From positions 3,264,001-3,328,000 of the forward strand of contig CAXXLZ010000002.1 of the NCBI GenBank assembly GCA_963675595.2: 64,000 nucleotides of DNA, in the 5' to 3' direction. Of this stretch, positions 1 through 64,000 are shown one piece after another (within the stretch, counting starts at the first letter, position 1; the number at the start of each line of letters is the position of its first letter). Made by a program: the position numbers and the translations under genes. The notes below the pieces were generated by a model. The model saw only the letters and a program-made list of their open reading frames with translations. It searched no databases and was not told the origin of the DNA. Origin of the DNA: Thermodesulfobacteriota bacterium. GTDB taxonomy: Bacteria; Desulfobacterota; Desulfarculia; JACQYL01.

Positions 1-769
1 CAGCATCTTTTTCGATTTCGCACCCATACTGAAAACCTTGTTGGACCGCCACGACCAGGGAGGGTACGATCTGTCCCCGTTGAGAACCGTTGTGGGTCTC
101 GACTCCCCGGAGACCATCCAGCGATTCCAGGCTGCGGCGCCCCACGCCCGTTTCTGGCCTCTCTTCGCTCAAACCGAAGCCCTTTGCGTGACCGCGGGTC
201 CCTTTGACGAGCGCCCGGGCTCCGCGGGTCGTCCCTATCCCACGGCGCGGGTGGCGTTGTTCGACGATTACGACAACGAGGTTCCCACCGGGTCGCCGGG
301 AGAAATCTGCGTGCGGTCGGCCAACGTCTTTTCCGGATACTGGGGATTGGAGGAAGAGAGCCGCCACACGTTTCGCAACGGTTGGCATCATACGGGAGAT
401 GTGGGCCGATTCGACGAGGACGGATATCTCTTCTATGTAAAGCGCAAGGCTCAAAAGGAACTGATCAAACCCGGCGGCGAGAACGTCTATCCTTCCGAGG
501 TGGAAAAAGTCCTTTTGACCCATGAGTCCATTGCCGAGGCAAGCGTCATCGGGGTACCGGACAAAGACTGGGGTGAGGCCATCAAGGCGGTGTGCGTGCT
601 CGAGCCCGGAGCGAAACTCGACGCCGCCGAGGTGGCGGAGTACGTGGCTGCTCGAATCGCCAGGTACAAGAAGCCCAAGCATGTGGTGTTTGTGGACCGC
701 CTTCCCAAGACAGCGGATGGGGAAGTGGACCGGGAACAGGTGAAGAAGGATCACGGCGGGCTCTATTAA
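1..769 (+). CDS. AMP-binding acyl-CoA synthetase/ligase, C-terminal part (5' end outside window)
   Basis: Frame open from the window edge; motifs GEICVRS, GWHHTGDVGRFDEDG, IKPGGENVYPSEVE and LPKT..G typical of the ANL superfamily. Confidence 0.9.
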   Translation, partial: SIFFDFAPILKTLLDRHDQGGYDLSPLRTVVGLDSPETIQRFQAAAPHARFWPLFAQTEALCVTAGPFDERPGSAGRPYPTARVALFDDYDNEVPTGSPGEICVRSANVFSGYWGLEEESRHTFRNGWHHTGDVGRFDEDGYLFYVKRKAQKELIKPGGENVYPSEVEKVLLTHESIAEASVIGVPDKDWGEAIKAVCVLEPGAKLDAAEVAEYVAARIARYKKPKHVVFVDRLPKTADGEVDREQVKKDHGGLY

Positions 770-1163
770 TCTTCACCGGTGGTTCGGTTGAAGTGGGATT
801 CTATGACGCTCGTCCGAGTACGTGGGGTGAGGTGAGCGGGACACCCCGCTGGGAGCCTTTTCGATAAACAGGCGTAAGAACGATGTGGTTTCCTTCCATT
901 GCGGAATCACCGATCAGAGCGTGATGTCGGCCCGTTGCATGGACCGATCTCCTTTTCGTACCGGTTGACTCTTCCTTGAGATTGAGGGAGCCTTTACTTG
1001 GTTCGGGCTTCCGAAACCCTCCGACCGCTTTCCAGCCCGAAGATGCCGTGAGTGAGCCCGCACCCCGCATGGGCTCCGACAGGCGGCCCAAAAGCATGAT
1101 TCCTCTCCAACGAATCGCTCCGGTTTTTCCATGCCCGAGCCGTTCACCGGATCGACGACAAAC

Positions 1164-2597
1164 ATGAAAGCTTTGGAAATTCTTCGCCTCCGTTGGGGCG
1201 AAACCAATGGTTATCGGGACGTCCTTTCCATCAGTCTGCCTCTGGTGGCCAGCATGGCGTCCAGTACGGTCATGCATTTCACGGATCGGGTCTTCCTGTC
1301 CCACTATTCGGTGGAGGCCATTGCCGCGGCCATGCCGGCGGGCATTGCGTCTTTCACCCTTTGTTCCTTCTTCTTGGGGGTGGCCGGATATTCCAACACG
1401 TTCATCGCCCAGTACACAGGCTCGGGGGAGAATCAGCGCGTAGGCGATTCCCTGTGGCAGGCTCTATACTTTTCCCTGTTTGCGGGTGTCTTTCTGGCCC
1501 TCACGGCATTGCCGGCAGAGACGTTGTTTCGTGTCATGGGGCATGAGGACGCCGTCCGGGATTTGGAGACGATCTATTTCCGGATTCTGATGCTGGGGGG
1601 CTGTTTCAACGTCATGGGATGGAGCCTGGCCTGTTTCTATTCCGGTCGCGGCCTCACTCGGGTGGTGATGGTGGTAAACGTTCTGGGAGCGGCCTTCAAC
1701 ATCCCTTTGGACTACGTTTTGATCAATGGGACGTGGTTTTTCCCCGAATGGGGCATCGCCGGGGCCGCCGTCGCAACCGTCTGTTCCTTTGCGTTCATGT
1801 GCGGTTTGTATGCTTTGTTGATTTTCACCAAGGAAAACGACCGGGTTTTCGGGGTGATCTCGCGGCGCGCCTTAGACCGGGAATTGTTCGCGAGGATGAT
1901 GAAGTACGGCGTTCCCAAAGGGGTGCAGTTTTTCATGGACATCTTCGCCTTCACTTTTTTTGTTTCCATGGTGGGGCGCATCGGCACCATCGAACTCGCC
2001 GCCACCAACATCGTGTTCACGATCAACATGCTGGGATTTCTGCCCATGATCGGCTTTTCCATTGGAACGAGCGCTCTCGTGGGTCAGGCCATAGGACGGG
2101 GAAAGCCGGAGGGGGCTGCACGGGCGGTATCGAATTCGTTGCAGCTCACCATGGCCTACATCTTGATGGTGGCTCTTTGTCTTGTCCTTCTCCCGGAATG
2201 GTTGGTGGGAATTTTCACGTCCGGCGGCGGGGCGGGGGCCGAGGCGGCCCGGATTCGGGACCTGGGCGTGGTGCTGCTTCGGTTCGTGGCCCTGTATTGC
2301 CTGTTCGATACGGTGAATCTGATCTATTCCGCGGCTCTCGAAGGAGCGGGAGATACCCGGTTCGTCATGGCCGTGGTGGGGTCGCTGTCCCTGGGCCTTA
2401 TGGTGATACCCACCTATGTGGGGATTCGATTCTTGGGTTTGGGGCTGTTCGAAGTGTGGGCCTTGATCGTTTTGTACCTTTTCACCATGGCGGCCGTCTT
2501 CCTTTTCCGCTATCGAGGCGGAAAATGGAAAGGCATGAGTGTGATCGAAACCCATGAAGGAAGTGTCGATCACGGCAGAGAAGCGGCCCGAGCATGA
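1164..2597 (+). CDS. MATE family multidrug efflux transporter
   Basis: About 12 hydrophobic segments; D..FLSHYSVEAIAA, WGIAGAAVAT and GAGDTRF motifs; start uncertain (1131 or 1164). Confidence 0.9.
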   Translation: MKALEILRLRWGETNGYRDVLSISLPLVASMASSTVMHFTDRVFLSHYSVEAIAAAMPAGIASFTLCSFFLGVAGYSNTFIAQYTGSGENQRVGDSLWQALYFSLFAGVFLALTALPAETLFRVMGHEDAVRDLETIYFRILMLGGCFNVMGWSLACFYSGRGLTRVVMVVNVLGAAFNIPLDYVLINGTWFFPEWGIAGAAVATVCSFAFMCGLYALLIFTKENDRVFGVISRRALDRELFARMMKYGVPKGVQFFMDIFAFTFFVSMVGRIGTIELAATNIVFTINMLGFLPMIGFSIGTSALVGQAIGRGKPEGAARAVSNSLQLTMAYILMVALCLVLLPEWLVGIFTSGGGAGAEAARIRDLGVVLLRFVALYCLFDTVNLIYSAALEGAGDTRFVMAVVGSLSLGLMVIPTYVGIRFLGLGLFEVWALIVLYLFTMAAVFLFRYRGGKWKGMSVIETHEGSVDHGREAARA

Positions 2598-2764
2598 ATC
2601 ACATGACTCGATCAAGGCCGGTTTTCGTTCACCGGGCCGAACGGAGTCAGGAGCCCGGGAATGACTTGTGTGCTTGCCGGGGTGGACGGCTACAATCCTT
2701 TTGACATGGATGGGGAATGCTTATATGCTCATCCGTTCATCATTCTTATTTGAGGAGTGGACCC

Positions 2765-3937
2765 ATGGAAGAATTCAGGCGGATGAAACGGCTGCCGCCG
2801 TATGTGTTTGCCACGGTTAACGAGCTGAAAATGCAGCTCCGATGGGCCGGGGAGGACGTGATCGACCTCGGAATGGGTAACCCTGATCTCGCCACTCCGG
2901 ACCACATCGTGCAGAAGCTTGTCGAGGCGGCACAGAAACCTCACAATCACCGGTATTCCGCTTCCAAGGGCATCGCCCGTCTGCGCAAGGCCATTTGTGA
3001 CTGGTACAAACGCCGCTACGACGTGGATCTGGACCCGGACACGGAAGCCATCGTGACCCTGGGGGCCAAAGAAGGGCTTTCGCACCTGGTCTTGGCCATC
3101 GTCACGCCGGGAGACGTGGTGTTTTCCCCCAATCCCACGTATCCGATTCACCCCTACTCGGTGATTATCGCCGGGGGGGACCTTCGGAGCATCCCTATCG
3201 GGGACGGTCGGGACTTTTTCGAAGACCTGCTTACCGCGACCAAGCAGACGTGGCCGGCTCCCAAGATGCTCATCATCTCTTTTCCGCACAACCCCACCAC
3301 GGAAGTGGTGGATATCGAGTTCTTCGAGAAGATCGTCGCTTTCGCCAAAGAACACGATATCATGGTGATTCACGACTTCGCCTATGCGGACCTGGTTTTC
3401 GGGGACTACAAAGCCCCGAGTTTCCTCCAGGTACCGGGTGCCAAGGACCTGGGCGTTGAATTATTCTCCCTGTCCAAAAGCTACAGCATGCCCGGCTGGC
3501 GGGTGGGTTTCGCCGTGGGCAACAAGCGGATGATCCAAGCGCTGACGCGGTTGAAGAGCTATCTCGACTACGGGGCGTTCCAGCCCATCCAGATCGCCTC
3601 CATCATCGCCTTGGACGGCCCGGACGACTGCGTTAAGGATATGGTGGAGACGTATCGGGACCGTATGGAAACTTTGGTCAACGGGCTCAATCGGGTGGGG
3701 TGGGAAGTACAGATGCCCAAAGCCACCATGTTTCTCTGGGCCAAGATTCCGGAACGGTTCGCGAATATGGGTTCCGTCGAGTTTTCCAAAATGCTGATGA
3801 GGGAGGCCAAGGTGGCCGTTTCCCCCGGCCTGGGTTTTGGAGAATACGGCGACGACCATGTGCGTTTCGCGTTGGTGGAAAACAACCATCGGATCAATCA
3901 AGCCATCCGGGGGTTGAGAAAAGTCTTTCAGAAGTGA
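2765..3937 (+). CDS. alaC: PLP-dependent class I/II aminotransferase, AlaC-like
   Basis: [26 protein letters not shown] and [14 protein letters not shown]; RBS GAGGAG upstream. Confidence 0.85.
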
Positions 3938-5271
3938 GGCCTCAAGTGCGCGATATCCAGGTGGGGCTCATCGGGTTGGGTACGGTGGGCTCGGGCGTGG
4001 CCCGGATTCTCCTTGATCGCGGAGAACTGATTCGGAAAAAGATCGGCGTCCGTTTGAACCTCAAGCGGGCGGTGGATCTGGACCTCTCTCGCGGCGGGGA
4101 TTTGAACCTGCCCGACGGGGTTTTGTCCAACGACGCCCACGCGATTCTGGACGATCCGGAAATCGACGTGGTGGTGGAGCTTATCGGGGGTCAGGAACCG
4201 GCCGGCGGTTTTATTCTCAAGGCCTTGGAATCCGGAAAAGACGTGGTGACCGCCAACAAGGCTCTTCTGGCCGAACGGGGCGGGCCGCTGTTCGAGGCTG
4301 CGGCCCGAACGGGGAAGAATCTTCTGTTCGAAGCCGCCGTGGCCGGCGGCATCCCCATCATTCGAACGCTGAAAGAAGGGTTGGCGGCCAACCGAATCGA
4401 GCGAATCCAGGGCATTCTCAACGGCACCTGCAACTATATCCTGACCAAAATGACCTCCGAAGGGACCGGTTTCGAGGAAGTGTTGAAGGAGGCCCAGGCG
4501 TTGGGTTACGCGGAGGCCGATCCGACTTTCGATGTCGACGGGCACGATTCGGCCCACAAGGTGGCCATTCTGGCCGCTCTGTCCTTCGGTGTGCAGGTGG
4601 ATTTCGGCAAGGTTTATGTGGAAGGTATCCGCCGGATCACGCCGTTGGACATTCAATTCGCACGGGAGTTCGGATACCGGATCAAGCTGTTGGGCCTGTG
4701 CACCAGCCATAACGGAGAGATCGAGGCACGGGTGCACCCCGCCATGATTCCCGAGGGGCACATGCTGGCCAACGTGGGCCGGAACAACAATGCCCTGCTC
4801 ATCACCGGGGATGCCGTGGGCGACGTGCTCCTTTACGGGGCCGGCGCCGGATCCTTGCCCACGGCCGGCGCCGTGGTGGGAGACTTGATCGAGCTGGCCA
4901 GGGATATTCTTCGGGGGGCCGGCGGACGGGTTCCGTGCATGGGATTTCTCGATGAGAATATCGTGCCGGCGCGAATCAAACCCATGGAAGAGATTTTGAG
5001 CCGATATTACTTTCGAATCTTCGCCTTGGATCGTCCCGGGGTTCTGTCGGAGGTGTCGGGAATTCTGGCCCGGTACGGTATCAGCATCGCCTCCGTAATC
5101 CAGAAGGAGCGCAGGAACAAGGGGTGGGTGCCGGTGGTCATGATGACCCATCTGGCCCTTGAACGTGACGTGAAAGCCGCCCTGTCCGAGATCGATCGAT
5201 TGGAGCAGATCGGGGAGGCCACCATGATGATTCGTGTGGAGGACGAGAACGAACGGGAGTCGGACGCATGA
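3934..5271 (+). CDS. hom: Homoserine dehydrogenase with C-terminal ACT domain
   Basis: [48 protein letters not shown] and DRPGVL; GTG start at 3934 or 3946. Confidence 0.95.
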
Positions 5272-6461
5272 CCGGTCGAAAATACATCATACTTGTCGGA
5301 GACGGCATGGGGGATTATCCCCTGGAAGAGCTGTCCGGCCGTACTCCTTTGCAGGCCGCTCGGACTCCGAACATGGACGCCGTGGCGCGAAGAGGCCGTT
5401 TGGGCCTGGTGCAAACCATTCCCGAAGGGTTGGAGCCCGGCAGCGACATCGCCAATCTGAATCTCATGGGCTACGATCCCAAACGTTACCACACGGGCCG
5501 GGCGCCCTTGGAAGCCGCATCCATGGGGGTGGATCTGGGCCGGGACAAGACGGCCTTCCGGTGCAATCTGGTGACCTTAGGCTTTCGGGACGACGGCATC
5601 TACATGGAGGATTACAGCGCGGGTCACATTGCTTCGGACAAGGCGCGTTTGGTCGTGGACGCACTGAACGAGGAGTTGGCCGACGATGTGATTTCCTTCC
5701 ATCCCGGAGTGAGCTATCGACACCTGATGGTCTGGGACAACGGACCTGAAAAGGCTCCAAGTTTTCCTCCCCATGATCTCACCGGACGGGAAGTGGGATA
5801 CCTGCTCAACGATTTCGACCTTCCCGGGCTGAACAAGATTATTCGCGACTCCTGGAATACCCTGGAACGCCTTAAAGAGACTCGCGGGGATATTTCGGCC
5901 AATTCCGTTTGGCTTTGGGGATCGGGCAAGGCCCCCGCCATGCCTTCCTTCAAGGAGCGGTACGGCGTGACCGGAGGCGTGATTTCCGCCGTGGACCTGC
6001 TCAAAGGCATTGGAGTCTATGCGGGCCTGGAAGTCATCAACGTGCCCGGCGCCACCGGCTATCTGGATACGAACTACGAGGGCAAGGCACGCTGCGCCCT
6101 GGATCGACTCAAAGAGCTGGATTTCGTGTATGTGCACGTGGAAGCGCCGGACGAAGCCTCTCACGGGGGATCGCTGGAAAACAAGATCCGGGCTATTGAG
6201 GATTTCGACGAGAGAGTGGTGGGACCGGTGCTGGCGGGAATGGAGACTTTCGGCAAATTCCGGCTCCTGGTGGTGACGGACCACAACACGCCCATTTCAG
6301 TCAAGACGCACACCTCCGAGCCGGTACCTTTCGCCATGCTGGACGAAGCCGACCCGCCCGAGGGAGCTCCGGGGCGGGGGTACAACGAAATCGACGCGGC
6401 CCTCATGGACGATTTCGTGGAAGAGGCGCACCTTTTGGTGGAACTGCTGGTGAGGCCCTAA
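5268..6461 (+). CDS. apgM: Cofactor-independent phosphoglycerate mutase (ApgM/alkaline phosphatase superfamily)
   Basis: GDGMGD, TPLQAARTPNMD, PGSDIANL, HVEAPDEASH and DHNTP...TH. Confidence 0.85.
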   Translation: MTGRKYIILVGDGMGDYPLEELSGRTPLQAARTPNMDAVARRGRLGLVQTIPEGLEPGSDIANLNLMGYDPKRYHTGRAPLEAASMGVDLGRDKTAFRCNLVTLGFRDDGIYMEDYSAGHIASDKARLVVDALNEELADDVISFHPGVSYRHLMVWDNGPEKAPSFPPHDLTGREVGYLLNDFDLPGLNKIIRDSWNTLERLKETRGDISANSVWLWGSGKAPAMPSFKERYGVTGGVISAVDLLKGIGVYAGLEVINVPGATGYLDTNYEGKARCALDRLKELDFVYVHVEAPDEASHGGSLENKIRAIEDFDERVVGPVLAGMETFGKFRLLVVTDHNTPISVKTHTSEPVPFAMLDEADPPEGAPGRGYNEIDAALMDDFVEEAHLLVELLVRP

Positions 6462-6488
6462 CCGGCCGTTTTTTAAAACGGGTTCTCC

Positions 6489-6920
6489 ATGACCGAAGCG
6501 CACCGCACACAAATTCGGGTTCTGTACGGCGACGTGGATTCCATGAAGGTCGCGTATTACGGCAACTACATGCGCTGGTTCGAGTTGGGTCGGGCCGAGT
6601 ACATGAGGAACCGCGGTTTTCCATACTCCGAAGCGGAGAAGCGAGGCGTGTTTCTGCCCGTGATCGAAGCGTTCTGCAAGTATCGGAAATCGGTGCGATA
6701 CGACGATCTGATCTGGATCGAAGCCCGGCCCGAGGATGTGAGAAGGGTGAAGGTCCGATTCGCCTACCGCATTCTGAACGAAGCGGAAGAATGCATGGCC
6801 GAGGGATACACGGTGCACGCGGCGGTGGATGAAACCGGGCGGGTGGTTCGGCTCCCGGATTTCCTGCTGGAGGCTCTTTCCGATGACGCATCGGAGGGAG
6901 TGACGACCGCTGATGCGTGA
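6489..6920 (+). CDS. YbgC/FadM-like acyl-CoA thioesterase
   Basis: RVLYGDVDSMKVAYYGNYMRWFELGR hotdog-fold motif. Confidence 0.85.
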   Translation: MTEAHRTQIRVLYGDVDSMKVAYYGNYMRWFELGRAEYMRNRGFPYSEAEKRGVFLPVIEAFCKYRKSVRYDDLIWIEARPEDVRRVKVRFAYRILNEAEECMAEGYTVHAAVDETGRVVRLPDFLLEALSDDASEGVTTADA

Positions 6921-6973
6921 TTGTGCGCCCAAGGATGGTTAATATAAGGGATAAGAGATTCCTGGAAAACTTC

Positions 6974-7003
6974 TTGACAAAAAAGAGGCGTCTCGGCTAT
7001 AAA
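6974..7003 (+). promoter_or_regulatory. Sigma70 promoter of the tRNA-Met gene
   Basis: TTGACA (6974-6979), 18-nt spacer, TATAAA (6998-7003). Confidence 0.65.
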
Positions 7004-7016
7004 GAGAAATTCCTGA

Positions 7017-7093
<77 letters not shown>

Positions 7094-7104
7094 AAAAGCA
7101 AGAC

Positions 7105-7142
7105 AAGGGGTTAGTCGAAAGTCGACTAACCCCTTTTTGTTT
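7105..7142 (+). terminator. Rho-independent terminator after tRNA-fMet; insertion site of the group IIC intron
   Basis: AAGGGGTTAGTCGA-aag-TCGACTAACCCCTT followed by a T-rich tract. Confidence 0.85.
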
Positions 7143-7143
7143 G

Positions 7144-9024
<1,881 letters not shown>

Positions 9025-9065
9025 TCCTGATTCCGTTCCGGTTCTGTCCCCGATTTTCACGAAAA

Positions 9066-9195
9066 CCAAGTGGTTCAACAACCATCTCTCCAGAGCCGCC
9101 GAAAGGCTCGATCAGGCTATTCTCGATGTCATCAGTCATCCCGATCAGGTCAAACAAACCGCCGCAATCGGAACGTTATTTTGAAAACCACTCTA
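9066..9195 (+). mobile_element. Remnant 3' end of a diverged IS630 copy
   Basis: Homologous to ~10206-10347 (KWFNNH...TAAIGTLF*), with an identical terminal TTTTGAAAACCACTCTA. Confidence 0.8.
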
Positions 9196-9216
9196 GAATG
9201 CAAGTGCAAAAGATAT

Positions 9217-10347
9217 TAGAGCGTTTGTCAGAACTACGTTCCTTATTAGGCGGACGTTGTGCATAAGTGAATCTAGACTTTTGTGATAATGTGTGCCACT
9301 AGATTATGGCATGGCGCGACGACTGCTGGAACCCGATGCGGAGAACGGGACTCGCTCTGAACTCAAGGAGGCGGGACGCGTGGGCTCCAATGAGACGGCC
9401 TTGAGGTGCACGGCCATCCAGATGCTTCTATCGGGCATATCCCGCGACCAGGTAGTCGAAGCCTTGTTGGTGACGGAGCGAGCCCTCCCAAAATGGGTAA
9501 AACTTTTCAATGAATGCGGCGTAGACGGGCTCATCGTCAAGAAACGCCCCGGACGGACCGCCATTCTTAGGGGGCAACAGGCCGAGGAGTTGGTTGAGCT
9601 TCTCGAAAAGCCGGAAAAAGCCGAGCGCACGTTTTGGACCGCCAAAGCGTTTCACGGGCATATCAGCGACAGCCACCAGATCCAATGCAGTTATGAGACC
9701 GTCGTTCGGTTCTTCCATAAAAGCGGATTCGCCCTGAAAACGCCTCAACCTTGGCCGGACCGTCAGGATGATGCGCAACGGGAAGCTTTTCGAAAACAAG
9801 TATCCGAACTCCTTGAGAATCCGGACGTGGACATCTGGTTTGCCGATGAATCCGGATTTGAAGGAGACCCCAGACCCAGACGCCGCTGGGATCGAAAAGG
9901 CAACAAAACCCGCATCACCAAAAACGGAGACCACCTCCGAATGAACGTGATGGGCATGGTCTGCCCTCGATCCGGCGAATTCTTCGCCATCGAGACCTCC
10001 CATTCCGATTCGGAGACGTTCCAGGCTTTCCTGGATGAGGCCGAGCGGTTTGTCCCCTTACAGCGCCGCCGTAACGTCATGGTCCTGGACAATGCATCCT
10101 GGCATCGAAAACAGTCGATCAAATGGCATGGATGGGAGCCCCTATTCCTGCCTCCTTACTCACCGGACCTCAATACCATCGAACGAATATGGCTCGCCAT
10201 GAAAGCCAAGTGGTTCAACAACCATGTTTCCAAGACCGTCGAAAAGCTCCTCGAAAGGCTGGATCAAGCCATTCTCGATGTCATAAACCACCCTCACCGA
10301 GTCAAGCAGACCGCCGCAATCGGAACGTTATTTTGAAAACCACTCTA
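9217..10347 (+). mobile_element. IS630 family insertion sequence
   Basis: Imperfect terminal IRs TAGAGCGTTTGTCAGAA / TTTTGAAAACCACTCTA (13/17 match) bounded by TA; transposase inside. Confidence 0.85.
9311..10336 (+). CDS. IS630 family transposase
   Basis: N-terminal HTH; WFADESGF, VLDNASWH and FLPPYSPDLNTIE (DDE_3). Confidence 0.93.
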   Translation: MARRLLEPDAENGTRSELKEAGRVGSNETALRCTAIQMLLSGISRDQVVEALLVTERALPKWVKLFNECGVDGLIVKKRPGRTAILRGQQAEELVELLEKPEKAERTFWTAKAFHGHISDSHQIQCSYETVVRFFHKSGFALKTPQPWPDRQDDAQREAFRKQVSELLENPDVDIWFADESGFEGDPRPRRRWDRKGNKTRITKNGDHLRMNVMGMVCPRSGEFFAIETSHSDSETFQAFLDEAERFVPLQRRRNVMVLDNASWHRKQSIKWHGWEPLFLPPYSPDLNTIERIWLAMKAKWFNNHVSKTVEKLLERLDQAILDVINHPHRVKQTAAIGTLF

Positions 10348-10374
10348 GGGATGGTTTCCCTCCAAGCTGGGGGG

Positions 10375-10521
10375 CGAGGCGCTTCTGAAAACGGCATCAA
10401 ACAAGACGAGAACACCCTGCGCAGGGACCAAGCGAGCGGTCATCGGTTTGCATCCAATGAAGCCCGACTGAAAATGGGTTTTCTTGCGCACAACCTGATT
10501 CGTCTGATATCCTGTTTCTAG
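10375..10521 (+). pseudogene. Fragment of an IS1380-like transposase
   Basis: RGASENGIKQ...SGHRFASNEARLKMGFLAHNL resembles the IS1380 C-terminal catalytic region; no start and no remainder of the gene. Confidence 0.55.
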
Positions 10522-10764
10522 TTGTGGGGCGAAAACCGGTACCGGTCCATCGCGCAGTTCAGCCTTAGTATCCGCCTCGTGTGCACCAAAGAGCCCTATC
10601 CGAAGATGTACAAGAACGACTAACCGCTCAGATATGGAGCGGCAGGAACCCATGTAACCCATAGAGGCGATGAAAAGCGAGCGCCGTCCATCCGAGGGCT
10701 CGATCGCCCTAAATTTGCCGCGCCCGGAGCGCCGGCAACCCAGAAGCACGGAAGGGCCCGGATT

Positions 10765-11997
10765 TTGGAACCGCGATTGTCGCAAAAGCGGTGTATTTGG
10801 AGGAAAAGGAACCGATCCTCAAGAACGTGTGGGTTGCCCGTCCTTGCGGCGATCATCGCTGCGTTGCTTTGCCTGAGTAGAGTGAGCCGGGTGCAAGCGG
10901 CGGAGTTCGACGTCTCCGATGTGGAGCAGCTTGAAGTCGCTTTGAGCGAAGCCGTAGGCAACGGGCAAGACGACATCATCCGCCTGGCGGTCGGAACCTA
11001 TGCCATTACCAGCACTCTGACTTACGAGTCCGATGAAGACTTTTCCCTCACTCTTGTCGGCGTTCTCGGTGAGACCCTATTGGACGGGGGATCGGGGGAA
11101 CGCATTTTCTACATTTGGACACACGGCGACGGCGCGTCGGTGACCATGAACGGCCTCACCCTTCAAAACGGCTTCCACGGCGCCACCACTGGGGACGATA
11201 CCGGAGGCGGCCTTTTCCTCCGCACTCAGCAGTCGGACATTACCATTGAAAAGTGCCGTTTTCTGAACAACCGTTGTTCGCGCATGTATTTTTCCGCGGA
11301 CGCGGGAGGCGCCTTCATTCGGATTGAAGGCACCGGGACGATTACAGTCAAGGATTGTGTCTTTCTGGACAACTCGGCCGTTAGTAACGGGGGCGGACTG
11401 CTGCTGCACGGCGGCTCGGGAAGCGACTTGGTGCTCGTGAACAATGTTTTTCAGGGGAATACGGCCAGCACCAGCGGTGGGGGGCTGCTTGTCCGCAGTT
11501 TCGGTAATGCGGTCACCTTGACCAACAACACGGTGACCGCCAACGAAGCAATGAGCAGCGCCGGCCTGGGCGGAGGCGGAATTTACATGAACGTGTGGTT
11601 CGAAAGCACGACGGTCGGTCTCTACAACAACATTGTCCGGGGGAATACAAGCGGTGTCGTGCTTGCACAGGATCTGTACATTGAGGATGATGGAAATGCG
11701 AACGGCACCGGAGCGATGCTGAACGTATGCTTCAACGATCTCGGCGTAGCGGCTTATCAGATAGGGAACCGGCTTGAACAGAACCATAACATAAACGAAG
11801 ATCCTCTCCTGGATTCGGACGGCATCCCCCAAAAAGGATCTCCATGTGTGAACGCAGGAGACAACTTGGCGCCCTTCCTCCCGTCCCAAGACTTGTCGGG
11901 TAATCCACGTATTTTACAGGGGACGGTGGATATGGGAGCCTACGAGGTCTGGACCGCCGTTGTCCCATCCTGGAATGAACTGCTGCTGATGGAATAG
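10765..11997 (+). CDS. Secreted right-handed beta-helix protein with choice-of-anchor Q-like C-terminus
   Basis: Signal-like segment; repeated F.xN.A...GGG motifs; SPCVNAGDN...DLSGNPRI...VDMGAYE; true start probably somewhat downstream. Confidence 0.75.
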   Translation: MEPRLSQKRCIWRKRNRSSRTCGLPVLAAIIAALLCLSRVSRVQAAEFDVSDVEQLEVALSEAVGNGQDDIIRLAVGTYAITSTLTYESDEDFSLTLVGVLGETLLDGGSGERIFYIWTHGDGASVTMNGLTLQNGFHGATTGDDTGGGLFLRTQQSDITIEKCRFLNNRCSRMYFSADAGGAFIRIEGTGTITVKDCVFLDNSAVSNGGGLLLHGGSGSDLVLVNNVFQGNTASTSGGGLLVRSFGNAVTLTNNTVTANEAMSSAGLGGGGIYMNVWFESTTVGLYNNIVRGNTSGVVLAQDLYIEDDGNANGTGAMLNVCFNDLGVAAYQIGNRLEQNHNINEDPLLDSDGIPQKGSPCVNAGDNLAPFLPSQDLSGNPRILQGTVDMGAYEVWTAVVPSWNELLLME

Positions 11998-12360
11998 CAC
12001 TCCGTTCCTTCATCCGTCCCGACCAAGACTCGATTCGACGGTTTCCCCTTGGGTTCTATCTTTGTTTCAGGCGGCCGACGCAGTTCCCTCCGCCTCCGGT
12101 TGCATGGTTCCATATCCGTTGGAACTTTCAGGTGCTTGTCCGCCTTTGCGCTCAGGCAACAGCCCGCTCGTGCCAGGCACGCATGTTGTTCAATCGTCGG
12201 CCGACCATGAGAATTCAAGGTGTTTACCATGACCGGTGTTGTCCGGCCGGTGGAAGGGCCTCTTTCGGGAAGAGGCTTCATATCCATCCAGTGATCGGAT
12301 GCTCCGCGCCCATGGTCGGCGATGGGCCCGACCCCCGATCGACCTTGGTGTCGCTTGCCT

Positions 12361-13269
12361 TCATGTTCGAGCTTCAACCGGCATTTTGCCCGGTCGGGAG
12401 GAAAACAACCAAGGAATGGCACCGTTCCGACGTCTTTTCGAGTAAGAACCTTGCGGGAAGAAAGCCTCGATGCGTTTCGTCGCTCCCAGGAGATGTTTGG
12501 TAGGTACTCTCAGGCCGAGACTCGTTTCATCACACACGAAAATATCTTCGCGGCGCTTCATTAATTCTCTCAGGTACTTGCCGACCTCGCGCTCCCGGGA
12601 TTGACCCTGGGTGTAATCGTGCCACACAACAACGGCGTCCTTGGTCAGTTTAGGCCACAACTTTTCCGTGTCGTTTTTCACCGCTTCATAGGAGTGGGCC
12701 GCATCGATGAAAGCAAAGTCGACTTGACGGGGAATGCCCGTCCAGGTTTTCTCCTGAAAGGAGTCGCCGAATATTTGAGTCACATTTCGAGCCAGGGGAT
12801 GAGATTTGTAATCACAACCGATCACGCCGCATCCGGCTGATGGGACTTTGGTGTGACCATGCGCGGATGGTGATTTCTCTAAGGGAAGGTCAATCGTGAA
12901 TATCTTGGCGGATGAATCCATATTATCCAAGAATAATCTTGTGGTTGCGCCCCGTTGCGTGCCGACTTCAACAATGATCGCCGGTTTGAAATATTTGATC
13001 AATTGAGCCATCACCACGCGTTCCGTCGCACTGGTGGTGCCTTCCATCCATTGATATGCATTCAGCTTCAGATCATCTTCCACGGAAAACGCACGAATCA
13101 CGTCCGATAGTCGCATCCTGCGCGTGTGGACCTGATCATAGGCGAACAACGTGGTCACCAGCACATGACCGGCTTTCAAAGGTCCATGTCTCAGTCCGGT
13201 TAAAACGGCGGCCGGACTCAAGCCGAATATACCTCTGAACACCTTCCTCAACAGGCTCATTTCCTGCAA
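12361..13269 (-). CDS. Class I SAM-dependent methyltransferase (Methyltransf_24-like)
   Basis: IVEVGTQRGAT, TIDL, GDS, DFAFIDAAHSYEAVKND and VVWHDY. Confidence 0.8.
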   Translation of the reverse strand: MQEMSLLRKVFRGIFGLSPAAVLTGLRHGPLKAGHVLVTTLFAYDQVHTRRMRLSDVIRAFSVEDDLKLNAYQWMEGTTSATERVVMAQLIKYFKPAIIVEVGTQRGATTRLFLDNMDSSAKIFTIDLPLEKSPSAHGHTKVPSAGCGVIGCDYKSHPLARNVTQIFGDSFQEKTWTGIPRQVDFAFIDAAHSYEAVKNDTEKLWPKLTKDAVVVWHDYTQGQSREREVGKYLRELMKRREDIFVCDETSLGLRVPTKHLLGATKRIEAFFPQGSYSKRRRNGAIPWLFSSRPGKMPVEART

Positions 13270-13446
13270 GCTCCTCCACCGATTCGTAGAAGGTCCGGAA
13301 GTCTTGAGTAATCTAAGCAGCAGTCGTGGAAGGTGTCCAGGCTTTTCCAGTCATGGGGTGACGACGGTCGCGACTTTCAAACCCCTGAGCTGCGGGAGTG
13401 CATCGTGAACTCCACGGCTCCGCGAGGGGGTCCACTTATGCCGATA

Positions 13447-13612
13447 GGCAATTGAAAAATGCGATCTGCGGTGTTGCGCTTCATCCCTCGTTGCTGCGAC
13501 GACGTACTTCCAGATGCGCCTTGTATCTTGCTTAAGACGCATTTTGATGTAAGTTCTTTGATTCTGTGTGTACCGATTTAGGCGCCTTGCATCTCATCGT
13601 TTTTCAATAGCC
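13447..13612. repeat. MITE/REP-like intergenic element, family A
   Basis: Terminal IRs GGCAATTGAAAAATG / CGTTTTTCAATAGCC; core GCGATCTGCGGTGTTGCGCTTCATCCCTCG resembles 45792-45914. Confidence 0.6.
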
Positions 13613-13804
13613 CACAATAATCCGACTTTTGCAACCGGCAGTTTAAGGAGTGGGCGACATTTCGGAATTTCCGCGTTGACACCTCAAAACGCAAGCGGTT
13701 ACGGTGCAAAGGGATGGTTGGGGAATGCCGGGTTCCTCCGCAAGCGGGAAAATCGGCGTCAAAGCAATGCGTTGATGAATTCAAATTCGGAAGGAGGTTC
13801 GGAC

Positions 13805-15079
13805 ATGCGGAAATGCGGTGAGTTCTTGTTCTTGTCGGGCTTTTTCATCTTCTTGGCTCTTGCCGTTCCGGCAGCACAGGCTGCGGACTGTGAGCTCTTC
13901 TACGAGGATTTTTCCGGGGACTCCATCCACACGTGGGATTTCTTTGGAGATCCCTACTGGTCCATTGAAAACGGTATGGTGGTTCTCACCGATCCCGAGG
14001 AATATACCGTTGCCGAAACCTCGTTCGTTCCCGGTGAACCTTTTGTGATGGATGTGGACGTGGTGGACTACACGTTTTCGGAAGAAGATAAGGACTGTTA
14101 TTTCGGGCTGTACGCGTTTACTAAAGGGCATGGTCGGTTCACCGTCGAAGGAGAGGAAGTCGACGGAGTGACGGCGGTGGTGTGGCCCATCGATTACGAG
14201 GATGCCTGTCTTGGTGTATGGGACACACCCAATCAGGAGTGGATCACCGCGGATTGCCACGTGTTTCCCGTGCCCCTGACTTCCTTCGGGATTTCGATAT
14301 CGGAGACCGAACTGGTTCTTCGTCTCAACAAGGAGAACACCCCGGTGAAGTTTAGTGGAGACTTCTCCGCCGCGGCACCGCTCATCGACACGGTATGGCT
14401 CAGGGCCAATTGTCCGGGGATGACCTTGCGCCTGGACAATCTATGCGCCCAACCTTTATCCGAAGGCGGTTACGACGGGATCTGGAAGGATGCAGGCCCA
14501 ACCATGAATTTCTACGTGCAAACCTACGCTCCGGGATCCGTCATCGTAATCGCCACGCCCAACTTGTCGGATTTCTATGTATTTCTCGATTCGGACGTTT
14601 CGGACGGGGTGGATGTCGACGACCTTGCCGGCGCGGGGCATCATTTGAGCCTTACCTTTTCTTCTCCGACCGAGGCTTCCGCGACCATGACTTTGGCCGG
14701 TTCCGCCGCAAAAAATTACGCCATCGCCAGGGAGTTCCGCATACCGGCCAATCCCGATGCCGACGGAATTTGGAAGTCCCCCTCATGCGATGCTCCGACA
14801 CGGAATCTCTACGTACAGACCTACGCGGCCGGTTCCGGCATCGCCATCGTCACGTCGGACTTGCAGGAATTCATGGTTTTCCTGGATTCGGATACGGCTT
14901 CCGGGTTCGAAGCTGAGGAACTATCCGGTAAGCCGTTCCACCTCTCTTTGGGGTTCAGTGGTTCACCTCCGGAAGGCGCCACCACCATGTCCCGGTGCGT
15001 GGCGGCACCTCAGGGCGTGACTTCCGCGGAAATGAACGGGTATGTTTCCCTATACTCCATTATAACGACGGACAAGTAG
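13805..15079 (+). CDS. Secreted hypothetical protein with two C-terminal GIWK...FLDSD repeats
   Basis: RBS GGAGG before ATG 13805; signal peptide ending AQA; tandem ~75-aa repeat. Confidence 0.75.
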   Translation: MRKCGEFLFLSGFFIFLALAVPAAQAADCELFYEDFSGDSIHTWDFFGDPYWSIENGMVVLTDPEEYTVAETSFVPGEPFVMDVDVVDYTFSEEDKDCYFGLYAFTKGHGRFTVEGEEVDGVTAVVWPIDYEDACLGVWDTPNQEWITADCHVFPVPLTSFGISISETELVLRLNKENTPVKFSGDFSAAAPLIDTVWLRANCPGMTLRLDNLCAQPLSEGGYDGIWKDAGPTMNFYVQTYAPGSVIVIATPNLSDFYVFLDSDVSDGVDVDDLAGAGHHLSLTFSSPTEASATMTLAGSAAKNYAIAREFRIPANPDADGIWKSPSCDAPTRNLYVQTYAAGSGIAIVTSDLQEFMVFLDSDTASGFEAEELSGKPFHLSLGFSGSPPEGATTMSRCVAAPQGVTSAEMNGYVSLYSIITTDK

Positions 15080-15690
15080 AACGAGGCGGGCCGGACGGTC
15101 CGTGAAGGATGAACCCACCTTGGCAGGCCGCTTCCAAGGGCTGAAAGGTCCAGGGGGTGCGCCGGAGACCGCCGGCAAGGCGTATGCATTCACGGGGGGG
15201 AACTTTGAAAAGTTCCCCCCCGATGCCCCCCCTCAGATACCATATTGGCCTCGTCGCCTCGGGCGGAGAGGCTTCATATTTGATCACCGCGAAGTTGGAA
15301 CTCCGGTCTCAAGATCGAAACCCGCCTCTGCAAACCGAAAACCCTCCGTGTCGAAAAAACCGTACGTACCCAAAGACTGCCGACCCGGAACCGGCCCGGC
15401 GAAGGTTATTGACTCCCACTCGCATGGTCTCGGAAAAAAGGGCCATCATAAAATGATCGGAAAACGATAAATAATCATTGCAATACGATAAATAGCGTGG
15501 TACTTTGATTTTTAAATACAGCGGGCCTCGTCGGACGGTGGCCGAATTCGGATGCCGGCACGCTTGGGGGAGAAGGGAGCCGCCAAAAGTGCTGAACGCA
15601 ATATGAGACGCGGGAAGAGTGGGCGCGGGAGGGGAGCGAAACGCGAAATAGGCCCCGCCGACGGCCAAGGCGGGAAGGGTGGTAACCCCT

Positions 15691-15803
15691 CACGGGGGGA
15701 ACCTCTTCCATTGTAGGGGCAGGCCGCAGTGCCTGCCCGAAAGACGGCCGAAGACCCACCTTCTCCGCGGTGCATCCGTGCCGGCGATCCCTCGGTGACC
15801 CTG
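15691..15803. repeat. GTAG-type REP-like element, family B copy 1
   Basis: TCCATTGTAGGGGCAGGCCGCAGTGCCTGCCCGAAAG...; close homolog at 54040-54150. Confidence 0.7.
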
Positions 15804-15891
15804 TCAATAGGAATGAAGAGTGGTCCGACCGCATCGGACGTAGTCCGTTCATGCCGGACCGTTACCGATCCGTAACCCGGGAGATATCCTC

Positions 15892-16434
15892 ATGGACAAT
15901 GCTTCAAGAATACGAAATCTCAGCAGGTCCTTTTATCTGTTGTTTTCTTTTTTGTCGGCGGCAATACCTTTGTATTATGCATGTTACTGGTTCTTTCTTA
16001 ATGATCTTCCCGACAGGCTCATCACGGTCAATATGGCCCCCACACCCCTGGTTCCGAACCATCTGGCCGCAATACAACGCCTGATCGGATTCCTTGCGAG
16101 TTTGTTCCCTATGTCGGTCTTGATCTACGGCATGCTTAACGTCAGAAAACTATTCTTATTCTATAGCCGAGGAATCATATTTTCCTTCGAGCACGTCGTG
16201 CTCTTCAAAAAAACCGCCAAGGCTTTTCTAATATGGGTCTTCTTGTCGATCCTGTATGAGTCCGCGAAAAGCGTGTTGTTTACCATTGGAAACCCTCCGG
16301 GCAAGAGACTACTTCAAGTCGGGTTCGGTTCGGAACAGGCGACGATGCTTTTGGCGGCGGGAATCCTGTTCGTCATCGCCTGGATAATGGACGAAGGAAG
16401 AATCTTGAGAGAAGAGAACGAACTGACCGTCTGA
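15892..16434 (+). CDS. DUF2975 family membrane protein
   Basis: Four TM segments, C-terminal MDEGRILREENELTV, typical pairing with a downstream XRE regulator. Confidence 0.8.
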   Translation: MDNASRIRNLSRSFYLLFSFLSAAIPLYYACYWFFLNDLPDRLITVNMAPTPLVPNHLAAIQRLIGFLASLFPMSVLIYGMLNVRKLFLFYSRGIIFSFEHVVLFKKTAKAFLIWVFLSILYESAKSVLFTIGNPPGKRLLQVGFGSEQATMLLAAGILFVIAWIMDEGRILREENELTV

Positions 16435-16445
16435 TCGGGGTTTTC

Positions 16446-16649
16446 ATGTCGATTATGATCAATCTGGATGTGATGCTGGCCAAGCGTAAGATGAAATCGA
16501 ACGAGTTGGCCAAGCTCATCGGCATCACCGAACAGAATCTATCCATTCTGAAGACGGGAAAAGCCAAGGCGATTCGTCTTTCCACCTTGGATGCCCTATG
16601 CAGGCACCTTGAGTGCCAACCCGGAGACCTTCTTGAATACAAAGAATAA
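16446..16649 (+). CDS. XRE/Cro-family HTH transcriptional regulator (YozG-like)
   Basis: IMINLDVMLAKRKM...NLSILKTGKAKAIRLSTLDALC..LECQPGDLLEY. Confidence 0.9.
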   Translation: MSIMINLDVMLAKRKMKSNELAKLIGITEQNLSILKTGKAKAIRLSTLDALCRHLECQPGDLLEYKE

Positions 16650-16683
16650 TCGACTGACGGCTGCGGCGATACATATCAGATCG

Positions 16684-17562
16684 TTGCCGTTCTTCTTGAC
16701 GCTGATTTTCGTGTTTCTGTCGTCGCCGGGGTATTCGAAAGAATCCGGGTCGCTGCTTGAGGTTACACCTTACGTGGCGGCGTACGCATCGGAACAGGTA
16801 AAACCCGTCCCGGGCTCCCATGGGGACGAAGGTCGTTTGGCCCGGCTCCTGAAGGTTTCCAAGATTCTGATCGATCCCGAACGGGGCGTTCACACCAACG
16901 GCATCAAACCGTCCACCTTTATTTTATACGACAAGCTGGACTTCGTGGGGCTCGGCTTCCTAATAACTTGGGGACTTACCACCGACCAAAGACGGATCCT
17001 GAAGGAATGGCACAGGAAGTACATGGGTGACAACCCAGCGAATGTGTTTTTCGCGCCCACCGCCGACGACATTGTACGAACCCGGGCCGCGTTCGGGTGC
17101 TCCCACTACGCCAGAGCGTTCATAGCGGTGGTGAAGTCACTGAGGCTGGTGGATCGACCGGAAAGCCTCCGGTATGTCGTTTCCTGTAAAGCGGACGACT
17201 ACAACAACGCGTTGGAAGCAGGGAACCGGGAGAAGACCATCAACGGTCACCAGTTCGTCCTGGCCGAAATCGACGGCAGGTGGGCGGCAATCAACACCTC
17301 CAAGGGTGAATGGATCGAAATGCCGGACGGGTTTTCGCCCGACCGGATCGGGCCTCCCGACAATGTCACCGTCCGCTTCCAATCGTACCCCGATGTCGTG
17401 TTCGCGCTCCGGAAAATCGGGAAAGATTACAATGACGGATGCAACGATGATTCCTTGTTCGCCCTGATGAATCTTTATCGTTCTGGGGATGAGGAGGATT
17501 CGGATTTCAGATGGAAGAAGGTCCCACTCGGAGACGATCCGACGGGGCGGCCACAACGGTGA
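16684..17562 (+). CDS. Exported hypothetical protein with transglutaminase-like domain
   Basis: Signal-like N-terminus; GCSHYARAF...GHQFVLAEIDGRWAAINT (Cys-His-Asn); start uncertain. Confidence 0.55.
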   Translation: MPFFLTLIFVFLSSPGYSKESGSLLEVTPYVAAYASEQVKPVPGSHGDEGRLARLLKVSKILIDPERGVHTNGIKPSTFILYDKLDFVGLGFLITWGLTTDQRRILKEWHRKYMGDNPANVFFAPTADDIVRTRAAFGCSHYARAFIAVVKSLRLVDRPESLRYVVSCKADDYNNALEAGNREKTINGHQFVLAEIDGRWAAINTSKGEWIEMPDGFSPDRIGPPDNVTVRFQSYPDVVFALRKIGKDYNDGCNDDSLFALMNLYRSGDEEDSDFRWKKVPLGDDPTGRPQR

Positions 17563-17605
17563 GAAGAGTGAAAACAGGCGGTATCGCCCGCCGGCGGCCT
17601 TTTTT

Positions 17606-18778
17606 CTACTTCCACTTGTTCGAAAAACCCAGGGCAAAGGCACGGAACACGAGCCGCAGGAAGCCGGGATTGTCCAATATGATTTTCTCCGAACCCAGGG
17701 TTCCGCGGAAGGATGCCGCGTCTTCCGGTTTGCCGGAAACCGTCGCAGCAATTTGTCCCGCATAGGTGATCATGATTTCTTGGGCGCAGCCTTGAGGCAG
17801 AACGCCCCAGGTCAGTTTGTCCTTCAAATGCACCAGGGCCGCCACCGCCGCCACGGTTACGGCGTCGCGTTCGATCTCGGAAAAGTTCTCCTTCAACAGC
17901 CGGGCCGACTCCGCATCGAGGAACCCTTGAATCCCCTCGATCATGCGCGTTTCGTCCGTCCCGAATCTTTCCACATGGACCAGCGAGGAGCACCGGCTTA
18001 GAGGCGTCATCTCGTTCTGCAGTTCCAGGGCTTTCTTGACCGCCGTTTTAACGACCCGGCCGATGAGCTCCCCCAGTTTGACGTGCTTGCCCGCTCCCGC
18101 GAGCGGCACGCCCGTACCCAGCATGCACGCCACGGCGATTTGATCCGTTCCGGTGCCCGTGGCCAGGCCGTCGGAATAGCGGGAATTGACGGCCAATTCC
18201 TGTAGCGCGGCCGTCTTGGCTTCCGCGGCGGTCATTACGGTTCGCACCAGGGCTCCCGACGTAAGTTCCTTGTTGATGCACACTATGGTGTTGATGGTTC
18301 CTTCTTGGGGAAGCGCCTCCTGATTAAGGCTCTCGTAAACTCCGTCATGCTCGTAGCAGGAAGCCGGGTCTCCCGCCCGGCCGGCGTTGGTTTCCACACC
18401 GCCCGTGACCACGGCGGCGACCTCCAATTCGCGGAAGCGTTCGGACACGACGGCCGCGTTGTTCATGTTGGCGGCCGTTCCCAGGGTGGCGCATTCCTCG
18501 GGCGGCAATCCGTGCCGTTCGCACACGAATCGACGAAATTCGCTCGGCTCCAACGGGTTGGTGCCGGGAAAGCTTTTCATATGCCGGCCGTGGGGTTCGC
18601 ATCCCTGGTGGTTGTAGATGTACGTTTTTTCTTCGCTGATGCCTCCGTCGCAGCGGCAGGTGGAGATGATGCGGTGAGGGGAGAGGAACCTTACAATGAT
18701 GATCTTTTCTCTTCGCTCCACTTCCACATGACCGTACAGGGTTTCCAACAGCATCATCCTCTCCTTGTATTTGCTCAC
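17606..18778 (-). CDS. cbiZ: Adenosylcobinamide amidohydrolase
   Basis: LGTAANM, VTGGVETNAGRAGDPA, GTINT, EAKTAAL and ATGTGTDQI. Confidence 0.88.
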   Translation of the reverse strand: MSKYKERMMLLETLYGHVEVERREKIIIVRFLSPHRIISTCRCDGGISEEKTYIYNHQGCEPHGRHMKSFPGTNPLEPSEFRRFVCERHGLPPEECATLGTAANMNNAAVVSERFRELEVAAVVTGGVETNAGRAGDPASCYEHDGVYESLNQEALPQEGTINTIVCINKELTSGALVRTVMTAAEAKTAALQELAVNSRYSDGLATGTGTDQIAVACMLGTGVPLAGAGKHVKLGELIGRVVKTAVKKALELQNEMTPLSRCSSLVHVERFGTDETRMIEGIQGFLDAESARLLKENFSEIERDAVTVAAVAALVHLKDKLTWGVLPQGCAQEIMITYAGQIAATVSGKPEDAASFRGTLGSEKIILDNPGFLRLVFRAFALGFSNKWK

Positions 18779-19242
18779 ACCGTGTGCGGGGGAACATTCG
18801 CTTCACCGGCCCCCCTTGTATATCGGGCATGTCGTCGTTTTTCACCCGCCTGCGGCAACCGGCCTTTTCAACAGGCTCTTGAGCGATTTTGAGGGAATTC
18901 GACCCGCTTTCACTTCACGGGCGTACTTCGGAACTCGTATTCATTCACGGGGGAGGACTTTCGGGAAAGTCCTCCCCCGGACCCTCTCCCAAAGCTTTCT
19001 GAGGAAGTAATCCGGTTTCCTTACTCATTCCCAACGCTTGTTACATCTGCTGAATCGGCAAAGAGGTTCCCAAGCTCGGCTTCGTCCCGGAAGCAACGGA
19101 CCCCCGTTTCGATCTTGCGAATCGTCTAGGGAATTCGCAAAACGGGTAGTGTGTACCGCCTAACATGCTAAAATACCTAAAGTTGCTAGGAAGGAGCCCG
19201 AGGGAACCCTCCGGATGCTCACCGGAACTCAACCGCCATGCC

Positions 19243-20940
19243 CTAATTTGCCATTGGGGGTTTTGCATCGCCGGCCTCGGAGGTCACTTTCTTGAGGGTT
19301 TGTTCCAGACCCATGAGAAAGACCTGGGGCTCCTTCAGCTCCGATGTGAGTTGCATGTAACGATGCGCATGGTAGTGGATCGGCGAAGCGGTACTTCCAT
19401 GAGTGGAGGCATGGGTTTGGGCGTTCTCTCGGCCGTGATGCGCTGTGCCGTGCCCGTGCGCCGACCCGCTCGTGTTGTGATCCGGTTGCTCATGGACATC
19501 GGAAAGGTAGTTCGTAGACCTCATCAGTTCAACTTCTTCCAGAACTCGGGGAATCATTTCTTCCAGGGCCGCGCGGTGGACCTCCAACCGATGCGCCAGG
19601 CTTCGAATATCCGGATGGAGAGACTCTTCCGTTGCGGGGGATGACCCGACCGTCGTGCCGACCTCCTTAAGGTAAGATCGGATGCCGTTCAATCTGTTCT
19701 CCATGTCGAGCCACAAGAGGAAAACGGATTGTCCGAGCACCTTGTGCTCCCGTTCGCGCTCCGTGCGGGCTGCTTGGAGTTGAGGGGCGATACGATCCAC
19801 GGTTCGGGTCATGGATTCAATGGAGACGGACAACGCGGTCCATTGGGCTTTGGGAATGAGCTGGGCCGCTTCCGGCATTCCGGGTGCGGTCGCCCCCATA
19901 GGCCGTTTCCGGGAACTGCTTCCACCGCCCAGATAGTAGACCCAATCAACGAACACCCGAGGCTCTCCAATTTCCGGGTGAGGTCCGCACAGAATGACTC
20001 GGCCCTTGCCGTAGGAGCCGGTGATCACGGCAGGTCGCGATACCAGTTTGTTCGGGGCGTTGTGATCATAAGGTTCGCCTTGGTAGGAAAAACAATCGCC
20101 GAAATCCCGATAGGCGGCGAGGAGTTCGACGCCCTCACCCACCGAGGAAAACGTCTGTCCGGAGTAATAGAGCGGTTTGAATGGCTTCGAAGCGCCGAGC
20201 ATGGCGGGGTGCGTCGGTGCGAGGGTGTCCAATCGGGCGAACCCATGAAGGTTGAGGCCGTAGGTGTAGCCGCGGTCGGATTGGAGGAGCGAGGCCTCCA
20301 GGAGCCCCAAACGAACGCCGAAGACGTTGCCGCCGCAGGTTCCCAGAAATCCCAATCCTCGATCATGAACGGATTGCTTGAGGATCCGTTGATCCTCGGA
20401 ACTTATGTAGGCTTCATAGCCGCCGCCGGAGGGGAAGCTGACCACGTCCACGCCTTCCGTCAAATGCATGCTGGTTTCGTCGAAAAGAACGAAAGGGATT
20501 CCGCTTTCTTCCAGGGGTTTGGCGTGCCACAAATGCCCGGCCGTAACCCCTTTGCCGCAGTAAATGCCCACGGTCACCGGTTTCAGGCGTGGGGCGCCCG
20601 GGTCGTCGGGACACGGCACTCGGAACGTCCCTTCAGGCAGGTCTTCGGCGAGCAAATCGGACTTCCCGTCAAGTCGGACGATGAACGTCCCTCTTTGGAT
20701 ACCCTCCTGGGGTATATCGTTGGTCGCTCGACTCACCTTAAACCCTTTGTCCACAAGTCGGCCTACCAAGGCATATTGCCGGTAATCCGGAGGAATAACG
20801 AGACAATTGGGTGCCGACGGTGATCCGTAACATATACTCAAACATAGTATATCTATAGATAGAAGCACTAGCAACGCAGTGAGAATCGTTCCATACTTGA
20901 TCACATGCTGTAAATAGTCCACTCCATCCCCCGAAGTCAT
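19243..20940 (-). CDS. BPL_N / class I glutamine amidotransferase-like protein with His-rich C-terminal region
   Basis: VGIYCGKG, FPSGG, FLGTCGG (nucleophile elbow), YYSG, YGKGRVILCGPHPE; start uncertain. Confidence 0.65.
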   Translation of the reverse strand: MTSGDGVDYLQHVIKYGTILTALLVLLSIDILCLSICYGSPSAPNCLVIPPDYRQYALVGRLVDKGFKVSRATNDIPQEGIQRGTFIVRLDGKSDLLAEDLPEGTFRVPCPDDPGAPRLKPVTVGIYCGKGVTAGHLWHAKPLEESGIPFVLFDETSMHLTEGVDVVSFPSGGGYEAYISSEDQRILKQSVHDRGLGFLGTCGGNVFGVRLGLLEASLLQSDRGYTYGLNLHGFARLDTLAPTHPAMLGASKPFKPLYYSGQTFSSVGEGVELLAAYRDFGDCFSYQGEPYDHNAPNKLVSRPAVITGSYGKGRVILCGPHPEIGEPRVFVDWVYYLGGGSSSRKRPMGATAPGMPEAAQLIPKAQWTALSVSIESMTRTVDRIAPQLQAARTEREREHKVLGQSVFLLWLDMENRLNGIRSYLKEVGTTVGSSPATEESLHPDIRSLAHRLEVHRAALEEMIPRVLEEVELMRSTNYLSDVHEQPDHNTSGSAHGHGTAHHGRENAQTHASTHGSTASPIHYHAHRYMQLTSELKEPQVFLMGLEQTLKKVTSEAGDAKPPMAN

Positions 20941-21120
20941 CTATTGTCCATAGGTTATAGACCCTGTGCGCCCAAGTACACATTAGGCCTGTAGCATGAG
21001 AAGAAGTGGTTGTCGAATCAAAAGCTCGAACAGGCGGAGGGTGCTATGGAAGTATTGTGATCCGACGTAATTTCACCTTGACTTATCCCGCTATGCCGTG
21101 CGAAGGAATATGAACATTAT

Positions 21121-21278
21121 TTGCAGGTGCGAAAGCTTAATAGGGAACCCCGTGAGAGTCGGGGGCGGTCCCGCCGCTGTGACCGGGAACGAACTCCTCG
21201 GAAGCCACTGCGAGTCTGAAGACTGGTGGGAAGGCGAGGAGTGTAGATGGATCCGGGAGCCAGAAGACCTGCCTGCAA
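21121..21278 (+). promoter_or_regulatory. Cobalamin (B12) riboswitch 1
   Basis: AGGTGC...AATAGGGAA...GCGGTCCCGCCGCTGTG...GCCACTG...GGGAAGG...AGCCAGAAGACCTGCC. Confidence 0.95.
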
Positions 21279-21351
21279 GGACGGAATGGATTGGGCGCTG
21301 CGGTGAATTGTGCCCGATTCGGTAATGCAAGGGATCAAGAAAACTGGGTGC

Positions 21352-21390
21352 AGTCCCTGAGTCCTCATGGCTCGGGGATTTTCTTTTTTC
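21352..21390 (+). terminator. Attenuator terminator of riboswitch 1
   Basis: AGTCCCTGAGTC-ctcat-GGCTCGGGGATT hairpin plus T tract. Confidence 0.7.
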
Positions 21391-21445
21391 CGGGCCGTGG
21401 GTTCCAAAGACCGTTGGAAACCAACAAGGCGTGAGGAGGTAGGTT

Positions 21446-22909
21446 ATGAAGTCCCTGAAGGCGGGCGTTCTGGCCATGGTCTTTTTGCTTGCGGCAACGG
21501 CGGCTTATGCGGAGTACGGGGGCATCTGGAAGAACGCCGATCAGACCATCAATATCTGGCTTTCCGAACACGATACCCGGGCCATGACCGCGGTCCGCAC
21601 ACCGGACCTGACGGCGTTCGAGTCTTTTCTGGATTCCGATTTCACGAACGGATTCGACGCCATGGAACTGAGCGGTCTGGGCAGCCGCCTGCAAATCACC
21701 TTTACCGGCGATACCACGGCAACGTGTACTTACACACCGTCCGGCGGTTCCCCCGTGGTCGACGAGCTCACCAAGAGCTTCGGGGGGGCTTACTGCGGAT
21801 TCGTGTTTGCCACGGGCGGCTTGTTCAGCGATCCCGAAGGGCTGACCTATCGCCTCACCGCCTCGTCCCCCTTCAACATCGGGGAGTTCAAGGTGGCCAA
21901 CGGCGACGACTTGATCGTGTACGAGGACTCCTTCGTCCGCGTGTACGGAGACAATGCGTATTTTATCGGCCGATACGGCAGCGACACGGTAACCGTCATG
22001 AAAGCGACCGAATTGCAGGCCGACCCCGTGGTTCAATACAGCGTGGGGCCTGAAGACACCATGGGCGATCTGGACCTGCCGACGCCCCAGGCCTCCACCA
22101 ACCCGCACGACATGGTGTTTTTGAGCGAGTCGACGGCTTATATGAGTTTCGCCGGCGCGAGCGCGATTCTGAAGCTCAACCCGCTGACGGGCGAACGCTT
22201 GGCGTTGATCGATGTGTCCGCCTACTGCGAAGGCGACGACGAGTTGCCCGAGGCGAGCCCCATGGCCAAGGTGGGACAATATATCTATGTGGCGCTCAAA
22301 CGGCAGGATCGAAACAACAGTTGGAAACCGGATATTCCCGTGATCATCAAGATTGATACGGAGACGGACACCATCGTGGACCTGGACCCGGTCGCCGAAG
22401 GGGTGCAGGGGATCACCCTGTCGCTACGCAATCCTTCCGCCATGGAATACGTGGAGGCTCGAAACGAGCTGTATTTGTCGTGCACCGGTGACTCCAACGA
22501 TGCCGAAGTACCTTCGGGCGTGCAGATCATCGATGTGCTCACCGACACGGTGAAGGGGGCGATTCTTACCCCGGCGGAAACCGGATATCGAGTGTCCATT
22601 CTTCGGGCCTCCAGTGCATCCAAGGCGTACATCATCGGGTACGATGATTCGGCCGACTGGCCGTGGCCCTATTTCCTCAGCGAGGTGGACCTGAACAGCG
22701 GGCAGGTGGTGGACGACAAGTTTCACTCGGTTGATTACTATATTCCGGACATGGCCCTGGGATGCAAAGACTGCGGTTGCCGGCTGTTCGTCCTGGATCG
22801 ATCGGACGAAGACCCGGGCATCTGGATATTCGAGACTCAGGGGAATACATTGCTCGGTAAGGCGCAAACCATGCTGCCTTTGGCGGGTATGGCGGTGATG
22901 GAGCGCTAG
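21446..22909 (+). CDS. B12-regulated secreted protein: GIWK...FLDSD domain plus YncE/BtuG-like beta-propeller
   Basis: RBS GAGGAGG; signal peptide ending AYA; propeller-like repeats NPHDMVFLSESTAY, KVGQYIYVA and NPSAMEYV..NELYL; directly behind riboswitch 1. Confidence 0.7.
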   Translation: MKSLKAGVLAMVFLLAATAAYAEYGGIWKNADQTINIWLSEHDTRAMTAVRTPDLTAFESFLDSDFTNGFDAMELSGLGSRLQITFTGDTTATCTYTPSGGSPVVDELTKSFGGAYCGFVFATGGLFSDPEGLTYRLTASSPFNIGEFKVANGDDLIVYEDSFVRVYGDNAYFIGRYGSDTVTVMKATELQADPVVQYSVGPEDTMGDLDLPTPQASTNPHDMVFLSESTAYMSFAGASAILKLNPLTGERLALIDVSAYCEGDDELPEASPMAKVGQYIYVALKRQDRNNSWKPDIPVIIKIDTETDTIVDLDPVAEGVQGITLSLRNPSAMEYVEARNELYLSCTGDSNDAEVPSGVQIIDVLTDTVKGAILTPAETGYRVSILRASSASKAYIIGYDDSADWPWPYFLSEVDLNSGQVVDDKFHSVDYYIPDMALGCKDCGCRLFVLDRSDEDPGIWIFETQGNTLLGKAQTMLPLAGMAVMER

Positions 22910-23021
22910 GCTGTCATCCGGGCCTCGATTCGCCGGACCGAAGCGGATCGCGGTCCTTCGGAATTCAACAACCGACTTCACGAAATCGGCCGCCGTTGCG
23001 AGACGCGCGGCCGATTTCTTT

Positions 23022-23978
23022 TCAGCCCAGAAAGAAATATCCGGCCCCCACGAGGAACAGCACGGCCATGCGGGCGGCATTGTTGCAGACGATGAGGAGC
23101 ATGGCCTGCCTGGGCTTGAAGATGCTCGTGTAATAGGGCAGTTGGGATCGGATCGCCAAGATCGGCGCTGATACGAAACTGCCGATGATCATGAGCAACA
23201 CCACCTGTTTCGCGGTTAATTCTCCGTTTTCCAGAAGTGCTCCCGCAGCCGCCAACCCCGCGGTGTACTCGCCCGTGAAACGGATCACCAGAACGCTCAC
23301 CGCCTGTGGAGGAAGCCATTCCAACCAGCTTACGCGCTTCAGAAGAACCTGTTCCAGCCATTCGAAAAAACCCAACCGGATCAGTGCGAAGACGGCGACA
23401 TACACGGGCGTTGTGGCGAGGAGAATTCTCTTGATCCTTACCACAAAACGGCTCTTGAAGTTTTCAAACACCTCGCGGCGGGTCGGCCGGGCGGTCTGTT
23501 CGGAGGAGGGGACTTCAACAGGAATCGGGCGGGAGGATCGATTCACGATCCTGCTGATGAGCAGGACCACGGTAAAACGAAGCACGGACCCCAAGTAGGT
23601 GAGGCCCACGTATACGAACGCCGCGGATCCAAGAAAGGAGGCCGTCAGCATGAGCAACATGGGCAGTTCCTGCAACATCAAGGGCAAGGTGTTCAGCATG
23701 TTGGCGAGGACAAGGTCGCGGGTCGTTAATTTCCCTTGTTCGTGGGCTTCAGCGAGCAAGGTATTGGCGGCGATTCCTGAAAAAAAGGCGAAGCACAGAC
23801 TTGCGCCGGCCGTCTGAGTGAGTCTGCCGGCTCGTATCAGGGGACTCGCCAGTTTGGAAATTCGCTGAATCCAGTTCATCGCCTCCATGAAATTGGCCAC
23901 AGCCAGGCTCACGGAGATGAAAAGAACGATCTGGAGGAGGGGCTGGATCAACCCTTCCCGGATTTCATGAAATGTCAT
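23022..23978 (-). CDS. Membrane protein with nucleoside-recognition (Gate)-like domains
   Basis: Multiple TM segments; AFFSGIAANTLLAEA and AIRSQLPYY motifs; same strand as and downstream of cobN-like A. Confidence 0.65.
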   Translation of the reverse strand: MTFHEIREGLIQPLLQIVLFISVSLAVANFMEAMNWIQRISKLASPLIRAGRLTQTAGASLCFAFFSGIAANTLLAEAHEQGKLTTRDLVLANMLNTLPLMLQELPMLLMLTASFLGSAAFVYVGLTYLGSVLRFTVVLLISRIVNRSSRPIPVEVPSSEQTARPTRREVFENFKSRFVVRIKRILLATTPVYVAVFALIRLGFFEWLEQVLLKRVSWLEWLPPQAVSVLVIRFTGEYTAGLAAAGALLENGELTAKQVVLLMIIGSFVSAPILAIRSQLPYYTSIFKPRQAMLLIVCNNAARMAVLFLVGAGYFFLG

Positions 23979-24106
23979 GGTGATGGACCGATTGTCGAGG
24001 CGCCTCCGCGTCCCTCTTTGCGGTCGAATTCGCGATGCATGCCGGGCTCGAATCCTTGAACAGGAAATCGGTTCGACCGGGAAATTGAACGGACGGATGG
24101 ACCAGT

Positions 24107-27100
24107 CTATGATTTCTTCGGATTCATCCGCCATTTGGTGTTCCATTTTTCCACGTCGCCCCGAGTCAGAATATTCACTTTGCCCCCTTGGAATTCCTCC
24201 CGCACCTCCCCCATCGTTTCTTCCATATCGCCTTCAATCTCCAAGGCCGTGATTTTCACGGCTTCAAGCAGGTCCCGGTCCGCATCCCACATCCCTCTCG
24301 CCTGCGCCTCCAACAGACGTCGGGTGATCTCCTCAAGGGCGTAAGGATTGTGAGACCGCAACCAGGTCAGGTTTTCCTTATTCAGGATGTATTTCTCCAC
24401 CACGCCGTCGAAGAGCCGCTTGTCCACCTGTTCCGTAACGGCGCTCCATTTGAAGAGATTTCGGACGCCGGAAGAAACGAGTTCGGCTCCTTGGCCGCCG
24501 TGCTCTTTCAGGCCCTCGATCCAGCGGTCGTTCATGAGCTTGGCGCGAAACGCGGCTTCGACGGCGCTTTTCGTATCGTGGATTTTGTTCTTTCCTTGGG
24601 GGGAGGCATCCGCCCAATACAGCTTGGCGGCTTTGCCTCCCAGCGACTTGGCCGCCATGGATACGGCGCCTTGGCAGGTGGCATAGCATCCTTCATCCAA
24701 AAGGTCGTATTCCGGAGAATATTGCTTCATGTAGGAGACGGATACGTTCTTGAGGTGCCCGGCGTAAAGATCATAAGCTTCTACCCCGAAAGCGTCCGGT
24801 TGGCCGGAAGCGCCGTAGGCATGGCCTCCCCAGTTCACGTAGATTTCGGTCAGGTCCTTATGGTCGTTCCAGGCCGAGGCGTCGATGGCCAAATCCACCC
24901 CGATGCCGTAGGAGCCCGGAGGTGAGGAGAATACGCGAAAACCGGCCAGGCGACGAATTCGATCCATGGAATGGGAGGCCCCCATGGTTTCCCGGAGTTC
25001 CCTCATCCGTTCATCGGTATGTTTGCGGACGAAGTTCCACTCGTGGGGCTCGTCGAGGTCCCCGACGAACAGGACCGCGTGATCGAGGATATCGATGAAC
25101 GTGGGCAGCATGTCTCGCACGATTCCGCTTGTCTGGATCAGCACGTCGATTCTGGGACGGGAGATTGCGCTTCCCGTGTGCAGCAGGACCTTGAGCTCGT
25201 CCAGAGGGATGGGCTCCGTCTTCTTGAATCGGCCGTCGGAAGCCCACACGGGTTTCACGCCCATAAGGTACAGAATCTGGCACAGCACCTCGCCGTCGGA
25301 TTTGAAGCCGTCAATGCTCCAGAGGTTGACGGCCACGCTTTCAGGAAAGGTTTTCTCTTCTGTCAGATACTTCGTCAGAAGCGCATCCGCCCTCTGCTTG
25401 CCGATTTCCCAGGCAGCGGGGGTGGGCAGGGCACCGATATCCACGGCGAAGAAGTTACGGTCCGTGGGCAATGCACGGGTCTTTCCCATGAGCAAGGAGC
25501 CGGCCGGTCCCGGTTCGACGTATTTCCCGTCGAGGGCTCGGAGCAGCTGTGGAATCTCGTTCGAACACTCGACAATCCTCTTGTACAGCTCTCTTCCCCA
25601 GGCCTGTATTATGAGAATCTCGGAATCTCTTCCAAGTTGGGACGGCACGTCGCCCGAAAGGATTCGTCCGATTACCCGGCTTTGCACCGCAAAATCATCG
25701 GACCTCGCGTCCTCGAGTTTGCTCACCACACGGCTCAGCTCCGGCAGACCCTCGGGACTCATTCTCAGCATGCCGGTCAGCATCTGAGCAATCTGTGTTG
25801 CGTTCGGTGAGCGACCGAAGACGTGCAATCCCTCGGGAGCGAAGGAATTTCTTGTCAACTCGATCTGTCGAATCCAAAGATCGGCTTTTTCCGGGAGATC
25901 GTCCATGGGGTCGATTTCATCCGTGAACTTCAGCTTTTTCAGAAGGGGTGCCAGGCGTTCCTTGAGGACCTCGGCTCTATCCTCTTCACGGAAGCGGGCG
26001 GCTTTTTGATATTGTTCGAGCAGGTCCGCGAGTTCCTCCGTTTCCCGGTCCGTTTCCGCAGGTCGATAGACGGGGGTCAGATGGTCCACGATCACCGCCC
26101 GGCCCCGTCGCTTGGCCATCAGCCCTTCACCCGGGACATCCATGCAATAGGGATAGATATTGGGCAGGTCCCCAATGGAGATTTCGGGAAAACAGGCGTC
26201 CGACAGGCCGGCGCTCTTGCCCGGCAGGAATTCGAGCGCGCCGTGCGCGCCGAAATGCACCACGGCGTCCGAGTTTTCCTGAATGTACTTATACGCGGCG
26301 ATCCAGTGATGGGGAGGAGCCAGTTGGGGGTCATGAAGGATACGGCAGACCTCGCCGGTGCATTTGGGACCGTAGCAACCGCGCTTGGGTTGTACCATGA
26401 TACGGATGTTGCCGTACTTCAACCCGGTGACCAGGACGTATTCCTTTCCACCTTCGTTCCACGCCATGCCTTGGCCGGGAAAGGCTCCCCAATCTTGAAG
26501 CAGTCGGTCCCGAGCCGAGTCCGGGAGTTCGTCCAGGTAGGACTCATACTCTTCCGCGGAAGTCTTGTGCAGCACTCCGCCTTTGGCGACGATCTCGTCC
26601 ACCGTGGTCCATCGGAATTCCGATATGGCCTTGCGAGTCATGATGGTTCTCTTGAGGCCCTCGCCGGTCAAAGGAACGTCCTCCAGGAAGTAGCCTCGGT
26701 CCTTCATGGCTTTGAGAACCGAAGCGAGGCTTTCGAAGGTGTCCAGACCCACGGCGGAACCGATGGTGGCTTCCACGCTTCTGCATGGAGCGTTGTGCAG
26801 GACGAAGGTGATGCGTTTTTCTTCATTGGGGAGCTTTCGCAATCGAATCCACTTCTCAAGGCGTCGGCAAAGCGATTCCATTCGTTCCTTCACCGCGACA
26901 TATTCTCCTTGGGGGGTGGGCAATCCGGCGGGCGCCTCCGGTTGGACGGCCGTCAAGGTCGGTTCGATGGCTCCGGCTAATTCAGGTTGAACCAGGGAGT
27001 ACACCATGCTGCTCGGCGGCAGGCCGGCCGGGTCCTCGCGCCATGCCCGTTCGCTTCTGTTGTACAGTCGTATGAGCTGAAACAACGGGACATCCAGCTC

Positions 27101-27865
27101 TCTCAGGAGGGACACGTCCTCGGTTTTCGACAGGAGCCGGCCCGCCGTCAAATTCAGTATCGCCTCAGCGGATCCGCTTCGTTGGAAATATTTGAGCCAG
27201 GGATAACGCCTTTCTTTGGGGAGGGCGCCGTCGTACATGCCTTCACAGAACACGCAGATGGGAAGGAATCCGTGGTTTTCAAGGGTCCGGATCAGGGCGT
27301 CGATTTCTCGAGTCTGCCGTTCCACGAGTTGGCCGTAGTAGAAAAGGATTCCCACGACGGATCTACGGCCACGCGGAGGGTGCTCTTGGTCATACCAATC
27401 GAAATAGTCCGAAGTGGATTCAAAGAATTGGGGGGCGTCGGTATGGTAGATTCCGTCCGTGCGCACGCTTTGGACCGCACCCACGGCCCCTTGGAAGCCT
27501 GCGTGCGAGGCGAGGAAGCGAATGCCGTGTCCGAAATTGTCCGCCGAAAGCCTACTCAGATACGCGCGCATTCTTTCCGCATCGTCGCGGGACAGCGTTG
27601 TAAAATCTTTCGGCATTTCGATGCCGTAACCGAAACGAACGGGCACCGCCGTCATCAGTTCGAGGAGTACGTCGAATCCGGGAATTTCTCGGGACAGATC
27701 GGCCGCAACACAATCGACCCCGCCTTCCAACAGGGCCCGGCGAACCGCTTCCCACCCATACTGGCTGAAGGCTCGAAGTTCGATGCCCTCCGAAGAGAGC
27801 GATTCCGACACCGGTTCCCATAAGCGTCGATTGAACATATGGCCTTGAATCAGCAGGATTCTCAT
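24107..27865 (-). CDS. cobN: CobN/BchH-family chelatase large subunit, paralog A
   Basis: QPELAGAIEP, HFGAHGALEFLPGK, AKRRGRAVIVDHLTP, LPTDRNFF, RPRIDV...SGIVRD and PPGSYGIGV. Confidence 0.88.
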   Translation of the reverse strand: MRILLIQGHMFNRRLWEPVSESLSSEGIELRAFSQYGWEAVRRALLEGGVDCVAADLSREIPGFDVLLELMTAVPVRFGYGIEMPKDFTTLSRDDAERMRAYLSRLSADNFGHGIRFLASHAGFQGAVGAVQSVRTDGIYHTDAPQFFESTSDYFDWYDQEHPPRGRRSVVGILFYYGQLVERQTREIDALIRTLENHGFLPICVFCEGMYDGALPKERRYPWLKYFQRSGSAEAILNLTAGRLLSKTEDVSLLRELDVPLFQLIRLYNRSERAWREDPAGLPPSSMVYSLVQPELAGAIEPTLTAVQPEAPAGLPTPQGEYVAVKERMESLCRRLEKWIRLRKLPNEEKRITFVLHNAPCRSVEATIGSAVGLDTFESLASVLKAMKDRGYFLEDVPLTGEGLKRTIMTRKAISEFRWTTVDEIVAKGGVLHKTSAEEYESYLDELPDSARDRLLQDWGAFPGQGMAWNEGGKEYVLVTGLKYGNIRIMVQPKRGCYGPKCTGEVCRILHDPQLAPPHHWIAAYKYIQENSDAVVHFGAHGALEFLPGKSAGLSDACFPEISIGDLPNIYPYCMDVPGEGLMAKRRGRAVIVDHLTPVYRPAETDRETEELADLLEQYQKAARFREEDRAEVLKERLAPLLKKLKFTDEIDPMDDLPEKADLWIRQIELTRNSFAPEGLHVFGRSPNATQIAQMLTGMLRMSPEGLPELSRVVSKLEDARSDDFAVQSRVIGRILSGDVPSQLGRDSEILIIQAWGRELYKRIVECSNEIPQLLRALDGKYVEPGPAGSLLMGKTRALPTDRNFFAVDIGALPTPAAWEIGKQRADALLTKYLTEEKTFPESVAVNLWSIDGFKSDGEVLCQILYLMGVKPVWASDGRFKKTEPIPLDELKVLLHTGSAISRPRIDVLIQTSGIVRDMLPTFIDILDHAVLFVGDLDEPHEWNFVRKHTDERMRELRETMGASHSMDRIRRLAGFRVFSSPPGSYGIGVDLAIDASAWNDHKDLTEIYVNWGGHAYGASGQPDAFGVEAYDLYAGHLKNVSVSYMKQYSPEYDLLDEGCYATCQGAVSMAAKSLGGKAAKLYWADASPQGKNKIHDTKSAVEAAFRAKLMNDRWIEGLKEHGGQGAELVSSGVRNLFKWSAVTEQVDKRLFDGVVEKYILNKENLTWLRSHNPYALEEITRRLLEAQARGMWDADRDLLEAVKITALEIEGDMEETMGEVREEFQGGKVNILTRGDVEKWNTKWRMNPKKS

Positions 27866-27922
27866 GTTCGTCTCCCCGATTGCGGCATAGGACGACCGGA
27901 GTCGTCTCGTCGGCGAATCAAT

Positions 27923-27954
27923 AAAAAAACCCCCTGTCTCGAAAAGACAGGGGG
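27923..27954 (-). terminator. Attenuator terminator of riboswitch 2
   Basis: Minus-strand CCCCCTGTCT-tttcg-AGACAGGGGG followed by T7. Confidence 0.75.
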
Positions 27955-28053
27955 ATTGCACCCGGTTTCCTTCATCCCCTAAATAGATGAGGGATCTCTC
28001 GGATCCTCAAGAGGCAACGGGAGCCTCACGCTCCCTCACTCTCATCTTATGAA

Positions 28054-28213
28054 ACCGGCAGGTCTTCTGGCTCTCGGATCACCCTAATCCCCGCGCCTTC
28101 CCAACGGATTTTCTCCGACAGTGGCCTCGTGCGGGTTTCGTTCCCGATCACAGCGGCGGGACCGCGACGAATTCACATCGTCTTCCCTATTGTTCCTTCT
28201 TAGAAGGACCGAT
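28054..28213 (-). promoter_or_regulatory. Cobalamin (B12) riboswitch 2
   Basis: Minus strand: AATAGGGAA...GCGGTCCCGCCGCTGTG...GCCACTG...GGGAAGG...AGCCAGAAGACCTGCC. Confidence 0.93.
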
Positions 28214-28372
28214 TCCGTTGAAAGCTCTATCCAAGAGCGCCGGCGGAGTCAAGTACAATCGCACGAACCGTTTGAAGACCCCGCTTCCCCGGACTATGTT
28301 TCACACGGGAGTCAGGATTAACTATGAATATCGAACTGTTATGGCCTCTTTCGGGAGCGGGGGATTTGTTGG

Positions 28373-28400
28373 TTGACAGCTTTCCCTTTTTCGATATGAT
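28373..28400 (+). promoter_or_regulatory. Sigma70 promoter upstream of riboswitch 3
   Basis: TTGACA, 16-nt spacer, TATGAT. Confidence 0.65.
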
Positions 28401-28412
28401 TGTCTTTACGTT

Positions 28413-28566
28413 AACAGGTGCTCATCCGAGCTGAAAAGGGAATCCCGTGAAAATCGGGAGCGGTCCCGCCGCTGTGATCGGGGATGCGTCCGCTAATGCC
28501 ACTGTCCGGAAAGGACGGGAAGGCGCGGTCGCCGAACAGACCCGAGAGCCAGAAGACCTGCCTGTT
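28413..28566 (+). promoter_or_regulatory. Cobalamin (B12) riboswitch 3
   Basis: AACAGGTGC...AAAAGGGAA...GCGGTCCCGCCGCTGTG...GCCACTG...GGGAAGG...AGCCAGAAGACCTGCCTGTT. Confidence 0.95.
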
Positions 28567-28631
28567 GGACCTTCTATAGCAACCCCGCGGTAAGGGTTTC
28601 GTAGTATGACGACGGTTTTTCGGGCAGCTTG

Positions 28632-28677
28632 AAAAACTTGTCGCCTGATCCTTGATCCAGGCGACCGGTTTTTTTTT
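28632..28677 (+). terminator. Attenuator terminator of riboswitch 3
   Basis: GTCGCCTG...CAGGCGAC hairpin followed by a T9 run. Confidence 0.75.
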
Positions 28678-28733
28678 ATGCTTGAAAGCCCCCGTCGGCG
28701 AGCCTCGGGTCCGGAAGTCGGATATCGCGGGAT

Positions 28734-29525
28734 ATGAAGTGCGGGAGCGTGCGGATGTCCGGCATCCCTCCGGGGGAGGCGACATTTCAAGGGGCGGTGC
28801 TCCTTTATCTTTTCGGGTTCTTCGCGTCGCTTTTCAGAGCTCGGCGCTTGAGCCGGATATCGATCGGTCTGGGATTGTGCTCGAACCTGCTCTCCGCTGG
28901 GGCGAGATATTACAATGCCTGGCCCCTCCTTCCTCTCTTTCAGGGACCTTTTTTCCTTCCGCTGTTTTTCGGTGTATGCTGCACATCCCGCTTCCGGGAC
29001 GACCACCCGAAGGTCCCGCTCTTCAGCGGGGCGTTGGCCTTGATGGGCTTGACGGCCCTCTTCTTTCCCAATGATTTCTATGTTCCGTTCCTTAAATCGA
29101 AGACGATCTTTTCCCACCTGTATTTCGTCTTCGGCGTGGTGGGCCGAGCCTGCTTTTTCATGAGCGCCCTCTGGGCCGTTCTGTTCCTCATCGACAACAA
29201 GAATCAAAACAAAGGCGGAATGGGTCCCGTTTACACTTGGGTTGTCCGGGGATTTGTTTTCTGGACCCTTTCCATGTTTTCAGCGGAAGCCTGGTCGTAC
29301 TTGAGTACCGGATACCCGGTGGTCTGGGAAGATGCTTCCATGACCACGACCATTGCGGCCTGGTTCTATTATGCCTGCTTTCTTCACCTGCATCTTTACG
29401 GGGTCTGGAGCCTGAAGTTCAGGTCCATCTTCGCGGCAATAGGCGCCGTTGTCGTGTTCACGTTTACCAGTTATCCGGAGCTTGGGGCGTTCCGGATTCC
29501 CGAATTCAGATGGGCTCGGTTTTGA
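28734..29525 (+). CDS. CcsA/ResC-like (cytochrome c assembly family) membrane protein
   Basis: About 8 TM segments; GFVFWTLSMFSAEAWSYLSTGYPVVWED (degenerate WWD motif) and W..YACFLHLH. Confidence 0.7.
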   Translation: MKCGSVRMSGIPPGEATFQGAVLLYLFGFFASLFRARRLSRISIGLGLCSNLLSAGARYYNAWPLLPLFQGPFFLPLFFGVCCTSRFRDDHPKVPLFSGALALMGLTALFFPNDFYVPFLKSKTIFSHLYFVFGVVGRACFFMSALWAVLFLIDNKNQNKGGMGPVYTWVVRGFVFWTLSMFSAEAWSYLSTGYPVVWEDASMTTTIAAWFYYACFLHLHLYGVWSLKFRSIFAAIGAVVVFTFTSYPELGAFRIPEFRWARF

Positions 29526-29820
29526 CTCGTATTTGGGACTTCTGGTGCAGCGTCCGACTGACGGTGCTGTTGCTTTTTTTGATTATGATCGATCTTTGGA
29601 TCGGTTATTTCGTGCTCGAATCTCACAAGAGTTATTTTGTTCCGCTTAATCAACTCGGATTGACGGAGTGGGCCGGTACGTATGGTATTACGCATCCCTT
29701 GATCACGAGTTGGTTTTTTGTTCTTGTTTTTCTACTGGCCTCTTTGGGGTTAAATACGTTTGTTTGCACCACCGACAAGCTGATTTCATTACTTCGTGCA
29801 TATTCATCGTTTCCAAGCTT

Positions 29821-31696
29821 GATGCCGTCGTAAGAACCCCCCTTTACGAACAGGGCTGTTTTTTGGAGCATTGGAAGTTCAAGCGGCCATTGCAACACTG
29901 CCAAGGTTACTGTCATCGTGACATAGGCTACAAAGACGACGGAAATTATCGTTGCTGCCTCCCTCTATCGAGTTGGAAAGGGCCTTCTTGGCCTTATCAA
30001 GGCGGCTCTGGACGAACCTCTTGATGTTGATGGCCAGGGCCTTCATGAAAACAGATAAGGTGACCCGTTTTTTGCCTCGGGTCCACGATCGTTTCAATCC
30101 CGTGACCCGATCCGCTTCGGAGATGGTGGCCTCGATGCCGGACCGGATTTTGTAGCGTTCTTTGAAATCATGGCTTTCCTGCTGTAGTCTGCGCTTGGAG
30201 GTCGCCATGTCCTTGCGCTTGTACTTCAGTCGATAATTTCCGCCCTTGATCCGTTTTACCGGACAGATGGGGAGAAATTCGCATAGGAGACAGTGCTCGC
30301 GGGAAAACACGGCTTCCACCGCTTTGCCGCGGTCAACGATCTTGCATTCAAGTGGCGCGTGCCCCCGGATACAGTAAACGACCTGGGTGCAGTCCTCGTT
30401 CGTTTCAAAGTCACTCAACTGCATCTTATTGAGATCCGGCGCTTTTCCGCAAGTCACCGGAGCGGTAAGCTCGACTCCGTGCTCGTGAGCTTGAAGGATG
30501 TTCTCGCCGCTGCCGTAGCCTGCGTCGGCGAACAACTCTTCGGGTTTGCGGCCCGTTTCCTCCAGGCGTTCGATAACGGGCATCACGTCTTTCTGGTCGC
30601 TGTCATAGGAAGGGGCCACGTCCACATCGGTGATCACCTGGAAGGGATTTTCCTTCACGCAGGTCTCCGTGAGGGAAGCCTTATATCCTTTGCCCTTGCG
30701 CCCATAGGTGGCGTCGGGATCCGAAGGATTCTGCAGGGAGTCCGCAGGGATTTCCTTGGGCTTCTCGAGTTCTGTTTTGTCGGGATCTCCCTCGGTGAAA
30801 CGGCATTGCTCCGACAGTAGTCGGGCCATCAGCCGGTATTCTTTCATTCGGCTGATTTCCGGATGACCTCGGAAGCGGTCCACCAGGTCGGCGAGATGGC
30901 GGGCGGACTTGTCCAGACGACGCTTGGCCCGCGATGATTTTGCATCGGCAAAATAGCCTGCGCGCTTCAAGTAGGCCTTGTCGTAAAGTCGGGGCAGTTT
31001 CTCATACAACTTGGGATGTTTCTTATGGAGCCGTTTCAAGAACGCCTCGATGGTGCGCGTAAAGAGCCCCAGACGGCTCAGATGAGCCATGTTGGAAGTG
31101 ATCTGTGTGGAGTCCAACCGCTGTTTGTCCGTGCTAAGGGCCGCCGTCTCGATGATGGCGTCCGTGATTCCGGTAAAGAGGCTCCGCGCTTGCTTGTTGT
31201 CGGTAATCAAGGTCCGGAAATTGTGCAGGGTCTTCTGGCAGACGTGAGATTCAAAGGCGTTGATGTTGAAGGCATATTGCCAACGCAGATCGAAGTCCAG
31301 AGCGCCCAAGACTTCCGCATCGGTCAGGCTGTTCATTTCCTTCAAAACACACGCTCCGACAAGGATGGCCACGGGTCTGTTGGGCCTGCCGTTGTCCTCA
31401 CAGTAGAAAGGCCGGAAAGACTCCTCATCGATCATGGGAAGCACCAGGCGCCGGAACGGACCGGCCCACGTCTTCTCCAACGCCTCGATCCTGTCTGCGG
31501 GAAGGCAAATATCGTGGTCGAAAATGGTCTTTTGCGTTCTCTTAGGCCGAAACAAAACAACCCCCCTAAGGACCATATTATTAATCAAGTCAGATACTTA
31601 TCATACAGGACCCAAAAGAAAGGTCAACCCATAAATGCCATTTTTATTCATATTTTCAACTAGATACCTTTACGGAGAGGTTTTTACGAACTCATC
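29821..31696 (-). mobile_element. IS1182-like insertion sequence (1876 bp) with AAGCTT direct repeats
   Basis: Imperfect IRs GATGCCGTCGTAAGAACC / GGTTTTTACGAACTCATC; AAGCTT at 29815-29820 and 31697-31702. Confidence 0.88.
29879..31588 (-). CDS. DDE transposase (IS1182/IS5-like, DUF772 plus DDE)
   Basis: GRPNRP, RLDSTQI, LQNPSDPDATY, GYK, ADAGYGS and YKIRSGIEATISE; start uncertain. Confidence 0.88.
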   Translation of the reverse strand: MINNMVLRGVVLFRPKRTQKTIFDHDICLPADRIEALEKTWAGPFRRLVLPMIDEESFRPFYCEDNGRPNRPVAILVGACVLKEMNSLTDAEVLGALDFDLRWQYAFNINAFESHVCQKTLHNFRTLITDNKQARSLFTGITDAIIETAALSTDKQRLDSTQITSNMAHLSRLGLFTRTIEAFLKRLHKKHPKLYEKLPRLYDKAYLKRAGYFADAKSSRAKRRLDKSARHLADLVDRFRGHPEISRMKEYRLMARLLSEQCRFTEGDPDKTELEKPKEIPADSLQNPSDPDATYGRKGKGYKASLTETCVKENPFQVITDVDVAPSYDSDQKDVMPVIERLEETGRKPEELFADAGYGSGENILQAHEHGVELTAPVTCGKAPDLNKMQLSDFETNEDCTQVVYCIRGHAPLECKIVDRGKAVEAVFSREHCLLCEFLPICPVKRIKGGNYRLKYKRKDMATSKRRLQQESHDFKERYKIRSGIEATISEADRVTGLKRSWTRGKKRVTLSVFMKALAINIKRFVQSRLDKAKKALSNSIEGGSNDNFRRLCSLCHDDSNLGSVAMAA

Positions 31697-32209
31697 AAGC
31701 TTGTATAGGTTTGTGTTCAAGTTGTCTCCACACTTAATGCATTATGCCGTATTGGTAATTTTATTGGGTTTTCTCGTGAGCTACCTGACGTCGTCCGTTT
31801 ATCCGGGAAAGATATTGCTTCCGAATACACCAATCAATCTGCCCGGATCGTCCTTTTCCATGGTCATGAAAGCAATGGACGTCGAGTTCTACAACGGGTC
31901 TCGGTTGGGGTTTTTAGAGGATCAAGCCATGGAAGTGACCGCGCGGGTCGACTTTCGGGATCAGGAAGGTCGGCCGTTAAAGGAAGCCGTTCTGGCCGTC
32001 AATCGACCGGTGTGGTTTCAAGGTATGAGCATTCACATCAAAGACTTCGCTCCGCGATCCAAAAGAGGAATGCCCCAGCGGGACCACGTCGCGGTGATTA
32101 TCAAACGGGATCGGGGTATTTGGCTCTACATCGCCGGCACGGTGCTGTTTACCTTGGGATTGCTCATGTATTTCCATGAATGGGTTCGAAAAAGGCAAGG
32201 GAAGTGGTG

Positions 32210-33337
32210 ATGAAGAGACTCAACAGAATGATCGGATGGTGCTTGCCCGTCGTCTGCCTGACGTTGCTGACGCTGTGCGGTTGCCTGCAAGGTCGGCAGG
32301 AAGGCGAAGGCTTCATCAACGTGGGGGAATTTACAGTCAAATCCCTCGACAACGGCTTGAAAGAACTGAGGGACGGACAGGGGCGCCGACTGGTTCTCGT
32401 ACCCAGGGGTCAACAGGCCCCCCAAGGCTTTCGCAAGGAGGAGATCGTTCCCATACCCGTTCGTCGCGTGGTTGCCTATTCCACTCAGGAAGTGGCCATG
32501 TTTCGAGCTTTGGGAGTGTTGGATACGCTCGTGGGCGTCACCACCAGGAAATGCGATTGGACGATGCGAGAAGTGGCTCGCGGGATGGAGGAAGGGAGAA
32601 TCTCCTACCTCGGCGATTCCACTTCGGTGGACCTGGAGCGTTTGAAAGCCGCTCGTCCCGAAGTCGTTTTCACTTGGGACCAGAGTGTTGTCCCCATGCT
32701 CGAAACCATGAACATTCCAGCGGTGATCACCTACACCGGCAGGGCCATGGACCTCGAGACGCGAGTTCGATTCATCCAATTCCTCGCGCCGTTTTTCGGA
32801 AAAGAACGGGAAGCCGATCGTTTCGTAAAAACCGTTTTGGAGACCATTGCTGAGATTCGCCGAAAAACGGCCGACGTCAAACACAGGCCCAAAGTGATTT
32901 GGGGGGATATCTACGAAAAACGGGTGATGGTGGAGCCGGGGAATTCATGGGTGGCGGAAATGATCAAGCTCGCCGGAGGAGACTATTTGTTCGAGGACAT
33001 CGGCGGCAGCCATTGACTGGAAATCACACTGGAAAGGTTTCTTTCCAGCGGAACCCGGGCGGATGTCTTCTTCACCTATCGAACGCCCCAATTCGGAGTG
33101 TCGTCCAAGGACGCCATCATGAGCATCAATCCCTTGATCAGAAATATCGCGCCCCTCAACCCCGCGGGTGAAACCTTTTCACCCTATCCGCTGTACGCGC
33201 AGTCCGGAGACGAACTGGCCGACGTCATCCGGGAAGTGGCTTCGATCCTTCATCCGGAGCTTTTCCGGCGGGAAAGAATCAAGTACTTCAGACGGCTTCC
33301 GCAGGAAGACCCCATGGATCGGACGGCGAGGAGATAA
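32210..33337 (+). CDS. ABC substrate-binding lipoprotein (BtuF/FepB class), putative selenoprotein with Sec at TGA 33014-33016
   Basis: Lipobox LTLCG-C; PVRRVV, VDLERLKAARPEVV and LAGGDYLF motifs; frame continues after TGA (LEITLERF...ILHPELF) to TAA 33337, which overlaps the permease ATG; SECIS-like hairpin downstream. Confidence 0.85.
33029..33048 (+). promoter_or_regulatory. Putative bacterial SECIS element
   Basis: Perfect 8-bp stem CTGGAAAG/CTTTCCAG with G-first loop GTTT, beginning after a 12-nt spacer from the in-frame TGA. Confidence 0.72.
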
Positions 33338-34359
33338 TGTCTGTAGGGAAAATCGACACAAACCACGGGATCGTGTTTTCAGCCTCTCTCGTCCTGCTGG
33401 TATCCGCGTTTGTCGTCAACGTGCTCATGGGGTCCGTGGAAATCTCTTTGGGACGGCTGGTGGAAATCGTGACTTCTTTTTCCACCGACGGCACCGAAGG
33501 ATTCATTGTTTGGAATATCCGAATGCCCCGGGCCGTGGCCGCGGCGCTGGGCGGTGCGTATCTCTCCGTGGCGGGTCTGCTGCTTCAGGTGTACTTCCGC
33601 AATCCCGTGGTGGGTCCGTTCATTTTGGGCATCAGTCACGGAGCGACTCTCACCGTATCGGTGGTCATGCTCACGAGTTACGGTTTGGGGCTGCCCCGTG
33701 TCAGTCCGTTCATGAGCACGATCGCGGCCTTCATCGGGGCCTACGGGACCATGGCGGTGGTGATCGGTATCGCGAGCAGACTCAGAAGCGGCATTACGTT
33801 GCTCATCACGGGACTGATGATCGGCTATTTGTGCATGGCCGTCACGAACGTGCTCATCGCTTTCGCCGAGCAGGAGAAGATCAAAGGATTCGTGCTCTGG
33901 CAATTGGGAAGTTTCGCGGGTTTCAAATGGATTGAAATCGAAGTCCTGGTCTACGTGGGGTGCTCGATCCTCACCGGCGTCTATCTTCTGAGCAAGCCCC
34001 TGAACGCTTTCTTGCTGGGAGAGGAATACGCGTCCACCATGGGGGTCAATATTCGTTTATTCCGGATTCTGATTCTTCTTTGCGCCTGCGCCCTGGCCGG
34101 CATGGTGACCTCCGTGGCGGGACCGGTGGCCTTCGTGGGACTTGCGGTGCCTCATCTGACGCGACTTTGCTTCGGCACGTCGGACAACCGCATTCTGATC
34201 CCCGGGGCCGTTCTCATGGGCGGCGCCGTGACCTGTCTTTGCGACCTCATCGCCAGACTGGTCTTCGCTCCCGTGGAACTACCCATCAGCGCCATTACGG
34301 CTCTGTTCGGGGCTCCCATCGTCATCAGCCTGCTCCTCAAGAAAGGAGCCTACATATGA
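33337..34359 (+). CDS. FecCD/BtuC-family ABC permease
   Basis: IRMPRA, QVYFRNP..GPFILGI, LNAFLLGEEYASTMGV and GPVAFVGLAVPHLTR. Confidence 0.92.
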   Translation: MSVGKIDTNHGIVFSASLVLLVSAFVVNVLMGSVEISLGRLVEIVTSFSTDGTEGFIVWNIRMPRAVAAALGGAYLSVAGLLLQVYFRNPVVGPFILGISHGATLTVSVVMLTSYGLGLPRVSPFMSTIAAFIGAYGTMAVVIGIASRLRSGITLLITGLMIGYLCMAVTNVLIAFAEQEKIKGFVLWQLGSFAGFKWIEIEVLVYVGCSILTGVYLLSKPLNAFLLGEEYASTMGVNIRLFRILILLCACALAGMVTSVAGPVAFVGLAVPHLTRLCFGTSDNRILIPGAVLMGGAVTCLCDLIARLVFAPVELPISAITALFGAPIVISLLLKKGAYI

Positions 34360-35597
34360 CCCGTCCCGTTCCAAGAACTCGGGTCATTGAAACGCGCAAC
34401 CTGGCCGTGGGTTACGGACCAAAGGTCGTTCTCGACCATTTGAACGTTCATGTGGACGAAGGCAGTTTCGTAAGTCTCCTGGGACCCAACGGAGCGGGGA
34501 AGACCACGTTTCTCCGGACTCTGGCGCGCCTACTCCCGGTAATCAAAGGCAGCGTGTTCATTCGGGGAAAGGAGTTGGAGCTCTACTCGGCATCCGAACT
34601 GGCCAGGCGCCTTTCCGTTGTGCTCACGAACCGGGTGTCCCCCGGACTGTTCACCGCCTTTGAATTCGCGGCGCTCGGCCGCTATCCGCACACGGGGTTT
34701 TTGGGAAAGTTGAGCGACGCGGACCGAGACGTCACCCGGCATTGCCTGAAACTCGTTCATGCGGAAGACTTGGCGGAGCGGCGTCTGGATACCCTCAGCG
34801 ACGGTGAGCGGCAGAAAATCCTGGTGGCCCGCGCACTGGCCCAGGAGCCCAAGATCATCCTGCTGGACGAACCCACCCTGCATCTGGACCTGAAACACCG
34901 GATCGAATTGATGGCCATCCTGCAGCGCCTTTGCCGGGATGAGGGTATCTCGGTGGTGGCCTCGCTTCACGACGTTGATATCGCCGCGAAAGTTTCCGAC
35001 CAAGTGGGATTGATCAAAGGAGGAACCTTGATCCGGTGGGGTGCTCCGGAAGATGTTCTTCAGGAAGACGCGGTAGCGTCTTTGTACGACTTCAACGGCG
35101 CAAGTTTCAATCGCCGGCTGGGGAGCATCGAACTAAAGGGCGGCGGGGGGCGACAACGGGTTTGCGTGATCGCGGGAATGGGCAGCGGCGCGGTCTTGTA
35201 TCGTCTCTTGGCCAAACGGGGATACGTCTTGTCCACGGGAGTGCTCCCCTCCAACGACGTGGATGCCTACGTGGCCGCTTCCCTTAGCGCGGAGTGCGTG
35301 ACCAACTCGCCCATGGAAGCGATTTCCGATGAAGCGTTCCGGAAAACGAAGGAGCATATTCTGGAAGCCGATTTCGTTATCGACGCCGGCTTCGAGGTGG
35401 GCTCTTTGAACGAAAGAAACGTGGAACTGCTTCGGTTCGCCATGGAACAGAACAAGCCGGTTTACGGGCGATTGCCCGAGGGCGGCGTCGTTCCGCATCG
35501 GAACGGGGTGAGCTCCCGCATACCGTTCTATGCTTCGGAGCATGAGTTGATTGAAGAGGTGGAGGCGGCTCTTGCCCGAAGAAGGCCGGAGGCATGA
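34356..35597 (+). CDS. FepC/BtuD-family ABC ATP-binding protein with C-terminal extension
   Basis: GPNGAGKTT, LSDGERQ and LLDEPT; extra ~150-aa C-terminal domain. Confidence 0.92.
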   Translation: MTRPVPRTRVIETRNLAVGYGPKVVLDHLNVHVDEGSFVSLLGPNGAGKTTFLRTLARLLPVIKGSVFIRGKELELYSASELARRLSVVLTNRVSPGLFTAFEFAALGRYPHTGFLGKLSDADRDVTRHCLKLVHAEDLAERRLDTLSDGERQKILVARALAQEPKIILLDEPTLHLDLKHRIELMAILQRLCRDEGISVVASLHDVDIAAKVSDQVGLIKGGTLIRWGAPEDVLQEDAVASLYDFNGASFNRRLGSIELKGGGGRQRVCVIAGMGSGAVLYRLLAKRGYVLSTGVLPSNDVDAYVAASLSAECVTNSPMEAISDEAFRKTKEHILEADFVIDAGFEVGSLNERNVELLRFAMEQNKPVYGRLPEGGVVPHRNGVSSRIPFYASEHELIEEVEAALARRRPEA

Positions 35598-35679
35598 TGC
35601 GGTTTGCCTTTTTCTGGACGTCTCCCGATGCCGGCTGTTCGGTGCTCGGTGGAGGCTTTCGACATTGCAGGGAAGAGTG

Positions 35680-37689
35680 ATGAACGGAAATCAGGGTTTT
35701 CCCTTTTCGGCCATTGTCGGCCAGGAGAATTATAAGCTCGCCCTGATCCTCAATGCGGTCAACCCTCGGGTGGGGGGCGTGCTCATCCGAGGGGAAAAGG
35801 GCACCGCCAAGTCAACGGCGGTCAGGGCTCTGGCGGACCTGCTTCCGCGGGTCGAGGTGGTGGAAGGGTGCGCTTATGCGTGCGATCCCGGACGGCCCGA
35901 GGAACTCTGCGAATCCTGCGAAAGGCTGGGAGGGTCGATGCCGACGAGGCTGAAACGAAGGCCGGTGGTGACGCTGCCTCTGAATGCCACGGAGGATCGC
36001 GTCGCCGGGGGTATCGACTTCGATTCGGCCGTCAGGCAGGGCGTGCGGGTGCTTCAGCCCGGGCTGCTGGCCAGGGCGCACCGGGGGATTCTTTACGTGG
36101 ATGAAGTGAACCTGCTGGACGATCATCTGGTGGACATCATCCTGGATGCGGCGGCTTCCGGAGAAAACAGGATCGAAAGGGAGGGCGTCTCCCATCGCCA
36201 TCCGTCCCGTTTCATTCTGGTGGGAACCATGAATCCCGAGGAAGGCGAACTGCGTCCTCAACTGCTCGACCGTTTCGGCCTCTGCGTGGAAGTGACCGGG
36301 GAGCAAGACATCGAGAAACGTATGGAACTCATGAAACTCCGGGAGGAATTCGATTCCGATCCGAAGGGGTTCGTCCAGCGTTTCGCCGAGGAAAACAGGG
36401 AGATCGCCGCCCGCATTGATCGGGCCTGTGCCGCGCTGGAAACCGTAAGAATGGCCAAGCACCTCCGTTCCTTCATCGGTGAGCTCTGTGGGGAAAACCA
36501 TGTGGCCGGGCATCGCGCGGATTTGGTCGTCGAACAGGCGGCCAGGGCTTTGGCTGCTTATATGGGGCGCGGCGAAGTCACCGTGGAGGACATTCAGGAA
36601 GTGGCGCCCATGGCCCTGATGCATCGAAAGCGGGATGTCGCCCCACCACCTCCGCCTCCTCCGCCCGAGCCCGAAGACCGGCCTCCGGACCAAGGGGAAG
36701 CCGAGTCCGGGAAGGAACAGCAAGAGGAGCCGTCTGAAAAGACACCGTCGGAGGAGGAGAATGAAGCGCTTCCGCCCCAAGACTTGCCTCCGCCTGATCC
36801 GGGCGAGAAAGAGCGGGACCGAGAGGGGGAACAAGACGTTTTGGAGCGGATTTTTGAGGTGGGGGCCACCTTCAAGGTGAGAAGCTTCCAGGCGCGAAAG
36901 GATCGCCTCCTGCGGCGAGGTTCCGGCAGACGTTCCCGTTCCCGGGTATCGCAGAAACAGGGTCGCTACGTAAGAAGCACGAACCGGGAAATCAACGGAG
37001 ACATCGCATTGGACGCCACGCTTCGGGCGGCGGCGCCCCACCAGCTCAGGCGCAGAGGAGAAAGCGATCTGGCGGTATGCCTGCGCCCGGATGACATACG
37101 GGAAAAGATTCGGGAAAAACGTATCGGCAATTTCCTGCTCTTTCTGGTGGACGCCAGCGGTTCCATGGGGGCCAGAGGCCGGATGGCCGCATCCAAGGGA
37201 GCCATCATGTCCTTGCTGCTGGATGCTTATCAGAAGCGGGACCAGGTGGCCATGGTTTCATTCAGAAAGCGGGAAGCGGTGCTGAACCTACCTCCCACCT
37301 CCTCCGTTGAAATGGCCGGAAAGCTCCTGGAAGAAATGCCCGTGGGGGGGCGGACTCCTTTGGCTGCGGGCCTGGTAAAGGCATACGAAGTCCTGAGAAG
37401 CCGGCTTCTGAAAGACCCGTCGTCCAGACCTTTTGTAATCGTCATCACCGACGGAAAAGCCAATGCGGGGCTCGGTGAAGGGAGCCCGTTGGATGAAGCC
37501 TTCGCTTTGGCGAGCCGATTGGCGCTGGATGAAAGGCTCCATTTCATCGTGGTCGATACGGAAGAGGAAAACGTGGTTTCCTTCGGCCTTGCCCGCAAAC
37601 TGGCCATGATTCTGAGAGGGAGCTATTTCAGGATCGAAGACCTCAAAGCGGAGAACCTGGTGGAAATCATCAAAGGAAAGGCTGCATGA
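35680..37689 (+). CDS. chlD: Chelatase subunit D (AAA+, Pro/acidic linker, VWA)
   Basis: [52 protein letters not shown] linker and VDASGSM MIDAS motif. Confidence 0.88.
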
Positions 37690-38732
37690 AGAAGGGACCC
37701 ATTTACCCGTTTACCGCCATTGTAGGCCAGGAAAAGATGAAGCTGGCCCTTATTCTCAATGTGATCAATCCGACCCTGTCGGGAGTGCTGATTCGCGGCG
37801 AAAAGGGCACGGCCAAGTCCACCGCGGTGCGCGCACTGGCCGAGATTCTGCCGGAAATCCAGGTGGTCGAGAACAATCCGTTTCAATTGTCTCCCGAAGA
37901 GGTTCGCGAACAGGAAGGGGACCTGTTCCAAGTGGCCGGGCGCGAGCAACCGGCGTCCGACGGAAGACCCGCAACGATCCGACGGAAGGTCAGGGTGGTG
38001 GAACTACCCGTGGGCGCCACGGAAGACCGCGTTGTCGGCACCCTGGACCTGGAACACGCCCTCAAGAAGGGAGAGAAGCGGATCGAACCGGGTATCCTGG
38101 CCTCCGCTCACCGTGGGATTCTTTATGTGGACGAAGTGAACCTGTTGGACGATCACGTGGTGGACGTCTTGCTGGATTCGGCGGCCATGGGAGTCAACAC
38201 CATCGAGCGCGAGGGCGTTTCTTTTTCGCATCCGGCTCGATTCACATTGGTCGGCACCATGAATCCCGAAGAAGGCGAACTGCGGCCCCAGCTTCTGGAC
38301 CGTTTCGGCTTGTGCGTCCATATCGAGGGCATCCACGAGCTGGAAAGTCGCGTGGAAATCATGGAACGTCGCGCCGCATTCGAGGAAGACCCGGAACGAT
38401 TCGTGGAAAGATGGGCTCCGGCCTCACGGGAACTCACCGAAAGAATTCAACGGGCCGGCGAACTTTATCCTCAGGTGGAAATGGATCGGTCTCATTTGAG
38501 TGAAATCGCCCGCTACTGCTTGGACGTGGGCGTGGACGGTCATCGGGGCGATATCGTCATTCTCAAGACGTCCAAGACCCTGGCTGCTTATCACGGAAGG
38601 ACCCGGGTGGAAGAGGAGGACATCGGGCAGGCCGCGGAACTCGCCTTGCCCCATCGGATTCGCCGTCAACCGCTCCAGGACGTCGTGTTCGACGTGCGCG
38701 GCATGCAGCCCGCTGGGGGAGGCGTCGTGTGA
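37686..38732 (+). CDS. chlI: Chelatase subunit I (AAA+ ATPase)
   Basis: [36 protein letters not shown] and DGHRGD. Confidence 0.9.
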
Positions 38733-38879
38733 CAGGGCGTTGAAAGACACGACCTGCGGCGTTGCGTTGCATGTCGTCGTTCTTACGTAGGCTGCAGCAC
38801 CTGCGTTTTTGCGGCCCGGCGGGCATGTATTGGGAACGGCAGGCCTAAAGCGAACCTTCGACCGTGGTAATCGTTGAAG

Positions 38880-39998
38880 ATGAAGGGCGACACGCGCAAA
38901 GAGGAATTCGCACCCCGGTATCTGGTGTTGTTCGTAACCACGGCGTGTAATCTGCAATGTCCCTATTGCTACGCAGACGACCTACGGGCAAAGAAGCCGA
39001 TGCCGTGGGAGGTGGCGGAGGCCGCTCTCAACCGGGTTGCGCACGGCGGCTTTCCGTTTCATGTGCAGTTGACCGGCGGTGAACCCACGTTGGAACCGGT
39101 TCTGGTCGAGAAGATCGCGTCTTGGTTGCGTTCCCGGCGACTACCGGCAAAAGTGGCTCTTCAAACGAACGGCACATGCTTGGACGAAGGGCTGGTCCGG
39201 ATTCTTCAAGAAAGAGAAGTCCAAATCGGTGTAAGTATCGACGGGTCTCCCTCGGTCCACGATCGCATTAGAGGCGGCGTTGTCGGGACGCTGAAAGGAC
39301 TGGACCTGCTGAGTCGCATGGGGGTCCCTTTCCGCACGACAACGGTGGTCACCCAAAGGAATGCGGCCGTCCTGGACCAGCCGGCGCTGATGCTCGCACG
39401 ATATCCGAATTTGCAGGGTATGGCTCTGGACTTGCCGGTACGTAAAGGGCGCATGATTTCAAGGGGCGAAGCGCTCTGTTGCGATCCGGAGTCTCTGGCT
39501 GCCGGCGTTGCCAAGCTGGTGAAGACCATCGACAGACTGAACGGGACCCGCCGACACCCTATTTCGCTGAGAGAATGGGAGAGGCTGCGTTCGTCGAGAA
39601 GAGAGGCGGCCCCAACGGACTATTGCCATGCATGCCGGGGCGAAAGCATGGCGGTTTTGCCGGACGGGTCCGTTTATCCCTGTTCCCAGACAGCCGGGGA
39701 TCCGGCGCTGCAATCGGGCCGGATCGACCGATGGGAATCGGTCCGACCGCGGATGCTCGGGAGGCGCAGTCTCCGTGAGGTTGCCGGGGAGGATTGCAGG
39801 ACCTGTATTGCGGAGCCTTTCTGTCCCGATGATTGTCCAAGCCGATTGCGCTACAACGACCCGCCGACCATCAAATCGGCGTGCGTTCTCTATCGCACGA
39901 TTGTCTCGTTGAGGGCCGGCGGAAGAGACGACGGCGAAGCGTGGACTTCGAAGGACGGTTCGTTCCGACGGGCGGCCCTGGATAAGGGCGACGGGTGA
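38880..39998 (+). CDS. Radical SAM protein with SPASM domain
   Basis: CNLQCPYC, TGGEP, QTNG and SIDG; SPASM cysteines CHAC...YPC...CRTC...C...C. Confidence 0.88.
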   Translation: MKGDTRKEEFAPRYLVLFVTTACNLQCPYCYADDLRAKKPMPWEVAEAALNRVAHGGFPFHVQLTGGEPTLEPVLVEKIASWLRSRRLPAKVALQTNGTCLDEGLVRILQEREVQIGVSIDGSPSVHDRIRGGVVGTLKGLDLLSRMGVPFRTTTVVTQRNAAVLDQPALMLARYPNLQGMALDLPVRKGRMISRGEALCCDPESLAAGVAKLVKTIDRLNGTRRHPISLREWERLRSSRREAAPTDYCHACRGESMAVLPDGSVYPCSQTAGDPALQSGRIDRWESVRPRMLGRRSLREVAGEDCRTCIAEPFCPDDCPSRLRYNDPPTIKSACVLYRTIVSLRAGGRDDGEAWTSKDGSFRRAALDKGDG

Positions 39999-40111
39999 TG
40001 AGTCGGGAGAGTCCGCAACCGTTCGTCGAACGTTCGTTCTTCCTCGACTTCACAGCGAAGAAGGCGCCGTCGCGGTGAGTCGACTCCTCAAACCAATGTG
40101 AGGTGTCTCCT

Positions 40112-43100
40112 ATGAATCCTTACAGATTGTGCTACTTTTCGGCGACCGCTCTCGAGATTCCGTCCCTGAGAAGAGGACTGGACCTGTATCTGACGGATGG
40201 AGGGCGGGTCCGGGTCACCGCTCGCACCAACAACCAGCTTTTCGATGAAGCGCGGATCAAGGCTTTTGTCAAAGACGCCATGAAATCGGATGCGGTGATC
40301 GTCGTGCTGCACGGCGGCAAGGCGTCATGCGCGGCTTTCGACGCGCTGATAGCGGAATTTTCGGACCCCAAACGCAACGGAAGCAAAGCGCCTTACCTGC
40401 ACATTAAAGCGGATGTCGGCGATGAGGAAGGATTGTTCCTGGCCGGGGAGTATTCCGCGGAATTCGGTACCGAGAACTGGGACATCATATCCAGCTACGT
40501 TTCTTACGGCGGCCCGGTGAACTTTCGCCAGCTTTTCAGGTTCCTCGGCAACATCGTCGCGGACGACGACGTCGGTTGCGTGCCTCCCGAGCCGACGCCG
40601 GGAGAAGGGATTTATCATCCCGATGTCGCGGGCGTTCCTTCTTTGGACGAGTACCTGAAAGCCAAAGTGGATCCCTCGAAAATCACCGTGGGACTCTGGT
40701 TCTATCACTCCTATTGGATCAACAACAACCTCGAGCATATCAATGCCTTGATCAAGGAAGTCGAGAGCCGGGGGGCCAATGTCATCGCCGTTTTTCACCG
40801 AAGGTTCAAGGATGAGTCCTTGGGCACTCGAGGGGCCGATTACGTGGTGGATCATTTTTTTATGGAAAACGGGACGCCCCGAATCGATGCACTCATCAAT
40901 CCCATGAATTTTTCCCTTTCTCTTTTCTCACCGGAGTATGAAGGGTTGCTGGAGCGCCTGGATGTGCCCGTGATCCAGGCCCTGACCACGAGTCAACCCT
41001 ACGAGGTCTGGAAGGCCGGCGTCCAGGGCATGTCGAGCATGGAAGTCTCTTACGCGGCGGCTCAGCCCGAATTCGACGGAGCGTTGATCTCCGTGCCGGT
41101 GAGCACGCGGGAAGAAAATGAGACGGACCCGTTCACCGGCGCCCTGTTGTCCCGTATGGTTCCCATTCCCGATAGGGTTCGAAAGGTGGTTTCTCTGGCG
41201 CTCAACTGGGCCAAACTGAGAAAGAAAAGTCCGGACGGAAAGAAGATCGCCGTTATTTTTCACAACTATCCCCCCAGGAACGACCGCATCGGGTGCGCCG
41301 CAGGCCTGGACAGCTTCGAGAGCGTCAAACTGCTCCTGGATCGTATGAAGGAACAGGGGTACGTGGTTGAACAAACCTACGAGAACGGCGATGAATTGGC
41401 GCAAGAGATGGTCGAACGAATGACCTGCGACCAAAGATGGCTCACACCGGAACGGATGTCGGAAAAGGCGGAGGCGCGTGCCGGTCGAGAAGGTTATCTT
41501 CCTTGGCATGCGGCTCTTCCCGACGGAGTCCGATCGAAAATGCGGGAGGATTGGGGGGAGGTCCCCGGGGATCTCTTCGTCTACCGGGATGAAATGATGT
41601 TTCCGGGCATGATCAACGGGAACATTTTTCTTACCATTCAGCCTCCCAGGGGATACCTGGAAAACGTGGATAAGATTTATCATGACCTCTACCTCTCCCC
41701 GCCTCACCACTACCTGGCTCAGTATCGTTGGATCAGGGACGTATTCCGGGCGGACGCCGTGATGCATGTGGGCAAGCACGGGTCTCTGGAATGGCTTCCG
41801 GGCAAAGCGTTGGGCTTGAGCGAGGAGTGCTTTCCCGATCTCTCCATCATGGATTTGCCCAACGTTTATCCCTACATCATCAACGATCCGAGCGAAGGAA
41901 CTCAGGCCAAGCGCCGTTCCTATTGCTGTATCATCGACCACCTGACCCCGGTCTTTTCCAATGCCGATCTCTACGAGGACCTGACTCAGGTGGAATCCGC
42001 GTTGAAGGATTATGAAGACGCCGTTCGGGAGAACCCCGGCAAGCTCGACGTTTTGCGTCCCATGCTCTGGGAAGCCGTGGTCAAAGCGGATCTGGACAAG
42101 GATTTGGAAATGAACGAGGAATCCGCTTTCGCGGATTTCGAGAAGTTCCGGGAACAACTGCACGGTTACCTATCCGAACTGCGCGATACCATGATCAACG
42201 ACGGACTTCACATCATGGGAACGGCCCCTCGAGATGACCGCCTGGTGGAATTCCTCACGCAACTCACCCGACTCCCCAATGGAGCCGTCCCTTCCTTGAG
42301 GGAGGCTCTTGTCGCATATAAAGGATATGACTACGACGAGTTGCTCGAGAACCGGGGAAGCCGGTTCGCCGGTTCCGGCGATAAGACCGGAGGCATGTTG
42401 ATCGGTGAGGTCCATGAGCTGGCTCTGGAGCTGGTGGGCGGGCTGTCTTCCGAAGATTACGATCCGGAGCGGGCTTCCGCGGCGGTGGAGTCGGTATTGG
42501 GGAGGAGCGTTCCGGAAGTCCTGGAAATCGCGGACTACATTTGCCGGAATCTCGTTCCCGACATTCGTCGCGTGTCGGATGAGATCGATGCGAGTCTGCG
42601 GGCTTTCCAGGGTCGGTTCGTGCCGCCGGGACCTTCGGGCGCTCCCACCAGGGGGCAGGCGGACATTCTTCCCACGGGCCGCAATTTCTTTTCGGTGGAC
42701 CCCTCCAAGATTCCGACTCCCGGGGCCTGGGAGGTGGGCATAAGGCTCGGCGACGCTTTGATCGATCGATGCTTGCAGGAAAACGGAGAATATCCCGAAG
42801 GGATCGGCATTGTTTTGTGGGGCGGGGCCACCATGCGCTCCAAGGGAGACGATCTTGCCGAAATTCTCTACCTCATGGGGGTGAAGCCCGTATGGCAAAA
42901 GGGGAGCGGTCGGGTGACCGGGGTTGAGGTGATTCCCGTGTCGGAACTCAAACGCCCCAGATTGGATGTGACGCCTCGCATTTCGGGTTTTTTTCGAGAC
43001 GCGTTTCCCAACCTGGTGGAATTGATGGACGATGCGGTGCGCATGGTCGCCGCTCTCAAAGAACCTTTCGAATGCAACATGCTTCGGAGGAACGTGCTTC

Positions 43101-43885
43101 GGGATGTGGAATCTTACAGAAGCCAAGGCTTGAACGGGGAGGACGCATTCCGGGAAGCTACTTTTCGGATTTTCGGGTGTCCGCCGGGAACCTACGGCGC
43201 CGGAGTGGAGGAGCTGATTGAATCCAAGAACTGGAAGACTCAGGACGATCTGGCGGACAATTACATCCGGTATTCGGCCCATGCCTACGGTCGGAATTCC
43301 TATGGGAAGCACAATCCCGAAACGTTCAGGCGAGTTCTGTCCCGCATGGAGGTGACGGTGAAGAACGAGGATTCCAGGGAATACGATATGCTTTCGTGCA
43401 CCGACTTCTACAACTATTACGGTGGATTGATCGCTGCCGCCAAGTCGGTTCGGGGTGAGTTGCCGTTTGCCCTGGCCGGAGACGCGTCGGACCCCGGGCG
43501 GATTCTGATGCGCACTACCATGGAAGAGACCAAGCACGTGTTGAGGGCGCGGCTGGTCAATCCCAAATGGCTGGAGGGGATGAAGCGGCATGGTTTTAAA
43601 GGGGCGGGCGATATATCCAAAATGATGGACGTGGTTCTGGGATGGGACGCCACCGCCGAAGTCATGGAAGACTGGATGTACGAGCGGATGGCGCAACAAT
43701 ACGCTTTGGACCCGGACATGCGGCAATGGATGAAGGAAGTGAATCCCTATGCTCTTCAAAACATTCTGGATAAACTGCTGGAAGCCATCAGTCGGGGGAT
43801 GTGGAATGCCGGTGATGAGATGGAAGCGGAACTTCGAAACGCGTATCTTGAAATCGAAGGCCAAATTGAAGAGATCACCGAATAG
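40112..43885 (+). CDS. cobN: Cobaltochelatase subunit CobN, paralog B
   Basis: QPEFDGAL, NYPPRNDRIG, HVGKHGSLEWLPGK, EGTQAKRR, LPTGRNFF, RPRLDV..RISGFFRDAF and PPGTYGAG. Confidence 0.93.
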   Translation: MNPYRLCYFSATALEIPSLRRGLDLYLTDGGRVRVTARTNNQLFDEARIKAFVKDAMKSDAVIVVLHGGKASCAAFDALIAEFSDPKRNGSKAPYLHIKADVGDEEGLFLAGEYSAEFGTENWDIISSYVSYGGPVNFRQLFRFLGNIVADDDVGCVPPEPTPGEGIYHPDVAGVPSLDEYLKAKVDPSKITVGLWFYHSYWINNNLEHINALIKEVESRGANVIAVFHRRFKDESLGTRGADYVVDHFFMENGTPRIDALINPMNFSLSLFSPEYEGLLERLDVPVIQALTTSQPYEVWKAGVQGMSSMEVSYAAAQPEFDGALISVPVSTREENETDPFTGALLSRMVPIPDRVRKVVSLALNWAKLRKKSPDGKKIAVIFHNYPPRNDRIGCAAGLDSFESVKLLLDRMKEQGYVVEQTYENGDELAQEMVERMTCDQRWLTPERMSEKAEARAGREGYLPWHAALPDGVRSKMREDWGEVPGDLFVYRDEMMFPGMINGNIFLTIQPPRGYLENVDKIYHDLYLSPPHHYLAQYRWIRDVFRADAVMHVGKHGSLEWLPGKALGLSEECFPDLSIMDLPNVYPYIINDPSEGTQAKRRSYCCIIDHLTPVFSNADLYEDLTQVESALKDYEDAVRENPGKLDVLRPMLWEAVVKADLDKDLEMNEESAFADFEKFREQLHGYLSELRDTMINDGLHIMGTAPRDDRLVEFLTQLTRLPNGAVPSLREALVAYKGYDYDELLENRGSRFAGSGDKTGGMLIGEVHELALELVGGLSSEDYDPERASAAVESVLGRSVPEVLEIADYICRNLVPDIRRVSDEIDASLRAFQGRFVPPGPSGAPTRGQADILPTGRNFFSVDPSKIPTPGAWEVGIRLGDALIDRCLQENGEYPEGIGIVLWGGATMRSKGDDLAEILYLMGVKPVWQKGSGRVTGVEVIPVSELKRPRLDVTPRISGFFRDAFPNLVELMDDAVRMVAALKEPFECNMLRRNVLRDVESYRSQGLNGEDAFREATFRIFGCPPGTYGAGVEELIESKNWKTQDDLADNYIRYSAHAYGRNSYGKHNPETFRRVLSRMEVTVKNEDSREYDMLSCTDFYNYYGGLIAAAKSVRGELPFALAGDASDPGRILMRTTMEETKHVLRARLVNPKWLEGMKRHGFKGAGDISKMMDVVLGWDATAEVMEDWMYERMAQQYALDPDMRQWMKEVNPYALQNILDKLLEAISRGMWNAGDEMEAELRNAYLEIEGQIEEITE

Positions 43886-43892
43886 TTCGGAA

Positions 43893-45791
43893 GTGAACTC
43901 CACCAACGGTGGAAGCGGCTGCAAACCGGTCCGTATCCCGGTGTTGTTGTGGGCGGTGATTTTCCTTTTCGTCGCCGGAGCTCACGCGCAGCAAGGCGGC
44001 GGGTCTTCTTCGGACCGTGAGTATCAACTGGAGTCCATCAAGGTGGTTGCGGATGCCATCGAGGAATTCGTCCAAGCCCACCCGGAGTCCGTAACGGTCC
44101 TCGACCGTGCGGAGATTGAACTGCGTAATTTCGGGGACCTTGGAGAAGCCGTTGCGAGCGTGCCGGGAGTCGAAGTGCGCAAAAGAGCGGGCAATTTAGG
44201 TACCCGAGTCATCATTCGAGGGGGGAGCGCCAACGGCGTGCTGGTGCTCATCGACGGCAAACCGGTTAACTCGACTCAGTTCGGAGCCGTGGACCTCGAA
44301 AGCCTGCCTCTGGAAATGGTCGAGAAAATCATGGTGTTCAAACCTCCGGTCCCCGTTGATCTCGGCCCCGGGGCATCGGGGGGCGCGGTGAACATCATTA
44401 CTCGGGTCAAAAAGAAGAGGCCGGTTGCCCGGACCAAGGCTCGGGTGGAGGGCGGGTCCTTCGGTACGGTTTCCGGAAGCGCCACGAGAATTCAGCCGCT
44501 GGGCGAGGATCAGTTTTTTGTGACGGCCGGGGGCGGCCATACCGACGGGAAGAGAACCAACAGCGACAACACCAAAGGGAATTTCAGCGCTCAGTGGCGG
44601 CGTGAGCTGGAAGGGTCCGACTCCCTGGACATCACCGGCCGCTATTACGGGGTCGAACGGGGCGCTTCGGGACCTCTGGACAACCCGACCCCGGACGCGA
44701 GGCAGAGCTATCATCACGCCTCTCTGGGATTGGATTACGATGGTATGTGGGAGGGGGCCGGCCCCTTTACCATCAAGGGCTACGGAGATTTTGAGCATCT
44801 AAACGATAAGACCCAGTTCGGTGACGACAGCGTTCTGAAGGTCTACAAGATCGGCACCAAGAACGAATTTACGTGGCCTCCCGATCAGGACTATTTCTTC
44901 AAGTTCGGCGCCTCCGCCGAGGGCAATTTCGTGGATCACACGGAGACCGGGTACCATGACCGGGGGAGGACGTCGCTTTACACCGAGTACCGCCGTGAAT
45001 GGAAACCCTGGACCTTCATGCTGGGAGTGAGAGGCGATTACACGAGCGATTTCGCCTTTCACCCCGGAGCTCAGGGAGGGGTGAGTCTGGCTCTCGGTCC
45101 CCGCACCGTGTTGCGGGGAAACGCGGGTTATGCCGTAGAAATACCCACCTTCGCACAACTCTACCAGCCCACCCACGGCAGCGCCGACCAGGTCCGTGGA
45201 AACCCGGACCTCAATGAGGAACGCTCCGTTTCCGTGGATATCGGGATCGAGCACGTGTGGTCGGAAATGCTCAGCATGGCATTGAGCGTTTTCCGCACGG
45301 ACACTTTCGATTACATTACCTCGGTGAGGGGCGACGATAAGATTTACCGCGGCGTCAATCTGGACCATGCCTCGCGACAGGGGGTCGAGGTGTCGGCCAA
45401 ATCCAGAATCAACGAATCCGTCACCCTTCGGTTCGACTATGTGTTTCTGGACACCAGAAATCACGATACGGATAAGGAATTGATTTACGCCGCCAAGCAC
45501 ACGATCAAAGGGTCCGGTACGTTCATCCTTCCCTTGGGCGTTCGTCTGGAACCGGAAGTCGCCTACGTGAGCGCGCGATTCGCGGACCTGGAGAATTCCG
45601 ACGGGCAGCGCCTCGGTGGATACACCAAGGTGAACTGCAAGGCCACCCTGCCTTTCGAAATGGGTCGATACAAAGCGGAAGCCTTTGTTTCGGTCTATAA
45701 TCTCCTCGACCATGACTTTTCCGTCCACTTCGGATATCCTGACGACGGCTTTCGAGTCATGGGAGGGCTGCAACTCGAGTTCGGCCCCTAA
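43893..45791 (+). CDS. TonB-dependent receptor (BtuB-like)
   Basis: Signal peptide; plug IRGG...VLVLIDG, GASGGAVNIIT; barrel GNPDLNEE and VYNLLD; C-terminal LEF; start uncertain. Confidence 0.88.
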   Translation: MNSTNGGSGCKPVRIPVLLWAVIFLFVAGAHAQQGGGSSSDREYQLESIKVVADAIEEFVQAHPESVTVLDRAEIELRNFGDLGEAVASVPGVEVRKRAGNLGTRVIIRGGSANGVLVLIDGKPVNSTQFGAVDLESLPLEMVEKIMVFKPPVPVDLGPGASGGAVNIITRVKKKRPVARTKARVEGGSFGTVSGSATRIQPLGEDQFFVTAGGGHTDGKRTNSDNTKGNFSAQWRRELEGSDSLDITGRYYGVERGASGPLDNPTPDARQSYHHASLGLDYDGMWEGAGPFTIKGYGDFEHLNDKTQFGDDSVLKVYKIGTKNEFTWPPDQDYFFKFGASAEGNFVDHTETGYHDRGRTSLYTEYRREWKPWTFMLGVRGDYTSDFAFHPGAQGGVSLALGPRTVLRGNAGYAVEIPTFAQLYQPTHGSADQVRGNPDLNEERSVSVDIGIEHVWSEMLSMALSVFRTDTFDYITSVRGDDKIYRGVNLDHASRQGVEVSAKSRINESVTLRFDYVFLDTRNHDTDKELIYAAKHTIKGSGTFILPLGVRLEPEVAYVSARFADLENSDGQRLGGYTKVNCKATLPFEMGRYKAEAFVSVYNLLDHDFSVHFGYPDDGFRVMGGLQLEFGP

Positions 45792-45914
45792 CAGGCTGCG
45801 CAAAAACGCGATCTGCTGCGTTGCGCTTCGTCCCTCGTCACTGCGACGTACTTTATGTACGTCTCATTCCTCGGGATTTGCGCGCCTTGCATCACATCGT
45901 TTTTTCGCAGCCTG
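45792..45914. repeat. MITE/REP-like intergenic element, family A (most intact copy)
   Basis: Terminal IRs CAGGCTGCGCAAAAACG / CGTTTTTTCGCAGCCTG; internal palindrome GACGTAC-ttat-GTACGTC-like. Confidence 0.7.
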
Positions 45915-46160
45915 CGGCAACCGGCCCTTTTCAGCGGGATGCCGGTGTTTGACCGGTCCGGACGCATTCCGGGAAGGGCGAGCCCCGGCTCGGCTCATCG
46001 ACGAAAGAAGCTGATGCGCGTTGGTGATGTTTGGAAGTTCGCCATGGGCGCTTCGTTCCAATATGGCGGTATCGGACCGACGGGAGGCCGTGCCGAGCGC
46101 CATGGGCGGTTTCCACGCGGTTGTGTGATCAACCTTGAAGCGGAAGAATAGGAAGAGCGC

Positions 46161-47123
46161 TTGATACGAATTGAAGGGCTGACGAAACGCTACGGGAACA
46201 TCACGGCGCTGAACGGCTTGGACCTCCATGTGCGGCAGGGGGAGTTCTTCGGGTTTCTGGGGCCCAACGGGGCGGGCAAGACCACCACCATCAGGATACT
46301 GACCACTCTGACCCTGCCCGATGGCGGTAAGGCCTGGATCGCCGGTCATGAAATATCGGCGCAACCCCTGGCGGCCAAATCCCGGACGGGGGTGGTGCCC
46401 CAAAGCATCAACCTGGATCAGGAGCTCACCGCCGGAGAAAACCTGGAAGTACACGGCCTCTTGTATAATATGTCCGCCTCGGATCGAAAGAAGAAGATTG
46501 GACAAGTCCTGGCTGAAACCGGTCTCACCGACCGGATCGAGAGTCAGGTACGAACTTTCTCGGGAGGGATGAAACGTCGCTTGATGATCGCCCGAGCACT
46601 GATGCACGAACCTTCGGTTCTCTTTTTGGACGAGCCCACCGTGGGCCTGGACCCTTCGGTGAAAAGAAGGCTTTGGGCACTGCTCAAGCAGATCAATCGA
46701 GGGGGAGCGACCATTTTTCTGACCACCCATTACATCGACGAGGCCGAGGCTCTTTGCGACCGTGTCGGCATCATCCATCACGGGAAACTCATCGCTCTGG
46801 ATACGCCCGCGAACCTGATCCGCAGCGCCGGAACTCACGTGGCCGACGTGTTCGAAGACGATACCATGACCACGCATTTCTTCGATTCGAGGGAAAGCGC
46901 GAGCTCCTTCGCTTCCACCCAGTCCCTGCCGGTGATGATCCGCAACTGCAACCTGGAAGACGTATTCGTGAAACTCACCGGTGAACAGATTCAGCCCGAA
47001 CGCCAGGTCCGGACTTCCCGGGAACACGGGGCTTCAGGCCACGGGAGCGCCCACGGCGGTTCCGGCACCGGGCACTCGAGCCATGGACAACACGGGCATG
47101 CATCGGGCCGTTCATCCCATTGA
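46161..47123 (+). CDS. ABC-2/DrrA-NodI-type exporter ATP-binding protein with His/Gly-rich tail
   Basis: GPNGAGKTT, FSGGMKRR, FLDEPTVGLDP and TTHYIDEAE; tail HGASGHGSAHGGSGTGHSSHGQHGH. Confidence 0.9.
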   Translation: MIRIEGLTKRYGNITALNGLDLHVRQGEFFGFLGPNGAGKTTTIRILTTLTLPDGGKAWIAGHEISAQPLAAKSRTGVVPQSINLDQELTAGENLEVHGLLYNMSASDRKKKIGQVLAETGLTDRIESQVRTFSGGMKRRLMIARALMHEPSVLFLDEPTVGLDPSVKRRLWALLKQINRGGATIFLTTHYIDEAEALCDRVGIIHHGKLIALDTPANLIRSAGTHVADVFEDDTMTTHFFDSRESASSFASTQSLPVMIRNCNLEDVFVKLTGEQIQPERQVRTSREHGASGHGSAHGGSGTGHSSHGQHGHASGRSSH

Positions 47124-47267
47124 AGCCCCGGACGAGATTAGGGTGAAGGGTTTTCAAGAACGTTTTTCCCCGTGATCCTTTTCATAGTCGATGCACCCTG
47201 CCTCGCCGGCGGAGGCGGTGTTGAAAGTGTTCCTTTGTCGCCGGCCTGAGACGGATGGGAGTGTTGT

Positions 47268-48002
47268 ATGCGAGGCTACTTGGCCGTGCTCAAGCGGGAC
47301 CTGTTCATTCTCAAGCACCGGTTCTTCAAAGTCGTTCTTTCCCTGGCCGTTTCTCCGGTTCTGTTCCTCATCGCCTTTGGATGGGGAATCGGGAGGAGCC
47401 TGGATGTGGAGGGAGTTTCCTACATTCTGTTCATGGTTCCCGGATTGATCGCCATGAGCAGCATGTCCCAATCCTTCGGAATCGCCGTGGACATCAATGT
47501 GGCGCGGTTTTATTGGCACATCTTCGAAGAATTCCAGGCCGCGCCGGTGAGTGATTTCGCCATCGCGGCGGCGGAAGTGACCTACGGCATTCTCAAAGGT
47601 TTTCTGTCCGCCGCGGTCATCCTGATTCTGGCCTCCTTGGTGGGAACCCGCGTGTCCGTCAACCCGGGTTTCGTTTCGGCCGTGTTCGCCAACTGTTTCT
47701 GCTTCGCATCCCTGGCATTCATTGCCGCCATGGTGGTCAAGTCGCACGCGGACCAATCCGTGATCGCCAACTTCATTATCACCCCCATGGCCTTTCTGTG
47801 CGGAACGTTCTTTTCCTTGAAGGCGCTTCCGGCCTGGGCCTTCCACATCATCAACGTGTTGCCTCTCACCCAATCCACCAAAGCCATCCGCGCGTCCGCT
47901 CTGGGACGGGAATTCCCCTTTGCCGCCTTCTCCTATACGCTGGCCCTCGGCGCGATCTTCTTCACCATCGCCGTATTCATGGTGAGGCGGTCGAGGCAAT
48001 AA
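47268..48002 (+). CDS. ABC-2 type transporter permease
   Basis: Six TM segments; FMVPGLIAM, PMAFLCGTFF and LPLT. Confidence 0.9.
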   Translation: MRGYLAVLKRDLFILKHRFFKVVLSLAVSPVLFLIAFGWGIGRSLDVEGVSYILFMVPGLIAMSSMSQSFGIAVDINVARFYWHIFEEFQAAPVSDFAIAAAEVTYGILKGFLSAAVILILASLVGTRVSVNPGFVSAVFANCFCFASLAFIAAMVVKSHADQSVIANFIITPMAFLCGTFFSLKALPAWAFHIINVLPLTQSTKAIRASALGREFPFAAFSYTLALGAIFFTIAVFMVRRSRQ

Positions 48003-48227
48003 CTCGGAACTCCTGCATTGCCGGTCAAGAGCGATTTTTCAAAGCGGAGATCACTCGTCCGACGGTCGGAACGACTCCCACCCTTTCCGCTGGTTTCGCC
48101 TCTACTCCCTAGTTTTTCCAGGACCTTTTCAAGCCGGCAAGAGGGTGAACCATACCGGAGAAGTCCGCCTTCGGCGGACAACCCCGGATATTCATGAGTT
48201 ATGCGGCTGCGCTCCGAGGCTTTGCCG

Positions 48228-48932
48228 TTACGGTTTCCACACTTCCCAGACCTTGCCCACCAAATCGGGGCCCGGGGTCAGGGTGACCTGGCCGGGCTGC
48301 CATCCGGAAGGCGTCACCTCTCCCGTCTCCACCACGTGACGGAAGGCCTTGAGCTGTCGGAGCAATTCCGCGGGGCTCCGACCGACCTCGGGAGTCAGCA
48401 CTTCCATGGCGCGGATCACGAAATCGGGATCGATGATGAAACGGCCTCGGATATCCACGCCGGCCGCTTCGTCGTATACGCCGTAGATGGTGCCGATGGC
48501 CCCGCCGGCATCCGACAGCATGGGGAAGGGGACCCCTCCGGGCACCATTTTCGAGAGTTCCTCCTGCTGCCAGATCTTGTGCACGAAACGGCTGTCCGTG
48601 CTCATGGCCAGCACCTGGGCGTCCAACGCCTCGAACTCTTTGTACAGGGCGGCGACCGCCGCCAGCTCGGTGGGTCAGACAAAGGTAAAATCACCGGGAT
48701 AGAAACACAATACGATCCATTTGCCTTTGTGGTCCGACAGCTTGATCTGGTCGAACCCGACGCCTTCGATGTATCCGTTGGCCTCAAAATCAATCGCTTC
48801 CCGGCCTACGCGTGCCTGCATCTTCTGTTCCTCCTGTACCGCGGCCGTCCCGCCGGCCGGGGCGTCCGATTGGGGTTTGGGGGCCAGCACCCCGCGAGCG
48901 GGTTTGACGCAACCGTCCTTCTGTTTCGCCAT
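48228..48932 (-). CDS. prxU: Selenocysteine-containing peroxiredoxin (AhpC/PrxU type), Sec at 48677-48675
   Basis: [23 protein letters not shown] places TGA at the peroxidatic Cys position; frame continues STDSRFVH...RGRFIIDPD...GRS..E. Confidence 0.92.
48648..48663 (-). promoter_or_regulatory. Putative SECIS element of prxU
   Basis: Minus-strand GGCGGC-GGTC-GCCGCC hairpin after an 11-nt spacer from the TGA; G-first loop. Confidence 0.7.
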
Positions 48933-49312
48933 TCGCTTCTCCTTTTGGGGTTGGTGGTTGAGTGGAGTGTGAAAAAAGACCGAGCCCATGCGATCCATGG
49001 GCGAACTTTCCTTCACGCGGAACAGTCCGGGCCGTTCCGAATATCGGATTCAGTATAGAACATTTTTGCGATGGGAAGGTTACAGAAGTATCGGAAAAAT
49101 CACTGTGAACGCCGGGCGAGTTGTCGTCTTTCGGTGTTGCGGGGTATTTTTTGTATGGTTTCCCGCCGGAGTTGCGTCCGCAGGTTCATCATCACCCGTC
49201 GGCAACCAACGGACTTTTGGGGAAACGACGGATAAGAAGAGGAACGCCGGGCATGTTATCGGCGAGTGAATTCGCAAGGGGGGGACAGGTCGTGGAGGGA
49301 CAAACGTGTGGG

Positions 49313-50506
49313 TTAGATTTCTTCACACATGTTACCGGACGGGCGGCCCTGTGTGAATGAAACGACCCTGTCCCGTCCTTCTTCTTTGGCCGTGTATAAG
49401 GCGTTGTCGGCCTTTCTGAGGAGGTCTTCGTATCCATCCGCATGTTCATTACAGCCGGCCACACCAAAACTCGAGGTCAAACTGATGGTCCGGCCTTGAA
49501 AAACCAAGGGCGTGGCCTTGCAGGCCGATCTCAAACGTTCCGCAACGGAGAGGGCCATGGAAACATCGGCTCCGTGCAGAACAGCCACAAATTCCTCTCC
49601 GCCGTACCTTGCCAACACATCTCCGGCGCGTAAGGCTTTGTTGAATACGTTTGCCGTGTGAACCAAAACGGCGTCGCCGGCCTGGTGACCGTAAGTGTCG
49701 TTGATTTTCTTGAAATGATCCAGGTCGGCCATGATCAGGCTTATGGGTTCACCATGCCGTTTGGCCCCGGCGTATTCTCTTTCCAAGGCATTCTCCAAGG
49801 CCCTTCGGTTAAAGACTCCGGTCAAAGGATCGGTCAATGCCATGTTTCTTATCTGATCCTGGAGTCTCGTGGCGACGATGAAGACCACCGACAAACTGGT
49901 CCACACCGCTATGCCGGCGTAGAAGATGACTGAGAGAGCGAATGTAGGAGATGAGAAGGATGGTGCTTTGTAGCCCGGCCCGAACAGATAGAGAACGATT
50001 CTGATTACACTGAATAGAAGCATCAGTGCAAAGGGGATGGCGGCGAAAACGTAGAACACGCGTTGTTCTTTGTGCGGATTTGAACAGAGTAATTTAAGGA
50101 TCAAGGCGCTCAAAGGCCCCATAATGAAATTCCTGACAATCATTCTGGCCTCGAAGCTCGGATGATAATAGGTGTACCGAATAAGGAGAATAAAGTATAT
50201 CATCGCCAACAGGGGAATGATGATTCTCTCGCGAGGACGCACCGATAGGAGACGAACGAATAGTTCATAATAAGCTACAAGATATAGAAGACTTACCATA
50301 TTGGCCACGATGATACTGAAAAAATCAGGAATGATTCCTCTACAGGCTACAAGAAAAAAGGTGACGGTCAAGGCGCCTACGGACATGGCGGCCCAGAGGA
50401 ACAGCCGGTTCTCCTTTCTTGCCAGGCTGTAAAAGAGAATAGCCAGAGTGAGAGAGGCCGTGAGAGCTCCGACCAGAATAGACGTGTTGTGAACATCGAA
50501 TTGCAT
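49313..50506 (-). CDS. Membrane-bound diguanylate cyclase (GGDEF)
   Basis: N-terminal TM region; TDPLTGVFNRR, DLDHFKKINDTYGHQAGD and RYGGEEF. Confidence 0.92.
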   Translation of the reverse strand: MQFDVHNTSILVGALTASLTLAILFYSLARKENRLFLWAAMSVGALTVTFFLVACRGIIPDFFSIIVANMVSLLYLVAYYELFVRLLSVRPRERIIIPLLAMIYFILLIRYTYYHPSFEARMIVRNFIMGPLSALILKLLCSNPHKEQRVFYVFAAIPFALMLLFSVIRIVLYLFGPGYKAPSFSSPTFALSVIFYAGIAVWTSLSVVFIVATRLQDQIRNMALTDPLTGVFNRRALENALEREYAGAKRHGEPISLIMADLDHFKKINDTYGHQAGDAVLVHTANVFNKALRAGDVLARYGGEEFVAVLHGADVSMALSVAERLRSACKATPLVFQGRTISLTSSFGVAGCNEHADGYEDLLRKADNALYTAKEEGRDRVVSFTQGRPSGNMCEEI

Positions 50507-51336
50507 GAGAAGTTCCGGTTGAGCTTGGGTGAGCCGGCATCAAATTCGATGAGACTTTCCTTTGTTTGCTCAGCGGATGAAACCGGGTTTCTTTCAGGCG
50601 GGGTCAATGGGTCATAATAATTTTATAATATCATTATGTTGATAGGCTGTCCGGCTCGGCGTCGACCCTTTTGTGTTTGGTTCGGATCGGAAAACGGAGT
50701 CTCCCGGACTCATAAATCCGTATTTTTCCACTCTTACCGCCTGCAAATAAGGTTCGGTCATTCTACATTGCACCGGCATGTATTCGTGATACCCGGTCGG
50801 CGCTTACTTATCAATAGAGAAAGAACATGTCCACGGAGATTTAAGATTGGAACGATTATCGATATGTACGATAGTGAATGCGTCTTTGTATCGGGAAAAG
50901 CGCCGCAGGCGGGCAATGCGGGATGGAAGACCGGTTTCAGTCGGGGGCGAGGTTCTTTTCGTCGGGCGAATCGGATTCACACGGTAGGTCTTCTCCGTAT
51001 AGCGGCCGCCTCCGATGAGCCGCCGAAATAGGATGCCGCGGCAAGTCGCGTCGGATCTCCTCCCGCGTGAACATTTAGAGGGGTATTCGAGGGAACCCTT
51101 TTTTGATAAAAGGGTTCCCTCGGGCTCCTTCCAGAAAACTTTAGGCGTTTCCCTATGTTGTACGGAAGATGCTGCTCATTTTGCGGATCGCGCACGCGAT
51201 GCGCAAAGGCGCGATGGGGGTCCGGGGGGCCATTGGTCCCCCGGCAGGGGGTGCAGGGAGACGGTGTCCCCTTGCGGCACACTCCGTGAATGGGTACCCC
51301 CCGCCTATCCCATGAATGGATACACTTGGATATTCA

Positions 51337-52093
51337 TCAGGGCCTCCACGGCTCATCCGCCAAGGGCGCGCGGTTCAGTTCCGCCTTGTGCAACCGCCAG
51401 GAGGGCAGGAACTGGTCCATGAGGGCCTTGAAGTTCTGCAAACCCCAAAAACGCCCCTTCCCGGTCGTTGTGATGACGTTCGAGCAGGTGGACCATTTCA
51501 TGCACCAGGACGTATTCCAGGCAAACCACGGGTCTCTCGGCCAAATGGAGATTCACCCAGATGCGCCGAGCCCGGATGTTGCACGTGCCCCATCGGGTCT
51601 TCATCCTTTTGATGCGCACCTCGGCCACCGTCACGCCCACCTTGGGCGCCCACCGGGCGAGCAACGCCGGTAGCTGTTGCCGGAGCCGTTCACGATACCA
51701 TCCATACAACAGGGCCTGGCGCTCCTCGTGATCGGTTCCGGGCCGGACATGCAGGGTCAGGACGGCATTGTCCGTGAGGTGAACGGTCGGCGGTCCGTTG
51801 TGCTCGATCACGTCGAGCCGACAGCACCGCCCTTGGAAGTAATGGCTTTCACCGGTGACCAGTTCACGCCGCGGGGGACGGACCTGTTTTCGGAAGGCCT
51901 CCTGTTGCCGGCGAATCCAGGTCAAGCGAGACTCCACGAAGCGGCGGACGGCCTCCTCGTCCAACCACAACGGCGCGGATACCTTCACCCGGCCGTCCGG
52001 CGGGTACACGCGCAAGTGCAGGTTCTTGATCTTCTTGCGCCGGACTTCGACGGTGACGCCGTTGACTTGGATGTGATGGGGTTTGATGTTCAC
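51337..52093 (-). pseudogene. YgjP/M48-like (DUF45) metallohydrolase frameshifted by a 28-nt insertion
   Basis: MKTRWGTCN and YVLVHEMVH; the expected C-terminus FKALMDQFLPSWR...L lies in another frame beyond insertion 51433-51460. Confidence 0.75.
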
Positions 52094-52216
52094 GGTGCTT
52101 TTCCAGCGTCTTGAATGTGGCGACCATGAAATCCTTCATGGTCGTCGAGCGCGGACTTGATCGCTTTCCTGACCGGGTCGGCGCGTCGGTAGGGCTTCTT
52201 CTTTCGGCTATGCTTC

Positions 52217-53602
52217 CTACTTCCCAATACAAAACCGGCTGAAGATCCGATGAAGCACCTCATCCGCCGTGGTTTCTCCGGTGAGGGCGGTGAGGGATTC
52301 CAGGGCCCAGTGCAGGTCCGCGGCCAGGGTGTCGATGCCGCCAACCGTGCGCAGGGTTTCCGCGGCTCGGGTGAGGTGGTCCACGCAGCGTTCCACCGCT
52401 TCCTTGTGGCGCACGCGGGTCAGCAGCACCCGGGAGCCGGGTTCCACCGCGTCTTGAAGCAGCAACCGGGCGGCGGCGGATTTGAGGTCCCCGAGGCCCT
52501 CCCCAGTTAAGGCGGAAATCGGCACGACCTTGGGACTGCCCAATTGTTCCTTCAGGGCCGACACGGCCTTTCCTTTCCACAGGTCCAGCTTGTTGGCCGC
52601 CACCAGGTGGGGTTTGGTGCGAATGCGCTCATGCACCGCGAGGTCCTCTTCCGTGAGGTCCGACGCATAATCCACCATGAAGATCACCAGGTCGGCGGCG
52701 TCGATCTTTTTGCGGGTGGTTTCCAGGCTGAGAAGTTCGATTTCGTCACCGGTTTCTCTCAGTCCGGCGGTGTCGATGAGGCGCACCGGGATGCCTTCCA
52801 GGTGGATGCTTTCCTCGATGGCGTCTCGGGTGGTGCCGGGAATGGGGGTGACCAGGGCCCGGTCTTCCATGAGCAGGGCGTTGAGCAGGCTGGATTTGCC
52901 CACGTTGGGCTTGCCGGCGATGACCACGCGAATGCCCTCGGTCATCAAGCGCCCGGTGTCGAAGGTGCGCAGCAGTTGCCGGAGCACGGGGAGGACTTTG
53001 GTTTCCAGGTCGGACAGGGCTTCCCGCGTGTCGATGATTTCCACGTCCTCTTCCGGGAAATCGATGGCCACTTCCACCCGGGCTTTGAGCTCCGCCAAGA
53101 GGGCGCGGATTTCCTCCACATGCCGCGCGAGTTTTCCCTGGAGTTGCGAGGAGGACACAGCCAAGGCTTCCCGGCTCCCCGCGTTCACCACGTCGATGAC
53201 CGCCTCGGCTCGGGTGAGATCGATGCGGCCGTGGAGAAAGGCCCGCTGGGTGAATTCACCGGGCTCGGCCGGACGCGCGCCGTGGAGGAGAACCAGGCGC
53301 AGGACGCTTTCGAGCACCGCTCGTCCGCTGTGGCACTGGATTTCCAGCATGTCCTCCCGAGTGTAGGTTCGGGGGGCCCGCATAAAGGCGAGCAATACTT
53401 CGTCCACGGGTTCGAGGGTGTCCGGGTCCACGATGTGACCGTAATGGAGCACGTGGGAGCGCAGGTCGGAAGCGCCGTCCGGTCGCCGGAACAGCTTTCG
53501 AGCCAGGGCAAGGGACCCGGAGCCGCTGACGCGGATGATGCCGATGGCCCCCACGCCGGGAGGCGTGGCCAAGGCCGCTATGGTGTCCGTGGAAAGTCGC
53601 AT
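52217..53602 (-). CDS. mnmE: tRNA modification GTPase MnmE
   Basis: DTIAALATPPG, GEFTQRAF, GKPNVGKSSL, GTTRD, DTAG and FSRFCIGK. Confidence 0.97.
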   Translation of the reverse strand: MRLSTDTIAALATPPGVGAIGIIRVSGSGSLALARKLFRRPDGASDLRSHVLHYGHIVDPDTLEPVDEVLLAFMRAPRTYTREDMLEIQCHSGRAVLESVLRLVLLHGARPAEPGEFTQRAFLHGRIDLTRAEAVIDVVNAGSREALAVSSSQLQGKLARHVEEIRALLAELKARVEVAIDFPEEDVEIIDTREALSDLETKVLPVLRQLLRTFDTGRLMTEGIRVVIAGKPNVGKSSLLNALLMEDRALVTPIPGTTRDAIEESIHLEGIPVRLIDTAGLRETGDEIELLSLETTRKKIDAADLVIFMVDYASDLTEEDLAVHERIRTKPHLVAANKLDLWKGKAVSALKEQLGSPKVVPISALTGEGLGDLKSAAARLLLQDAVEPGSRVLLTRVRHKEAVERCVDHLTRAAETLRTVGGIDTLAADLHWALESLTALTGETTADEVLHRIFSRFCIGK

Positions 53603-54039
53603 GAGGGAGATTCCGGATGATATTGAGTGATTATTCAGGGATTATCAGGTAAAAACGTTTAAAAAAGGGTTTCCCTGGCCCTTTCCAAAATTTATTGAGC
53701 GGGTTGCTCGCTTCCGCGTCGCAACCGAGGTCGGGCGTTTTCCGTATGTCGGTTACCGGGTCCGTGATAACCGTAATCTTTGACGAGAACGTCGCAATTG
53801 GAACGCGGTGAATCGGGCGGACAAACGGGCTCTCAGTCCTGTCGTCGTTTTTCGAGGAGACGTTCCGCCGAAGGCGATGCGGCTGAGGGGGAAATAGGGT
53901 TGCACATCAATTTCCAGCGTTCCTCACATCTCCTATGTTGACGAAAAGCCTTCCAAGTTCGGCTTCGTCCCGCCGGGGACGGGCACCCTGTGAAGAAGAA
54001 TCCAGGCTTTGTAGAGCAGGCACTAGTGCCGTAATCGTT

Positions 54040-54150
54040 CACGGGAGGAAGTCGTCCATTGTAGGGGCAGGCCACAGTGCCTGCCCGAAAGGCGGCCGAA
54101 GGCCACCTTCTCCGTCGTACCCCCCGTGCCGGTGGTTCCCCGGTCACCCT
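54040..54150. repeat. GTAG-type REP-like element, family B copy 2
   Basis: TCCATTGTAGGGGCAGGCCACAGTGCCTGCCCGAAAG..., homologous to 15691-15803. Confidence 0.7.
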
Positions 54151-54286
54151 ATGAATACGAACGGTTTTTCAAAAGGTTCCCCCAAATCCGAATTCACAAA
54201 AAATCCCCCTCCTTGGTCTTTAAGGGAGGGGGACAAATTCGCCTTCACCCGCGGTGGGTATGAACAAACCGCTTTGGCGACGCGGA

Positions 54287-55318
54287 TCAGGATTTCTTCG
54301 GGGGCTTCCCTCTCTGCGGTCGCTGGGGGAAGATCACGATCCGTTTGAGCAGTCCCTCTCCCTTGCTCTTGGTTCGAAGCTGTTTGTCGTTCTGAAGCGC
54401 CAGATGAACGACCCGCCGGTCGTGGGAGTTCATGGGGCTGATGGTGATGGGTTTGCCGGCTTTCTTGGCCTTTTCTCCCAGTCGGAGCGCCATGTCCGCC
54501 AGGGATTTCTCCCGCCGATCCCGATAATTTTCGGAATCCACCACCACGTAGGCCCGTTTGCTCATCTCCTTGCTCACCATCTTGGTGAGCAGGTACTGGA
54601 GCGCATCGAGGGTCTTCCCTTTCTTGCCGATAAGCAAACTGGAAGATTCCCCGGTAAGATCCATGACGATGCGCCCGTTGGTGACCTCTCCTTTGACCGA
54701 AGCGGTCATGCCGGAAAGAGTGATGAGACGGTCGAGTTTGCTGTGGGCGATTTCCAGGGCCTTCTGAACGTCCTCTGAAGATTCGACGGCGGCTACCTGC
54801 TCCTCTTCGTCTTCCGGTTCGAGGTCGAATTCTTCCTGGTCGTCCGCGGTCGCGTCTTCAGTGGGGTCGGCGGGCGCCGCATCGAGGGGTTCCAGGTCCG
54901 AAACGATTTCCACCTCTTCGTCCGACTCCGGCTCCTCGGTGTCTTCCGGCTCCGCTTGAACGGCGACTTCAGGCCGCTTGGGCGGTTGCGGAGGGGGAGC
55001 GGGAGCGGGCTCGGGTTGGGCAGGCGGCTCTTCGGGAACTTCTTCGGCCGCTTTTTCGGGTGCTATGGTCTCGGGTTCGGCTCTCTTGCCTCGGATTTCC
55101 ATTTCGAGGTCCGAAAGGTCGACCAGCGGCTCCTGGGGCGGCTGCTCTTTGAGAAAAGCTTTAATCCTGGCCTTCTTGCCGCCCACCAGCCCGAAAATGC
55201 CCGTGGTGCCGGTGGAAAGAATCTGGATGTCCAGCTTCTCGGGCGTGGTATCGAAGTGCTTGCATGCGTTGTAAATGGCCTCCTCTGTGTTTTTTCCCAC
55301 AAATTCGATGGCGTCCAT
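54287..55318 (-). CDS. jag: RNA-binding protein Jag/KhpB (Jag_N, KH, R3H)
   Basis: GKNTEEAI, GIFGLVG, LIGKKGKTLDALQ and DRRVVH; downstream of yidC. Confidence 0.93.
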   Translation of the reverse strand: MDAIEFVGKNTEEAIYNACKHFDTTPEKLDIQILSTGTTGIFGLVGGKKARIKAFLKEQPPQEPLVDLSDLEMEIRGKRAEPETIAPEKAAEEVPEEPPAQPEPAPAPPPQPPKRPEVAVQAEPEDTEEPESDEEVEIVSDLEPLDAAPADPTEDATADDQEEFDLEPEDEEEQVAAVESSEDVQKALEIAHSKLDRLITLSGMTASVKGEVTNGRIVMDLTGESSSLLIGKKGKTLDALQYLLTKMVSKEMSKRAYVVVDSENYRDRREKSLADMALRLGEKAKKAGKPITISPMNSHDRRVVHLALQNDKQLRTKSKGEGLLKRIVIFPQRPQRGKPPKKS

Positions 55319-55341
55319 GTTGGTTGTTCCTCCGAGTGAGG

Positions 55342-56982
55342 TTAGGCCTTTTTGTTGATCAGGTATTGTTGGCCTATGGATAGGATGTTGTTGACAAGCC
55401 AGTATAGAACCAGACCGGAAGGGAAGTTGATGAACAGGAACGTGAAGACGATGGGAAGCATCATCATCATTTTGGCCTGGGTCGGATCTCCCGGAGTGGG
55501 AGTCATTTTCTGCTGAATGAACATGGAAAGACCCATGAGAAGGGTCAGGACCGGAAGGCCGCCCACATAAGGAAGATCGAATCCGATGGGCAGGCGGTCC
55601 GGGGCGGAAAGGTCGTTGACCCACAACATGAAGGGAGCGTGCCTCATTTCGATGGACTGAACCAGAATCCTGTAAAGGGCGAAGAACACGGGAATCTGGA
55701 TCACCATGGGCAGGCAGCCTCCCAGGGGATTCACCTTGTGAGTCTTGTAGAGCCCCATCATCTCGGCGTTTATGCGCTGCTTGTCGTCTTTGTACTGTTC
55801 TCGAATCTTCGTCATCTGAGGCTGCAGGTCCTTCATGGCCTTCATGGAGGTATAGCTCTTTTGAGTTAAGGGCCAGAAGAGAATCTTGATGATGACGGTG
55901 ACAAGGATGATGGCCAGACCGTAGTTGTGCAGTCCTTTGTAGAACCATTTCAGAAGGTACAGGACGGGCTTGGCGATGATGTCGAAGAAACCGTAATCTA
56001 CGACGCGTTCGAGACCGAGATGCAGGCTCTTGAGAACTTCGAGCTGCCTGGGGCCGAAGTAGAGGTGGTAGCCGTACCGGGTTTCCATGGCTTTGGGCAG
56101 GTTGGCCGGAGGATTCACCAAGTCGATGCGCACCGTGGAATCGCCCCGGGGGCTGATGCGAACACTGCCGGTAAAAGCCTGGTCGGGAACCATGGCGGTC
56201 ATGAAATAGTTGTCCACATAGGCGGCCCAATGGATTTCTCCGGCCACGATATCCTGTTCCTCAAGCTTCTTAAGGGCTTCGGTCTTGAGACTGTTTCCGA
56301 TCAATGCGGTCATGTGGACTTCGTTGTACGAAGAGTTGGCGTGATCAAAAGGAGAACCGATCAGGCTCAGTTCCAGGTTGTCGTCGAAGACTCCGGCCCC
56401 GAAGTTGCTGACCGTGACGTCCAGGTCGATGAGATAAGAGTCCGGATGAAACGTGTACTTCTTGATGAATCGGAGCCCTTGAGGTGAGGTCCACTGAAAG
56501 GTAAGCGCTTCGGGCGCGCTCTTGCCCGTCAGATCGATCCGGGAACGATCCGAAGTGAAAAGGGCCCGGGGCAGCTCTGGAACGGAATTGTTGTACAGCC
56601 CCAAAACGAGGCACGGTTGATGCGCCTTGAACAGCTCGAGGGGCGGGGAGTCCTTGGCTACGGTCTCACGGTATTTCTTGAGACGGAAACTCAGGAATCC
56701 GGCTTGATTTTCCGTGAGTTCGGCGCGGTAGAGGGGATGTTCGACCACGATCGTCCGAGCCTGGGTGGTGGGAACCACTTCGGGTACGGCGACCGACGGC
56801 TCGACCGGAGTGGAGGCCGTCACGGATTCGTTCGTCGGAACCGGTTTCGCGGCTTCCTGTTCAGCTGCCTGTTCCACTGCGGGAGGCTGCGGCAAGGGTT
56901 TTTCGGATTGACTTCCGAAAAAGGACCACAGCAGCAGCACCACCATGGACAGGACAACGGCGATCAAAGCGTTCTTTTCCAT
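55342..56982 (-). CDS. yidC: Membrane protein insertase YidC
   Basis: NYGLAII, VNPLGGCLP...QIPVF, WVNDLSAPD and PSGLVLYW. Confidence 0.97.
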   Translation of the reverse strand: MEKNALIAVVLSMVVLLLWSFFGSQSEKPLPQPPAVEQAAEQEAAKPVPTNESVTASTPVEPSVAVPEVVPTTQARTIVVEHPLYRAELTENQAGFLSFRLKKYRETVAKDSPPLELFKAHQPCLVLGLYNNSVPELPRALFTSDRSRIDLTGKSAPEALTFQWTSPQGLRFIKKYTFHPDSYLIDLDVTVSNFGAGVFDDNLELSLIGSPFDHANSSYNEVHMTALIGNSLKTEALKKLEEQDIVAGEIHWAAYVDNYFMTAMVPDQAFTGSVRISPRGDSTVRIDLVNPPANLPKAMETRYGYHLYFGPRQLEVLKSLHLGLERVVDYGFFDIIAKPVLYLLKWFYKGLHNYGLAIILVTVIIKILFWPLTQKSYTSMKAMKDLQPQMTKIREQYKDDKQRINAEMMGLYKTHKVNPLGGCLPMVIQIPVFFALYRILVQSIEMRHAPFMLWVNDLSAPDRLPIGFDLPYVGGLPVLTLLMGLSMFIQQKMTPTPGDPTQAKMMMMLPIVFTFLFINFPSGLVLYWLVNNILSIGQQYLINKKA

Positions 56983-57007
56983 TCAAATGAACTCCTGGGG
57001 GATGTGC

Positions 57008-57238
57008 TCAATCCACGGGATCAACCGGATCAACGGGATCGTAGCCGCCGGGGTGAAACGGGTGGCATTTCAAGAGACGTCGCACCGCGAGATACGAACC
57101 TCGCACGGCGCCGTATCTTCGCACGGCTTCCAGCGCATAAGCGGAGCACGTAGGGGTGAACCGGCAGGAGGGCGGAAAAATGGGGGATACCAACCAGCGA
57201 TATGCTTGGATCAAGACGACTAACAAACCTCTGGCCAT
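57008..57238 (-). CDS. yidD: Membrane protein insertion efficiency factor YidD
   Basis: [11 protein letters not shown] and [16 protein letters not shown]. Confidence 0.95.
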
Positions 57239-57248
57239 GTAACGGCAC

Positions 57249-57674
57249 TCATGCCCAAACCTTAACGACTTCCTCGACAAGGCCGGAATAACTCAGCGTA
57301 TGAGCCCCGGGTTTGGCTATCATGACGACGTCCATGGATCCGGGAACTTCAAATTTATTCAATCTGAAGAACTCTCTCGCCAAACGTTTGACGCGATTTC
57401 TTCTTACCGCGTTCCCGATTCTCTTGCTGACGATCAGGCCCAATCGAGAATGGTCCAATTCATTAGGGCAAAGGACAATAGTAAAATGCGGCGTATGATG
57501 CCTGCGTCCTCTTCGAAGCGCGTGGTCGAACTCCGACCTGCGTAGGAGCCTCTCTTCCTTTGCAAGGCCGAACCGCTTGCGATCATTTCGCTCACCGGCT
57601 ACCGGAGACGAGGTTGATGGCAAAGTCAATCCTCGAACGATCCGAGCCGGCGCATGGTTCGACGCTGGTACCAT
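57249..57674 (-). CDS. rnpA: Ribonuclease P protein component
   Basis: [29 protein letters not shown]; true start probably downstream of 57674. Confidence 0.92.
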
Positions 57675-57737
57675 CGGCCTGACCCAGGCTGAAACTCAGT
57701 TTGATTCGGAAGAGAATGCACCTTTCTCCAGGTGAAT

Positions 57738-57872
57738 TCACGCGGACAAAACTTTTCTGCCCTTCGCCCTCCTCCTCCTGAGGACGTTCTTCCCCCCTTT
57801 GGTACTCATCCTAACCAGAAAACCGTGCGTTCGTTTTCTCTTTATATTACTCGGCTGAAAAGTCCGTTTCAT
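57738..57872 (-). CDS. rpmH: 50S ribosomal protein L34 (44 aa; not in ORF track)
   Basis: Translates [44 protein letters not shown]. Confidence 0.97.
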
Positions 57873-58032
57873 AGCATCCTCAAAGTTGGCAAATTTCGCG
57901 CCTATCTTACATGGGCGCCCAGGTTTGTCAAGCCGGATTTTGTCTTGCGACGGCGGAATCGCGCGAAAACCCCCGCCGTCCTCTCCGAGCTTCGTTGTTT
58001 CGAATTGTTCTATCCGACGCCGATTTCGGTCG

Positions 58033-59124
58033 TCAGAAAATCTTGAGCTGTTGGCCGGGATGAATCACGTCGTGCGTCAGGCCGTTCCAGACCTTGATGT
58101 CCCGTACGGTGACTCCCAGCCGTTTGGCGATCAGTCCCAGACTCTCACCGGCCCGAACCACGTGGATCTTGAAACTCGGTTTGACATAGCTTGCCTTGTA
58201 GTCGTCATAGAACTTGGCGAACCGATTTTCGGAACCTTTGGGCAGCTTGATTTCGTACTTCCCCGGTGGAAAGTAATCGCCTTTAATGTCCGGGTTGAGG
58301 GCTTTCATTTCCTTATAATAGGTGCCGCAGGCCCGGGCCACGGTACGGAAGTGAATTCCCTCTTCAAAATCCACCACGAAAGTATCGAATTCCACTGGCC
58401 GATACCTGGTCGGGTGGCTGTAAGGCTCGTACCCGTAATCCCGCGGATTGCTCAAAATGACCTTGGCCGCCAGAATCCGGAAAATATACCGTTCCGTTTC
58501 GGTGGGCAGATCCATCCGATAATAATTCGTCTCTCCCTGCTCCTTGATAACGCTTTCGACTCTTTTTTCACCGCAGTTATAGGCGGCCGCCGCCAGAGTC
58601 CACGACTTGAACTCCTCGTAAAGGTCGCTCAGGTAATTCAGCGCCGCGTCCGTGGCTTTTTCGGCATGAAGCCGATCTTCGAACCACGAGTTGCTTCGGA
58701 GATCGTATCTTCTTCCGGTCTCCCTGATGAACTGCCACATGCCCAGGGCTCCGCGGTAGGAGCGAACATCCGTAATCAAGGAACTCTCGGCCACGGCCAG
58801 ATATTTCAAATCGTCCGGCATGGTTCGGCTGCGCAGCTCTTTTTCGACGGCTGGGAAGAATCGCTGCTTCCTACGCAACCACAAGTAGACTTGCGCGTGA
58901 TCGTAGACCGAAATCAGGAATTCCCTTTCCATCCGTTCCCATACTTCGGGAATGAACAGCGGCACGGGCTCTCCGCAAAGTTCAAGGGTGGAAGGCAATT
59001 CGTATGCGGGCACCTGGAGTACGGACGGTTTCGCATCTCCTCCGAAGGCGGTCCCCGCAACGGTCAAACATAGGACAAAAAACAGTATTTGAATGGAATG
59101 ACCGACGTTGACGGATGTCCTCAT
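58033..59124 (-). CDS. MltD-like lytic transglycosylase with LysM domain
   Basis: [22 protein letters not shown] and ETERY; C-terminal HVVRAGESL...IHPGQQL. Confidence 0.88.
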
Positions 59125-59149
59125 GTCAATACTCGGCTTTGGCTCCCTT

Positions 59150-59575
59150 TCAAACGGGACGGCAAGGAATCTCCAGTTCGTTGAAAAAATATCCGATTTC
59201 CGTGGCGGCCGTCTCCGGTGCATCCGAACCGTGAACGGCGTTTCGTTCCACATCGGTACCGTGCGCCTTACGAATCGTCCCTTCCGCCGCATCGGCGGGG
59301 TTTGTAGCGCCCATGATCCTGCGATTGGCGGCAATGGCGTCCGGGCCTTCCAGGATCATCACCACAATGGGACCTTCCGACATGAACCCGGTGAGGCTTT
59401 CGAAGAAAGGCCTTTCGCGGTGCACGGCATAAAATCCCATGGCTTCTTCCTTGGTGAGGTGAAGCATTTTCATGGCGGCGATCCGCAAACCTTCCCGTTC
59501 GAACCGGTTGATGATATCTCCGACGACATTCTTGGAAACGGCGTCGGGCTTAATGATGGACAGTGTTCTTTCCAT
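59150..59575 (-). CDS. ndk: Nucleoside diphosphate kinase
   Basis: [23 protein letters not shown] and NAVHGSD. Confidence 0.97.
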
Positions 59576-59803
59576 GGAATCTTTCCTCCGCGTGAATCTC
59601 AGAACTTCGAACTCGCTATCGGGACTTCGGGCGAAGCGCATCCGACCGGGACCAGACCATACGTTAAACCCGGGTGGATTGCAAGGACATGGGAACTCCC
59701 TGCAAAGGAACGAATCCACTTGACTGAACCGGGCTGCTGCCGGATGATCTAATGTTGGATGATTTTCCTTTAGGCTCTTTAGACTGGGACGAATGTAGCT
59801 GCC

Positions 59804-60130
59804 ATGAAGACGTCTTCAAAAATAAATCAAGGCATTCCGACCCTCAAGCCGGGCCGCGACATTACGGCGTCCGTGGCTCAAGACTTTAACCAGGCCCTTG
59901 TGGCCATGGTGAAACGGAAGCCTCAAGCGCTCGTTGTGGACTTCGACGGAGTGGAAATGATCGATTCCGTCGGTTTAGGCGTTCTTGTGGGCGCCATCAA
60001 CTCCCTGAGCAAGCACGGGGGGGAGTTGCGGCTGATCCATGTTTCGGAACAGATTCACGAGTTGCTGATTCTCATGCGCCTCGACCGAAGACTCGTGGTT
60101 GAAGGCCCTTCCGAACCCACGTCTGAGTAA
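59804..60130 (+). CDS. STAS domain anti-sigma factor antagonist
   Basis: [19 protein letters not shown]. Confidence 0.88.
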
Positions 60131-60240
60131 TCTCATACCCCACGGGGCGCCCGCGTTGAATGCATCGCTGATGCGGAACGGCCTCGAAAATACGGAAGAC
60201 GGTTTCGGGTTCCCGTCCGTTTTCGGCTTCAGGATGAGGG

Positions 60241-62121
60241 ATGGAACTTGAACACATCAAGGACTTCCTGCGGGAGCATGAGCCCTTGTGGGAAGCCTGG
60301 CAAATTCAGGTGGAAGTGAACGATCGGGCGGCGGCGCCTCTTTTCGTACTTTTCAATCCCGAGCAACCGGAAGTGCGTTCCCTGCTTCGCGTGGTCGGCG
60401 CCGCGAAAGCACCGCCTCCACCCGGCGAAGAGGGAGCCGAAGCCGAAGAAGCCGCCTCCCGGGCGTGCGAGGACAGCCTGCGAAACGAAGCCGCCGTGGT
60501 GCTCGAACCGGCGAGCCTGCCTCCGCATCCGGCCGTTGCCGCCGCTAGAGATATGGATATCCTTGCGGAACGAGTGGGCAAGGGGGCCGCATGCTATATC
60601 CTGGTGCGAATGGACTACTACCCCGCCACCCTCGAAGAAGTTCTGGAAGAGTCTCTCCTGTCGGAAGAAGAGGCGGCGGAATTCGGGTTGTCCTTGCTTT
60701 CCGGGCTTGAACATCTGGTGGAATACGAGATCGGCGGGGTGTGCTTCCGCGCCGACGCCGTCTTCGTCTCGGATGACGGCCCGGTGATGGACCCCGTCTG
60801 GGGGGTCTTTCCCTCGGAAGCGCAATCGTGGCGGCAGTCCTTTGGGGAACACTCGCGGTTCATGGCGCCCGAACCCGTTGGAGACTCGGGGTTCGACGCC
60901 ACGGCGGAGCTGAAGACCGGCATGTATTCCCTGGGAGCGCTGCTCTATTTGACCGTCGAGGGGAAATTGCCTTTCTCGGAGGAAGATTCCGAGGAGCCGC
61001 CAAGCGGCGAGGAACGGGACTCTCCGGTGTCCTTCGGTCGGAGCGTATCCAGGAAGTTTCAGGAGGTGGTGTTCCGATGCCTGGACCCGGACCCGGATCG
61101 GCGATTCGAAACCGTCGGCCAAATGCGCTCCGGGCTCGAGGAGACTCTGGCGAGCATACGTCGATCCGTGAAAGAACAGAAACGGACTCTGCGTTCCGCC
61201 CTGGAAAAGGGCGATGTGCGGAAAGCGGCGCTGGCTCGGATCAAGCTTGGTCTTCTACTGGGGCGCAGAACCGGGCAGGACTCTGAATTCACGGCACTCA
61301 GCCGGAACCTGGACAAAGTCCTGGAGAAAGAGGACGCCGCTGAGACGTCGGGGACGGCTGAGCCGGAACCGCTTCAGCCTCGGGCGAAGAAAGGGGCTCG
61401 TTCGAAGACGGTGAAAGGTTCGGCCGAAGTCTGGACCAACTCATTGGGAATGACCTTTGTGCCGATCTTGCCGGGAAAGTTTCTTATGGGTAGCCCCGAC
61501 GATGAACCGGGACGTTTCGGCAACGAGTCGCTGCATCCGGTGGAGCTTACGGGCCGGTTTGATCTCCAGAAGACTTTGGTGACCCAGGGGCAGTGGACCG
61601 CGGTCATGGGCGCCAATCCTTCTCATTTTCAGGGAGAGGAAGAACGACCGGTGGAAAAAGTCTCCTGGATGGATTGCCAGGAATTCATCCGTCGTCTGAA
61701 CGAGCGGGACTCTTCGGGGGCTTATCGGCTTCCTACGGAAGCCGAATGGGAATACGCTTGCCGAGCGGGTGGTTCGACCTTATTTTGTTACGGAGACAAC
61801 GAGGAACTTCTCGGCGAATACGCTTGGTATGAAGCCAATGCCGAGGGGAGCACCCATGCGGTGGCGCTGAAAAAACCCAATGCCTGGGGTCTGTTCGATA
61901 TGCACGGAAACGTGATGGAATGGGTCCTGGACGGTCGATCGGAGTATCCCAAAGGATCGGTGAAGGATCCCGTTGCCCCTCTTAAAGGGCCTTTGCGCAT
62001 GGCCCGCGGAGGCAGCTGGAGCAACGGCCGGCGTTTTCTGCGTTGCGCCTTCCGTTTCCCTTGTCTGGCCGACTTCCGCAATGTGGACCTGGGATTTCGA
62101 CTGGTTCGGATATCGAACTGA
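60241..62121 (+). CDS. Degenerate Ser/Thr kinase-like domain fused to an FGE-sulfatase (SUMF1) domain
   Basis: Kinase C-lobe FMAPE, YSLGALLY and DPDRRF; FLMGS, RLPTEAEWEYACRAG, NAWGLFDMHGNVMEW, RGGSW and GFRLV. Confidence 0.85.
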   Translation: MELEHIKDFLREHEPLWEAWQIQVEVNDRAAAPLFVLFNPEQPEVRSLLRVVGAAKAPPPPGEEGAEAEEAASRACEDSLRNEAAVVLEPASLPPHPAVAAARDMDILAERVGKGAACYILVRMDYYPATLEEVLEESLLSEEEAAEFGLSLLSGLEHLVEYEIGGVCFRADAVFVSDDGPVMDPVWGVFPSEAQSWRQSFGEHSRFMAPEPVGDSGFDATAELKTGMYSLGALLYLTVEGKLPFSEEDSEEPPSGEERDSPVSFGRSVSRKFQEVVFRCLDPDPDRRFETVGQMRSGLEETLASIRRSVKEQKRTLRSALEKGDVRKAALARIKLGLLLGRRTGQDSEFTALSRNLDKVLEKEDAAETSGTAEPEPLQPRAKKGARSKTVKGSAEVWTNSLGMTFVPILPGKFLMGSPDDEPGRFGNESLHPVELTGRFDLQKTLVTQGQWTAVMGANPSHFQGEEERPVEKVSWMDCQEFIRRLNERDSSGAYRLPTEAEWEYACRAGGSTLFCYGDNEELLGEYAWYEANAEGSTHAVALKKPNAWGLFDMHGNVMEWVLDGRSEYPKGSVKDPVAPLKGPLRMARGGSWSNGRRFLRCAFRFPCLADFRNVDLGFRLVRISN

Positions 62122-62159
62122 ACGGGCCTCAGGCAAGGCGCTATCCTATGAGATGAGAG

Positions 62160-62453
62160 ATGGAAAAAAACGCGAACGAAATGCTTCGGACTATCTCCGC
62201 TATGCGTCGGGAACTTAGTGAGAAGTTCACCGTAATACGGATCGGAGTCTTTGGCTCCTTCGCCAGGGGAGATGCGGGTCCTGATAGCGACGTGGACATT
62301 CTTGTGGAGCTGGCTGAGCCGACCTTCGATCACTATATGGATCTCAAATTCAGGTTGGAAGAGGTACTCCGGCGTCGTGTGGATCTTGTACTCGCCGACG
62401 CCTTGAAACCTCGATTGAAGCCGATCATCGAGAATGAGCTTATGTATGTATAG
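62160..62453 (+). CDS. Minimal nucleotidyltransferase (MNT) antitoxin
   Basis: GVFGSFARG...SDVDILVE and VDLV. Confidence 0.88.
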   Translation: MEKNANEMLRTISAMRRELSEKFTVIRIGVFGSFARGDAGPDSDVDILVELAEPTFDHYMDLKFRLEEVLRRRVDLVLADALKPRLKPIIENELMYV

Positions 62454-62792
62454 AGATTTTCGACTTTTCCTCGATGACATCCTGGATGCCGTAACCCAAG
62501 TGCGGGAATATACTTTTGGATTCGGCTATGAGGAGTTCTCCGGAGAAGGAGGACGCAGGATGCCGTGATGCGCAATCTCGAGATCATAGGAGAGACGGTA
62601 GGCCGTTTGCCGGAATCGATAAAGGCTGCTCCCGAAATAAAATGGAAAAAGATTGTCGGGTTTCGGAATATCGTGGCGCAAGAGTATTTCGGCGTAAGCC
62701 TCCCGCTGGTGTGGGATATAATGAGTTGGGCTCCCTTGAAATGGCCTGCAGAGACTCTTGGCGGGCGATTCTTCGGAGCCGGGAGTCGGTAG
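62446..62792 (+). pseudogene. HepT/DUF86 ribonuclease toxin, frameshifted
   Basis: MYRDFRLFLDDILDA... shifts frame near 62545 into TQDAVMRNLEIIGE...WKKIVGFRNIVAQEYFGV. Confidence 0.75.
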
Positions 62793-63031
62793 TTGACCTT
62801 ACTCTTTGTATGGAATTCGATCGATACCATAGGCAGCGGAAAGAGGCCGTCCCGGGGTTTTTGCACGGCTTCTCCCTTTTCGTCGGCCTGCCTTTTCAAG
62901 CCGATGGTTGACGGGCGGAAGGTGTCCGGTGTATGTGCGATGAACCATCGGGGCGAGCCCCGGAAAATATGACGGTGAGAGCGGATGAATCGCGGTATCA
63001 TAGTCGGGCGGGCATGCTCGGGGGAAAATAA

Positions 63032-63068
63032 TAAAGGCGCAACCTTTGAAAGGTTACGCCCTTATTTT
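63032..63068 (-). terminator. Terminator downstream of tRNA-Leu
   Basis: GGCGCAACCTTT-g-AAAGGTTACGCC inverted repeat with A/T flanks. Confidence 0.6.
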
Positions 63069-63073
63069 CAAGA

Positions 63074-63160
63074 TGGTGCCGAAGGCGAGACTCGAACTCG
63101 CACAGGCGTACGCCTACTAGACCCTGAACCTAGCGCGTCTACCACTTCCGCCACTTCGGC
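63074..63160 (-). tRNA. tRNA-Leu (CAG)
   Basis: Minus strand GCCGAAGTGGCGGAAGTGGTAGACGCG-CTAGG-TTCAGGG-TCTAG, long variable arm, GTTCGAGTC...CACCA. Confidence 0.96.
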
Positions 63161-63248
63161 ACGCGAGATTGATATCAATAAAGGGTTTCCCCGCTTTTGT
63201 CAAGTCGGATAAAATCCTTTTCAAATAGAATGCGAAACGGGGATCGAA

Positions 63249-64000
63249 ATGGGCCTCTTTCATGGTCTCGAAGAACTGCGCCGGCCTTTTAAAGGTGCGG
63301 CGGTCACCATAGGAAATTTCGACGGCGTCCACATGGGGCACAGGGCGCTTTTCAATCAGGTAAAGGGCCTTGCCGCTAAGCTGGACGGGGAGTCCGTGGT
63401 GGTCACTTTCGATCCGCACCCCCTCACCGTGTTGAAGAACCCGGCGAACCCGGCCCCGGAAATGATTCACCCCCTGGATGAAAAGGTACGGCTCATTCGT
63501 GCGTGCACGGTGAACCACGTGGTGGTGCTTCCTTTCAACGAGGAATTTTCCCGAATCAGGGCCGCGGATTTTGTCCGGCGGATTCTTTGCGAACGGATCG
63601 GCATGAAGGCCATCGTCATCGGCCACGATTACGCTTTCGGGTATCGCAGGGAAGGAAACATCGACCTGCTGCGCGACCTGAGCGGCGAGCTGGGATTTCA
63701 GGTCGTTCTACTCGAGCCGGTGGAGGTAAACGGCGAAAGGGTCAGCAGCACCACGGTCCGGCGCCTCATCAAGGAAGGAGAAATGGACAGGGTCCGGGAC
63801 TTCCTGGGACGGCCTTTCAGAATGGAGGGCGAGGTGGTTCCGGGACGCAAAGTAGGGGGGGCGCAGCTCGGATTCCCCACCCTGAACCTCGAGCCGGGAA
63901 AGGGCATCGTTCCCGGTAAGGGCGTTTACGTGGTGGAAGTGATTCTGGACGATATCGCTTATCCGGCCGTCTGCAACGTGGGCGTCAATCCCACCTTCGG
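63249..64000 (+). CDS. ribF: Bifunctional riboflavin kinase/FAD synthetase (3' end outside window)
   Basis: VTIGNFDGVHMGH, TFDPHP, GHDYAFG, VSSTTVR, LGFPTLN and NVGVNPTF. Confidence 0.95.
   Translation, partial: MGLFHGLEELRRPFKGAAVTIGNFDGVHMGHRALFNQVKGLAAKLDGESVVVTFDPHPLTVLKNPANPAPEMIHPLDEKVRLIRACTVNHVVVLPFNEEFSRIRAADFVRRILCERIGMKAIVIGHDYAFGYRREGNIDLLRDLSGELGFQVVLLEPVEVNGERVSSTTVRRLIKEGEMDRVRDFLGRPFRMEGEVVPGRKVGGAQLGFPTLNLEPGKGIVPGKGVYVVEVILDDIAYPAVCNVGVNPTF

Follow-up and report, generated by a model that had tools for sequence, protein, structure and literature searches.

Why should two genes resembling CcsA and ResB, the membrane proteins of System II cytochrome c synthesis, stand at the head of an operon controlled by a cobalamin riboswitch? 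We addressed this question for a locus in a 64,000-nucleotide stretch of DNA from a Thermodesulfobacteriota bacterium (hereafter the window). In the original prediction, the pair was taken to be a repurposed channel for a cobalt or other tetrapyrrole that perhaps serves the adjacent lipoprotein. Our analysis shows that a B12-repressed tetrapyrrole uptake operon of sulfate reducers holds the pair as a conserved part, which points to a job other than making cytochromes. The literature searched contains no description of such a CcsA/ResB-like pair with an importer.

Organization of the operon

The riboswitch expected ahead of the pair is present, and its match to RF00174 (Table 1) exceeds the gathering score of 31.5 bits. 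It is separated by 155 nt from the first ATG (28734) of the CcsA-like ORF. This ORF (28734-29525, 263 aa) carries the motifs FSHLY (H128) and FLHLH (H218/H220), as had been claimed, along with WSYLSTGYPVVWED at residues 187-200. Homologues begin at Met8, which leaves 256 aa. The genes of the module are tightly packed. The ATG of the ResB-like gene (29510) lies 16 nt ahead of the CcsA-like stop, such that the two genes overlap, and the ATG of the lipoprotein gene (32210) has one base in common with the ResB-like TGA, in agreement with the proposed coupling of these two genes. Farther downstream, the BtuD-type ATPase has a C-terminal extension of ~150 aa and matches NF007082, 'corrinoid ABC transporter ATPase', at positions 3-350 of 402 with a score (230.7 bits) that is below the model cut-off.

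Table 1. Features of the riboswitch-controlled operon, in window coordinates
Feature	Position	Strand	Basis
Cobalamin riboswitch aptamer, operon head	28399..28579	+	RF00174, 122.1 bits, model positions 1-189 of 189
CcsA-like protein of the haem-handling family, 256 aa from Met8	28755..29525	+	PF01578 27.8 bits
ResB-like gene, 5' piece, 104 codons (TM1, TM2, NTFVCTT motif)	29510..29821	+	matches intact homologues over residues 1-104
Target duplication, left copy, 8-bp palindrome CAAGCTTG	29814..29821	.	repeat; run X5 IS-free contig
Insertion sequence (IS), 1874 bp	29822..31695	-	transposase, imperfect terminal inverted repeats, target duplication
DDE transposase, 569 aa	29879-31588	-	PF13751, PF01609, PF05598
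Target duplication, right copy	31696..31703	.	repeat; run X5 IS-free contig
ResB-like gene, 3' piece, 168 codons + stop	31704..32210	+	PF05140 36.1 bits
BtuF-type (Peripla_BP_2) lipoprotein, in-frame TGA at 33014-33016 (Sec)	32210..33337	+	PF01497 59 bits; read-through translation
BtuC-type permease	33337..34359	+	PF01032 253 bits; NF003001 197.5 bits
BtuD-type ATPase, start approximate	34350..35597	+	PF00005
ChlD-like	35551-37689	+	Pfam scan
ChlI-like	37686-38732	+	Pfam scan
Radical SAM	38874-39998	+	Pfam scan
CobN-like	40103-43885	+	Pfam scan
TonB-dependent receptor	43749-45791	+	Pfam scan

The key codon of the lipoprotein specifies Cys or Sec in 63/63 loci, as TGC/TGT (Cys) in 52 and as TGA (Sec) in 11, within the motif G-x-S-C/U-I-E-I. 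A second Cys is found in 26/27 Cys-type binding proteins, and the same position is occupied by Asp or Asn in 10/11 Sec-type proteins. Both residues map to or beside low-confidence stretches (180-182, 257-273) of the lipoprotein model, whose top fold match is CeuE. The candidate SECIS-like hairpin 3' of the lipoprotein TGA has an 8-bp stem and is not significant (z -1.18).

An insertion sequence divides the ResB-like gene

A 272-aa ResB-like ORF had been described for this locus, but none exists in this sequence. Rather, the gene is split into 104 and 168 codons, and the coordinates originally assigned to the pair had silently taken in the IS at 29822-31695. The two pieces join in frame to 272 codons only once 1882 bases are removed, and they abut in our alignment of ResB-like proteins (A2). 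By tblastn, the 5' piece is matched in 69/71 loci. The 3' piece (codons 31704-32207, stop 32208-32210) encodes the PHLMHY helix, and hence the anticipated HLMHY motif, followed by a periplasmic domain of ~110 aa and the last TM segment.

The element, which we take to be of the IS1182 type, resembles that type in its transposase (DUF772, DDE_Tnp_1, and DDE_Tnp_1_6), inverted repeats, target duplication, and many genome copies, 21 of which are full-length in this genome with an identity that rounds to 100%. Its only unusual features are the palindromic 8-bp target and the TA end-to-end joint. The joint, wherein the IS ends are linked end-to-end with TA between them, appears in three runs. An IS-free allele was found in a close relative, and the contig without the IS from run X5 has 8 letters that fit either side of its own joint. 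The insertion is recent and strain-specific. Because the ResB-like gene is broken by the IS, the CcsA/ResB-like module in this genome is most likely inactive.

The pair derives from the CcsA/ResB family

Homology of both proteins to CcsA and ResB, as originally proposed, is evident from profile comparisons. By hhalign, the alignment of CcsA-like proteins (A1) matches the CcsA of the same genome with a probability of 96.9% (E 1.3e-10, 194 columns), and alignment A2 matches its ResB, also at 96.9%. Searches with individual Pfam models gave a mixed outcome: PF05140 scores above its cut-off of 24.6 bits on the ORF that contains the ResB-like 3' piece (31635-32210), whereas PF01578 on the window's CcsA-like copy falls just below its cut-off of 29.9 bits. 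A precomputed PF01578 flag is nevertheless present on 38/40 CcsA-like homologues, and one sister-clade member scores 56.7 bits. The sole NCBIfam match of the pair is TIGR03144, which gives the CcsA-like protein 28.2 bits against a cut-off of 187.6 and the canonical CcsA of this genome 289.8; an intact ResB-like homologue has no NCBIfam match.

The AF2 model of the CcsA-like protein (pLDDT 79.6) was compared by VIA with CcsBA 7s9y (Z 18.3, 242 aligned) and CcmF 6zmq (Z 18.1, 244 aligned). Lower scores were obtained with 7s9z (Z 13.2) and with CcmC 7f02_C (Z 11.4), the latter equaled by the top chain from outside the family. Foldseek gave a probability of 1.00, but with E values of only 0.02-0.1.

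The functional residues of the family are retained in part. The WWD loop had been called degenerate, and in the window it is. However, much of this is a feature of the lineage, whose consensus among 29 aligned members is WSYLGWGxPVVW[DE]D, with three Trp invariant and the fourth (middle) present in 28/29. The window copy is the only one that lacks the middle Trp, with STG there instead. The predicted retention of His residues likewise stands for three sites. On the CcsA side, the TM His (window H218) aligns with canonical 'LLH' and is His in 29/29 members, and P-His1 (window H128), located where a core TM helix reaches its outer end, is aligned to the 'LIAH' His of canonical CcsA and is retained in 28/29. 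On the ResB side, the TM His, which is the second His of PHxMHY, aligns with canonical 'VVHSS' and is His in 28/28. In contrast to the original picture, the whole clade lacks the second periplasmic His (P-His2); the loop that follows the last core TM helix, where it would be expected, has no conserved His in 29/29 aligned members. The tail there reads P[E/D]xGPFR, with the acidic residue in 29/29, whereas canonical CcsA ends in GLHSY.

The description of the CcsA-like protein as miniature does not hold, given that the canonical CcsA of the same genome is 281 aa. Only its partner is short: ResB-like members span 259-289 aa (272 for the gene studied here) compared with 451 aa for the canonical protein, and their periplasmic part, between TM3 and TM4, is reduced to ~110 aa.

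The module is conserved with its importer

The pair lies directly ahead of the BtuF-type lipoprotein gene in 65/71 related loci, where the genes 3' of the lipoprotein encode BtuCD and then CobN/ChlID-type chelatase subunits. In the three genomes with an unlinked pair, an orthologue of the binding protein is encoded elsewhere. The same association with the Cys/Sec binding protein, which had been anticipated, is apparent in a phylum sample of 401 genomes. Nineteen of these have a strong CcsA-like match, and 19/19 encode the binding protein on the same contig, within ~2.2 kb. Association with the riboswitch also extends beyond the window. Among 67 loci having upstream sequence, it was found upstream on the same strand in 59 and was not found in 8; across the 71 loci it is located <=700 nt upstream in 45 and farther upstream in 14. 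Rfam confirmed the riboswitch in 6/10 loci sampled.

One more distant Sec-type binding-protein operon, in genome G216, carries the riboswitch directly 5' of the binding-protein gene. No pair is present on its 3.2-kb contig, and this 94%-complete genome yielded only a canonical-level CcsA match. Therefore, related importers can work without the pair.

Could the pair simply be a degenerate duplicate of a cytochrome c system, an accidental neighbor that has no function of its own? The weakened WWD loop and sub-threshold Pfam score of the window copy, together with its broken partner gene, are what such decay might look like. Conservation contradicts it. The ResB-like gene is intact in 68/69 other loci as scored by script, the 69th having failed solely from a 3-nt match overhang at the ORF end, and synteny and intact reading frames are preserved for both genes in 68-69 of 69, across many genera, with many invariant residues. 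Moreover, the IS insertion is a recent event in one strain. We consider decay extremely improbable. Rather, it is well supported that the pair makes up the conserved two-gene module that leads operons controlled by B12 riboswitches in Desulfobacterota, and that these operons also encode the Cys/Sec BtuF-type lipoprotein, BtuCD, CobN/ChlID-type subunits, a radical SAM enzyme, and a TonB-dependent receptor.

The pair is distinct from the cytochrome c synthase

The genome has a canonical system of its own, with ResB (451 aa) and CcsA (281 aa, bearing WGTYWSWDPK and GLHSY) encoded ~0.5 Mb from the cluster. Canonical CcsA with both motifs also occurs in seven other genomes (eight including this one), these seven having been fetched because a second match was listed. 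A phylogeny supports the predicted separation from true CcsA. In it, 15 CcsA proteins that are canonical or hemA-linked are set apart, with support of 100/100, from the 29 sequences of the main clade and the 6 of the sister clade, and a branch with support of 91/92 has the main clade on one side. It is well supported that the pair represents a diverged paralogue of the haem-handling CcsA/CcsB (ResB) pair of System II, with its own small clade in Desulfobacterota, and likewise that it is not the cytochrome c synthase of the cell.

A more specialized attachment role deserves consideration, in which the pair would export haem and attach it covalently to a dedicated substrate, comparable to NrfI or CcsA1 for special motifs. 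The adjacent lipoprotein might be this substrate, modified at its invariant Cys/Sec, or the substrate might be an apoprotein encoded at an unlinked site. This would preserve the ancestral activity of the family and make use of both TM His, P-His1, and most of the WWD loop, and the product of the next gene is indeed exported and has an invariant Cys. The neighboring signal-peptide protein of the sister clade carries CxxCH (CSSCH or CAACH) in 2/3 cases, and therefore a synthase role stays alive, although the third neighbor has the CxxCH stretch deleted. As the original prediction had noted, CxxCH proteins are lacking nearby: CxxCH, CxxxCH, CxxxxCH, and CxxCK are absent from the B12 cluster (21446-45791), in all 15 of its proteins or fragments. 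The Cys of the lipoprotein has no flanking His, and B12 control would be odd for a haem protein. To our knowledge, Sec at a merely structural thioether is without precedent, which also counts against attachment. Finally, the pages of PMC10663686 that define the haem-handling protein family state that both P-His are needed for synthase function, and P-His2 is missing here. Haem attachment is for these reasons unlikely.

A possible membrane station for a tetrapyrrole

We favor, with about even confidence, a repurposed tetrapyrrole-handling module that acts together with this importer. The two proteins would jointly hold a metal-tetrapyrrole in the inner membrane leaflet through one His from each, as in CcsBA, and a second, periplasm-facing site would be formed by the WWD loop and P-His1. 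At this outer site, the invariant acidic P[E/D]xGPFR tail would replace the second periplasmic His of the synthase and would therefore leave one axial position to a partner, for which we propose the invariant Cys/Sec of the lipoprotein. The pair might then serve as a station in the membrane where a corrinoid-type tetrapyrrole is exchanged with the importer's binding protein, either by direct hand-over or by CcmF-style electron transfer via a bound haem, with loosening of a Co-S/Se bond.

The nature of the cargo, the direction of its movement, and contact between pair and lipoprotein, if any, are inferred; for the last of these, gene order is the argument and suggests it weakly. The riboswitch and the BtuCD/CobN context are our reasons for taking the cargo to be corrinoid-like. 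It could instead be haem, the known ligand of the family, and the NCBIfam model nearest to the binding protein is the haem binder IsdE, a weak match (E 1.5e-5).

Electron transfer might also be the entire function. The pair would then move no tetrapyrrole, and a stable b-haem between the two TM His would carry electrons taken from the quinol pool across to the periplasmic side, as in CcmF, where the binding protein would have its Co(III) or its Cys/Sec adduct reduced. Axial thiolate ligands of cobalt corrinoids are labilized by reduction, which would suit this role, as do the invariant TM His next to an altered outer site and the model's match to CcmF, as good as that to CcsBA. A section of PMC10663686 on CcmF is headed 'An electron reduction conduit'. 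However, the sequence is nearer to CcsA/ResB, in which haem at the TM site is passing through, as its sole NCBIfam match indicates; a ResB-type partner contributes one His, and no quinol site was identified in the pair. The observations made here fit such a conduit and the hand-over alike. We regard a pure conduit as unlikely, and we retain the exchange station as the preferred reading.

Comparison with known systems

The closest relative is CcsBA/ResB-ResC, represented by Helicobacter hepaticus CcsBA (PDB 7s9y/7s9z). The pair shares its two-protein architecture, one TM His per partner, WWD loop, P-His1, four-TM core fold, adjacent overlapping genes, and profile-profile homology of both proteins. 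It differs in forming a separate clade and in having neither P-His2 nor a CxxCH substrate. Relative to the canonical locus of the same genome, the periplasmic domain of the ResB-like protein is cut down and the gene order is reversed, with CcsA before ResB in the pair and ResB before CcsA in the canonical locus. Control by a B12 riboswitch and obligatory linkage to a BtuF-type importer further distinguish the pair from a System II synthase.

CcmF of System I (6zmq) is equally similar in structure and also has TM His, which hold a stable b-haem used for reduction according to the CcmF passages of PMC10663686. Unlike the pair, CcmF is one large protein that retains both P-His and has CcmH and CcmE as its working partners; Pfam scans revealed no CcmH/CcmE-type genes in this B12 cluster.

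The remainder of the operon resembles the Bacteroidota systems with CobN-like BtuS/HmuS, where, as portrayed in parts of PMC6460266 and PMC12583661, a TonB-dependent receptor together with CobN-like and ChlI/ChlD-like proteins likewise occurs in tetrapyrrole uptake loci of anaerobes. According to a passage of PMC6460266, Rodionov 2003 proposed BtuS as a CobN type apart from the biosynthetic chelatase. Those same parts of the two papers mention no CcsA/ResB-like pair or Cys/Sec binding protein, and the systems that they describe act on haem iron, whereas the system described here is regulated by B12.

Homology of the pair to CcsA and ResB

Both proteins of the pair proved to be homologous to CcsA and ResB, as the original prediction had proposed. 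The ORF that contains the 3′ piece of the ResB-like gene (31635-32210) lies above the cut-off for PF05140 (36.1 vs 24.6 bits), whereas the CcsA-like protein falls slightly under that for PF01578 (27.8 vs 29.9 bits), such that the suggested HMM search succeeded for one Pfam family and narrowly missed for the other. The likeness is borne out for each protein by profile comparison. A CcsA-like profile built from 18 family members aligns in hhalign with the canonical CcsA of the same genome over 194 columns (probability 96.9%, E = 1.3e-10), and the ResB-like family profile reaches a probability of 96.9% against the canonical 451-aa ResB. HMM profiles of the two families run against PDB sequences returned nothing relevant. 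In Foldseek alone, the AlphaFold model of the CcsA-like protein (pLDDT 79.6) matched with a probability of 1.00 and weak E-values of 0.02-0.1, and a second look (VIA) was therefore needed. There, the model matched CcsBA (7s9y; Z 18.3, 242 residues aligned) and CcmF (6zmq; Z 18.1), and the top non-family chain scored Z 11.4, the same as CcmC (7f02_C). The family is a small one, with 50 cluster representatives at E ≤ 1e-30 among 1.84 billion proteins.

The pair had been described as miniature, which is true of the ResB-like protein (272 vs 451 aa for the canonical protein) and not of the CcsA-like protein, given that the canonical CcsA of this genome is 281 aa long. The 263-aa CcsA-like ORF is present with its expected motifs; the protein itself is probably 256 aa, as homologues start at Met8 of this ORF.

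Features of the window, of its genome and of related loci
Feature	Position	Strand	Remarks
Group II intron domains	7017-7515		RF02001 and RF01998; directly behind a tRNA gene
Riboswitch 1	21108-21290		precedes 487-aa signal-peptide protein (region 21108-22909)
Riboswitch 2	28040-28228	-	heads 1284-aa CobN and 374-aa 'Gate' protein (23022-28228)
Cobalamin riboswitch of the pair	28399-28579	+	RF00174, 122.1 bits; one of three in the window
CcsA-like ORF	28734-29525	+	263 aa; FSHLY, WSYLSTGYPVVWED and FLHLH present
IS inverted repeats, imperfect	29814-29838 and 31679-31703
IS transposase	29879-31588	-	569 aa, DDE; PF13751, PF01609, PF05598
BtuF-type lipoprotein gene	32210-33337	+	Peripla_BP_2 when TGA is read as Sec
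BtuD-type ATPase	34350-35597		C-terminal extension of ~150 aa
Tandem IS copies, same genome	C2:3852925-3856681		9 nt apart
Third PF01578 protein, same genome (L073)	G000:C2:39774-43391		WRWDPME and GYHSY
Second riboswitch in a related locus (L018)	L018:7768-7958		complete, 111 bits; between CcsA-like and ResB-like genes
ResB-like and lipoprotein frames running on (L050)	L050:3591-5618		675-codon ORF, no stop
Divergent binding protein of genome G216 (L089)	G216:C103:1-3244		Sec-type, GGT-U-MWVTPEKF
Sister-clade operons	L085:1035-7771; L086:1485-8234; L087:609-7355

An insertion sequence interrupts the ResB-like gene

The 272-aa ResB-like ORF of the original prediction is absent as an ORF from this strain, and is instead a reconstruction that is recovered when an insertion sequence (IS) is removed. 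From the ResB-like ATG at 29510, which lies 16 nt ahead of the CcsA-like stop, only 104 sense codons are read before the IS begins. The outer 8 bases of its inverted repeats form the palindrome CAAGCTTG, found at both ends, and reading these copies as a target duplication places the IS at 29822-31695. Once the IS and one duplication copy are removed, codon 104 meets TAT at 31704 in frame to yield 272 codons.

These boundaries are confirmed by three observations. The 1874-bp IS has 21 full-length copies in the genome, all rounding to 100% identity (20 score alike and the remaining copy is 4 bits lower). The two ResB-like pieces abut, with neither loss nor overlap, when aligned with 28 intact homologues. 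Finally, a 5914-nt contig from sequencing run X5, whose labels name another organism and another study, spans 28700-29813 and resumes at 31696, thereby skipping 1882 bases; 8 letters at the joint fit either side, and 11 other differences occur across the ~1.7 kb covered. Thus, the ResB-like gene of this strain was recently broken by the IS, and a near relative has the intact allele. With its broken allele, this strain forms a natural knock-out pair with the near-identical relative, in which the gene is intact.

The IS itself looks recently expanded in the genome. Its read depth in sequencing run X1 is ~290 vs 21-24 in the flanks, and contigs of three runs lead from its right end through TA into its left end, indicating either a circular intermediate or a tandem copy. 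One such tandem is present in the assembly. The sequencing runs listed as containing the stretch include no RNA run.

Among related loci, the ResB-like gene was scored by script as a single intact ORF in 68 of 69, and the remaining locus failed solely because its tblastn match exceeds the ORF end by 3 nt. Pure decay of the pair, to which the disrupted allele of this strain might point, is exceedingly improbable.

A clade apart from canonical CcsA that lacks a synthase histidine

The pair is not the cell's cytochrome c system. The 6.79-Mb genome has a canonical ResB-CcsA operon ~0.5 Mb from the pair, and TIGR03144 scores the canonical CcsA at 289.8 bits vs 28.2 for the window protein. As originally noted, no CxxCH cytochrome gene is found nearby: the B12 cluster of the window comprises 15 proteins or fragments, and all of them are free of CxxCH, CxxxCH, CxxxxCH and CxxCK.

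The genome also has a hemA-linked CcsA-like paralogue. At locus L073, the third PF01578 protein of the genome sits between a 248-aa ORF, which we take to be siroheme-synthase-like, and an ORF holding hemA-type glutamyl-tRNA reductase, in what is presumably a HemX-like arrangement.

Phylogeny likewise places the pair apart from true CcsA. In a maximum-likelihood tree of 50 sequences, 29 from the main clade (pairs with the BtuF-type importer), 6 from a sister clade of weaker-matching pairs and 15 canonical or hemA-linked, the main and sister clades split from the other 15 with 100/100 support, and a branch supported at 91/92 has the main clade to one side.

Conservation was counted over 29 CcsA-like and 28 ResB-like members. 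The equivalent of the CcsA-side transmembrane (TM) His (window H218) is His in 29 of 29, and that of the first periplasmic histidine, P-His1 (window H128), in 28 of 29. Three Trp residues of the periplasmic WWD region are invariant; its middle Trp is present in 28 of 29 members, the sole exception being the window copy, which reads STG. On the ResB side, all 28 members have the Cys of NTFVCTT and the second His of PHxMHY, the counterpart in the alignment of the TM His of the canonical protein. This conservation therefore indicates that the main clade retains the bis-His site in the inner leaflet together with one half of the outer site.

According to the review PMC10663686, the loop that follows the final core helix of CcsBA bears the second periplasmic histidine, P-His2, each half also has one TM histidine, and synthase function requires both P-His residues. 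The corresponding tail of the CcsA-like proteins reads P[E/D]xGPFR, with the acidic residue in all 29 members and no conserved His, and the canonical CcsA proteins of eight pair-carrying genomes all end in GLHSY. As judged from these alignments, the main clade has lost P-His2, without which a cytochrome c synthase does not function.

Conserved linkage to a cobalamin riboswitch and a Cys/Sec importer

The linkage of the pair to the riboswitch and to an importer whose binding protein carries a key Cys or Sec residue is conserved. A context scan with one genome per species returned 71 loci, nearly all labelled Desulfobacterota or Deltaproteobacteria, and the BtuF-type gene directly follows the pair in 65 of them. 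Next in line are usually BtuC and a long BtuD, and after these homologues of CobN or ChlI/ChlD. Three of the six loci that lack a following BtuF-type gene end at a contig edge, and the three genomes in which the pair is unlinked encode an orthologous binding protein (>550 bits) elsewhere. The predicted co-occurrence with this protein family also holds across 401 evenly sampled genomes of the phylum. The binding protein (E ≤ 1e-60) was found in 22 genomes, which include all 19 that have a CcsA-like match of at least 223 bits, and in 19 of 19 the two genes share a contig and lie no more than about 2.2 kb apart. In two further genomes with the binding protein, this place is taken by a CcsA-like gene that scores lower (103 and 96 bits). 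In genome G216, a divergent Sec-type binding protein is encoded directly behind a riboswitch on a 3.2-kb contig from which the pair is absent.

A cobalamin riboswitch was found by Rfam within 700 nt upstream of the pair in 6 of 10 sampled loci. Using an nhmmer profile made from confirmed seeds, we located one within this distance in 45 of the 71 loci and further upstream on the same strand in 14; none was found in 8, and 4 had no upstream sequence to search. Locus L018 carries a second riboswitch within the pair.

In the window, the remaining genes of the operon are ChlD-like, ChlI-like, radical SAM, CobN-like and TonB-dependent receptor genes, and the second CobN gene, in the riboswitch 2 unit, is divergent from this operon. 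The BtuD-type ATPase has no Pfam domain in its extension, and its best NCBIfam match is NF007082, 'corrinoid ABC transporter ATPase' (positions 3-350 of 402, under the cut-off). The 374-aa membrane protein behind riboswitch 2 has a 'Gate' nucleoside-recognition domain. The 487-aa protein behind riboswitch 1 has no Pfam match; ESM Atlas leads (~0.8) point weakly toward beta-propeller surface proteins (DUF5074, XusB-like), and it may be a corrinoid-binding surface protein.

The partner lipoprotein

The codon read as Sec in the lipoprotein gene (TGA, 33014-33016) is TGC or TGT in 52 of 63 loci and TGA in 11. It corresponds to position 272 of the protein from locus L002, in the motif G-x-S-[C/U]-I-E-I. 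Position 184 of the L002 protein is a second Cys in 26 of 27 Cys-type proteins and Asp or Asn in 10 of 11 Sec-type proteins, the window's included. A resolving Cys of a redox pair would be retained beside Sec, and for this reason the substitution pattern fits better with a putative ligand pair.

In the AlphaFold model (pLDDT 78.7), position 272 is inside a low-confidence stretch (257-273) and position 184 adjoins another (180-182). The best fold match is CeuE, followed by the haem binders PhuT, ShuT and HutB. His227 and Tyr288 of CeuE presumably touch the metal of its bound chelate, and crystallised CeuE variants at positions 227 and 288 appear among the fold matches.

At locus L050, the ResB-like and lipoprotein frames run on as one ORF. 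This is probably not a true fusion, as the lipoprotein part still has a GTG start, a signal peptide and a lipobox of its own. A 2026 selenoproteome review (PMC13188914) lists a 'BtuF CxxU' selenoprotein, with a motif to which G-x-S-U-I-E-I of the present family does not conform.

A sister clade among other tetrapyrrole genes

The sister clade, whose CcsA-like proteins match at 96-133 bits, comes from other families of the phylum and has a short ResB-like neighbour. Neither BtuF nor a riboswitch was detected at its loci. In three of the four loci examined, the next genes encode a signal-peptide protein, an APC-family permease and a TonB-dependent receptor. The signal-peptide protein has weak similarity to Oxidored_molyb and is joined to, or precedes, a tetrapyrrole methylase domain. 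This looks like an undescribed tetrapyrrole-related operon, and the clade is a second link of such pairs to tetrapyrrole genes.

Two of three sister signal-peptide proteins carry CSSCH or CAACH. We did not take this neighbour as proof of a synthase role, since the stretch is deleted in the third. At the positions aligned with P-His1 and P-His2, His is absent from the CcsA-like proteins of the sister clade. The clade keeps open that the ancestral job of such pairs was haem attachment to a private substrate. For the pair itself, a dedicated role in haem attachment has these CxxCH-bearing neighbours of its sister clade on one side and the missing P-His2 and CxxCH-free B12 cluster on the other, and we consider it improbable.

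Discussion

We give an even chance to the reading that this is a repurposed, importer-coupled pair, acting by hand-over or by CcmF-like reduction, with a corrinoid or haem as the ligand. The pair would have two sites that bind a metal-tetrapyrrole, the bis-His site and the WWD/P-His1 site, and either this tetrapyrrole or electrons would be exchanged between the pair and the lipoprotein; the Cys or Sec of the latter may stand in for P-His2.

A more specific proposal, which we regard as unlikely, is that a branch of this haem-handling family serves a corrinoid-type cofactor by capture and release or, as a variant, by export of a metal-free tetrapyrrole. In the former case, the corrinoid would be captured by the lipoprotein through bonding of its cobalt to a thiolate or selenolate, and the pair would keep haem between its two TM histidines while its WWD/P-His1 site takes over or reduces the metal, freeing the cargo to BtuCD. 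In the latter, the cell would make a metal-free tetrapyrrole and the pair would export it to scavenge cobalt; the compound would then be re-imported via the TonB receptor and BtuFCD and processed by CobN/ChlID.

What emerges is a B12-repressed clade of pairs that lacks P-His2 and is tied to a Cys/Sec importer and to genes for ATP-dependent chelatases. Literature searches, from whose coverage most subscription journals are excluded, found no connection of cobalamin or its riboswitches with ccsA, resB or the WWD domain, and nothing joining cytochrome c assembly with a B12 riboswitch, cobN and btuF. The accessible part of Rodionov 2004 (PMC545781) carries no mention of a CcsA/ResB-like pair. The pair would give a handle on the corrinoid or cobalt supply of strict anaerobes in sulfidic habitats. 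If the corrinoid or scavenger reading is true, the lipoprotein would be the first selenium-ligated B12-type binding protein.

CcsBA-type proteins are a model for the movement of haem across a membrane and, to our knowledge, every characterised member makes c-type cytochromes. A repurposed pair would extend this family to another tetrapyrrole task, and the corrinoid or scavenger reading, if true, would make the pair the first CcsBA-type machine with a demonstrated function other than cytochrome maturation.

Follow-up and report, generated by a model that had tools for sequence, protein, structure and literature searches.

A predicted selenocysteine codon in the gene of a BtuF/FepB-class lipoprotein within a cobalamin riboswitch-controlled transport and chelatase module

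The question raised by this locus is whether a lone in-frame TGA ends the gene of a substrate-binding lipoprotein or encodes selenocysteine (Sec) within it. In the window (the whole stretch of DNA analysed, 64,000 nucleotides long), the ORF list gives two open reading frames, 32180..33016 and 33098..33337, which lie in one and the same frame. The binding-protein ATG (32210) shares bases with the TGA that ends a ResB-like ORF upstream, and the plus-strand frame 32210..33337 contains a single in-frame TGA, codon 269 (33014-33016, plus strand; context GGSH-U-LEITLE). The 106 codons downstream of it hold no further stop and no frameshift, and the terminal TAA (33335-33337) overlaps the ATG of a permease gene (33337-33339). 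The frame, the Pfam match and the homologue alignment together define a candidate selenoprotein gene of 375 codons for a PF01497 substrate-binding lipoprotein; its lipobox Cys25, encoded at 32282-32284, is invariant in a 31-row alignment. The public gene call, P0002, is the same protein cut to 268 residues. All of this agrees with the sequence-only reading of the stretch, which had described a gene split by one TGA, 375 residues long when read through and overlapping the permease start with its TAA. No paralogue was found in the same genome with this query, the gene itself being the sole match.

The PF01497 match of the read-through product spans the TGA (residues 87-292) and scores 67 bits against the Pfam cut-off of 27.5. 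An AlphaFold2 model (mean pLDDT 86.7) displays a long helix at 199-220, and a Foldseek search with this model returned 176 PDB matches at E ≤ 0.001, the top ones all being class-III periplasmic binding proteins. Both results confirm class III, as the sequence-only assignment to BtuF/FepB-class lipoproteins had it; residues 34-80 make up an extra N-terminal beta domain. In NCBIfam r20 no family besides IsdE and SstD matched the binding protein at E ≤ 0.01, and no BtuF-specific match was found. The best of these matches, the heme-binding protein IsdE (TIGR03659), was rejected as an identity, as it reached 24.4 bits against a cut-off of 298.65. An HMM search of PDB sequences with the family yielded remote matches only. 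The product probably serves a BtuCD-like ABC importer as its substrate-binding subunit.

The residue facing the TGA was then compared among homologues. All 28 full-length homologues, picked from 120 among the matches listed, have Cys at column 269. Within 95 genomes of the same class, TGA was found at this column in 5 of the best 30 loci, and in contigs, taking one genome per species, in 10 of 81 matches (80 loci). Pooled and de-duplicated, the column holds 14 TGA, 90 Cys and 1 Thr. A tryptophan, an arginine or a variable residue at this site would have spoken against a Sec codon; the residue is Cys in 91/91 distinct Cys-form rows of the pooled loci. At 77% and 74% identity, respectively, the database proteins P0003 and P0004 each stop at residue 268. 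On a Sec/Cys tree of 106 rows (a quick method, LG+G4, with SH-aLRT support only) at least 5 changes are needed, at least 4 of them forced by starred branches; the Sec forms are clustered, and the independent events are few. The family, judged from these alignments, is tightly conserved, with Cys at residue 269 in the majority and presumed Sec in a minority.

Around the site the family motif is G-x-S-U-[IL]-E, in which position 266 is an invariant Gly. Residue 268 is Ser in 11/14 Sec forms and 80/91 Cys forms, and among the 14 distinct Sec rows His268 occurs in the window's protein only; in a separate alignment His is also the last residue, 268, of two truncated relatives, P0003 and P0004. The 'His-Sec pair' to which the sequence-only reading had drawn attention is no feature of the family, since His268 is not conserved.

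A SECIS-type hairpin lies 3' of the codon (33027..33050, plus strand). As described earlier from the sequence, the perfect 8-bp hairpin CTGGAAAG-GTTT-CTTTCCAG at 33029-33048 follows a 12-nt spacer (33017-33028); its stem pairs 33029-33036 with 33041-33048, its loop is GUUU (33037-33040), and an outer C-G pair joins 33027 and 33050. Bacterial SECIS elements are short hairpins just 3' of the UGA, with a G early in the apical loop. The SelD and PrxU hairpins of the same genome match this geometry: their spacers measure 11-12 nt, their stems 6-7 bp and their loops 4-5 nt, each loop starting with G. The fold of the 71-nt sequence alone is not significant (z = -1.51; 18 of 200 shuffles fold as well), and perfect hairpins with an 8-bp stem and a 4-nt loop number 5 in the 64-kb window versus 0.9 in block shuffles. 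The weight of the evidence is therefore carried by the comparative data and not by the single hairpin.

In that comparison, all 14 TGA forms pair in register at 6 or more of the 8 stem positions and 13 of them at 7 or more, a level reached by only 5 of 90 Cys forms. The four loop columns read GTTT or GTTC in every TGA form, with G first. Paired cells amount to 94.4% in register, compared to 37-70% when the partner is slid. The median fold energy is -11.7 kcal/mol in TGA forms and -4.6 kcal/mol in Cys forms (Mann-Whitney p = 3e-7, a value that is overstated because the rows are related). Stem pair 27-36 is the sole clearly compensatory pair, 9 sequences having A-U there and 5 having G-C, and in L122, a single Sec form within a Cys clade, the hairpin is built in a shifted register. 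Part of the hairpin sequence is imposed by the protein, as the stem falls in the conserved coding stretch LERF(L/F)SS. Cys in most homologues, TGA in several lineages and a hairpin conserved along with it is the pattern that the sequence-only reading had proposed to look for.

As another explanation, a nonsense mutation could have produced the TGA and left a pseudogene in an operon that decays after the insertion of a mobile element. Such an element is indeed present: an IS1182-family insertion sequence (29814..31703, minus strand) splits the gene directly upstream, and the public call P0002, ending at 268 residues, would fit a truncated gene. The transposase of the element (29879-31588) has DDE transposase Pfam domains and matches NF033551 at 197 bits, below the cut-off of 270; 25-nt inverted repeats mark its ends (29814-29838 and 31679-31703), and 21 full-length copies are listed in the genome at 100% identity, the window's copy included. 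The insertion is probably recent, as the copies listed as full-length are all identical, whereas the TGA is old, being common to diverged lineages: the same codon recurs in 13 further distinct homologues (43-57% identity), apart from the two truncated database proteins. Moreover, the 106 downstream codons keep their frame and are as conserved as those upstream (the 13 Sec forms are 43-54% identical to the window's protein 3' of the TGA and 45-57% 5' of it), and the hairpin is conserved together with the TGA. We consider a pseudogene very unlikely; the Sec codon and hairpin in this genome are ancestral and intact.

The genome also contains the Sec machinery that the sequence-only reading had proposed to look for: selB (404 bits), selA (621 bits) and selD (386 bits) all score above their family cut-offs, selD being itself interrupted by a TGA, and a tRNA-Sec with anticodon TCA (77 bits) is likewise above its cut-off. 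In the window itself, a PrxU gene on the minus strand has an in-frame TGA at 48675-48677 and matches NF040737 at 345.7 bits (cut-off 270), in line with the earlier suggestion, drawn from PrxU, that this organism decodes Sec. We also considered that an error in sequencing or assembly had turned TGC or TGT into TGA, as one base separates the TGA from the Cys codons of the homologues; nothing more specific favours this. In contigs from four studies, one of which may represent the source sample, 33014-33016 is unchanged. Over the whole 701-nt stretch, X3 record 10 shows 3 differences and X5 record 12 shows 8, none of them at the codon, while X10 record 7 covers it with zero differences. With the same TGA in contigs of all four studies, an error is extremely improbable.

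UGA is by default a stop codon, and translation could end at UGA269 to give a 268-residue protein, near-cognate read-through being occasional at best. Because Sec insertion tends to be inefficient, some truncated product is expected in any case. As the main product, however, the 268-residue form would be without a third of the C-lobe, to which the model assigns the residues beyond 268 (strands 270-272, 286-288 and 321-325, and helices within 274-347), although this missing part is conserved. The start of the permease gene is coupled to the distal TAA and not to the UGA, the hairpin is there, and the genome encodes the Sec machinery. Termination as the normal outcome thus appears most unlikely.

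Taken together, these results make it highly probable that UGA269 is decoded as Sec. The Cys/TGA column, the hairpins, the tree, the downstream conservation, the stop/start overlaps that couple the full-length frame to its neighbours on both sides and the decoding machinery all favour the Sec codon that the sequence-only reading had placed in a substrate-binding lipoprotein. The best explanation, to which we assign a probability of about 0.88, is a 375-residue lipoprotein that serves as a subunit of a BtuCD-like importer and carries Sec at UGA269. SelB and Sec-tRNA(UCA) would recognise the hairpin 12 nt 3' of the UGA, and the ribosome would insert Sec at 269 and go on to the TAA at 33335-33337, where termination would couple to the overlapping permease start.

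The genes surrounding the binding-protein gene form an operon headed by a cobalamin riboswitch aptamer (28399..28579; RF00174, 122.1 bits, gathering threshold 31.5), so that the B12 control ascribed to it from the sequence holds; among 11 related loci scanned, 8 have an upstream RF00174 match in the same orientation. All of its genes lie on the plus strand. The first encodes a CcsA-like membrane protein of the cytochrome c assembly type (28734..29525), which just misses the PF01578 cut-off (27.8 versus 29.9 bits) and matches TIGR03144 (CcsB) at 28.2 bits, far below cut-off. The ResB-like gene is cut by the insertion sequence into a 5' part (29501..29813) and a 3' part (31689..32210; PF05140 ResB, 36.1 bits). 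The intact L049 homologue aligns over both, its residues 17-115 to 29501-29797 (42% identity, E 2e-22) and 119-281 to 31689-32183.

Downstream of the binding-protein gene is a FecCD-family permease closest to BtuC (33337..34359; PF01032, 253 bits; best NCBIfam match BtuC NF003001, 197.5 bits, below cut-off). Its TGA (34357-34359) is overlapped by the ATG (34356-34358) of an ABC ATPase with a C-terminal extension (34356..35597), which is closest to the corrinoid ABC transporter ATPase (NF007082, 230.7 bits, cut-off 537). The chelatase genes encode a ChlD-type subunit with AAA+ and VWA domains (35551..37689; TIGR02442 'putative cobaltochelatase', 804.8 bits, cut-off 779.45), a ChlI-type AAA+ subunit (37686..38732; TIGR02030, 432.3 bits, cut-off 466.95; TIGR02442, 479 bits) and a CobN-type large subunit (40103..43885; TIGR02257, 955.7 bits, cut-off 822.05). 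A radical SAM/SPASM protein (38874..39998; PF04055, 63.4 bits; NCBIfam matches weak and all below cut-off) is encoded between the latter two.

In related loci with room upstream of the binding-protein gene, ResB-like and CcsA-like genes were each found in 68 of 72; among those with room downstream, FecCD was present in 74/75, the ATPase in 72/75, CobN or ChlD in 55/65 and the radical SAM protein in 21/65. Judged by this gene order, the two small CcsA-like and ResB-like membrane proteins, the binding protein, the BtuC-like permease, the corrinoid-type ATPase and the CobN/ChlD/ChlI chelatase constitute a conserved module. Its expression in this strain is uncertain, because the insertion sequence splits the ResB-like gene just upstream, and the recent insertion may silence it here; among the sequence collections listed as containing this stretch, none was of RNA.

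Sec in ABC binding proteins is already known from SaoB, SaoX and a CxxU BtuF-like protein. In the accessible parts of their description (Haft & Gwadz, bioRxiv 10.1101/2022.07.06.499078), SaoB and SaoX are ABC substrate-binding proteins that contain Sec and are encoded in the SAO locus. They resemble the window's protein in being extracytoplasmic binding proteins of ABC importers in which Sec alternates with Cys, in that the Sec is proposed to touch a metal-containing cargo rather than to serve classical redox catalysis, and in being cut short by public annotation. They differ in that SaoB is related to another binding-protein class (structures 3VVE and 4ZV2) and has a CU dipeptide, SaoX has a UxP motif, and both are encoded in a locus of nine genes that includes a MerB-like lyase and occurs mostly in Firmicutes; the family of the window is PF01497/class III, has the G-x-S-U-[IL]-E motif and occurs in a B12-riboswitch/CobN module of Desulfobacterota. 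With no NCBIfam match to SaoB (NF040727) or SaoX (NF040735) at E ≤ 0.01, the motif GSH-U-L and no SAO neighbourhood, identity with either was rejected.

[quoted passage not shown] Its representative in the deep-Sep supplement (PMC12013277) begins at the first strand without a signal peptide and has its Sec in the N-terminal lobe, at about residue 96, whereas the window's protein is a lipoprotein with Sec269 in the C-lobe and Gly at position -3. Identity with this protein was rejected, in a comparison by eye, on the invariant Gly266 and the C-lobe position of the Sec; by a rule given in the accessible text of the selenoprotein review, another Sec position denotes a distinct subfamily.

E. coli BtuF has the same predicted fold (Foldseek E 9e-12 to 1n2z with the model), and the locus resembles the BtuF/BtuCD system in its BtuC-closest permease, its corrinoid-type ATPase and its B12 riboswitch control. 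The window's protein is about 110 residues longer, with marginal sequence similarity, and E. coli BtuF holds B12 by aromatic residues and is not known to provide a ligand to the cobalt. To our knowledge, BtuF has not been linked to CcsA/ResB-like or CobN genes.

These comparisons bear on the role of residue 269. A motif-anchored pairwise alignment places it opposite W196 of E. coli BtuF, weakly (segment global score 6.5). An hhalign comparison of the family with E. coli BtuF covers the N-lobe only, ending at residue 244 (probability 39.9%), and in this weak alignment the invariant W156 pairs with BtuF W85. The corrinoid cavity of BtuF is lined by Y50, W66, W85, F162, F168 and W196, and the bound corrin turns its beta face toward the C-lobe, as stated in the available passages of PMC5269720. 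A ligand contact by residue 269 is plausible, because the residue aligns, albeit weakly, with the B12-cavity residue Trp196. We tentatively suggest, at somewhat less than even odds, that residue 269 faces the cleft from its C-lobe wall, where the selenolate of Sec269 or the thiolate of Cys269 would directly touch the cargo, likeliest by coordinating a metal. That metal would be part of a corrinoid, another metallo-tetrapyrrole or a thiophilic metal chelate, and the cargo would be scavenged by the cell under B12 scarcity.

The B12 uptake protein BtuM, in which a cysteine is the axial ligand to cobalt (PMC6072759, accessible passages), offers a precedent for a Cys thiolate-cobalt bond in B12 uptake. 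It is a functional analogy only, with no common membership, as BtuM is an integral membrane protein of unrelated fold with no Sec form reported in that source. It is conceivable, but rather doubtful, that Sec269 or Cys269 acts in the same manner and is the axial ligand of a metal, either the cobalt of a corrinoid (incomplete or base-off) or the metal of a different tetrapyrrole, the molecule being caught in the periplasm. We know of no earlier proposal of a protein selenolate-cobalt bond in a transport protein.

An additional scenario is that residue 269 is not a metal ligand but a redox-active selenol or thiol, forming a selenylsulfide or disulfide with a second Cys, either to lock or release the cargo or for thiol exchange with the CcsA/ResB-like proteins. 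Relatives of these proteins act beside thiol-redox steps in cytochrome c maturation. A second Cys does go with residue 269, its site shifting between clades: at position 181 it is present in 78/91 Cys forms and 1/14 Sec forms, and at position 50 in 9/14 Sec forms versus 2% of Cys forms. In the window's protein the second Cys is instead Cys115, within a KCDW motif that P0003 and P0004 share in the separate alignment. In addition, most known selenoproteins are redox proteins, according to the available text of the 2026 review (PMC13188914). Nevertheless, a motif of the CxxC/CxxU type is missing, the partner Cys has no fixed position (L023, L034 and L042 are without Cys or TGA at position 50), and the predicted fold is that of a transport binding protein and not a thioredoxin fold. 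A redox role is hence possible, though we regard it as unlikely.

The family appears to be absent from the selenoprotein catalogues searched, Haft & Tolstoy 2025 being represented by Table 1 of the 2026 review. Peng et al. 2016, cited by that review for the CxxU BtuF entry, names no BtuF in its accessible passages or in Table S3. BSepDB covers previously reported families only, as stated in the available part of its paper, and a term search of the supplement to that paper gave no match to the family.

Public annotation wrongly cuts the protein to 268 residues, in this genome and in at least 2 other records, and at least 13 other genomes have the same, unrecognised, predicted Sec codon; a family model would mend these calls. 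The finding would add a selenoprotein family in which Sec is located in a transport binding protein and not in a redox enzyme, and would strengthen the small case, so far made by SaoB and SaoX, for Sec in cargo or metal binding. It also highlights a widespread, tightly conserved but uncharacterised B12-regulated module of sulfate reducers and some Betaproteobacteria, which ties together cytochrome-c-assembly-like membrane proteins, a BtuCD-like importer and a CobN-type chelatase, and in which the invariant Cys/Sec is a concrete target for mutagenesis. If residue 269 were indeed an axial ligand, the riboswitch-controlled module, including its radical SAM protein, would be an uncharacterised pathway by which anaerobes short of B12 scavenge tetrapyrroles and re-metallate or remodel them.

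The gene at 32210-33337 (+), which encodes a putative substrate-binding lipoprotein (SBP), is split in the ORF list of the window into two ORFs of the same frame, 32180..33016 and 33098..33337. When the frame was translated from the ATG at 32210 with TGA read as U, a protein of 375 residues was obtained, its sole internal stop being the TGA at 33014-33016 (codon 269, context GGSH-U-LEITLE). Start and stop codons overlap at three junctions: the ATG with the TGA that ends the preceding ORF, the TAA (33335-33337) with the start codon of the following permease gene, and the permease stop with the ATPase ATG; the overlapping codons on both sides indicate that the full-length frame is translationally coupled at both ends. 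Pfam PF01497 (Peripla_BP_2) covers residues 87-292 and thus spans the TGA. An AlphaFold2 model built from a 31-row alignment had a mean pLDDT of 86.7, and its best Foldseek matches (E about 1e-13 to 1e-11), among them CeuE, RhuT, ShuT, YiuA and BtuF, belong without exception to the class-III periplasmic binding proteins. The same alignment shows no variation at Cys25, which is part of a lipobox-like LCGC. NCBIfam release 20 holds no model for the protein, the only matches being IsdE (24 bits) and SstD (17 bits), both far below their cut-offs. Ahead of the Pfam domain, residues 34-80 (window 32309-32449) form a conserved N-terminal beta-rich segment, IGEF...DGxGRxLxLVPRG, that is covered by no family model.

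The sequence-only reading had proposed, as a check, to look for Cys at codon 269 in most homologues and TGA in several lineages, and this is the pattern that was observed. A protein database search gave 431 relatives, 120 of them listed; the three best of those listed are each 268 residues long and comprise the window's own truncated call and the database proteins P0003 (77% identity) and P0004 (74%), both of which stop exactly before the TGA position. Thirty of the 120, chosen by top rank or for having names, were aligned, and column 269 was Cys in all 28 full-length proteins among them. In 95 genomes of the same class, the best 30 loci had TGA at this column in five (the window's own and those of genomes G042, G090, G056 and G068), TGC or TGT in 24, and Thr in one distant paralogue. 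Contigs from one genome per species were scanned with peptide patterns that excluded the site itself, yielding 81 matches in 80 loci (10 TGA, 47 TGC and 24 TGT). With identical segments removed, the pooled set contained 14 TGA forms, 90 Cys forms and one other. A tree of 106 distinct rows, built by a quick maximum-likelihood method after identical sequences and hits spanning <300 query residues had been left out, implied at least five Sec/Cys changes, at least four of them forced by the starred branches; one clade of 23 rows (SH-aLRT 98) contains 13 Sec forms together with 10 Cys forms. Across 13 Sec forms conservation is alike on the two sides of the TGA, with 43-54% identity after it and 45-57% before it. 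The possibility that the TGA is a sequencing error was checked in public-run contigs from four studies, one of which may be the source sample, and the same TGA was present in all. As a separate observation, a Desulfobulbus MAG (locus L120) carries the SBP gene in two tandem copies, 5320-6465 and 6678-7733, the second with Cys-Cys at positions 268-269.

The perfect hairpin described earlier, CTGGAAAG-GTTT-CTTTCCAG, lies at 33029-33048, 12 nt past the TGA. Taken alone, the hairpin is not decisive: the fold of the 71-nt segment has z = -1.51, and perfect hairpins with 8 bp and a 4-nt loop numbered five in the window versus 0.9 in shuffles. The hairpin proved to be conserved together with the TGA: all 14 TGA forms have it at the same offset with six or more of the 8 pairs in register (at least 7 in 13 of them) and with GTTT or GTTC in the four loop columns, whereas only 5/90 Cys forms have at least 7 pairs at this position. 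Most of those five (loci L032, L043, L045, L046 and L068) are closely related to Sec forms, and the five resemble recent conversions from Sec to Cys that retain a fossil SECIS; in L043 (genome G085) the first loop base is A in place of G. Pairing holds in 94.4% of cells over the 14 Sec forms, compared with 37-70% when the partners are slid, and one pair switches from A-U in nine sequences to G-C in five. Locus L122, the only Sec form within the large Cys clade, has its hairpin in a shifted register.

The genome encodes SelA, SelB, SelD and a tRNA-Sec with anticodon TCA, so that the Sec machinery presumed by the sequence-only reading is present. The selD gene (G000:C2:3335545-3336462, locus L129), located 7.5 kb beyond the right end of the window and near its selenoprotein genes, itself contains an in-frame TGA (KAAG-U-ASKIPPG) followed by a SECIS-type hairpin. 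The PrxU gene reported within the window was also confirmed, at 48231-48821 (-), scoring 345.7 bits against NF040737, above the NCBIfam cut-off; its TGA (48675-48677) is at the peroxidatic position, FTFV-U-PTE, and its true start may be further upstream since the model match begins only at profile position 35. The hairpins of selD and PrxU are equal in geometry to that of the SBP gene. Taken together, the comparative evidence and the Sec machinery render it very unlikely that the TGA is a nonsense mutation in a pseudogene or a sequencing error, or that translation simply terminates at UGA269. On these sequence data, 32210-33337 is very probably a genuine selenoprotein gene in which UGA269 would be decoded as Sec.

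For the role of residue 269, a His-Sec pair acting as metal ligand had been proposed; this was not supported, as His268 is not conserved and is replaced by Ser in 11/14 Sec forms and 80/91 Cys forms. In a weak pairwise alignment that takes the motifs GG[DE]x[LI]FxD and [IV][ST]xExxL as anchors, residue 269 falls opposite BtuF W196, and the invariant W156 was placed opposite BtuF W85 by hhalign. W85 and W196 are described among six BtuF residues lining the corrinoid cavity, with the beta face of the corrin turned to the C-lobe (PMC5269720; PMC5662663). A cysteine is reported as axial ligand to the corrin cobalt in BtuM (PMC6072759), and on that precedent we favour, at a probability of about 0.4, a role in which the Sec269 selenolate would directly contact the metal of the cargo, a corrinoid or tetrapyrrole. 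The main functional rival, a redox or two-thiol role, appears rather unlikely; it would fit the second Cys that accompanies residue 269 and shifts position between clades, being found at position 181 in 78/91 Cys forms versus only 1/14 Sec forms, at position 50 in 9/14 Sec forms and, in the separate 31-row alignment, as Cys115 in the window's protein, P0003 and P0004.

The SBP gene belongs to an operon that is headed, in agreement with the earlier claim of B12 regulation, by a cobalamin riboswitch (28399-28579, +). The genes that follow encode, in order, a CcsA-like membrane protein, a ResB-like protein, the SBP, a FecCD permease closest to BtuC, an ATPase closest to corrinoid ABC ATPases, a ChlD-type subunit passing a 'putative cobaltochelatase' model, a ChlI-type subunit, a radical SAM/SPASM protein, and a CobN that passes its model. 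Among 80 related loci, counting only those with a sufficiently long flank, ResB-like and CcsA-like neighbours were each found in 68/72, the permease in 74/75, the ATPase in 72/75, CobN or ChlD in 55/65 and radical SAM in 21/65; a cobalamin riboswitch lies upstream in 8/11 related loci scanned. An IS1182-family element (29814-31703; inverted repeats 29814-29838 and 31679-31703) interrupts the ResB-like gene that directly precedes the SBP gene, residues 17-115 of a ResB-like homologue aligning before the element and 119-281 after it. At least 21 full-length copies at 100% identity, this one included, are present in the genome, which marks the insertion as a recent event that may affect expression. 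The Sec codon, in contrast, is old. Three cobalamin riboswitches occur within 7.5 kb: besides that of the operon, one at 28040-28228 (-) stands at the start of a divergent operon that encodes another CobN (24107-27961) and a Gate-domain protein (23022-24146), and one at 21108-21290 (+) precedes a 487-aa ORF (21446-22909) with no Pfam or NCBIfam match. Elsewhere, the stretch 7017-8952 of the window holds a tRNA gene (7017-7090) and, directly after it, RNA domains of a group II intron (7229-7515) with an ORF of 518 aa (7396-8952).

SaoB and SaoX were described as the first Sec-containing ABC binding proteins (bioRxiv 10.1101/2022.07.06.499078); they differ from the present SBP in fold class, in their CU or UxP motifs and in belonging to the SAO locus. 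A 2026 inventory (PMC13188914) comprises 119 prokaryotic selenoprotein families; in the portion covered, the binding proteins number just three, namely SaoB, SaoX and 'cobalamin-binding protein BtuF, CxxU'. For the last of these, the representative in the deep-Sep supplement carries Sec in an N-lobe CxxU motif and shows no signal peptide, whereas the Sec of the present family, compared by eye, belongs to the C-lobe and position -3 is Gly. The family was not found in the portions covered of the inventory, the deep-Sep supplement, NCBIfam release 20 and literature term searches. As judged from sequence, the predicted selenoprotein joins the known 'Sec/Cys substrate-binding proteins' and is absent from the catalogues searched. 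Its gene sits in a conserved, uncharacterised B12-regulated module. It is relevant to specialists in both selenoproteins and B12.
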